DNA of 44,306 nucleotides, filler included, from Sphacelaria rigidula (Eukaryota): NCBI GenBank assembly GCA_964200075.2. It is 2 parts of 2 records of this genome, joined end to end, with 100 filler letters (N's around TTAATTAATTAA, not from the genome) between each part and the next. Parts side by side here need not be neighbours in the genome. Positions count along the whole stretch, not along the records: positions 22,207 to 44,306 come from CAXNAA020000354.1; 1 more part is not named here. The stretch is one strand, 5' to 3'. Positions 1-44,306 of the stretch are shown piece by piece (within the stretch, counting starts at the first letter, position 1; the number at the start of each line of letters is the position of its first letter). A program made the position numbers and the translations under genes. The notes below the pieces were generated by a model. The model was not told the origin of the DNA and made no database searches. It worked only from the letters and a program-made list of their open reading frames with translations.

Positions 1-320
1 CCCCCCCCCCCCCCACCCCCCACCACCCCAAACCCGGGAGAAACGACCTCCCCCCCCCCCCCCCCCCCCCCATCATTCCACCCTCTCCCAGTCCACCTTC
101 GGCCTCCTCTCCAGTGGCAGCACAATTAACGCTCACTCGGAGTCAGTCCACGAGTGCCTCGCGGATCGTGAACCTCCCCCCAAGCAACACATCCTCCATT
201 GAGCACCAATGCGTTGCCGAATGGAAAGCTTAACCAGTCAAGCAGACATTGAAGCTCTGCTTCGCCCACAATACCTATTCGCTCACCCCAGCGACGTATA
301 GGGACTACAGCACACAGATA

Positions 321-3300
321 TCAGCTGGCTGTGACCGAGGGCGGCGGCGGCTGTGGCTGCGGCGGCGGCGTGGGCACGAGAAGCTCGTCCGAACCCGTTT
401 TACCATCCTGTTCACGCCAGGAGTTCCCAGACGCGCGTATCGAGCGCAGCATCTTGGCCAGGGCTTCGGACGTGTCTCGGTCCCCCAATGCCAACCCCAC
501 CCTGGCTGAAAACTCATCGTCTCCTTCAAATCCCATCGCTTGCGGTGGTGATAACGCCTTCGGTGTCACGTCAGGACGAACTGTCACCGAGTCTTCTGAA
601 TATGACGCGCCGACGGCGCTCCCTGGAAATACAGGATATTGTGCTGGGCCCCCTCTTAACATTAACGCCGCAGGTGGGGTTGAAACTGAGGACGATGAGG
701 ATGGCGACTCCATTCTGAGAGCCTGCATGATATCGACTACTTCGGCTTCGGTCAGCTCGCCAAACCCCCCTTCGAGCGGCCCGGGCGATTCCATGTCTCC
801 GCGGGAATGACCGGCCCCGCCCGCCATACTAGCCGATACTGCGGCAGACGACGTGTACGGTGCGATCTGACCAGCACTATCGCTTCTAATCCCTCGGTTC
901 GTCGAAGTGGGAACGACAGCCTTTCCGGTATGGCTGGCGACAATGTTGTCCAGTGGTCCAACTATGGCCGATGGTGCATTTGTCCTTCTCATGCTGCCGA
1001 CGTCGCTCGTCGGTTCGTTGTGGCGTCGGACAGAAGCTGCCGCGATGAGACCCGGGGGTCGAGACAATAGGTCGTCCCAAAGGGTCTTCAAGAAGGATCG
1101 GAAAGCAGACTTGAGTGCGATGAGCTCTTGCGTGGCGGCGTCACCGGTCTTCCGGAATGTTTTGACTTCCCTTGCCGCCGACTCGCTCGCTCGCTTGAGA
1201 TTCCGCCACTCGATCTCGGCGTCAGCTTGCCAGCGCTGGCTTGATGCCCTGAACAGGTCGTACTCCTGGCGAACAGAAAGAAGCTAACCAGGAAAGGGGC
1301 ATCACGGGAAACGCAGCGGACAGAAGGAGCAGACATGGACGGTAGACGCGTGAACACGAAAAAAACTGTGATTTCATTGCAAAAACAAAATTACGACAGG
1401 AGCATGATCACGTCTCAGCCTGACGGTGCCGAGAGTAACGCATGAGCCAGGATGGGCAACGATGAGATCGCCATATGCTACACCAAACGGCCAACAGCGG
1501 ACGCAAACACTCTGTGGATAGCTGGCGGTCCTTTAACCTGATGACTCTGGCCGCCATCAGTAGTACGTTGCCTACGTTGACGCTGTGGAGGAGGCGGGAA
1601 CAATCCCTTATACGGAATTCACAGAAAGAAGAGCGAAAAACAGTGGAACAAGATCTTCGGTGCTTACAAGCAATCCCGTAGTATTTCGTCGGCAACACCA
1701 TACCATTCGGGTGTCCCGAAGGCTCTCAGTGACGCACGCAAGGTCGATACGGCTGGAGGTAGTGAATGCGCTACAGGCGAAGTGTTTATGACCTCAAATG
1801 GGGAAATCCCGCCAGACAATATCATAACGACAGGCAACATAACATGTCAACACCGATTACATGTTTGTTACTTCAGATGAGCACTAATACCTGTTTCTTG
1901 GTAGTCCGGTACGCGTCATCCTTGCGTGCCACCGCCGCGCGGAGTGAGCAGGCTTGCTGTTCCACCCGATGCAGCTCTGCAGTCCTTGTGTCCAGTTCAG
2001 CTGTCTTTTTCGCTAGTAGACCTTGCCGTGCGCGCATACTAGTCTGCAAGCGATCGCGCTCGGCTCGCAGGTCGCGCACGACCGTCTCCTGGGAGTTATT
2101 GCCCCCAGAACCGTTGCCATGGCCGCCATGACAGTCTTCGAGAGGTGTTTTCGAGTCTACACCGCTCACAGCAGCGCCGGTTGTAGCTCCTTCATTCGCG
2201 CTCTCCCTGGTGGAATCCGCGGTAGGGGCAGGAGCGGCCGCGAGGAGCCTCGTTATTTTCCTCGCGGCCTCGATCTCAGCTTCAAGCGCACAAATCTTCC
2301 CCCGCAGGGTCTGCAGTGCGTTGTCCTTGACACCCACGTCTTTGAGAGCGCGATTCAATCTCCCATCCACCACTGCAAGCTTTCTCTGTGACTGCTCGAG
2401 TTGTTTTTCAAGCGATGACTTCGCGGTGCGCAAGGCAGTTATGGTGCGAGCCCGTCGCTCCGAGTCTTCCCGTGCCGCTGCAAGCTGCGCTCGAGACTTC
2501 ACCGTCGCCTCTCCGGTTGCCGCCGCTTCCGCGCGAGTGCGGTTGGCTTTCCCCCCTTCAGCTCCCGGGAACAATACCCCCCCCGCAGCATTCCGAAGCC
2601 GGCCTGTTTCTCGCTTCAGCCTGGAAACCTGCTTCTGCAGTTCTTTCTCCCTAGCTCGTCCGTCCGAGGTGTTGGCCGCGCTTGCCCTTGAGGCGGCGAA
2701 GCGGAGAGCGGAAACTTCCCGCTGGACCTCGAGGATTTTCTCGTTCGCTGCTAGGCCTTCGTCTCTGAGTCTCTCCACTTCCACCTCTGCAGTTTCTAAA
2801 CGAGCTGCACAAGCGACACTTGCGAATACACCCACACCGGCACATGCATGCATGGCTTGGTTCCTACGGTCTTGGTCCTCCGTCTTCGGAGGACACACGC
2901 CGCCGTCGCCCTCTTCTGTAGCTGACGGGGCAGCGGCCGCGTTGCAGCCCTTGCTAGTACCCGACATGCTTCTTCGCAGCGCATCCGCCTCGGCTGCCCT
3001 AACTCTAAGGCCATACTCAGCTCGTTGGGCCCTACCCTTAGCCTCAAATGTCTCTTCATCCGCCGCTGCAAGCATATTTAAAAGCTCATCGACAGAAAAA
3101 GGGGCAGATACAGACGTCGGCGAAGGTGTGGAACTGTCGCCATCGCCACGGCCATTGCGTATAGCCGCCCGTCCCTTCATATGCTGTACACTACCCATCT
3201 TTCGTCGTGCCATGGCCTTAACCTTTATTCGTGCGCGTTGCGCCTTGCTCTCGAGCATTTCTACCCGCGCACGCTGAGCCTCAGCAGCGCGCTTCACCTC

Positions 3301-6300
3301 ATGCTTGACTTTCTCGACCTCCTGGACATGTACACGCCGTATGTCCTGCATTTCTTGCTCCTTCTCTGCCAAGCGATGTTCGGTGTTGCGCAGAGACTCT
3401 CGGAGCGAACATACCTCAACCTCTGCCTGTGAAGGTTCAGTAACCTTTGGTTCACCTGTTGGGTTTCCTCCTTGTGAAGTCGGCTGTTCCACCTCGCGGA
3501 CACGCGCGGTGGGGCGGTTCGACGACATGCGTTGCGCGTTGGTGACGACATCGTCTACCGCAAGTTCGTCTTCATCCACGTTCTCGCTCTTCTCGGGGAA
3601 TCGTCCACGCTTTATCCGTGTTCCCGCTGCGGTTGATGGCAGGTACTTGTCAGCAGCCCCGGCTGCTAGTGCACGCCGATATCTGAGGGGTCAAAAGTTG
3701 GTTACGAGATGCATGGCGAAAATCAGGATGAGAGGCGACTATTTCGACAAAAAGGGGTCGACATGCATCGAGACAGCTGCTCTCACTACGTTCTCAATGA
3801 ACAATATGTTCCTCTTGTCGTCGCAAGCCGAACTTCTATCGCACACGCTACGTCGAAAACACCGTCCTCTTCGTCATCGCTGTTGAGCTTACCTGTCTTT
3901 CAATACAGCGGTTGCCTGCCAGTAGCTTCGTTTTTGCCTGAGAAGTTGAGCTCTCAGTCGCTGCACCTCTCTCCGAAGCTCTTGTTGTATCGCATTGTCT
4001 TCCTGTCCGGGAAGGATAACGCGCGAGTCATCATCATTGGAAGCCGTGGAGTTTTTGCGACACTGTCGTACATGGCAAACGTTGCGATGGGCCGCTGTTC
4101 CTGATATCTGGCACCGTCCAACAACTTCCTACTTCTAATTTGTGCACGAATGCACTCAAACGCCGTTTACAGGTCGCGCGACAAAACGCCAAGCACACCA
4201 TCGCGCTTACTCATGAATCGTAACAGCCTATATATTTCCTCTTGCTTCAGAAGATACACTGTCGCAGTACCCACGTTCAATATCTCTTCAGTGCAAACAG
4301 CACGATCCCGCAGCTCCGCCACTTGACCCTTTAGCTCTCGCACAGCCTCGACCCAAGACGCGCGCGCCGAACGGAACACATGAGACACGGGAGAATGAGA
4401 TTTCATGCCATGGCTGTCGCCCTCGACGTCGTCCTTTTCCTGGCCTTTCCTTGCGGCGCATCTTCCATCTTCTCCAAGATCGCGGGCCATCCGAGCTAGT
4501 TGTGCCTCCAGCAATGCCACACTGTGGCTGAGGCCCTGATGCCCTTGCTTTTGTAGTTTCTGCGTCGCCGTCGTGTCAGCTTCCGCGAATGCTGGGGGCT
4601 GCGTATGAGATCGATCGAAACCGTCTGTCGACAACCCTCCGTCTTTGCCCGAACGACGGGAAGTTTGTTCATCTAGCCGACAGCGCTGATTGCTGACGCC
4701 TTCGACGTCGGAGTGCTCACCCGAGCCCTCTAGGCTATGGGCGACCGCGCCGGCATGTCTCGTCATCGGTGCCGCCGCCGGTGCCGGCACCTGTTCTTGT
4801 GCCCGTGCCTTGTTGTGCTCTGCGTTCCCCGATTGTCCGGCACGTGCAGCCTTGCGCTCGATTTCCACGCTTGGCATCAAGAACGACGCCCCGCGTCCTT
4901 GCTGGGAATCTGAGAATCGCATCGCTGTTCGTGTATCTCGTGTATCACGCGGTTGCGGCTGCTGCTGCTGCTGCTGCTGCTGCTGCGGCGGCGGCGGTAT
5001 CGGTCGACTGCAAAGGTTGCACACACCTCTTTCACCTTTGGAGAGAAGTCGAAGCGCTAGCCGCGATGCAGCTGAAGCGCTAGCCTCGCCAACGTCCCCT
5101 CGCGCGGCGGCCTCTGCAAGATCCAGCTCTAGTTGCATGATGGTGGCCGCTTGTGATATTTCCTTCTCTGCATGCTTCGCTGAAATTTGCTCGTGATCCA
5201 CCTTCACTGGCGTCCCTGTACCGGGGGCGAACTCGCCTCTATAATTAAGAGCGCATTCAAGACTATTGGTGCTTCGGTGCCCTGCCAAAGTGGACCGAGG
5301 TGTGGCTGATGCCCCAGTAAGGCAAATAGTCTTCATCTGCTCGCCCTTTAACTCCTCGATACGGCGGTCAAGCCGACGAATCTTGTGCCTTAGCTCTGCC
5401 TCGCTAGCAGAAGCCGCTTGCAGGCGCCGCTGGAGGTCGGCCTCTGTGACCTTGGCAGCAGTCTTGAAAGGGCACGAAACATGAGTACGTGCAAGCAAAA
5501 ATGTTCAACGTGATTGCCGTTGTAGATCTCGAATGAAAACATACAGTAGGATGGGGATCTGAACAACAACGAAGACCGGACGATTCGTGTGATATTCGCC
5601 ACGTAAACGTAAGGTAGGCCGGATTACGCGGTATACCGACGCACTCGCCGTGGCGAAGAAGCTACATGAATAGGTGCCGACGACCAACCTGTTGATAAAA
5701 AACAACGATCTGGCAGCTTGTGTAGTCAGCGCTTCGTATCGTGGTGTACTGGGTTAGATCGTGGGATAACTACAAGAGCCCTCTTACGACAGCATATATG
5801 TTCATTGGTAGATGCGATGCGATAGCATGTTAAATGGTGCCGCGAGACTGCCATGGCCATCTCCGACTGAAGCGGTTCTGACCTCCGGCTGACTCTTATC
5901 TAGGCTCTGCAGAGTATATGCAGTGGGTTGTTCTCAGCTTTTCTTACCCACAAGCGGCACCTTCCACACCACCTTCTGTCAACTCCTTACAGTGTGTCTC
6001 CCTGGTTAGCTTGATCACCACCACCGTCAGCCTTTGCGACCATCTGTGAGAGTACCCAGAGACGTTCTTGTTCCCTAATACAAAGCGCTCAATTTGCGTA
6101 AAGCTCACCATAATCTTCGCAAACCGCCTCGCCTCTTCCCTCGATCGCTCCCATTCAACAGGCCCTGTACTCCTCAGCGCTTGATCACCACCCTCACCAC
6201 ATTCGGTGGAAACATCTGGCATGGTCACGCCCCTTCTCGTAACCTCAAGCAAACGACCCAGCTCCTCCAGCGCCGCTTCCTGAACTTCACGCGCAAGCCT

Positions 6301-9300
6301 CGCCGTCAGGGCTTCGGCTTTTGCCTTTGTCGCTTCCTGTTGATTTCCACGAACAGTTGTGCGGAAGTCTACCATAAAAGATTACAAAGCTTCGGACCCA
6401 TGAAACAGTAGGCGGAAAATAGTTTGCCAAGGTCCGGGGGTACTGCCGAGCGAACGCTCGAGAACACTAGACAAATATCGCCATACACCAGGGCGTCAAT
6501 CTGACGTGTGATATACTTTGTCACCACCAGAAGGACTCTATTCTACAGATGCGCATTCTGGAGTCGTGATTCTCAATGGAGGCTTTCTTTGAATTATGCG
6601 GCGCACGTAAAATGCCACACTTTCAACGTCCACAACATGCTAAACATACAGGTATGAGTAAGCAGACTGAAAAGGAGGGAATTGAACACACGTCAATCCC
6701 GTCAGTATTCATTCACCTGGACAACGGCTTGCCGCTCCTCCTCCGCTTCTGCTTTTGCGCCCACCGCTGTCTTGAGATCAATCGCCAAGCCATTACACAT
6801 CCGGCGCAGTGCCTCCCTCTCTTCCTCAGCAGCCTCTCGCAACCCCCGTTCCCTCGCGAAAGCACCTTCCTTTCCGTTGGCAGGTGCCTGTCCTCGCTCC
6901 TTACGGCTTCCCCCGCTATCGCCCCACCCCAGCACATCTGACGGAGAACTTTTGGACCTCAATCTGTGCGTGCTCTCGGTGCTGTCATCAAATCCGCTGC
7001 GGATCTTACCTGCCGAGCGCTCACGTTCCAGCTGTTGATTTCGCCGTTCTAACTCTGCTAATTCGGCACCAAGTCGCAGGATATCGGCATGAGCGGCGCC
7101 GAGCTGCGACTTAAATCGCTCGCGCTCTTCGGCCAGGCATTCGTTGGCATCCCGCAGGTCTCCCTCGGCTCGGCGCTGCACCGTCTCTCGGGCGGATTGG
7201 ATCCGGCGATCAGCCGCTTCTCGAGCATCCCTCTGTGACCGACGCGAATGGGGATGACAGGGTGCGCTTTGTGAAGGAGAAACGCTACAACACGTTGGAT
7301 ACTTTACAGCCACACCATACTAGGTTCGGCTCACCCTACGATCCAATCAACGCAGCTGAGGGCGCTGGTATAATTTCGTTATATCTCGGGGTGCATTCAT
7401 TGTACTTTGATAGTTCATAAATTTACATCCAACGCATGTGAACCCACAGCCGCGGCGTCTAGTATTGCAACCTAGAATACACTGCGGCCCACTACAAGGG
7501 TATCATGCAGTTACTTGCACGGCGTTTGATGCTGACGTATGGCGGACGGTAGCCGGTGATCAAGAGAAAAAATGGAGGTCCCGCTTCAAACACCAATAAA
7601 GTGCCCAACGCTGCACCATGACTTAGATCAAATGTATTTCGCATTCATTTCGATTCACCTCGTCCTCCCGAACTTTTCCCACCAGTGCGCGGAGCGCCGA
7701 AACTTCCTCTCGTAGCTCTGCAACTTTGTCACGAGCACAGAGCAACTCGGTGGTGGCAGCTAAGGCACCAGCATCCACTCGATTGTTGCCTCCCATGATA
7801 GAAACCTTCGGGGTTGGGCGCACACTCGCTGCCGTCGCTGCCGCTGCCACCGACCGACGTCGCTTTGCCTCCATAGCTGGGATGACGAATTCCCCGTGCC
7901 AGCGCTCCAAGATAGACCGCAGATGTAGAACTTCTCCTCTCACACGCGCCAGGTATTGCTCTTGGACTAGGAGACGCTCCTCGACGATGGCTTGTTCCGC
8001 TCGCCCGGCTATGAGCGCTTGCGCCATTGCATCTTCCCCAGTTACCCCGAGATTCACACCCACGTCACCCCGAAAGTACCGGTGGTTTTCATGGTGCGAT
8101 GGCAAGGATCGGGATGGGTCGGGGGTGAAAGTGGTGCCAACCGCGGCAGCTTCATCGGCTGCGCCGGAGCTGCCCCAGTCAAGAGCAATGCCGTTATGAA
8201 GATGCATCTGCGAGTGGGAGGAGGGAAGGGGAGGTCGACGGGCATGCAACTCACGGGTAGTAGTCATCAAATTGCCGTCTTCAAGTGCGTGGGGAAATTG
8301 ACCAGGGAAATATAATCAAGAGACATATCCCGAGTAGGTTGGCGCTTTTCAAGAACCATGCAGTTTGAAGCTTTTACAAAAACAAATGCACCCCTCTCTG
8401 TTATTCGTCGAAGCAACAAGCCAAGTGCTCGTGTGTGCAATAACACAGCATCACGTATTTGGCACCGAGAAACAGCTGTCGTATCAAACTACCAGGCGTT
8501 CATGTTTCACTTCACCAGATCGTCGTGCCACCATCGCCCAATATCCGCCCTGATCTCCCGCCTCCATTCCAGCGCATCCGCCCGCACTCTATCCGTCGCC
8601 ATGGTTTTATGCCTCTCCAATTCCGCCTTGAGAACATCCACTGCGGCACGAGCACCGGCCGCCTCCACCTCAGCCGCCGCCGCTCGCTCCGTTGCCGTCA
8701 TCTCACCGACTTCCGCCGCCGCCCTTGCCGCCTCAGCCGCCACGAGATCTTCCACGGCAGCCGCCAGACGTTTCTCCAGGAGAGAAAATGCGGCGACCGT
8801 GCAAGTTCCCGGTCCATGACCGCCGACGCCACCCTCCCACGAACCAGCGGCATTATTTCTGTTGAGTGAAGTCACAGCGAACACGGTACCACCGCTGCTG
8901 CCATCTGCAAAGCAAAACGAGTTGTCGACATCAGCTGCCGGAACGCTACCCGCTGATGAAGCCATAGTGACCACGTGGCACGAAGCAACCACTGCGGCCT
9001 CCGCTGCTGTCACCCGAGCCAACAAGCGTGCGCGCTCTACGCGCGCTTCGTCTAGAGCGGTTTTCCGATCTCGCGCATCTTGACGGGCACCGCGCAGCTC
9101 CCACTCAAGAGCACGGGCGCGCCGGACCGCGCGGGAACACTCGTTGCCAAGGCTCACCATGGTTTCTTGTATGAATGCCGCCACGCCACGCTGGCGCTCG
9201 CTGCGATTCGTGATATCTGCATCGTCTGAATCTGTTTTGAGACTTTTTGACTGTCGGGATGATCTTCTGGGTAAAGGCATTTCTTGGTTGGCAACGTACG

Positions 9301-12300
9301 AGCGCCACTGCTCTGTAAGTTGGGCAATGGCACCGGCCATCGGCGAAGCAGCCGTCAACATGCTCGTCGATGAAGCCCCCGGCTCACCCTCGACAGCACC
9401 ACTGTGCGACCGTGAAGTTGACTCGAAGCCGCAAAGCCGGTGGGCGAGCTCGTTTAGCCTCGCGATATGTTCGTCTGAAAGATGGGTGAGTTCGCCCTGG
9501 TGGCGCTCACGCCCTTTTTGCAGCTCGGTCTCTAGGGCATGCCCCTCGTCAATTGCCGACTGCAACCTATGCCGGGCGTTGACTGTCCCCAGCTCTGCAT
9601 CGCGGAGAGCTCTCCTAAGTGACATTGTGGGAACGGAAGTTTCAATTGGCTGTGTATACCTCATGAATGGTGTCCTGCTCACAATGTGGATACAACCATA
9701 CGTTCAAGTTAAGCGTTGTGTGGATACAATATATCTGTATTTGATGAAACAAATACAAACGCATACCGCCACGTCTGGCCCGCGTACGATTGCCAGCTGC
9801 TTTCTAAGAGTCACCGTTTCAGCCGGCCAGTCCAATATCATAAACCCGCGGCTACCTATATCGACCCACGCCAAAAGGTTCTTTAACGCTCTGAGCCACG
9901 TAGATGGACAGCACCGCATAGAGTCACTTGGAGTAAATGACACGGAACGCGTGTATTATCTACCCCCATCCACAACTTGTTACTCGGATCCAATGAGGCA
10001 TGACTCCGGTGTTTCACCCCGGCGCTTCACGAAATGTTCACAGTGTCGGTTTAGTCGTGCATCGAATGAAGAAAAATCTGCATCGATGTAAAGTGAATGA
10101 AGTTTTACCGCAGTTTTGATCCTTCTTCGCCTGCTTCACGAAGGCGCACAGCACTCTCCGCCTGCATCTGCTTCAACGCCGCAGCCATCTTGCCTCGTTC
10201 CAGATCGAGCAAGCGATATTTCTCCAAAAGATCGATCAACTTCGCCCGCGTAGTGTTCAGCTCTCTCTCCTTGCGCTCCATCTCCGCTGCATCACGGTCG
10301 GCTCGTCTTTCCTTGGCCCACGCGCGCCCCATCGTAGCCGTGAGGCGTGTTGCGAGTGCCACGCAGTGTCGCACTAGTCCTTGCGCGCCGATGTGACTGA
10401 GGATAGCCACCCCACCGTCCACATCGACAGCGCAGTCGTCCCACGCGGCAAGAGAGTGAGCTCCCGATGCGGCGTGCTTTCCACCGCGACCTGCTCGACC
10501 ACACGGGCTTGCGCTGCGCCCGCGCCTGAGACCGATGCCACTACGTCGTAGGTCACCGTCAAATTCTCGAGGTGACGACAGAGCTGACGTTGGCGGCACC
10601 TGTAGAGCGCCGACGGTCGCAGTTAGCACGCCCACTTGTGCATTTTTTTCAGCGAGCAGAGAGTCAAGTCTCGCGCAATTCAAACAAGAGTCGTTGGTTT
10701 TGCCAAGGAAGTTGGTGATGCTAATTTCCGTCTTCAACGCTGTTGCTGCAGCGGTATTACCGGCGCCGGATCTGACACCCGACAACGACCCTGCCACACT
10801 AGCATCGCCGTTGTCGTGAGTTCCGTCGTCGGCGTGACCGTCGGCTCCCTTGGATATGTGGAACCTTAAGCTGTTGGAGCGGAGGTGGCTCCGCAAGTCG
10901 GCGGCGTGGGCTCTGAGTGCCTCGATTTCGCTTGTTGCGCGGAGCAGCTCCCTACGCAACGTGTCCACTTCGGTTTGTTGCCGACCTGAACCAAGGGCAA
11001 CGCCGACAGCCGGTCCATGTTGACGGTCGTCTTCCATCTTTCGCTGAAGGGCCTCGGTGCGGCGCCGTTGCGTGAGCAGTTCCTTCTTCAGGCTGCAAAT
11101 GGGTTGTGAACAGTAAAAAGAGGTACAGTAAGATGCGATGTCAGCCTTGAAGAGACATCTAGACGAACACAATACAACGACATCGATATCGTACAACGTC
11201 GTTGAGGTTATTATCGCACGCTGCCGCCATTTTCGGCTCGATAGCTTGTATTTACCCATGTTCTCGAATCTCAAGTGTCGATATGGAGGGGTGATAGATT
11301 GAACACCATCAGTTGTTCTCGGGCTTGTTTTCCTGTTTCAAATAATCACTCAGCTCTTAGTTGGATGTGAACTGTGGATGCACACTTTTTCCACACAATA
11401 ATTTCTTCGGGTACGCGTCTACACCAAACATCAGCTCCAACTCACGACAACAAAAGATGGTATGGCTTCATGTATGTTGCAAGGCACGCTGAGAATAAAC
11501 AAAGACAACAGGGGTGGGCCCAAACAAAACAGAAGCACAGATAATCGCACTCCGACCCCTCGCAGGACAAAACCCGCACCCTTCGACCTCGTCCTCTAAG
11601 GCACGACGACGGCCTGACTCCATCGCTACCGCTGCCTCCTGTACCGCAGCCTCCTCCCAGTCATTGCTCTGTCTTTCCGCTTGCCCTTCTATTCTGTTTC
11701 CCGCTCGTCTAGTTTCGCCACGCGCAGTCATATCGATATCAGCGGAATCGGCCGGTTCACCGCGTGCTTCTCGTGCGAGTCGGGCGCAACGTGCGTGCAT
11801 GTTCCGGATATCATCCTCCAGCGCCTAAGGGGACAGGCGGAGATCGTTCGCATCAGCTATGCGATGCAACAATAATCACCTAGAGGTTCTGCCAACATAC
11901 AAAGACTGCAAAGGCGGTCCTCAACAATACTGGGTGCGTCAGAAAATACACGACGTAGTGCACCGCGAACTCAGATTCTCTTTAAAAGCGGATGCAGTCA
12001 ATGGTATTATAATAGGCCAATCGGTTACTTCTCTTGCAAGCGTCAACCGCGTGTGGCCGTGAAGACTTGATTACCGAGCTACATAGCGGCACTGGTGGCA
12101 CACCGACCGCAGAGGTATCACACATCGCATCGATTCACCTGAACGTGCTGGGATTGCCTCAGAGCCGTGCCGACGAAGGATTCAATCAGAGAAGATGCGC
12201 TCACGCCTCCCGGAACGCCTCGAAGGGTGTCAGCCACTGCGATTCTGTCCAGCTTCCCTTGCAAGTCCTCGGCCCGTGACAGCGCGGCTGCAGACCGCTC

Positions 12301-15300
12301 CTTTTCCTCCTCCTGCGAATGCCGGGAGTCATAAGGGCGGTGCCACAAGATACGGAGGCTGACAAAGCCTGCACAAGTCGGGTGGTGGCTATCGTGCGGT
12401 GTTGGTATAAATACGGCACACAGCGGGGGGGAAAAGGCAAGAAAAGGCATCTGTTGCTTTTCCTACAATGTGCTTCCGCAGCGAAGCCAGTACCTTGTCC
12501 GTGCTATATCTAAGTAATGTTCACCACCCTTGACGATGAAGACCACTTCTCAGAAATTCCTTGCATTCATTATTCCTAGGCTAAAGCTCATGACTGACGA
12601 GACTTTGAGCGCATGGAATAAGTTATCATGCCGATGACCACCCACACTCCTCGTGCCGTCGATTGCCAGCACCCCCCTCCGCCCCGCCCCCGCCCCCGGA
12701 AAAAGCATCCTGAACGCACAGTGTGTGGCACACTTTTAAGAAATAACTGAGAGACACTTCTGCATGCACTACGAGCGAGCTCGCAAATCAAACTGAAGGG
12801 TCACTACGGAACACTCACAAGTAGTTGAGAATGAAGATTGGCGTTGCCTTCGGCGCGAACAACGTCCAGCTTGCCAGCCGTGACCTCATCACGCGCAGCC
12901 GCCAGCTCCTCGTGTATGTCTTCCCGTGCGCGCAGCTTCGCTACTTGGATTTCCAGTTCACTCACGCGTGTACTCCCCTCCATTTTGCTCGTGCGGAGCG
13001 CGTGGTTCAGAGTCACAATCCGCCGCTCAGCGGCAGCCTCTCGCTCTGTTTGCTCCGCCATCTTTTCCCTTGACGCGATCTCCACCTGCAGCATTTTCTG
13101 ACGCAAAGTGACCACTTCCAAACCCTGGTCGCGCAGCAGCTGACGCAATCGCTCGATCGTACATTTTCTCTCCGCACCGGTCGGCTCCAACGCACTCGTG
13201 TAACCCACTGAATCTCGCGTTTCCGGCCGCGCGGCAGATGCGTAGTCATCTCGTTTCTCGGCAGCCACGGCCAGACTCATCCACCACTCCTGAGCGCCGA
13301 GGAATTCTTGCAAACCCTTCGGAGTTGGAGACGGGAGGTGCGACCGCGCTGCGGTTGCCGGCTCGGTGTTGCTGTCCTCCGACACGAGCGGTATGTTGGC
13401 GCTGCCGACCGTTTTGTCAGTACAGGTGGAAGCGTCAACAACACAGCTGCTTCCGCCCGCGCCATCCGCATGGCTTCTACCGCTGTCCGTGTCCTTGTAA
13501 AGCTTGCTATGAGCGCTCAATTTCGCGTTCGCTTGTCGCAGTTGTTCTTCTCTCTCGAGTATGGTGCGGCGAGCCGTCTCCTGCAAGTGCTCGAGGGTAC
13601 GTAATTTCGCCGCCAGTGTTGCCTCACGCTCGCGCGCTTCCCCCTGTTCTCTTTGACGTGCCTTCAGGACTTCGTCCAACGCGGCGCCCTTCTGCGTCAG
13701 GTCGGCAGCTTGGGCGGACAGCGCAAACTGACACACAAGGACGATAGAGGTAGAGGCAAACCGCCAGGAGGAAAAGCAATGCGCACTCGTCATAAATTGA
13801 ATTTTTTTTACGGTATGTTTCCGTACGTATTATATATATATATATATATCTTGCGGAACCGTGCTCGTCCGACAACAAAATCGTTAACTCGACAGACCTA
13901 CTACGGAGGGAAAATATGCCTCGACTTGATCGTGTGCTATTGTGCTCGTTCTGCACTCATGACAGTGGACGTAGCTGACGTGTACATTACGCTGGTGGAT
14001 ACAGTACGCGTTCAGCCCGGCGAATAACGATGGTTCTCTGTCTCACTGCATGTAGTTCGTAAAATGTGTAACCGCTGCAACGCTACGTGTGGCGGTCGCC
14101 TCAAGCAACGCCGATAGCGTATACTTCTCTTTTTCAGGTATTACCTTCAGTTGGGCCACTCGATTTCGAAGCTCCTCAACCGCTTGCCCATTCGTAGTGC
14201 CATCCTCCCACGTGCAGACCGTTCTCCATGCGTCCGGGCAATTCCTCTCCTCATCTGCTTCCTTGAAAGAGCCTGTCGCCTCGCGCACATCCGGAGGTTG
14301 TGCGATAGGGGGTTGGGCTGCCCTCAGCCGTGCGACCTGCAAACAACATCACAAGGTCCTGAGATAAGGGTGTCTTCGTTGCCGGTGCTCTCACGTATGT
14401 CTATCGCTTATGAAGGAGAGTCTGCAAAATGTTGGAGCGTGAGTCTGCTTCGTGCTCGGTGTATATGAAAGTTGATGGTGGTAATGACGTGTGGTGCAAC
14501 GCATTCGATTGTCATCCTTCCGACATGGGATATTGTATTTTCGTTTCACCCAACACCATCAGGTTACAGAGCTACGGTCAGCATTTGCGCTATTACAAAT
14601 CAGCAGGATGTTCCACAGTCCCAACGCAAATTTAGTAGCCTACCCATTACTTCATCCTATATCTCCACACTGACTCATTTGTTGGTCTAGGGATACATAT
14701 ATTCCGTTGGCTTTGTGTAGCTGAACCTTTCATCAATTATATTTCCCGGCTGAACCGCGTCGCTCTTTGTCTTCTGCTCATTTTCGGGGCAGAGTGTCAA
14801 CCGCTCGATTCCTCCTGCGGTCCCTGTTCCCAGATTTTGTCGCCCGCTGACAGCCCCGCGTGCTCTTGGAGGTCGCTTTGGTGGGCGTGATTAGACGCAA
14901 AATGGACATGGGGTGCTTGACAGGAGTGCTTCAAGAGGACAGAGTTCTAGCTAATAGGCGTGTGGCAGCCTTTCGCGATGGTTGAGGGAGGAAGGTGCAC
15001 GTGTTCTGTGTGTGAACGCACGTCGGACGGATCAGATCGTGACAGATCCGGGTCGGCTCATTTGGGTTATAGACCGTGATCTGTCTGAGGTGTGCTGTCA
15101 CCTTTGCAAATTTGTCCGATGGGGATCTGTAAGGATCGCTTGGTCCATACATGTTTGCCGAGTGACAAGCTGTATGACCCGATCCACACACACACTCTCA
15201 TGCAGAAATGATTTGCAAAGATCTGTCATCTGTACAACATCACATAGTTATAATCTAAATAACTTTGGTTCATTCAAACGCAGCAGCTTCTCGTCGGCCC

Positions 15301-18300
15301 GTATGATTTGAATCTCATATATACCAAAAGCTTCCGCTTACCTGTGAAATCCGAATCCAGTATACAAGAAACAATCCGCACCCGTAAGATCCGAATCCAG
15401 TGTACAAGAAGCAGTTTTCGGTATCCCTCACCTGCTAACATGTATGACCCTGCTACATGCTGCATGTTCACAATGCCGTAGCTTGACTATTATAACAACC
15501 CGGGCACATGGAACATGAAGTTGATGCCCCAGTGATTTCATAAAGGAGGTACAGATATCTGTACACATGTGTGTATCGCGCACGATTGATTGATGGGTTG
15601 TTGTTTCTCAACGCTTTTCTGAGCTTTGCACGGTAGAGGCCTGATTCATCTGGTAATCCTTGTTTTCGTGTGCCCTGAGCGCTAAACGTCGTGCCGGAGC
15701 GTAATTTATTGTGAAACGGTGAGACTTCTTCACTTCGGTATCAGTAGCAGTAGTGGTGAGACATGATGGTTGTGATTTGCGTAGATGAGGCGTATGGTCA
15801 CTTGTCCCAGCGGCAGTACGGACGACTGTTTTTGTATTCCCTCGTTCAGGGTGCGCACTCATGTGCGGCTGGAAAAAGAAGGGTCGCCATAGCTCTATGC
15901 TCAATTGACACATCATGATGCTGTTCGGCCGACATCTGACAAAAAATCCCGCGGAGAAGTCACTGACGTGTACATTGCCAGCGATGATGAAGCACGGGTG
16001 GCTCCCGCAAGCCCGCCCGATGATCAGCCGTATGACCTTTGTGTCTGCAAGTGATCTTATATTCGTATGACCCGTGTGACCTATACCCACTTCTCGGCTG
16101 GTGACCTGAAGGACCCGGTTTCTCTGTACATCTGGCCTGATCAACGATTTGTATGACCCGTGAGATTTGTACAAGTCCCTTAGATGGTGATATTTATGAC
16201 CCAGCTTTCTTGTACTAGGCTTTCGATCAGTGATTTGTCGGTACATCGCTTCCTTAGACACACCTGTGTGACCCGTATCAGGTGTACTCAGAACGGCGAT
16301 GACAACCTGCGATACCCTCATGACTCGTACAAGATGCCCCCCTCGCAATCGATGGTACCCGGAACACGGGAATCGTTTAATAACTAGTTGCACTGTGTCA
16401 TCCGAATCGTGTAAACGAACGTGTTCACACTCTACCTGTATAACCCGGGTGACACAGATAATGATCTCTCCGACATGTGGTGTGCTCACACATCATTCTG
16501 CGCGTACTGGCATCTTCGTGCATGCATGGCCGCCGCTTGTACTGCTGGCTTAATTTGCTGCTGTATTGAGACGGTAGTATGCTGTTGGCCATAGCTTATT
16601 CACGAACAAGTATGACGATGCGCAGCACATGCGCGGCAACAGCCTGTTCTATGCAAGTGTGGTCTCTTCCCCGGAAACATCTATTCTAAAACTTCCCAAG
16701 AGTGTGTTCGTTTTGCATTCAACCAAGGGTTCGGGTGCTCAAGGGGTTAAAGAAAACTCCCACCTCTTCTACCAGGGCTCCTATTTGCTCTTCCTGCTCT
16801 CTCACGCACTGCTCTAGTCTCTTCACCACTCCCGGAGCGGCTTTAGCATTTTCGTTGCCGGCAATAACCTTTGCACGCCCAGGGGTGTAATCGCCGTGAC
16901 TTCCGCTAGTATCTGCGCACGATTTCCCCGTGCTATCACCCCTCTCGTTTCTCTCGCCACCCTTTGCTGAAGCTCTGTGCGCTCCCCCCGCAACGTGTCT
17001 TCGCCTAGCCACGACGTCCCCAAGTTCACGAATCTTAGCGTCCTTTCTTCGCAGCAGCGCTAACGCCCTTCGAGTTTTCTCTTCGAAGGCTTCGCGCTCT
17101 CGCCATACGGCCAGATCTGTCAGTCGAGCCACACTAGGAGAATCCTTCCGGAGCTCGGAAACCAGGGTCTGTCGAAAGGGAGCGGGGGCGACAGGGTTAG
17201 CAACGCGACGGTGTTAGGACCCTAGGTTCAATTTCGTCTATAGCTGCTGGTGTCATGTACAACGAACATTTGAAGACACGCACAGCTACCCTACAACGAG
17301 TATACATACGGAATAAAAGGCACGCCAACCCGAAATGGTGAGAGATGGGATTGCATGCAACAGCGCAAGCACTGTCTTGCCATCTTTGTCTTCCCGACGC
17401 GTGTACGCGTGAGGCCTGGATCCAACTTCCTTGGCATTTATTTTGTATGGAGAAACCGCGTGTGTTTCATCTGCGCACAGAGTTCTGCATACTGATCGAG
17501 AAAGTGCTGCGTTCAGATGTAGGTGTAAATAGTGTTGCAACTCTTAAGGCAGCAGCTCGTCCGCGGCCAGTTGATATCACTACACCGTTCCGCAGGTTCA
17601 ATCAACCGAAATACACCCCCACGAATAAACTCAACCTGCAGTCGTGTATTTTCTTTCTTGAGATCTTCTATTTCCGCGCCTTGCGTCGACAGCCTGCCAG
17701 ACACTGCCAATCTTCTGTGCGTGCATGCGGCCTGTGCCTGCGCGGGCGACCCGGCGGGCGACCCGCTGACCTATGACAACCGTGCGACGAATACAATCAA
17801 GGTTGGTTCCACGGATTGGAATCTACGGCTAGTCACACACACACATGAAACGTGACATTTACGGACAATTTAATATTTTGTGTTGCAGGTACATCCGATG
17901 CGGCAATGTGTTAGGGCTGCACGTTTATGAAGGGCAGCTCGTGACACCCAATGTGAGCGAGAATGGACATGAAGCCGTTTATATTGCCCAGTTTTTCGTG
18001 TCCACGGGAATGTTCGAAGCGAATCCCAACTTTCTTGGCTGAGCTCTGTTTGAAGTGAGCCATTATATCTCCCTCCATGTGGTGGGAAAAAATCAAGGAA
18101 GTCCACAACTGTCAGCGTAGAATGTACGATTGACGTGATTCAGGCCATGCTGTGAAGCCAAGCCGGCCATGTGTGAACGAATGATGTTTGTACACCTGCT
18201 CATCAAGGACCGGCGGCTCACGAAAGTCTTCAGTCTTCGACCACACGTGAAGGGTGCAGTTAGCGAAAATAGCCAACCGCCACGATAATATCAGCTCTAG

Positions 18301-19483
18301 CGTTCGTACTCACGCTGAGTCCCCGGGGCCTCCAGGGGTCAGGGGCGCGCGAAATTGCAACACGATTCATTCCAAAGCTCAGCATTCTTTTCTGTGAGAT
18401 TTTTTTATCGTAACTCTCGAGCACCAATGCTCTACAACCACACTGTAATTTTTTACGCCGAATGGCCGCGACACCGGGACTGAATCCGAAAATCGCCCTG
18501 GGTGTGCCGGAACGCCTACAGACTACAGACCAATCTTGCTTGTATCTGTTGTATCCGTACCGCAATTTTAAGCTGGATCCAAAAACACATGGTCAACACA
18601 TGGGTAGGTGTTGGAGGCACATCAAATCAGGCTGCGATCGTATCACACTTATACCTGCCATCCGGCTGTTTATCTGGGGGTAGACAACTAACACGACTTC
18701 GACACACGGCACCGTTCGGGGCCAGCAGACTTTATCCTGTACTGCGCACGGTACTGTGCTGTACTGTACTGTCCGTAGTGTAATGAAATTTTCAGGCTCG
18801 GATCCTGTCATGTATTTACCGAAAGTAATAACAACACACCAACACCTCTAACACCAAGAATAGAACCTCACCCTTCAAACTATATTCAAACCTGAACCAT
18901 CCCAGGGATGGCGTCCCAGCTCAATGACACGCGTGGCAGCTGCATACACAGCCCAAACACGGCAGGTCCATCCCATCACAGCATATCCTTATCCTTGCTC
19001 CTTCCTGTACGCGTGCAAGAGTGTCATGTTCCAACCCACGGATGCGGGGACTTTCTCAGGCGTTGTGCTCAGGTAGTGGATCATACCCTATCATTGTTTT
19101 GCTGGTGAGAGCTTGATTGGAGCTGGGGGAGACAGCGGGGGGGAAAGGCACAGCAAGTGGACAGAGGAAAAAATGTACAACAAGGGAGCAAAGTCGGGAC
19201 CTGGAAAGGTGGTGGCTCCAAACAAGCTCTGGCATGCCTTCAAACATAAGAATCTGGATGTTTTCAAGCGTGAGTTGACATGCTGCCTCTCGAAGTCACG
19301 AGATGGCAGGTCGCTAGAGCTAGAGACAGGGAGGGGGGCATAGAAGAGCTTCGACATTTGCATGCTGTCTTCATTTCAGGGCACTTGCAAAAGGTGCCTC
19401 TCGGCATCATTTACCTGTCGATACTTACTGAGCACTGGTTGTTGGCGTAGTGTATTTTGTACTGCTCCCGCGGAAACGTACAT
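321..19483 (-). CDS. Giant (~3,200 aa) coiled-coil protein, centlein/CEP290-like centriolar candidate; 15 well-supported exons plus 2 tentative 5' exons
   Basis: Exons in transcription order, all GT-AG with matching phases: [tentative 19483-19415, 19122-19087], 17770-17636, 17168-16764, 14336-14145, 13727-12819, 12312-12139, 11824-11580, 11092-10109, 9614-8516, 8207-7659, 7232-6717, 6336-6109, 5450-4275, 4107-3893, 3682-1891, 1265-321 (TGA at 323-321). The sum is 9,669 nt, a multiple of 3. E/R/A/L/Q-rich heptad segments alternate with S/G/A-rich linkers. Exon 17168-16764 encodes LRKDSPSVARLTDLAVWREREAFEEKTRRALALLRRKDAKIREL, which resembles the centlein N-terminal motif as I recall it. The gene itself is well supported; the family assignment and start codon are less certain. 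Confidence 0.8.
4954..4996 (-). repeat. Coding (CCG)n(CAG)n microsatellite giving a polyP/polyQ tract
   Basis: Encodes PPPPQQQQQQQQQPQP in exon 5450-4275. Confidence 0.9.
15007..16492. repeat. Degenerate ~1.5-kb element with recurring TATGACCC / GATCC motifs and imperfect terminal inverted repeats
   Basis: TRTRACC(C)-type motifs occur near 15173, 15443, 16030, 16066, 16152, 16195, 16267 and 16439. Left end TGTGTGAACGCACGTCGGACGGATCA resembles the reverse complement of the right end, TGTGTGAGCAC..ACATGTCGGAGAGATCA. Confidence 0.5.
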
Positions 19484-21745
19484 CAAACGGGCAGAATACC
19501 GTTCGCATCGATTTCACCGCCTTATTCACTACTTGTCTTTATATGTGTTTTACTATTGTACTTCTACCGCACCCACCCGAGGTCGCCCTTGTGGACAGTA
19601 CAGTACAGCTGAACAGTCCGTAGAAAGAGAAGTTATTCGCGACCGAGACTGCTCCAGGCGCTCGCTTGTCAGGACATGTCCGGGTGTTGTGCAATTGATT
19701 GGTTGTCGGTCGTGTTTTTTGCTTGCGGTATTTGCCGCGGCAAATGCTGGGTGTTCCCATCCTACGGTGACTGTTGACGAAAAAAGTTCCATGAAACACC
19801 GACAGTTAGCTTTTTTGTATCGCGCCTCTTTGTTGCGTTTGGGGTCAAGTGCTAGGGCTCCACAAGTCTGAAGGCGCTGTAAGCTGTAAGTGCACCACGG
19901 TCGACTATATGTGCCTTATAGGACCCTTTCCCCCCTTCCCGCAGTTGGCTATTCGCAAGAGTTCGCTCTTCGAAAATACCTCTCGGACGGCTGGTCCGCT
20001 GAGGAGAGTGCGTGCTCCGCGATTGTGTCTGCTAGCTATTCGTATCGTACGGTATTGACTGCCCCTTCAGTAAATATATGTCTACGAGTATAATACAGGC
20101 GAAAGAGGCATCATTTTGGTGACATTGGTACCTTCTCGCAACCTTTACCCGAGCTGTGTTGTCCGCATCTGGTCCATGCTAGTATTCTTGCAACCTGTTG
20201 GTTATACATCAGATGAGACACTGCATTGCAATATGGTACACTGTATTTTACCATGCCTAGGCGTGGCGTGGCTCACGGTCGGTTCGTTGAAGTTCATGCC
20301 CAGCGATTTATATTTCATCTCTACGCTCTCGCTATGCTGTACCTTGAAAGGTACAAGTAACTATATTGTGGTTTCTCCGCAAATAACCACGGTACAACAG
20401 GACAGTAGTCAGTAGTCTGATGAAGTCTGCAGCAGAGTTTCTAGCTCCGCCCGGCAACTTCAATCCCCGAGGCTGGCTGCGAGGTCAGCTGTCAAACTGA
20501 CGGGCGCTCACCAATGTGCTTCCATTTCTTTTGTTCTCCACCTGGTTTGTGTGCTGCGCAGGCTGCAGGGGAACAGGCAGGTGTTATATTGTTCGTTTAC
20601 ATATAAGCACAGACAGTAGTATATACCGCCAGACTACTGTCGCCCCCTTTCCGCTCCGTTCCAGAGACCGCTCTAAGGCTGCCCGTTACTACTGAAGGGA
20701 GTCAGTAATTTCGCTGACACCGTGAAGCTTCCTGTCCTTATCGCCCTCTAGACTATGTTTATGTATAGACGTTACTCCACCCTGGGGCTTCTTGAGACGT
20801 GTACAAGGTACAAGGCTTCACCGGCTTTAACAGGGTCGTCTTGACTGGGACGGATTATCTTAAAACTTGATCCCGGGACCGTTCCCGTACGGGTTTGTGC
20901 GGACCACGTCTGTTTTCATTTGTCATGCCTGCGATACCAACAGTGTGATATATTAGACCCTAAAGCACTGCGAGGGTATATCCATCCATCTGCTCAGTCG
21001 GCACCATGTTCACTACATAAAATGGTGGTTTAGCATCGTCGTCCATCTACAAAACAGTATCGGTGCTCGAATGGTTCAAGCCTTTCACCATGCACGTACG
21101 ATAGGCCGTTGCCACGCATGTACCACTCGTCATATTTTAGTTAGTCGCACATGAGCCGCGGCCAGGAGCCGGATTCTCAGTACTGAGTGCACAGCACAAC
21201 AGCAGCGGCCTTTGCGCTATTATTGTTGTACATATGACGAGGAATGTACGAAAAATGTGCGACGACGTAACAGAATGACTGCACGAACGCCGAAGCGCGT
21301 GCCACCCCTCCTTGATATTTCCTTAATCATGACAATAGGTTACTTTTTTTTTACTGCGAGCCTATTGGCTAAAGTTTTACTTTTTTCTATTATTTTGCAA
21401 CATTCTTGGCCAAGCGCACGAATTCTTATTCTCATAGGTGTGCATCTACGCCTACAAGAAGCATCCTTCAAACACTCGCGGAACTGGCTGTTTGATGTCG
21501 TACAACGATTGATTCGGTACGATTTCCAGCCATCGTCCAACCATGGACGTACCCGCTTCAATTAAATAGATAACCTCGTTGAAGGCTACTCGAGAAAATG
21601 ACCCAAACGAAGTACAGGAGGAAACAGACGGGGTAAACTGAAGAACATGAAGACGAGTCGCGTCTGAGAACTAGTGCTAATCGGAAGATACCCCCGACAG
21701 TCCCTTGCCAGGTCTTCGGATAAGGCCGCTTCTTATAGACTTGAA

Positions 21746-21792
21746 AAAGTCTCTGAGAAAAGTCGTCCAAAATGACTTTTCTCAGAGACTTT
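21746..21792. repeat. Perfect 19-bp hairpin
   Basis: AAAGTCTCTGAGAAAAGTC, 9-nt loop, GACTTTTCTCAGAGACTTT. Confidence 0.9.
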
Positions 21793-21998
21793 CTCCAGAG
21801 AAATTAGTTTTCAGAACCCCACCTTATAGTCTACGAAAAAATCCTGGGGATTTGTACACCCGAGGCCATCATCTAGCCTGCGTGCAGACGCTGGTAGTGG
21901 TCAGCATTTGCATTTTGTGCTTGTGCCACCTGCGGCGAGCCCGCGGCAAACCAACACGTCAATATTCCTGTCAAAGTACAGGATGGATGAGATGGCAA

Positions 21999-22011
21999 CA
22001 CACACACGCAC

Positions 22012-22042
<31 letters not shown>
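21999..22042. repeat. (CACACG)n microsatellite
   Basis: cacacacacgcacacgcacacgcacacgcacatgcacacgcaca, read directly. Confidence 0.9.
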
Positions 22043-22106
22043 GTAGCTACTGGTATAATAGGGATCGAAATGATGGGCGTATCAACCCTTACCTCAACCG
22101 ATCGCC

Positions 22107-22206
22107 NNNNNNNNNNNNNNNNNNNNNNNNNNNNNNNNNNNNNNNNNNNNTTAATTAATTAANNNNNNNNNNNNNNNNNNNNNNNNNNNNNNNNNNNNNN
22201 NNNNNN
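22107..22206. other. Assembly gap with artificial six-frame-stop linker
   Basis: N44-TTAATTAATTAA-N44, exactly 100 bp. Further 10-N gaps lie at 33055-33064 and 42283-42292. Confidence 0.95.
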
Positions 22207-22209
22207 ACG

Positions 22210-22517
22210 GCCCAAGTCGACGAGTCTTGAGCTGAAATTTCAGAAAGACCTTCTGCACCCAAGGAACTGATACTTCACAAGTCCAGCTGCAAATTCTCCT
22301 TTTTTTCCTGGACTTGTGGCATCATCTAGTTTTTTTTTTCTGAAATTTCGAATCTCCATAACTTTTTGATTTTTTATTTTTTCATTTGCTGCTCACGTGA
22401 TCTTCTGCATTTCGATCATGAAAAATTGCTGTCAAAATTTCGGCGTCCAACTCCTAATATCTCGCTATGCGTCGCCTGAGTGAGGTTCGCGCCTAATCTT
22501 GGCTGGCCCAGCTCGTA
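22210..22517. repeat. Dispersed ~300-bp repeat (MITE-like), copy 1
   Basis: Reverse-complement homolog of 35037-35333; shared blocks include GCTGAAATTTCA, TTCTGCACCCAAGG, GCGTCCAACTCCTAATATC and TTGGCTGGCCCA.CTCGTA. Confidence 0.75.
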
Positions 22518-22856
22518 TTGATATCTCGAATCAATCTAAAAACGGGATGCCCTGACTCATATTCTAGTGTAGCTCGTAACTTTAGGAGCCCCTCGATGAG
22601 AAAAAACAGTTGGGCTCAAAATACGACCCCCACCGTGGCATGACTCCGATCGGCGAACAAACGTTTGTTTCTCGAGTCACTCATTTCTCCCAGTGCTACG
22701 TGACTGACCACGTAGAGCACCAACAGAGCGCCGAGAAACACCTACATGACACGTAACCATATCTTACTGCTGCCAGACGAGAATATATTCACATCATACT
22801 GCATGTCATCAGACGTTTGTCGATTGGCTATTTCGTTGCTCGTTTCGTTGTCTCAC

Positions 22857-25800
22857 CATGAAGAGAATGAGGGGATCGCTGCCACCCAGACTCCGGTCCA
22901 GAATACAGCCTCGCCAAAATAGTTGGGGTGTCGGCAGAAGCGATAAAGCCCGCTGGAACCAAAACAAGAGGGAAATTGCGGCAAATAAAAAGGATGAGGA
23001 CACGAGGTAATATGGAGACTACGGACTACGCCACCGACAACAGCAGCACAGCCGCATGCAAGTTACCGTGAGCATCGGGGTGGCGACACTGGCAAAGCAG
23101 CGTAACCGCTAGCATGTGTCTGAACAACAACGTCTCCCTGTTTTTACGGCACTGAAGGCCGAAAAAACGCCAGAGAAACAGAGGAATAGCGTCTCGCCCC
23201 TGTTCCAAAATTTGAATTCAGCCATGGAACGTTCACCCGTGTCTATTATGTGTCACCTAGAGGCGGCGTATTGGATAATGGTATTGCGGCTCAGCAGAAA
23301 GAGATGAACGTCAACTACTGCGCGAGGTCGAGTTATAGTTCTGATCTCCTGGATGAGAGGAAACTCAACATTTATACTGGGATGCGTTATGCAGGCCAAG
23401 TTGCGGGAACTCAAAGGCAATGAAGCAGATATCACCATGCAGATAGTCAGGATAGGTCAGTATTGACCTGATCAGCACGTTGGGCCCGAGTCTAATTGCG
23501 CCGTTGTGCAGATCTGAAAGGTTGCTACTGTACCACCGAATTCGAGTCATTACTAGGAAGCTGGTTCCAGGATTGGTCAATAGCAAAAACGGTGACCCCC
23601 GCCCCTCCTTCGTACTCGGAGAGGTCACCAGCCCGCCATTTGGTCACCTTCTCCTATCATCTCTGCTCGCAAATAGAAAACTGCTGGAATCAGGACATCG
23701 TCACTGCGACTACTGTACAGTCTCCAACAGAGTGCATGAAACTTGCGAGTTCTAAACAGGAGTCTCACATGCTCGAATGCATCTATCATCGTATAAGCCT
23801 CCCCGTAATTTAGAGAACCCAAGTACATCCATGTCAATACCGTAGAAAGTCGCCGAAGCGTAACGAGTAGCCCATCACGTGGTATACTTGCTAATGCGTT
23901 GGTTGTTTTCCTGAAAACTTCGGTGTTTTTGTCCGTGGGTACCTGGGGATCTTATTTTGTTTTTTACTACACAGGGGCCAACTCGGGAGAGCCTTTCTAT
24001 TTCCTGTTTTCCTGGCGTCTCTCTCATGGTTTATTTCGTTCTTGATTCGTTGTTTGGGAGTCTCAGAAGAAGAAACCGCTCAGTGAGCTTTTCTATTTCG
24101 TGTAAGGAATGTTAGTGATGGTACTGGAAAGGCGAGCCTACGTCTGTGACTACGGGTTCGAGAGATCGGGCTAGTGTGCGGATATGATAATAATAAAACC
24201 ACAAAAAGCGACGGTGTGGAGCACCATGTGTAGCACACTCCGATGATCTCGTACAGCTCTGGGTAGCTAGTCCATCAGACCCACGCCGAAGACTCGCACC
24301 TAGGCTATGTGAAGCTTACCATAAACCACGCGCCAATATTGACCTTTACGCCAGTGGGGTGTGACTTCGAATATACCACATGCACATCACACGAAGGACA
24401 GATTACCTCAAAAAACGAGAGCATGTTTGCGTATGAAGGCAACCTATACATATCATTCATGCTTGTGCTGCGTGATCCGAAACCGACACCTTGTCCCATA
24501 GTTCCGCCACGTGCCACAAAAGTCAACGAAAGAGCTCACGTGTCACAGAAACGAGTCGGCTGTTTCTTCTTGAATCGCGACTTCTGCCAGTCCGCTATTC
24601 CCTCCACCACCAGACCGACCGCCATAGCTGCTAACCCAACCTGACTCACGCCCAAATATCGGCCCTGCGGGTGTCGAGCAATATGCGTGAGTTACACCCC
24701 AGAGGAGGGGAATAGCATCCTTAATAGAAGTAAGAACAAGGTGCTAAACGCGTACCTCAGGTGGTTCACCCGGTCCGTAGAAGTAACACTGCTGCACAAT
24801 ACTGTCGCCCGGGAAAAATGACACCAGGCTTTCCTAGCAGTCCCATCCGTGCTACATGTGATTACCCTGCTCCACAAACGCTCCCCTTCAAATAGAAGAA
24901 ACACCAATTATGGGGAAAACGCGAGAAACAAAGTAAGGGCATACTCATATCAGAAAAAAACACGAAACAGAAAACGTTGGCATAGCAAGGTAGCATACGC
25001 ACCTCTGCAGGCGGCAGGCGGCGCAGCACGTACACGCTTGGCAAGGCAAGGAAAGCGTAGAGCATCGAGCACACTCCCCAGAACGTGAAAGGCGGACCGC
25101 CAGACCGGGGCGAACTCAGACGTCTGCGACCACGGAAACGGAGAGGGGGGAAAATCTAAGATTCCGAGCGTTCCAGGCTTTCCCACGGAGCTATGCGCGT
25201 TGTTAAAGACGTTGGGCATGACTTCCGCAACCGGGCCTATTCCTGTCACGCGTGTCACCATGGACAGACCGGGCTATCTTGCGTGAATGAGCAATGGGAT
25301 ACAGAGAAGTAACTGTCCTATCGCGTGTGACGCGGGAAGGTCACAACGGCCCATCTTATGGCACATGAACTGCGCCTGGGTTATTCAATCGTGTACCACG
25401 AACGAGGTCATTTCCACGTGTACTCAATAGTTTGGTTGTGCTTTGTTGTCGACTGCTCAACCAATCACAGCCACTACCAACACCAATACTACTTGCGGCA
25501 CCGAAGCACGCGTGGTACGAGCAATCGAAATTGACACATCAGCAAACATCACGCCAGGTACCCGCAACTTGCAGGAATGCTTGTCGTTGATACGAATCAA
25601 TCACATGTGACTGACTCCAGAAAGTACACGACACATCAGCCAACACTGCCAAAGACCGTCCAACAGGAATAGCTCACGCAACATCCAACTGCAGAACAGG
25701 TTCCTTACTCCTACAGATCCAAACAAAACCCACATGATACTACAGGCGTCATTTTCCTCACTTCCTTAAATCCTGGAACGAAGGCAAAGTGTCTCTCCAT

Positions 25801-28800
25801 CTGCAGAAGAGGACGAGCCGGAGGCCGTAGGCCACAAGTCCGGCCACGTGCAAGGCCGAGAGCGTGTGCAGCCCGTCCCTAAACAGCCACGCTGCGGCTG
25901 CTGCCTGCAAAAAATCATTAATATTGCCCACGGCAAAGGGTGCCGAACCCTTCAGTTCTTGCACCACACTCCGGAGGCCTCGAAACTGAAGCTAAGCAAT
26001 GACACGAGTGGCTAATCCTGAGCTTGGATCATGATGTATGTTTGGGATGTTAGCAACATTTGACTGCGAGTCCAAACAATTTCACAGATGCAACCACTAG
26101 CAGGAAACTAGAGTTAGCACCACGTTGTGCAGGTGCGTGGAGCCAATACATCCATAGAAAGGAGGTAAGACAAGATCTGGGCACCCAACGAGCGTTTGTG
26201 TGCTTCGGGCCACCGGCGTACCGGCTATGGCTGTCTGCAGAATGCTTTGAAGATTGTATACTAGAAGAGTGTGTAAATGTATATATATACAGGCTGGTTC
26301 ACGGAAAAAAATCGACTTTCTGTCATCAGCAAATGCCTCCTGCAGTACGCACCCAATAGTCGCATACATGGTATCATACTGACCGCAATGAACAGACGAA
26401 GAGGGTGACATAGCCGGATTTTTGTTTAAGGCTATAGCGGTGGCGCTATGGACAAAAAATGTGTCTCGACCAATCAGCGCCTTTCAAACTGTTCCGAAAT
26501 CGAGAATACGAATTCCAAGCACAATTTCCACCGAATCTCCACATGCTTCAAATCGTAGTGACCGTCATCACCTCAAGAATCTAACGGGAGAATAGGTTTT
26601 GAAAACGATTCCAACGGGGTCGAATTATACCCGAAACCGTTATGTTTCGGTGATGTGGAGTTTCGCGTCGTCTAATTTCCACTCATGATACGCGGGAAAG
26701 ACCGAGGGAGCCTCGTGACGATTTCCCTTATACATGTTGTAGAAAAGCTCCGATCATCCTCAAACTTGGCAATTCCGTAGGTATTGATGCTTCAAATGGA
26801 AAATTGTGATATTGGCAAGGGTTCAGAGTTTCTCCGTCCTCTACCACCTTCCGGGGATCCCGGTACAAAAACCCCTGAAAGGCGGTACAGAATGACTCAA
26901 AAGAAAAAATAATAACATGATGCGTCCCGGGATGGTCCAAGGAACACATGTACAATTTTTGGTGGAGAAACTCGAAAATCTCATTCAATTTTTCCTGCCT
27001 TGACGTAAAATTCACCCTAAAAGATATTTTCATACTCAAACCAAGTAGTTCGGAGTTTGCATGTTTTAAGCTCACATCCTCGCACAAACGCGCAAATCTT
27101 CACGCATTAATTAGAAGTTAGACCCTGAAACTTTGCACAAATGTGCTATGAATGATTACACAAGTTTCGATCAACGAGGTTTTTCTAATTCTTGATTATT
27201 TTACCGTTTTCCGGGGGTCTGACGGGATCCAAGTCGTTTTTTCGAACTCATCCATTCTGAGACCCCGGAAAACCGGCACTAGAGTCTTTTTTCACTTTTT
27301 TCGCGAGCGCTCTGCCGCCGCAAAACCCAAGGAAGAACCCCACAAAGGTTCGTGGCCAAACTCGATTAAGTGGTGCTTGAATTTTCATGGCAAGGTTCAT
27401 CGCACAAACGCGAAAAACTTCACGCCATTTTAATGGGTTAGACCCTGAAATGTTGCACAGGTGTGCTACGGGTCATTACACAACTTTGTATCGATGATTT
27501 TTTTTTCTCTATTTTTTACCGTTTCACGGGGGCCAGACTGGATCGAATTTCTTCCCGGAAAAAGTGGGACCCCAGAAAAACGGTGAAAAATTTAAAAAGA
27601 AAAAATCGTCCATACAAAGTTGCGTAATGATCCATAGAACACCTGTGCAAAATTTCAGGGTCTAACTCCTTAAAACGGCGTGAAGTTTTGCCGATGAGTG
27701 TTTGGTTTTTTTTTCCCGTGAACCAGCCTGTATATTACAAAAGAACGCGCGGAGTAGGGAGGATTATCAAATCAAACCAGAGGCTACGGATAACAAGTCG
27801 ACGCTTGCACAAGTAGAACCTTGCACCTGGACTGGTACCTTTGCCGCTCCCCGTAATACCTAACAGCGGAGAAGTCCCATTATACCCCCAGCGTGAACTC
27901 TGAGGATAGTCAATCGACCGTCATATTTAGTCACTAACCCTTTAGACACTCGCGCGTCAGGCCGCGTGTCATTCCGTTTTTGCATGTCTTTTCGATGGAG
28001 AAACAACACCGAAAAAGAAACGCCGTTGGCACACACAAGCAGCGCGCCTGAGACATTTGTGCATGAGCCGCGGCCTGCCGTTGATATTTGCGAAGGGAAG
28101 ACGACCTCCGCAGGCTTTTGCGCTCTTAACGTGCAGGCCAGAAAATGCCTCACAGAACCGTCCACTCAGCCATTTATCAAGCTAAAAACCGCGAGCAACT
28201 CCTTCGAGCGCCCAAGCAACTTACAAGTGGCCACCTACGCTCATATTTTTGACAAATCTCCGTAAAACTTCCGAGACTATTCAAGACAGGATTTTCGGGC
28301 CAGCAGGCGGTGGGTATAAAAAGGGTTAAAAAAATATACCTGGAAAGCCACCGAAAAGCCGTACCCGTAGCTGACGAAGTGTTCCCTCACACGGAAGCCA
28401 TCAGCGGACAAAAGCAGAGACACTGCCACACCCTGCAGAAAAATGCGCAGAGGGAACGGAATGGCGCAGCAAAAAACGTTGCTTCGTGGGGGGACAAGTT
28501 GTGTATATCTTCTTCGACGTGCGAGATCGTGTCAAACTCGCACGTTCGAAAACTTTGGTGAAAGGGACCAGCCGCACGCTGAGTTCGGCTGCCCCGCGAC
28601 CACCCTATTCGAATGATTTTTTATCTTCCGTGGATATCGTGGAGACATATCAAACAAAAGAAAGCATCATTCCTCCATACCATGAAGTGAATGACGGTGC
28701 CAATCCCCCAAGTATCGCATGGGCGTCTCCACGTTACTGCAATACTTGCCTGTGCAAAAAGAGCTGGACCGGAGAGGGGGACGTGCGCAGTGGTTGAACG

Positions 28801-29103
28801 CAGTATATCAAGTGCGGCAGCTGCAACCTCTCCCCCTGCAACCATGGCGACGGAGCTCCCTCTGCCATTACCGTCAGGACCGGCAGGGCTGCCGCCTCGC
28901 AGCGTGGCTACTGTGCTAAGAAGACGCGAGCTCGGCGCTCCTCGGGTTGTAGCAGCGAAGGGGGACCTTTCGACGTTGAAGGTGTGACTGTTGTAGCTGT
29001 TGCCAGATAGTGATGGTGCTGCGTGGGGTGCGAAGCCGCACGAGCGGTCGACTTGGAAGTAGGCAAAAGCGGACAGGACTAGAAGTCGTTTGTTTCCCAA
29101 CAT
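22857..29103 (-). CDS. DUF1295 / steroid 5-alpha-reductase-like membrane protein with bipartite plastid presequence (3'-partial)
   Basis: Exons 29103-28750 (GC donor CAG|GCAAGT), 28432-28340 (FVSYGYGFSVAFQ), 25904-25762 (LHVAGLVAYGLRLVLFCRWRD), 25123-25003 (FWGVCSMLYAFLALP), 24664-24540 (GLVVEGIADWQKSRFKKKQPTRFCD), 22952-22857 (TGLYRFCRHPNYFGEAVFWTG). All phases match. EGIADWQK..FK and RHPNYFGE are DUF1295 hallmarks. The N-terminus MLGNKRLLVLSAFAYFQVDRSCG-FAP is a signal peptide with an ASAFAP-like cleavage site. No terminal exon was found. Confidence 0.9.
23365..23840 (-). pseudogene. Possible highly decayed RTE-clade LINE reverse-transcriptase C-terminal remnant
   Basis: Minus-strand fragments MYLGS...RLY...LRAEMI...GW and ...LHNGAIR...ILTY loosely follow the RTE pattern YLG...LY...LKAEV...W...HH.LLR...LSY. 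Frameshifted and weak. Confidence 0.3.
26290..27730. mobile_element. Non-autonomous Tc1/mariner-type DNA transposon (1,441 bp) in a DUF1295 intron
   Basis: Perfect 15-bp TIRs CAGGCTGGTTCACGG (26290-26304) and CCGTGAACCAGCCTG (27716-27730), each followed inward by an A/T run. TA flanks both ends (26288-26289, 27731-27732). No transposase ORF was recognised. Confidence 0.85.
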
Positions 29104-29884
29104 GTTTTTCGTGCGCCGCTGCGCTGCTGGCCGCTGGTGTCACAGTTCGTTCCGTTCGGTGCTCCTGAGATTCGTCCACAACGACGGAGAGAAGTGGTGA
29201 CGGTCGTTTCATGTAGCTGCATGGTTATTCAGCTATCCTCATTCGATACTCGGGTGTTCCGGTACTCGTCCATACAACATGCTCTTGTGGCTGTATCTCG
29301 TGTACTTCGGAACAATTTTCCGTTCCGTGTCCCAGTGTTTGAACAGCATACCACGGCATTGCAGTTCTCGAGGGAAATGACGAGATTCTTGACGCGGAAC
29401 ATGGCAGTGTGGCTGCAGAGAAATACTAGAACATGTGCTAGACAGGTCTCTGAGCTGTCTCTGAGCTATCTCTGGGCTACCCACCCTGCTCGCAGGTTCG
29501 TTTTGAGAAACATGTACAACATGAATCATGCGTTGCCGTAGGGGAGCATTTCAACAGTCAAAACAAACAGCAATGGCGCGTCACCAAAGGATGACGAGCG
29601 GGTATACGGTATGATCCAAATTCTTGGAACCAGTATTCATCAAGAACAAGAAGAGAAATGTACCCACCTTGCCTCCAAGTCCCACACTCGGTAGGTACGA
29701 CGATGGCTGAAACGAACCCTTGTCGGAGGGCATCTTTACGTACGTCAAAATCTATAAGCAGAAACTCCAAACCACATGTCATGTTCCATACATCGGGCGC
29801 AGCCGCAACCTGTGCAGCTGTCAACAGCTCGGGCCGTGGGCACTCCTTGCCTACCCTGTACACACGCCACAAAATCCCGGGGCG
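29104..29884. promoter_or_regulatory. Putative bidirectional promoter / 5'UTR region between the DUF1295 and SUV3 genes
   Basis: The divergent ATGs (29103 minus, 29885 plus) are separated by only 781 bp. No specific promoter motif was identified. Confidence 0.5.
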
Positions 29885-32800
29885 ATGCTTGTTGCAGGTC
29901 GTGGTTACGGTTGGGCCAGGTCTGCGCTAGCGACCTCGCGCCCAACTCGAGTTTCGCAACATGTCACTGGCAGCAGAATCGTGGCCTTGGCAAACCCTAC
30001 TGTTGTAGTCAGACGAAACCACTCGGCTTGGCAGCAAGGCGCTTCCGCAGGCGGCGTACGCGACACAGGCGCTCGTCGGCGAAACAAGAGTACGTTGGTG
30101 GAAAATAAATCTGGAGAGCAAGTCGGCGTGTTCAATGGGGGCAATAAGGCAAGGATGACGCCGCATAAGGCGGACGATGTTGCTGCTGAAGGCGCTCGCC
30201 ATAGAGTCAGCGCAATAGGTGGTCAAGAGCGGGGCGAGTCGACGATGGCCGCGGCGAACGGAGCACGCTCAACTACGGCGGTCACGGACGTGGGGAGCAA
30301 GCAAAAGTGGATGGACTATCAGATGAAGCTGCAAGCTAGAGTAGGTCTCTTGCAAGAATCCCAGGCGGTGGAGAGCGAAGTAGTACAGCAATGCACAGTG
30401 GCTGATTCCGCGGTTGTCGACCTAACCAGGAAGGGCACAGGTGATTATGGCAGTAGCAGTGATCGCAGTAGCGGCAGTAGGAAGAAGACGTCGGAGACGC
30501 ACGCCGCGGGAGAGGAAGTCGAGACATGTCAACAACCCGAGGCGATTGTCCCGAGGAAGAAAACAGCGTCTAGGGGCAGCCGAAAGGAGGTCCCAGCGGC
30601 ACAAATGGGGAGTTTGGACGCGACCGACAACGCGCAGAGTGCTTCGCCCCCAAGGACAAACGGACACGCCAATGCTAGCAGCGGCACGAGTAGTAGTGTA
30701 GAAGGGGCTATAGCAGAGATTGCTGGGGCACGCCGCATCCTCGCCGTCAACCCCAACACTGCTGCGGCAGCGTCAATAAACGGACACGCATACAGCAGAC
30801 TGGGCATGAGCGGCGACGCGACATTCGACGAATACACATCGGCTGTGATGGAAAGAGAGAACTTCACGGGACTAGGGTCAGTGGCAGCAGCAACAATCGA
30901 AACACCAAGGAGAGATCCACAAGGACTTTATTCGATCGGCAACAATGGAGCCGAGAGGACGAGTTCCGCGACTATTTGCCTCGGCAGCACTAACAGCAGC
31001 AGCACCAGCAGCACTGCTACTTCACAATTCGAGAGGAACCTCTCGTCGGGGGTGGAAGCGGGTGTGCTGGAAGGGAGAGTTACCAGCACGGTTGGTAGGC
31101 GAGCTTGGTGTAATGGGGAAGAGTACGATGCGATTACGGACAAGTCAATGGTGTCGCCATCCCATGCTGGTCACAGTGGAACTGAAACGGGCGCTACAAT
31201 ATCTGTGGAGAGCGTTGAGTCCGGTCATGAGCCGAAAGACGAAGGCTCGGCAATAGTAGCAACAACATTAGAGGCGGTGGAAACTACGATAGGCGACGGC
31301 GATGGTATTGCCCACAATTCGGTCAAGGGCGCTCTTTTGCAACGCCAACAAACCAGAGCACAAGTGGAAAACCTGGCGGATATATACGGGAAGGGGGTTG
31401 CCGCGGCGGCCGCAGCCGTTGCCGACGGTGCTGCTGACGATTACAATAATGTATTGAATTTCCTCACGGACTCGAAGTCGTCATCCTCATTGCCATCAGT
31501 GTCTTCAAGAGAGAAGCAGGCTAAAACAGGCTCGACGCCGCCCGCGTCTTCCTCGGATACAAGAGAAAGGGCTGCGCAGGGAACGCATCAGGCTTCGGGT
31601 GCGAGTATGCAGACACCTGAGAATCCATCGCCGGCGTCTACTACTGGCACGAGTGGTGACACGGGCAGGGCTACCGCTTGGTCGAACGTCCACGCAAGGA
31701 GAAACCTTCAGATTTTGCTGGAAGGGCTTGAGAACGACTATGGAGTGGCGGCGGGAACTAAGCAGAACTGTGTTCCCAAGGTGTGTGACGTGTGGGGATG
31801 TTCGCGGGATCATTTTTGTTTGCTCGTTTCGTTTTTTCATCAATCGCACCACCACACCTTATACTACATGTAGGGGAAGGCATTTGGACGTTTATAATGG
31901 GAGCGTCTGCCCGTTTTTTTCTGTTTGATGAAGCAGTCGGATTTCATAGTCATGAACCGGTGAGATTTGGGTCTCACGCTTACTATTGGGCGTATGTAAA
32001 ACGAATAATCGCGCGTTGCAGGGCAATATAGGATATCGAGTATCTTTACCTGTTAATTTCAGTATAGTCCAAGCCCCATACAACATTGGTTGACATATAT
32101 CCGTGACTTGGTAAAAGATTAGTGAACTTGTAGAAGCTGGTCAAAAATTAATTTATCACAGCATCGACCCGGTATGTCTCCGCGGTATAACGTGGGCGAG
32201 ATTGGCGCATACATTGAGTGGGTGCCGTTAGGGGCATACCTGATATAAGATTCGGAGATACGTTCGCAATATGAGGGGGAAACAGAGAGTATGACTTCAT
32301 GCGCCGAATAAATATTCCTTAATTTAATAACCCTCCAATGGGGTTAGGCGTCGGTTGGCGATGATGCCATGAAACACGCCTCTCACTGAGTAAGGTAGGC
32401 TACCAGGTTACCGATTTTTTTGCGCGCTTGCGTTTTATTTCGCGGTGACCACGATGGTGGTCGAGCTAGATCATGCTGTGCGGGGTGGGAGAACCTCAAC
32501 TCCGCGTAAAGGGGATGATCGTACTACGTGGTGTTTACACGGTGAGAGACCCATGAAGTAGTGTATAAGCCGTGGCTGTCTCTGAAAGTGGCGGTACCAG
32601 AAAATGAAGCAACTCATTGTAGGCTGTCATCCAAGTGCAAGATAATCAGTAGGCCTCGGGCCGAACAATCGTAGCAAGATGCAGCTCACCCTTTATGCCA
32701 CTCGCCGAGCACACCACGGCGCTTCGTGCTTGGCGATTGATTGCGAGCCTGGTCCGGCGAAAACCGGCATGCTCCGTCCCGGCTTGTAGGGATGCAACGG

Positions 32801-35800
32801 TCATATGACTATGGCATGCATGATCATGAGCACACCCACCTCGGACCCTTTTCCTTTGGCCGTCAAGGAGCCACCACTGGGGGGAAAAGACGAGCTGCTA
32901 ATGTACTGTCTATTAGCAAAACGTTTGCCGTCATCATCCTTGCATGAACAACTTAATCTCTGGTCACCTTACGCTTCAAGCAATATTTCACGGTTAGGAC
33001 GAATCATCACGACTAAGAATCACCAAATTCACGATTTCTTCGGCCTGATTGCCCNNNNNNNNNNCGCTGGTCCAAGGGGTATCCACGCAACTTTTGCGCC
33101 ATTTCATGTGTCTAGGCTGCGTGTACCTGGGTTGCAATGATGAAATAAAGCCTAAGAATTGACTCGTTCGAGTCGAATCAGTTATACTAAAACCAGGTAA
33201 TTTCCAGACGAATCATTATTGTCCGACTCTTGAATAGTTTCATCTCGCGATATCACGATGGCACGCAAGCGACCAAGGGGTATCGGCAGCCAAGGCATGA
33301 AGGTACCTTCAGAGTGCTGGCATTGTGATTAAAAAGTAAGGTGCCCCAATTTTGCGGTTGCGACCTGTTCAAAATCTCCATCCAATCGGACCATTAATAT
33401 AACGCACACGCCTCGATACTTCGGATATCAAACGTGTCTTGAATTTATGACTAGAACGACACAAGCCCGACTGACTCCCTGTCAGCACGGTACTGCATGA
33501 ACAATACTGGACCGACTGCACTGCAGCCTGTTGTGCTGACTGCAGGGGATCCATACTCGTGTCGTTCAGTGCACTGTACGCGAACACTTCGAATGTCCCC
33601 CTGGAGTGCCGTGTTATTACATCTCGAGTTATTTTCCAGGCGAACGATTGTAAGACTGGCTGCACGCGTGTAAGCATACCCCGTCCCCGCCTTCTTACTC
33701 CTGCTTTTTTGTTTCTCAATCTCCAACACAGCGCACGCTGGCGAAAGTAATGCCTGTTTTCCGAAAGCAGGTGTTGACCGAGCCTGAGATCGCTTTCCCG
33801 GGTGAGAATGACCAACTTGTATACGTTCATTACACTTGTCCCAGTTTTAGACCAAGATAATACAAAGTCTAGCTATGTCATATTCCGTAGTAGTCTGTAG
33901 CGTGTAGTCGAAGGCAAGATGGGGACAGATGACCTAAGCTGCAGGTGCACAGTGTCCGCTTGTACAGGGTTGTATGTTGGGCTTGCCGTGTTTGACTCGC
34001 CTAAATAAAATGCGGTTAGGGTTTAACTACGTCGGCGTATTGGTCTGCAGATGGTAAGCAGGTGTACTTTCTGCTCAGTACACTGCATGTGCATACGTTC
34101 CAAAATTGCATAGCAAACGTTACCGTGTGGGAGAGATTGAACATAACAGATACCTATCAACTCGGGTATAGCATCCCTCCTCCGATACATTGGGGCCTGA
34201 CGCGAGCGTCTTTCACCTTGACCGAAATTGACTGAAACGCAGCCTTGAATCGGGTACTGGACGGCTGCTGCGGGTGTGACCTAGCACACATGGATACTCG
34301 TTAGGTGACTTGAGCTTTTATGTGGGATTGTGAGGTGGTGTCCAAACAGGTTCGTTTGGTTTCCCATTTTTGCGTTTGCTCCCATCACTTCAGTTTCTCT
34401 GACTCGTCATCAACGAGTGCCAAATTATCAAACAGTCCGCGTTCCGACGTTGAGCCCCGTGGCCGACTTCAATGCTAACTTCCTTACAGAAGCCTGATTG
34501 CATCTAGCAGCTCAGCTACTTGGAGATGGAATCCCCCCCACCCTCTCACCACACGTCCTTCGAGACTAAGATCAAAGTTGAGGATGCGAAGCCATCTTTG
34601 AAACGTGTCACCGCTTGCTGTGTTTGTATACGACAACTTGGTCATATCAACTTGTTCAACATTGTACATTCATCTAATATATACTATCCGGGTTACTTTC
34701 CAGGAGAGGACGGAGAGCGCATAAGGGCGGAAATTTCGAGACTCTGTTTCGATCCCAAGTTCAGGGGCGATGCCGTGACACGAAAAAAGCCGCAAAGGGT
34801 CGCGCAGCGTCACGGGAGGACGTTCAATTTCCAGAGCAAAGCGAACCATCCCTCTGGGTTTACTGCCGCACGGGCGCGGATAGTCGAAGAGGTCTTTATT
34901 CCGCGGTAGGTGTGGAAAGTGTGGAGGTGTGTGGAGAGGATGGATTGAGGAAGGGGGGAGATTCGCGTCACAGTGCGGTGCTTCTCTTTGTCTACGTTTG
35001 ACTTTTACCTTGAACTCATGTGGTCCTGGAGTAGGTACGAGTTGGGCCAGCCAACAGTGGGGGGTTTTCTCGCTCAGACGACGCTCGGCGCGATATTAGG
35101 AGTTGGACGCTGAAATTTCGACAGCAGATTTTTATGATCGACATGAGAAACATCCCGTAAGCAGCAAAGAAAAAAAAGAAGGAAGTTACGGGGGTTGAAA
35201 TTTCAGCAAAAACAAGATGATGTCATAATTTCACGAAAAAAATGAGAATCTGAAGATGCTCACGGGATGTATCATTCCCTTGGGTGCAGAAGTTCTTCGT
35301 GAAATTTCAGCCCAAGAGTCCTCGAATTGGGCCACGCGTGGTTAAGGTCATATATGATGCAGTCCATTTGTTTTTCATTTTTCTTCTTCATTCAGCGGCG
35401 GTGCCGTGTCTTACCAGGTTGGTCTGCACTTCACAGTGGTATGCTTACATCGGGTTCACTCGGGAAAGTGGGAAAGCTGCGGTGTGAGCAACTTTTAGCC
35501 GCTTTTAAGCTGGCCCAGTTCGTACAGGATATGCTTTGACTATTTGTTGTTGTTGTTGGTGGTGGTGGTGGTGCGGCGTCGAGGTCTCGGTACGGTATAG
35601 GCTTTTGTTTTTTTATGCTTTTTTTCCCCAAAAAACTTATGCGTCTCGTTCAAAAGGGGTCATTTTGAAGCGGAAATCCCACCGAGGCGTTACAATTACT
35701 TTATTTTAGTGTGGAATACCTAAAATCAAAATCCATCATATATGCGAATTATATGCGCGCATCAAAAACAAAAGCCTAGTAAGGTACACTGTCTTGGATA

Positions 35801-38800
35801 TGTGTCAAAAGTCGTCACTATGTATCTTCTTGTTGGATTACGATTGTGGAGTATGACGTCCTGTGTTGCCACGGCTGCATATTGAGAAAGCATCTCCATT
35901 GAGAGTTTTGGGTTATCGTAGGAATCACCATTTCATTTGAGAAACGATGACGCTAAACACCATCACCAGAATAGTGATGATGATGATGCTATTAATAATG
36001 ATGCTCATGATGCTGATGCTAATTCTGTTGTTTTGTTACTGTGGGTCCAGGTTAGTATCGCTCGCGAAGGAACTATTCCCCGAGGAGGTGGAGAACGCTC
36101 GAATTCTGCTGAGGGCCGTGGATTTGTCAGATCCGCACGAATGGTTTCCGCTGGCGAGGTTACGCAAAAGGAAGATCATCTATCACGGGGGTAAAACCTA
36201 CTTGATATTTACCGTGTTCATTTTTATCGATGATCAAAGTTTCCATGTCTTCGTAACAGCCTTGAGCATGACGATGCATGCGAGTACATACTTGTACGTG
36301 TTGCGGTGTTGAAAAGGAGATCGGAGGATTTTTTGTCGTTGCCTTTTGTTTTCATGATGTCCATTCAGCTCACGTCTACTGCTGGAAACGTCAAAGAGAA
36401 AGTCGAACTGTACTTTGCAAGTGCAGGTGCAAGTACAAGTGCACCAGCAAGGTCCGTTTTTCAGCTATTGGCGCTTAATTATAATCGAGTGGGTTGCATG
36501 ATACGGTACGGCGGCAGGTCCCACGAACTCGGGGAAGACGTACAACGCGATCAACAGGCTAAAGCAGGCGGGAGCTAATAGGAAAGAGGGCGATCCGCCC
36601 GCCGGGCTGTTCTGCGGACCGCTGCGGCTGCTGGCGCTGGAGGTGTACGAGCAGGCGAGAGATCTTTAAGAAATGGAAAATGACATGATTCAGTCAACGT
36701 CTGATTATAATAATGATGATGACAGTAGGGCATGACTCGGCGCTGGTGGTGTACGAGCAGGCAAGAAACCTTCGAGAAGTGGAGAATGGCACGATTCAGT
36801 CAACGTATAATTATGATAACGATGATGGTACTACTGTAGAGTAAAACTTGCCGGCTTATCTACAAACATTGTGGATCACGGTAGGATCAACTGTTTTCCG
36901 TAAATTCAGAAAGTTTCTGTGCGTGGTGTTAGTTCATAGCGGCTGTTCTTTTCATGGTTTCAGACGCCGTTTTCAAGATATTTCAGCTCAAAGTGTCAGC
37001 TATACACTACACCTTGCAGCAGCTACCGCTCCATGTCAATTATAATTGTCGCCATCATGGGCGGGCGTAGTGTTGATTAGCGGCGAAGATGCTTTCGGTA
37101 TCAGCACTCGCGGGACAAAACCACGGTAAGCAATATTTTTCAAATTGCTCCATTCATAAATGTAGTGAGAAGAGACGGCACTCGAGAAGTACGCCACGAT
37201 CATCAAACGGGGATACTTCAGAAAGGTACGGACGGCATGACGGGGGAACAGATAAATCGAGCCCGAGACGGATATGGCGGGGAATGAAGCAATAGCACGC
37301 CTCCGAGGAGGACTCGTCCGCTAATTGCGCACGATAACAGTCGCAAGAGTGCAGCGTCGTCGCCGAACAGAACACAGGGAAACGTCAAGAGCTCACATGG
37401 CCGCCTCGTGCCGGAGACGAGAGAAATGGGAAAATGCGCTGAAAACGTGCACATGTTGCTGACGCGGTGTGTGACGTCGGGATTTAAAATCCCTGCGTTG
37501 ATGGAGTGGATGTAACCGCAAGAGCCCACGAGAAGCCTTCCCGCGGCGCAGCGCGAAGAATAGTATGGTGTCGAAAACGCTAATGCGTTATCTTGCTGTC
37601 TTCCCCTCCGTCGCCGTGAGGCCCGTCAAAGTTTAGATACAGATATTTTTGTTATAGCTGGGAGAAGGGGAGGGAGGGGGGCGAGAAAATGCTCTCTAGT
37701 TTGCCTTCGTGGTGTACTGGAGATTTTGAAGATCAGGTCCTCAGATGTACGTGCATCGGCGAGAACAAGGCGCGCAAGCCTTGCCCTTGGAGAATCAAGC
37801 ATCGAGACATGGGCTCTTTCTGGAGTGGCGCAAGTCAGCTAAAACTACCACCTGTGACATCGCAAGCAAGCGTATGGTCGAACACAGGGCACAGAACGTT
37901 TTACGTGAGCAAGAACTACAACCAGAGCGACTCGGCGAGCGTCTACGCGGTCGGCGGAATGGTCGTTCTTGAAACGTGTCGTATGCACGTGCTCCTGGGT
38001 GATGTCGTGGCTGGAGGCGTTCTGCTCTGCGCGTGCCATGCATGACTGCAAACTACTCGCGACACAGACCAGGGTTGAATGTGACCAGTTTTCGTACATG
38101 TCTTGGTACAGAAGCGAAAACTGGGTTGCATGTTCACTCTCTGGACGTCCGTACCCCTGGCAAACATGTTCAGCTAGATGGAGACATTGAGTAGACGAGG
38201 TCGTTTTTGCATGACCGCGACCCACTCTGGTTGAGTGCATGGGGTCTCACAAACGGGGCATTTTTTTCATATTGTCTCTTATTCTTCACTTTCTTCCTCT
38301 TTTTTCCCGACTTCTCCGAAAAAAAATGACGAAAAAAGATCCGACGCTAGATTTTCGGATAAATCTGTTTTTAGTCTCAAATCGATCGAATGTCTGTACC
38401 TGGATGTGGAATCTCCCCTCACATTTCTCGCAGGGATACCCCCCCCTCCCGAAAAATTGAGAACATTCGAGGAAAAAACCAAACTCGTTAATAAGACCCC
38501 TAAGTGATGCCATACTATTGAACGATGTGAGTGCCGTAAGTGCTACCCCATTACTCACGTAGACAATTGAAATATGTCTCGCAATTTATGCCTCCAAGGA
38601 TGTGATGCTGTCGCTCAACTCCCCCTTCCTCTTTTCATGCTGGACCCCCCACACGGCGTTGTATTCGACCGCGCAGCTGAACAGCCAGGGTGTGTACTGC
38701 AGCCTGTACACGGGGCAAGAGAAACGTAGTGTTCCGTTCGCGACGCATGTGTCATGCACCATCGAGATGGCTTCCTTGACCCAGCCCTTCGAGGTGGCGG

Positions 38801-41800
38801 TGATCGACGAGATACAGATGGTTGATGACAGTCAGAGGGGGCAGCACTGGACCAATGTGAGCGTGTTTCCGTTCGTCTGTTGATCCCTCCGTCTGCTTGT
38901 CTCTTTATATGTCAGTCACGTCGATCTGTCTCCGTCGTGCATTGAACATCTGAGGCGTTCCTCTTCGCCGGACACCTGTAGACGAGAGGAGACGCTGTAA
39001 GCGGCGACCGATATAGTAGGTGGTGGTGGCGGCGTCCTAGTAGGTGTCAAGGGGGTGGTATTCCGCGTGTCTTCATTGTCAACTGATTTGTCTATGTGAT
39101 TGATTTGATCTATTGGCGATCGCACATCAACTGAGAGGGTGAGGAATCCGGCCATGGTACAAGATGGACATGATCAAGGTGGACAAATCGGAAATACTCC
39201 CCATATACAGGAAACTCGAGAAATGATAGTGATCATTTACTGTGTATGTACTATGTACTGTATGAAACGAAAACGGGCCATTGTGTGCAGATTTTTCCTG
39301 CTTATTTCGTCACACTTCTATCCTCTCCCCTTCCTCGAGGCGAGTCGGTGTGGCCTCGAGAGATCTATCTATCCCTCCACCGGTACATGCCTTGCATTTC
39401 TGGTGTCGCGGATTGGATCATAACCAACACTTCCGCACCGCGTCCACTCTCGTCAAACAAGCTGAATCAAGTGTCTTTGGTAAAATAAAACAACTCCGCA
39501 TCGTTAAACGCGTTTGATGCGGAAGAACAACACGCCACGGATTGAGAAGACGACACGACACGACGGGATATGACATGAACGGTACACTCGAGATTTCGGA
39601 GACTTGAACAATAATCGACCAAAACCAGTGACAGTAGTCTGAATTCAGCCGTTATTGTTATTTTCGTATATATGACGTGTGCTTCTTTTTCCGTTTTTGC
39701 ATCTGCTGCAGTACTGCAGACTGTATATAGCCAGCAAGAGTCAACACATGGTGCACGCGGGCATGAAGCCGCCTACTTTGATTTGCACACAGGACGGGCA
39801 TTTACTGTACATCAAATAGACGCGATACAAGCAACGGCCAACCGTTCCCCACTCATTGGTTCAGGTTGCTACATGCAGCTTGCTTTGGAGTTGCTGCTTG
39901 CTGTGCTGCAGCTCCGCCAGAATCATGCGGCATCGTGAATGCGCGTGTTGTAAATCCTTGAGCGTGATGCCGACGACATGAGAACGAAGGACCACGGGAG
40001 CACAAGCCAAATGGCCGGTGCTTTACCGGACTTTTGTGTTGCTTGTCCGTTTTTCTATTTCGATATATTGTTTTTCCCTTGTTCGAAAAACAATAATCCA
40101 AACCCCAACTCCAACCCCAACCCTATTATATTTTGTTATATTTATGTCATATTTATTATATGTAATTTTATACTTTTATTTTACACATGTACGTTATTTT
40201 GAAAAACACGTCCACCAGACCCTACCATTACGACAAATATTTATCAGCGCCCCATCGTCTCGAAAACATTATTGGAGTTCCCAAAGGGGCGTGATTGATA
40301 CGTACGTACGTAAGCGGTACAGCGTCCACTCTGACGGAGTGCACACTACATTTATCCTGTACCGTTGTAAGATTACCCTAATACTGTGAATATACATACA
40401 TACTACGACGGTACCGTTGTAAGGTTAAAATAGGAATTATGATACATCTGAACCAGGTACAATAGTATAAAGGTTGCTGTATTCTATTTTATTTTTTCTC
40501 ACACCCTAGAGGAAGACAATAGATGACGTTGTCAAGATATGTGTTCCGCGTGCAACATGGAATCGATTGCCTATTGCAATAGACTTAAATAGTCAATACT
40601 GTACGCAGTACACTTTTTGACAATGCGTTCTGTTGTCCAGCGGGGTGTACTCATGATCATGCATGCCACAGTCATAAGACCGTTGACCTCGCATCCCTTC
40701 AAAGCCGGGACGGAGCACGCCGGGTTTTCGCCGGACCAGGCTCGCACTCAATCACCAAGCGCGTTGTCCAGGGAGGGATTCTACCGGAGGGGTGAACTTT
40801 TTTAGTCCAGAAGCTTTCTGAGGCTGCACACCAAGTCGCAGATATTTGTCATCCAGAGGCTCCGATAGTGCAGAGCCTCGGGAAAAGATGGTGCACCCCT
40901 CCCGTAGAATCACAGGGTGTAATTTTTCCGTGTTTTGAGCGACAATGGTTCCCATACCAATCGCTCGTTATAAAAAACTCCCTTCATAACACCAATTGAA
41001 CAAGTTGTTTTACTTTCTTTTCGTTTATCTCAGGCACTGTTGGGGCTCAATTGCCCCGAGATACACGTGTGCGGCGGGCTGGAGGCGGCTGACCTCGTCC
41101 AATCCCTCTGCGAGAAGGTCAGTGGGGGCAGAGTGTCATTCCCCGTTAGAGTGTATGTTTGTGTAGGGCTGTTGCCCAGTACAAGGAGGTTCGTGAGGTG
41201 AGATGTAGTACGGTATACTATATTCCTTCAGTCGCATGTTGGTAGGGTAAAGCGTCGTCGAACTGCCGACATATTTATGAGTACTGAATAAATACGGACG
41301 CAACGAAGGAAATCCTGGGGATCTTTACACCGTATTGTCTCAAGCAACATGTCAACATTGCCATCTTCGGGCGACGATTTGGTTTGAAACCCCCGCCCTC
41401 CCCCCCCCGACGCGCGCGGTTATCCAAATGAAAGATAAGCAGTACGCTTCGGGTCGAACAGTCTCAGAAGCATGCAGCTCACCCTTCATGCGACTCGCCG
41501 AACACATCACGGCGCTTCGCTCTTGGTGATTGATTGCGAGCCTGGTCCGCGAAAACCCGGCGTGCTCCGTCCCGGCCTTGTAGAGATGCGAGGTCAATGG
41601 TCATATGAGTATGGCATACAAGATCATGAGTACACCCCCCTCTCGCGTGCGCACTACCGGGGGATGGCCCCAGATAGAAATCATACTCAAGGGGATAGCA
41701 TGATGGTTCCCGTTTTCTTTTATTGTGTCTTTGATACCCCCTTCTTCCTCAGGACGAGCCTGTAGTCTCAAGGAATGAGCCCATCTCTCCCCCGAGGTGT

Positions 41801-42696
41801 ACCTGACATGTTCGTCTGTATCGCGGGTTGGATCAGCACTCCCGCACCGCGTGCATCGACTCTTCATGTCTTTTTTTCTTCTTGGCAACTCACGTACGCC
41901 CTCCCGTTTTGAACTAGGGAAAGCAGATTCCGCTGAGGACGACCGCACTTATCTGTTAGAAGTCGAATCCGCAACCTTCCGACTCACGTGGCTTGTGTTG
42001 TACCAGTTAGATCAGCATTGATATATACGGAGTATATCTATATCCAGATATGAGAAACTGGAACATGACCCATTCTCATTTTGTTGCCAAGGCTAGTATC
42101 GGAAGGGCTACACAGGCATCACAGGCGTCAGAATTGTCCCGGCTCACTGCATACGCTGCAACATTGAACACAGACCCTTCCCCTTTCCTCGTGTTGTGAT
42201 TTGGGGGGGGGGGGGGGGGCGCGGGCTGCACCAAGAAGCACGCAGTCACGCTGGGGGGGCGCGGGAAGGGTGTGTTGAGACGNNNNNNNNNNCTCGAGCG
42301 CTAGGCGTTTGTCTGTGGGGGTGGGGGGGGGGGGGAGGGGGGGGCGGGGCGTGGTTCCAGTACTGAAATATACATGGCCTCTCTTGTGCTGCAGGTACTT
42401 TTTCGGTGCAAGGACATCGTCCGAGCTGTGGCAAAAAGGAAAAATATTGTTTTTTCGACCCTGTGTGTGTGAATAGTAGTAAGAGTAATGGTGTTTGATG
42501 GTTTGTGGGCTAATTTCATGATGACTGTTTAACAAAAATTGACCGTAAATGACGAATGGCCGTGTGCATATATGTACTGTATGTATGTACGCGGTACAGA
42601 TGGGCGATGATTTCGAGCTTCATGAGTACGCTCGCAAGACGCCGCTGGTGGCGGCCGAGGAGAGCTTGAAGGGGTCCTACGCCAAGGTCCAGCCAG
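29885..42696 (+). CDS. SUV3: Mitochondrial ATP-dependent RNA helicase SUV3 (3'-partial; continues beyond the window)
   Basis: Exons 29885-31780 (R/S/A-rich presequence-like start, then a long low-complexity region), [unresolved phase-shifting exon], 34704-34905, 36051-36190 ([23 protein letters not shown]), 36518-36654 (GPTNSGKT Walker [17 protein letters not shown] donor), 38677-38856 ([28 protein letters not shown]), 41034-41117 ([14 protein letters not shown]), 42600-42696 (YARKTPL...KVQPG; GC donor). These are canonical SUV3 motifs in order. Exon 1 ends in phase 0 and exon 34704 starts in phase 1, so the link needs an exon I could not place. Confidence 0.9.
32386..32834 (+). mobile_element. 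C-run-targeting non-autonomous retroposon, copy A (~449 bp, apparently full length)
   Basis: Colinear by eye with the reverse complement of 43376-44181 once the MITE there is removed. Ends ...GATCATGAGCACA followed by CCCACC. The TSD is weak (CACGCCTCTCA / CCCACCTCGGA, 7/11). Confidence 0.8.
35037..35333. repeat. Dispersed ~300-bp repeat (MITE-like), copy 2, opposite orientation
   Basis: Matches 22210-22517 in reverse complement. Confidence 0.75.
36634..36830 (+). repeat. Tandem duplication (106-bp period) spanning a SUV3 exon/intron junction
   Basis: GGCGCTGGAGGTGTACGAGCAGGCGAGA...GATTCAGTCAACGT at 36633 recurs as GGCGCTGGTGGTGTACGAGCAGGCAAGA...GATTCAGTCAACGT at 36739. Confidence 0.85.
38241..38500. 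mobile_element. Degenerate MITE (260 bp)
   Basis: Imperfect TIRs: GGGGTCTCACAAACGGG versus reverse complement of the right end GGGGTCTTATTAACGAG. The interior is AT-rich and the TSD is unclear. Confidence 0.5.
39301..39450 (-). mobile_element. SINE-like fragment (core plus 3' domain)
   Basis: The minus strand has ACGCGGTGCGGAAGTGTTGGTTATGATCCAATCCGCGACAC (39443-39403) followed by GACTCGCCTCGAGGAAGGGGAG, similar to the two other SINE-like copies. Confidence 0.5.
40646..40762 (-). mobile_element. C-run-targeting retroposon, copy B (5'-truncated, 117 bp)
   Basis: Matches the terminal 117 bp of copy A in reverse orientation. Flanked by GTTGTCCAGCGGGG (40632-40645) and GTTGTCCAGGGAGG (40763-40776). 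Confidence 0.85.
40777..40911. repeat. 135-bp foldback with 21-bp inverted arms (MITE-like)
   Basis: GATTCTACCGGAGGGGTGAAC (40777-40797) and GTGCACCCCTCCCGTAGAATC (40891-40911) are 19/21 complementary. Confidence 0.7.
41419..41634 (+). mobile_element. C-run-targeting retroposon, copy C (5'-truncated, 216 bp)
   Basis: Matches the 3' half of copy A and ends GATCATGAGTACA. Degenerate TSD CCCCCCCGACGCGCGCG (41402-41418) / CCCCCCTCTCGCGTGCG (41635-41651), 13/17. Confidence 0.85.
41715..42017 (-). mobile_element. tRNA-derived SINE-like element (same core and 3' domain as 43121-44258)
   Basis: The minus strand reads GCTGATCTAACTGGTAC...GGAAGGTTGCGGATTCGACTTC (A/B-box-like), then core ACGCGGTGCGGGAGTGCTGATCCAACCCGCGATAC (41852-41818), then GGGGGAGAGATGGGCTCATTCCTTGAGACTAC. 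Ends are approximate. Confidence 0.55.
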
Positions 42697-43697
42697 GCGA
42701 GTTCCGATGGATATATATCCCCGTTATTGGCGTAGAATGGTTGCTGTCGGCCACCCCAGAGGTCCGAAAACGGTTGATATCTGAGCATATACTACAGTGA
42801 TGCTTGTAGATTATTCATGCCGTTGTGGCTGCTGTACTTGTTTGCAGCTATTTCCTGTACTCTACTAAGCAACGTCAAAGGTGCACTCCCTGCTGTGTTG
42901 AAGGTACATAGTTCCCGTGGTACGCATGTCTACGTCGATCTATCACACAAGCCACGAACACATGTACTATCCATACATACACCATTATATATATATATAT
43001 ATGTATCTCTCCGCTAATCACTTTATTGTGGGCTACGAAGCTCGTTGTCCTCTCTATACGGACCCGGCCCGCTATCGAGGGACGTGCAGATGAAAACGTA
43101 GAGCTTGGTTCAAACTGCATGCCCCCCGGTGATACAGATTGAGATGGGTCGTCTTAAAACCGGTTCGCGCGACAGGGGGTTCGAAATCCCAGCATAAATA
43201 TTTATGTTTTATACGTTGTGCTTTTTAGCAGTGTGTGATATCCATCTTTGATTGACAACGTGAGCACGTGAGTCGCAAAGACAGTTTTTCTGAAGAAGGT
43301 CGACGTGACGCGGGAGTGGAGTGCTGATCCAAATCGCGATACTGTTTACCGAAATGACGGGCAAGCAACGGGGGGTGTACTCGTGATCTTGCATGCCATA
43401 GTCATAAGACCGATGAATTCGCATCCCTACAGAGTCGGGACGGACCAGGCCGGGTTTTCGTCGGACGAGGCTCGCAATCACCAAGCGCGAAGCGCCGTGA
43501 TGTGTTCGCCGAGTCGTATGAATGGTGAGCTGCATCCTGCTAAGATTGTTCGGCCCGAAGCGTTCCAAGTATCTTGCACGTGGATGACAGCCTCGAACGC
43601 GTTACTTCATTTTATGGTATCGCCACTGCCAGAGACAGCCATGGGTTACACTGCCTCATGGGTGTCTCACCATTCTAACACTACGTATTACGGTCGA

Positions 43698-44052
43698 GAC
43701 TTTTTACGATAGCCCCCCTCCCCCCCCCCAAACCAGCGGTGCTCCGTCTCGAAAGGGATGCGTGGTCAATGGTCACAGGACTAAGGCAAGCAACGAATTA
43801 TTACGCACCCCCTCCCCCCCCCAAAAAAAAACAGCCCAAAAGTGTCACGAAGAACATGGTCATACAGCGCCTGTTGTTCAGTTTCAGGCTGCATAAAGCA
43901 CCTCATATGGGCGACTTTGGCGAAAACGAACCCGATCCAAGCGTTCGAATGTCCAGCTGCTCGTTTTGTCCGACATTTTTCAGTTCGATTCACGTGTAGA
44001 TTTTGCCTCTCCAAACCAGCCACGTTTTGTGGAGAGGCTATGGTAAGAAGTG
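43698..44052. mobile_element. MITE (355 bp including nested copy E) with a 4-bp TCGA target duplication
   Basis: Left TIR GACTTTTTACGATAGCCCCCC versus the reverse complement of the right end, CACTTCTTACCATAGCCTCTCC. TCGA occurs at 43694-43697 and 44053-44056. The segment is absent from homologous copy A. Confidence 0.75.
43733..43807 (+). mobile_element. C-run-targeting retroposon, copy E (diverged subfamily, 5'-truncated, 75 bp)
   Basis: GTGCTCCGTCTCG..AGGGATGCGTGGTCAATGGTCAC resembles the family 3' end (GTGCTCCGTCCCG..GAGATGCGAGGTCAATGGTCAT). It ends TTACGCA. TSD CCCCCTCCCCCCCCC(C)AAA at 43714-43732 and 43808-43825. Confidence 0.65.
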
Positions 44053-44306
44053 TCGATCATCCCCTTCGCGCGGAGTTGAGGTTCTCGATCCCGCACAAGA
44101 TGATCTAACTCGACATCATCATAGTGACCGCAAAAAACACAAGTGAGAAAAAAACGGTAACCTGGTTGCCGAGCTTACGCAGCAAGTAACGGGGAAGAGA
44201 CGGCTTGATTCCCTGAGACTACGGAGCCGAAAGTGCGACAATATATATATATATATATACAAAGTTCCCCTCCGGGAGGCTGGTACGGGCCTCCCGGGGG
44301 TGCCGC

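Follow-up and report, generated by a model that had tools for sequence, protein, structure and literature searches.

Ancient copies of a highly abundant short retroposon inserting at C-runs, in DNA from a brown alga or one of its close relatives

The window, that is, the whole 44,306-nucleotide stretch of Sphacelaria rigidula DNA that was analysed (filler included), carries exons of the SUV3 helicase gene, whose best named relatives are those of brown algae (73-79% identity), and five copies of a repeat, A to E. The copies had been picked out in an original prediction made from the sequence by eye, and repeat search, MAFFT and BLASTN recovered all of them at or near where it had placed them. 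All five were thought to lie inside SUV3 introns; this is shown for B and C only, which lie between Pfam-supported SUV3 exons. The features, with target duplications (TSDs) given in the orientation of the element, are as follows.

32339..32834, plus strand: copy A, ~496 bp, complete or almost complete; start uncertain by ~8 bp (BLASTN, MAFFT, contig depth)
32835..32840, plus strand: CCCACC following A; possible short partner CCCTCC at 32331-32336 (5/6, P=0.067, not significant)
35941-36312: weak SUV3 exon ORF (E=0.0049)
38563..38883, plus strand: SUV3 helicase exon ORF (PF22527, E=3.8e-22), context for B and C
40633..40645, minus strand: 3'-side TSD copy of B, CCCCGCTGGACAA; partner 40764-40776 (11/13, P=0.0008)
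40646..40763, minus strand: copy B, 118 bp, 5'-truncated (repeat search, MAFFT, BLASTN)
40974-41201: further SUV3 exon ORF (E=5.6e-6)
41416..41634, plus strand: copy C, ~216-219 bp, 5'-truncated, starting between 41416 and 41420 (repeat search, MAFFT, BLASTN)
41635..41651, plus strand: 3'-side TSD copy of C, opening CCCCCC; partner 41402-41418 (13/17, P=0.014)
43362..43375, minus strand: 3'-side TSD copy of D, CCCCCCGTTGCTTG; partner 44183-44194 (11/12, P=0.0002)
43376..44182, minus strand: copy D, ~46 nt missing at the 5' end, split by a later insert (MAFFT, BLASTN)
43694..44056, no strand assigned: MITE-like insert F within D, ~363 bp, terminal inverted repeats 16/19
43713..43732, plus strand: 5'-side TSD copy of E, C6 T C10 AAA; partner 43808-43826 (18/19)
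43733..43807, plus strand: copy E, 75 bp, divergent 3' end ...TTACGCA (family D6, MAFFT)

As predicted, the copies have one end in common, reading ...GAGTACA or ...GAGCACA, with ...TTACGCA in the case of E, and none of the five bears a poly(A) or microsatellite tail. The other end varies, the five copies having five different 5' ends and five different lengths. A fixed 3' end, variable 5' truncation and TSDs of variable length are features of LINE-type target-primed reverse transcription (TPRT). The copies are 10-20% diverged from one another, with pairwise identities of 80-90% among A to D. Copy E gave no BLASTN match at E<=1 with A as query, and was detected solely through repeat family D6 (80% to C) and the MAFFT alignment. 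The 806 bp spanned by D include the ~363-bp insert F, which is MITE-like and lies outside the retroposon family; a MITE or DNA transposon identity for the retroposon itself was rejected, as it has no terminal inverted repeats among the inverted repeats of the window, whereas insert F does.

Contigs of public runs were aligned to the window at a likeness of at least 80%; the run sets examined consist of contigs, none of them on record as RNA (X6 is only guessed to be RNA). Three DNA runs yielded 56,814, 42,895 and 46,220 aligned contigs. In the X1 run, unique flank has a summed depth of 69.5. Within the element the value is only 0.41 million at the 5' head (32389-32417), rises to 12.6 million over 32621-32649 and is 5.2 million over 32795-32823, coverage thus climbing from the 5' head to the body of the element. 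This gradient is confounded by a sister family that has the same core and 5' head and a different 3' region. Summed contig depth, which is not a copy number, suggests a family size of roughly 1e5 copy-equivalents.

The same contigs correct one point of the original prediction, namely that A and D share a start at 32386. Contigs from other copies in the genome run without a gap from 32347 across this position (records 25-27), and contigs span 32347-32600; bins 32331-32388 already show a high summed depth, the rise being in place from bin 32331-32359. Copy A therefore begins further left, ~46 bp from 32386 at about 32339-32347, and is ~496 bp long, and because of this shift D is 5'-truncated by ~46 nt. 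Two other copies start at the 5' point of A after a C-run (joints 32837->32372 and 32837->32347). The element is thus a short non-coding unit of ~496 bp with a defined 5' head and no Pfam domain. Were the ~500-bp unit instead a mere 3' end of a long autonomous LINE, every copy would be a 5'-truncated LINE and there would be no dedicated short element, as the strong 5' truncation and the failure to find a Pol III head might lead one to expect. This is unlikely, however, as the depth of 69.5 to the left of ~32331 in A marks that sequence as single-copy, at least two other copies start at the same point directly after a C-run, antisense ORFs in public contigs stop at one and the same 5'-head peptide (P0033, P0091, P0169 and P0189), and Ectocarpus has comparable short units in its repeat library (PMC12477816).

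For the TSDs, each flank pair was compared with 5000 random flank pairs drawn from the window. The prediction that the truncated copies carry TSDs stands for B, D and E, where the duplications (12-19 bp) are clearly non-random, none of the 5000 random pairs being as good as the 18/19 of E. The duplication of C is marginal and of low complexity (13/17, P=0.014), and that of A, which had also been put forward, is not significant (P=0.067) under either candidate start. It is confirmed that a C-run opens each duplication right behind the fixed end, the letters at this point being CCC, CCCC, CCCCCC, CCCCCC or CCCCC across the five copies; a C-run at the 3' terminus with a C-rich TSD is found in 5/5, and the first C of the run is exactly where the duplications of B, D and E begin. 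A solo LTR was rejected as an identity for the repeats, since the TSDs are 12-19 bp rather than a fixed 4-6 bp and the five copies have five lengths.

Copy E is nested in insert F, where it struck a C-run followed by an A-run. This target run is older than E, lies within an unrelated insert, and was duplicated in full, including its T interruption; thus, the C-run is target sequence, and not only tail. Long C/G runs are common in the window, with 10 runs of at least 8 against ~1.3 expected from base composition, which would suit an endonuclease-independent insertion at breaks in G4- or i-motif-forming C/G tracts by any available reverse transcriptase. L1 insertions made without endonuclease usually lack TSDs, however, and the regular 12-19-bp duplications from the exact edge of the run point to two staggered nicks, making an endonuclease-independent origin very unlikely.

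Outside the window, contigs with loose ends behind 32837 numbered 441, 440, 402 and 53, their consensus opening with 14-19 Cs, and those with loose ends before 32541 numbered 209, 213 and 185, the sequence there being a C-run. At joints that go back from 32837 to inner positions, the intervening letters start with Cs in 6/6 of those listed. Truncated copies are thus arranged head to tail with C-runs in between in the genome-wide contigs. Independent public contigs, read at the protein level as antisense ORFs of the family, show the same arrangement. The searches returned 6, 365 and 678 matches, and 230 distinct public proteins are antisense read-throughs of the family and its sister family. 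In this reading a run of Gly corresponds to a G/C-run in the DNA. At least two consecutive Gly stand just before the element end in 88 of 113 junction windows, which come from 107 of the 230 proteins, as compared with 186 of 2368 control windows (8%; Fisher P=4e-67 against the junctions). P0146 and P0150 each hold 2-3 truncated copies with Gly runs between them, and P0033 also holds several copies of the element; tandem occurrence of the family is therefore seen both in contig joints and in multi-copy public ORFs.

The window, the genome-wide contigs and the public contigs at the protein level all back the prediction of a TPRT-type family that is 5'-truncating, free of poly(A) and inserted at C-runs. 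The five window repeats are genuine and old, and belong to a very abundant short retroposon with this insertion preference, itself one member of a very abundant superfamily of a brown alga or close relative. Taken as a whole, they are probably best explained as an old, ~500-bp, non-coding and non-autonomous non-LTR retroposon that was copied by TPRT and driven by RTE-X elements.

Classical SINEs are likewise short, non-coding, LINE-dependent and present in high copy number. The element differs in having no tRNA, 7SL or 5S Pol III head (Rfam, ARAGORN), and a classical SINE was rejected on this ground; a T7 run inside the element (32414-32420) would stop Pol III. Rfam gave 0 matches over the window at gathering score, and only weak snoRNA-like chance matches at E<=10 over 32250-33050, while ARAGORN found 0 tRNAs in the window. 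An RT/EN Pfam domain was found in none of 128 window ORFs (53+75) and in none of 150 related public ORFs. Metagenome contigs held 0 loci each for the 3'-end motif and the core motif, and viral contigs 0 loci for element copies. A dinoflagellate spliced-leader motif matched at 3 places, each time with 3 mismatches, which does not exceed chance, and a dinoflagellate origin was dropped. The consensus fold of the last ~115 nt, drawn from only 4 copies, contains 1 compensatory pair among 31, and the whole of copy A folds at z=-1.55; these folds give no support for a conserved 3' structure, for which four sequences are too few.

Penelope-like elements (PLEs) likewise yield 5' truncation, variable TSDs and partial tandems, and a PLE had been named in the original prediction as a possible partner. 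Such elements are present in Ectocarpus as Chlamys PLEs (PMC12477816). In the case of the window family, however, Rfam yielded neither a hammerhead ribozyme, whether at gathering score or at E<=10, nor any other family; C-runs, not pLTR-like joins, lie between tandem copies; and among the Ectocarpus library entries a 3' end of (A)n is noted for Chlamys-1_Ec32, (C)n being noted for RTE-X (PMC12477816). A short element dependent on PLEs is accordingly very unlikely, the least probable of the readings considered here.

Nor need the partner go without a name, as the original prediction had it, for the Ectocarpus library has autonomous (C)n RTE-X LINEs and ~600-bp derivatives of them (PMC12477816, Genome Biol 2025 supplement). 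The entry for RTEX-1_Ec32, an autonomous LINE/RTE-X, reads '(C)n 3'' with a 'C-rich' TSD, and that for RTEX-2_Ec32, of the same class, '(C)n termini/TSD'. RTEX-N1_Ec32 is 607 bp long, with '5' head unknown' and the remark 'can be present in tandem'; its 3'-most 60 bp are 83% like RTEX-1/2, and it is the most abundant family. In the available parts of the main text, the C-run target and mechanism are not discussed, and 'C-rich' occurs 0 times (PMC12477816). Compared by description, RTEX-N1_Ec32 and RTEX-N2_Ec32 resemble the window family in their host group, the brown algae, in being short and non-coding (607 bp there and ~500 bp here) with a 5' head of obscure origin, in ending in (C)n on the 3' side and having C-rich TSDs, and in being often 5'-truncated, arranged in tandem, first in copy number and common in introns; they differ in abundance, with ~6000 copies in Ectocarpus against the order of 1e5 by summed depth here. 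Because the library lists both (C)n RTE-X LINEs and short non-autonomous RTEX-N elements, the window family is most likely a further example of the RTEX-N kind, likened to it by features and host group. The family was not recognised in the original prediction; its kind is already catalogued in Ectocarpus (PMC12477816). Literature searches, which did not extend to Repbase or Dfam, gave no account of a poly(C)-tailed or C-run-targeting SINE or LINE beyond these entries, and the available parts of the Phaeoexplorer and E. subulatus preprints name generic TE classes only. As a catalogue item the family is ordinary, because for RTE-X and its derivatives the Ectocarpus curators had already recorded C-rich TSDs and ends in (C)n.

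Where the nick falls, that the partner is an RTE-X element, and whether a G-run primer pairs with Cs at the 3' end of the RNA are matters of inference. The element would enter the genome by TPRT. The bottom strand would be nicked first, where a G-run ends on its 3' side (5'-GGGG/N), and a second nick would fall 12-20 nt downstream; cutting at the first of these sites would create a duplication that, in element orientation, opens with a C-run directly after ...GAGTACA. Early stops of reverse transcription, if common, would leave 5'-truncated copies, and C-runs beside older copies could be struck again, building head-to-tail arrays. The enzymes would most likely come from RTE-X-clade LINEs, with a single EN-RT ORF and an APE-type endonuclease, as catalogued in Ectocarpus, an assignment that rests on matching features and host group.

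The data fit G-run priming on an oligo(C) RNA, and fit equally an endonuclease that prefers the edge of a G-run. The former would be a strict G/C mirror of L1, in which an oligo(C)-ended RNA must pair with the exposed G-run and the C-run is both tail and target, the oligo(C) being transcribed from the C-run of a master copy or added by RT slippage. Several observations are suggestive of such a mirror: the consensus of the 3' loose ends shows a long run of Cs, with an agreement of 0.43-0.48 over 14-19 positions, Gly runs of at least 4 occur at 27/113 junctions, the curators annotate autonomous elements as '(C)n 3'' (PMC12477816), and the TSD copies of B, D and E differ by 1-2 Cs, as slippage would give. 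However, endonuclease preference alone gives the same pattern, and the C-runs at the 3' junctions of the window copies are not consistently longer than those of the 5' TSD copies (6 versus 4 in D, 5+9 versus 6+10 in E, and 6 versus 9 in C); thus, nothing in these old copies points directly to a C tail carried by the RNA. A strict mirror is therefore a tentative reading, somewhat more apt to fail than to hold.

In TPRT of the L1/Alu type, a homopolymer likewise sits at the boundary between the 3' end of the element and its TSD; the duplications are of variable length, truncation affects the 5' end, and later insertions go into the tails of earlier ones. The window family differs in that its homopolymer consists of C, with G on the primer strand, rather than A/T, in having no polyadenylation signal, and in its likely partner, which would be of the RTE-X clade and not L1. 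Waldo, Mino, Kibi and Dong are simple-repeat-specific LINEs of the R1 clade with di- to tetranucleotide repeats as targets; these too are TPRT elements whose endonuclease chooses a low-complexity target, whereas the target here is the edge of a C/G homopolymer, the remainder of the TSD being unique sequence.

If true, G/C-guided insertion would be a second natural example of homopolymer-guided TPRT, with the opposite base pair, and could help to separate endonuclease specificity from primer-template pairing in LINE targeting. It may also explain the richness in long C/G runs of this brown-algal genome, and the growth of its introns. It is conceivable, if rather doubtful, that brown-algal RTE-X LINEs and the short elements depending on them go through an L1/Alu cycle in true G/C-homopolymer form, in which a G-run is nicked, an unpolyadenylated oligo(C) RNA is copied, and C-runs are left or lengthened that attract the next insertions, up to ~1e5 copies. 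The family would then both seed and feed on the unusual excess of long C/G tracts in the genome. The poly-C tracts that lizard and frog L1 elements are reported to carry within their 3' UTRs (PMC5381506, in the parts available) are a different matter.

Five related repeats, copies A-E, lie between 32.3 and 44.2 kb of the eukaryotic window; they are genuine, and chance falls far short of accounting for them. As originally predicted, the copies have one end in common and differ at the other, which was borne out by a repeat search, a five-way alignment and BLASTN.

Copies of the family and their target site duplications (TSDs), each scored against 5000 random 24-mer pairs from the window
~32339-32347 to 32834, + strand: copy A, ~496 bp; repeat search, five-way alignment and BLASTN, start from public contigs; TSD 5/6 (P=0.067, not significant)
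40646-40763, − strand: copy B; repeat search, five-way alignment and BLASTN; TSD 11/13 (P=0.0008)
41416-41634, + strand: copy C; repeat search, five-way alignment and BLASTN; TSD 13/17 (P=0.014; low complexity, marginal)
43376-44182, − strand: copy D; repeat search, five-way alignment and BLASTN; TSD 11/12 (P=0.0002)
43733-43807, + strand: copy E; repeat family D6 and five-way alignment only; TSD 18/19 (none of 5000 random pairs as good)

Copies A-D are 80-90% alike. Copy E is shorter and more diverged, and was missed by BLASTN with copy A as the query, a search that returned no additional copy elsewhere in the 44-kb window. The window copies are old. In the alignment, the 3' ends of all five are in register at ...GAGTACA (GAGCACA in A, TTACGCA in E) and are directly followed by 3-6 Cs, and the 5' ends differ in all five. 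As had been claimed, none of the five carries an A-tail or a microsatellite tail. Target duplications had been assigned to every copy, an assignment that is significant for B, D and E, marginal for C, and not significant for A. In B, D and E, the duplications open exactly at the first C of the run, right after the fixed end as predicted, and extend into unique sequence (…TGGACAA, …GTTACTTG, …AAA). In the case of copy E, the entire interrupted C-run is found on both sides, and thus the C-run belongs to the target and is not merely a tail.

The fixed 3' end, the variable 5' truncation and the C-run-initiated TSDs uphold the reading of a poly(A)-less retroposon that inserts at C-runs through target-primed reverse transcription (TPRT). 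Both a solo LTR and a MITE are ruled out for this element, since its copies are truncated on one side only and their TSDs vary from 12 to 19 bp. In TPRT terms, the bottom strand would be nicked first, at the point where a G-run ends on its 3' side, and the second nick would come 12-20 nt downstream. Priming may depend on base pairing between the G-run and the oligo(C) end of an RNA, or G-run edges may just be the sites that the endonuclease favours; in the window copies, the two C-runs are unequal by no more than 1-2 bases, sometimes one way and sometimes the other, which fits both.

Contigs of public sequencing runs, aligned on 32186-33034 at a likeness of at least 80%, revise the 5' boundary of copy A, previously placed at 32386. 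Summed depth of the repeat is already high in the bins 32331-32359 and 32360-32388, single contigs of other genomic copies cross 32386 unbroken (32347-32600, 32372-32670 and 32382-32608), and two head-to-tail joints (32837->32372 and 32837->32347) have other copies starting in the same place, right after a C-run. Copy A therefore starts at ~32339-32347. Nor do A and D share a start, as had been proposed: copy D begins at the equivalent of 32386 with a clean TSD, and is thus itself truncated, lacking ~46 nt at the 5' end. The extra length of D is an insert at 43694-44056 (~270 bp without E), which is MITE-like in having terminal inverted repeats with a 16/19 match. An internal C6TC10 plus A-run of this insert was the target of copy E.

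The number of contigs aligned to the A region was 56,814, 42,895 and 46,220 for three DNA runs, and 2,838 for a further run (X6) that is only guessed to be RNA. Runs X1 and X2 represent one sample, and X3 is labelled an algae metagenome.

Summed word depth in run X1
Unique left flank: 69.5
32389-32417: 0.41 million
32447-32504: 2.9-3.8 million
32621-32649: 12.6 million
32795-32823: 5.2 million

The profile has the same shape in X2 and X3. In order of magnitude, units that include the 5' head number several thousand and those that include the body about 1e5, bearing in mind that summed depth is not copy number. Of the loose ends, those with the strongest support lie behind 32837, in 441/440/402/53 contigs, with a consensus that opens with 19/14/18/19 Cs (agreement 0.43-0.48), and before 32541, in 209/213/185 contigs, with a C-run. 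Joints leading from 32837 back to inner positions represent truncated copies arranged head to tail. For all six listed joints leaving 32837, the intervening letters start with Cs; when 32835-32837 are counted, ...ACA is followed by 4-8 Cs. A second very high-copy repeat, to which BLASTN did not align the retroposon, starts at ~32985-32989, within the stretch 32969-33034 that precedes the N-gap at 33055, with an X1 summed depth of 0.2-0.85 million and 150 contigs with loose ends before 32989.

The antisense frame of copy D is open, and was used as a protein query, retrieving six predicted 'proteins', then 365 cluster representatives with a profile and 678 with a wider profile; all listed antisense-profile matches are ENA or Logan ORFs. 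The matches belong to two families, that of the window and a sister to it, which have a conserved core and 5' head in common and differ in their 3' regions. Thus, the core peak in depth stems partly from the sister family, and not from 5' truncation alone. Among 150 scanned related ORFs, one (P0159) had a Pfam domain above the curated cut-off, a host TIP49 (TIP49/RuvB-like) exon (E=5.6e-14) in one ORF with the end, read in antisense, of a copy of the sister family, which places that copy directly beside an exon at another locus. P0173 also matches some Pfam families, but is a look-alike made of tandem repeats that probably falls outside the family.

Read in antisense, a C-run becomes a glycine run. 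Junction windows open to this reading numbered 113, in 107 proteins among 230 distinct sequences. At least two consecutive glycines occur in 88 of them (78%), against 7.9% of 2368 windows taken as controls within those proteins (Fisher P=4e-67); for at least three, the figures are 53 (47%) and 3.2%. P0146 and P0150 each contain two or three truncated copies with glycine runs between them, and P0189 is a read-through of a complete ~500-bp unit. A third, unrelated repeat end in public contigs (P0079, P0160 and P0176) likewise has Gly/Trp runs ahead of it when read in antisense, a sequence pattern suggesting that the C-run junction may be common to several families.

The element has no match to tRNA, 5S, 7SL, snRNA or hammerhead sequences, and a T7 run at 32414-32420 in copy A makes it less likely that Pol III transcribes the unit in full. 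A consensus fold from as few as four sequences did not reveal a conserved 3' stem, and no reverse transcriptase or endonuclease domain was found among 128 window ORFs. The original prediction invoked an unidentified LINE or Penelope-like partner, a description superseded by the RTE-X LINEs of Ectocarpus as the likely driver. The best named relatives of one SUV3 exon (Pfam E=3.8e-22) are from the brown algae Hapterophycus, Ectocarpus, Undaria and Scytosiphon (73-79% identity), which makes the host a brown alga or something closely related. Within the portions of the literature available, a search found nothing on C-tailed retroposons save the Ectocarpus TE landscape (Genome Biol 2025, PMC12477816). 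There, LINEs are often 5'-truncated and common in introns. The curators' table describes RTEX-1_Ec32 as 'single EN-RT ORF; (C)n 3'' with a 'C-rich' TSD, RTEX-2_Ec32 as '(C)n termini/TSD', and the non-autonomous RTEX-N1_Ec32 (607 bp; '5' head unknown… can be present in tandem') and RTEX-N2_Ec32 (188 bp) as having 'C-rich' TSDs. The contrasting entries are (CAA)n for RTE, (CA)n for CRE and (A)n for Chlamys PLE. The main text, as far as available, does not discuss the C-run, and 'C-rich' occurs in it 0 times. Every testable feature of the window family fits the description of the catalogued RTE-X dependants, and the family is thus most likely a further case of this kind, whose likely driver, by analogy, is the RTE-X LINEs that end in (C)n and have C-rich TSDs. 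The window family is far more abundant than the catalogued elements, its figure being from summed depth and not copy number.

Other repeats are present in the window. C/G homopolymers of at least 8 (1-71, 42203-42344 and others) number 10, against ~1.3 expected from base composition; three are TSD copies belonging to C and E. A pair of short − strand pieces at 42203-42282, each ending ...CCCGCG before a C-run, may be remnants of a different C-tailed family. A ~310-bp repeat with GGCCCAA-type ends, present as an inverted pair (22209-22517 and 35036-35333, 77% alike), probably represents a MITE family, and its first copy adjoins an assembly gap containing a TTAATTAATTAA linker (22107-22206). At 27077-27691 lies a cluster of a ~130-280-bp repeat, with copies in both direct and inverted orientation, including a 276-bp palindromic arrangement (27414-27689, 79% self-complementary). 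A tandem duplication at 36633-36827 (units of 89 bp with a period of 106 bp, 84% alike) follows shortly after the first weak SUV3-like exon. Lastly, the − strand of 321-13829 carries a series of long open frames (the longest 605 aa; coiled-coil-like, Ala/Glu/Arg-rich) that is probably one very large gene, with a poly-Gln stretch near 4950-4996 encoded by CAG/CTG repeats.
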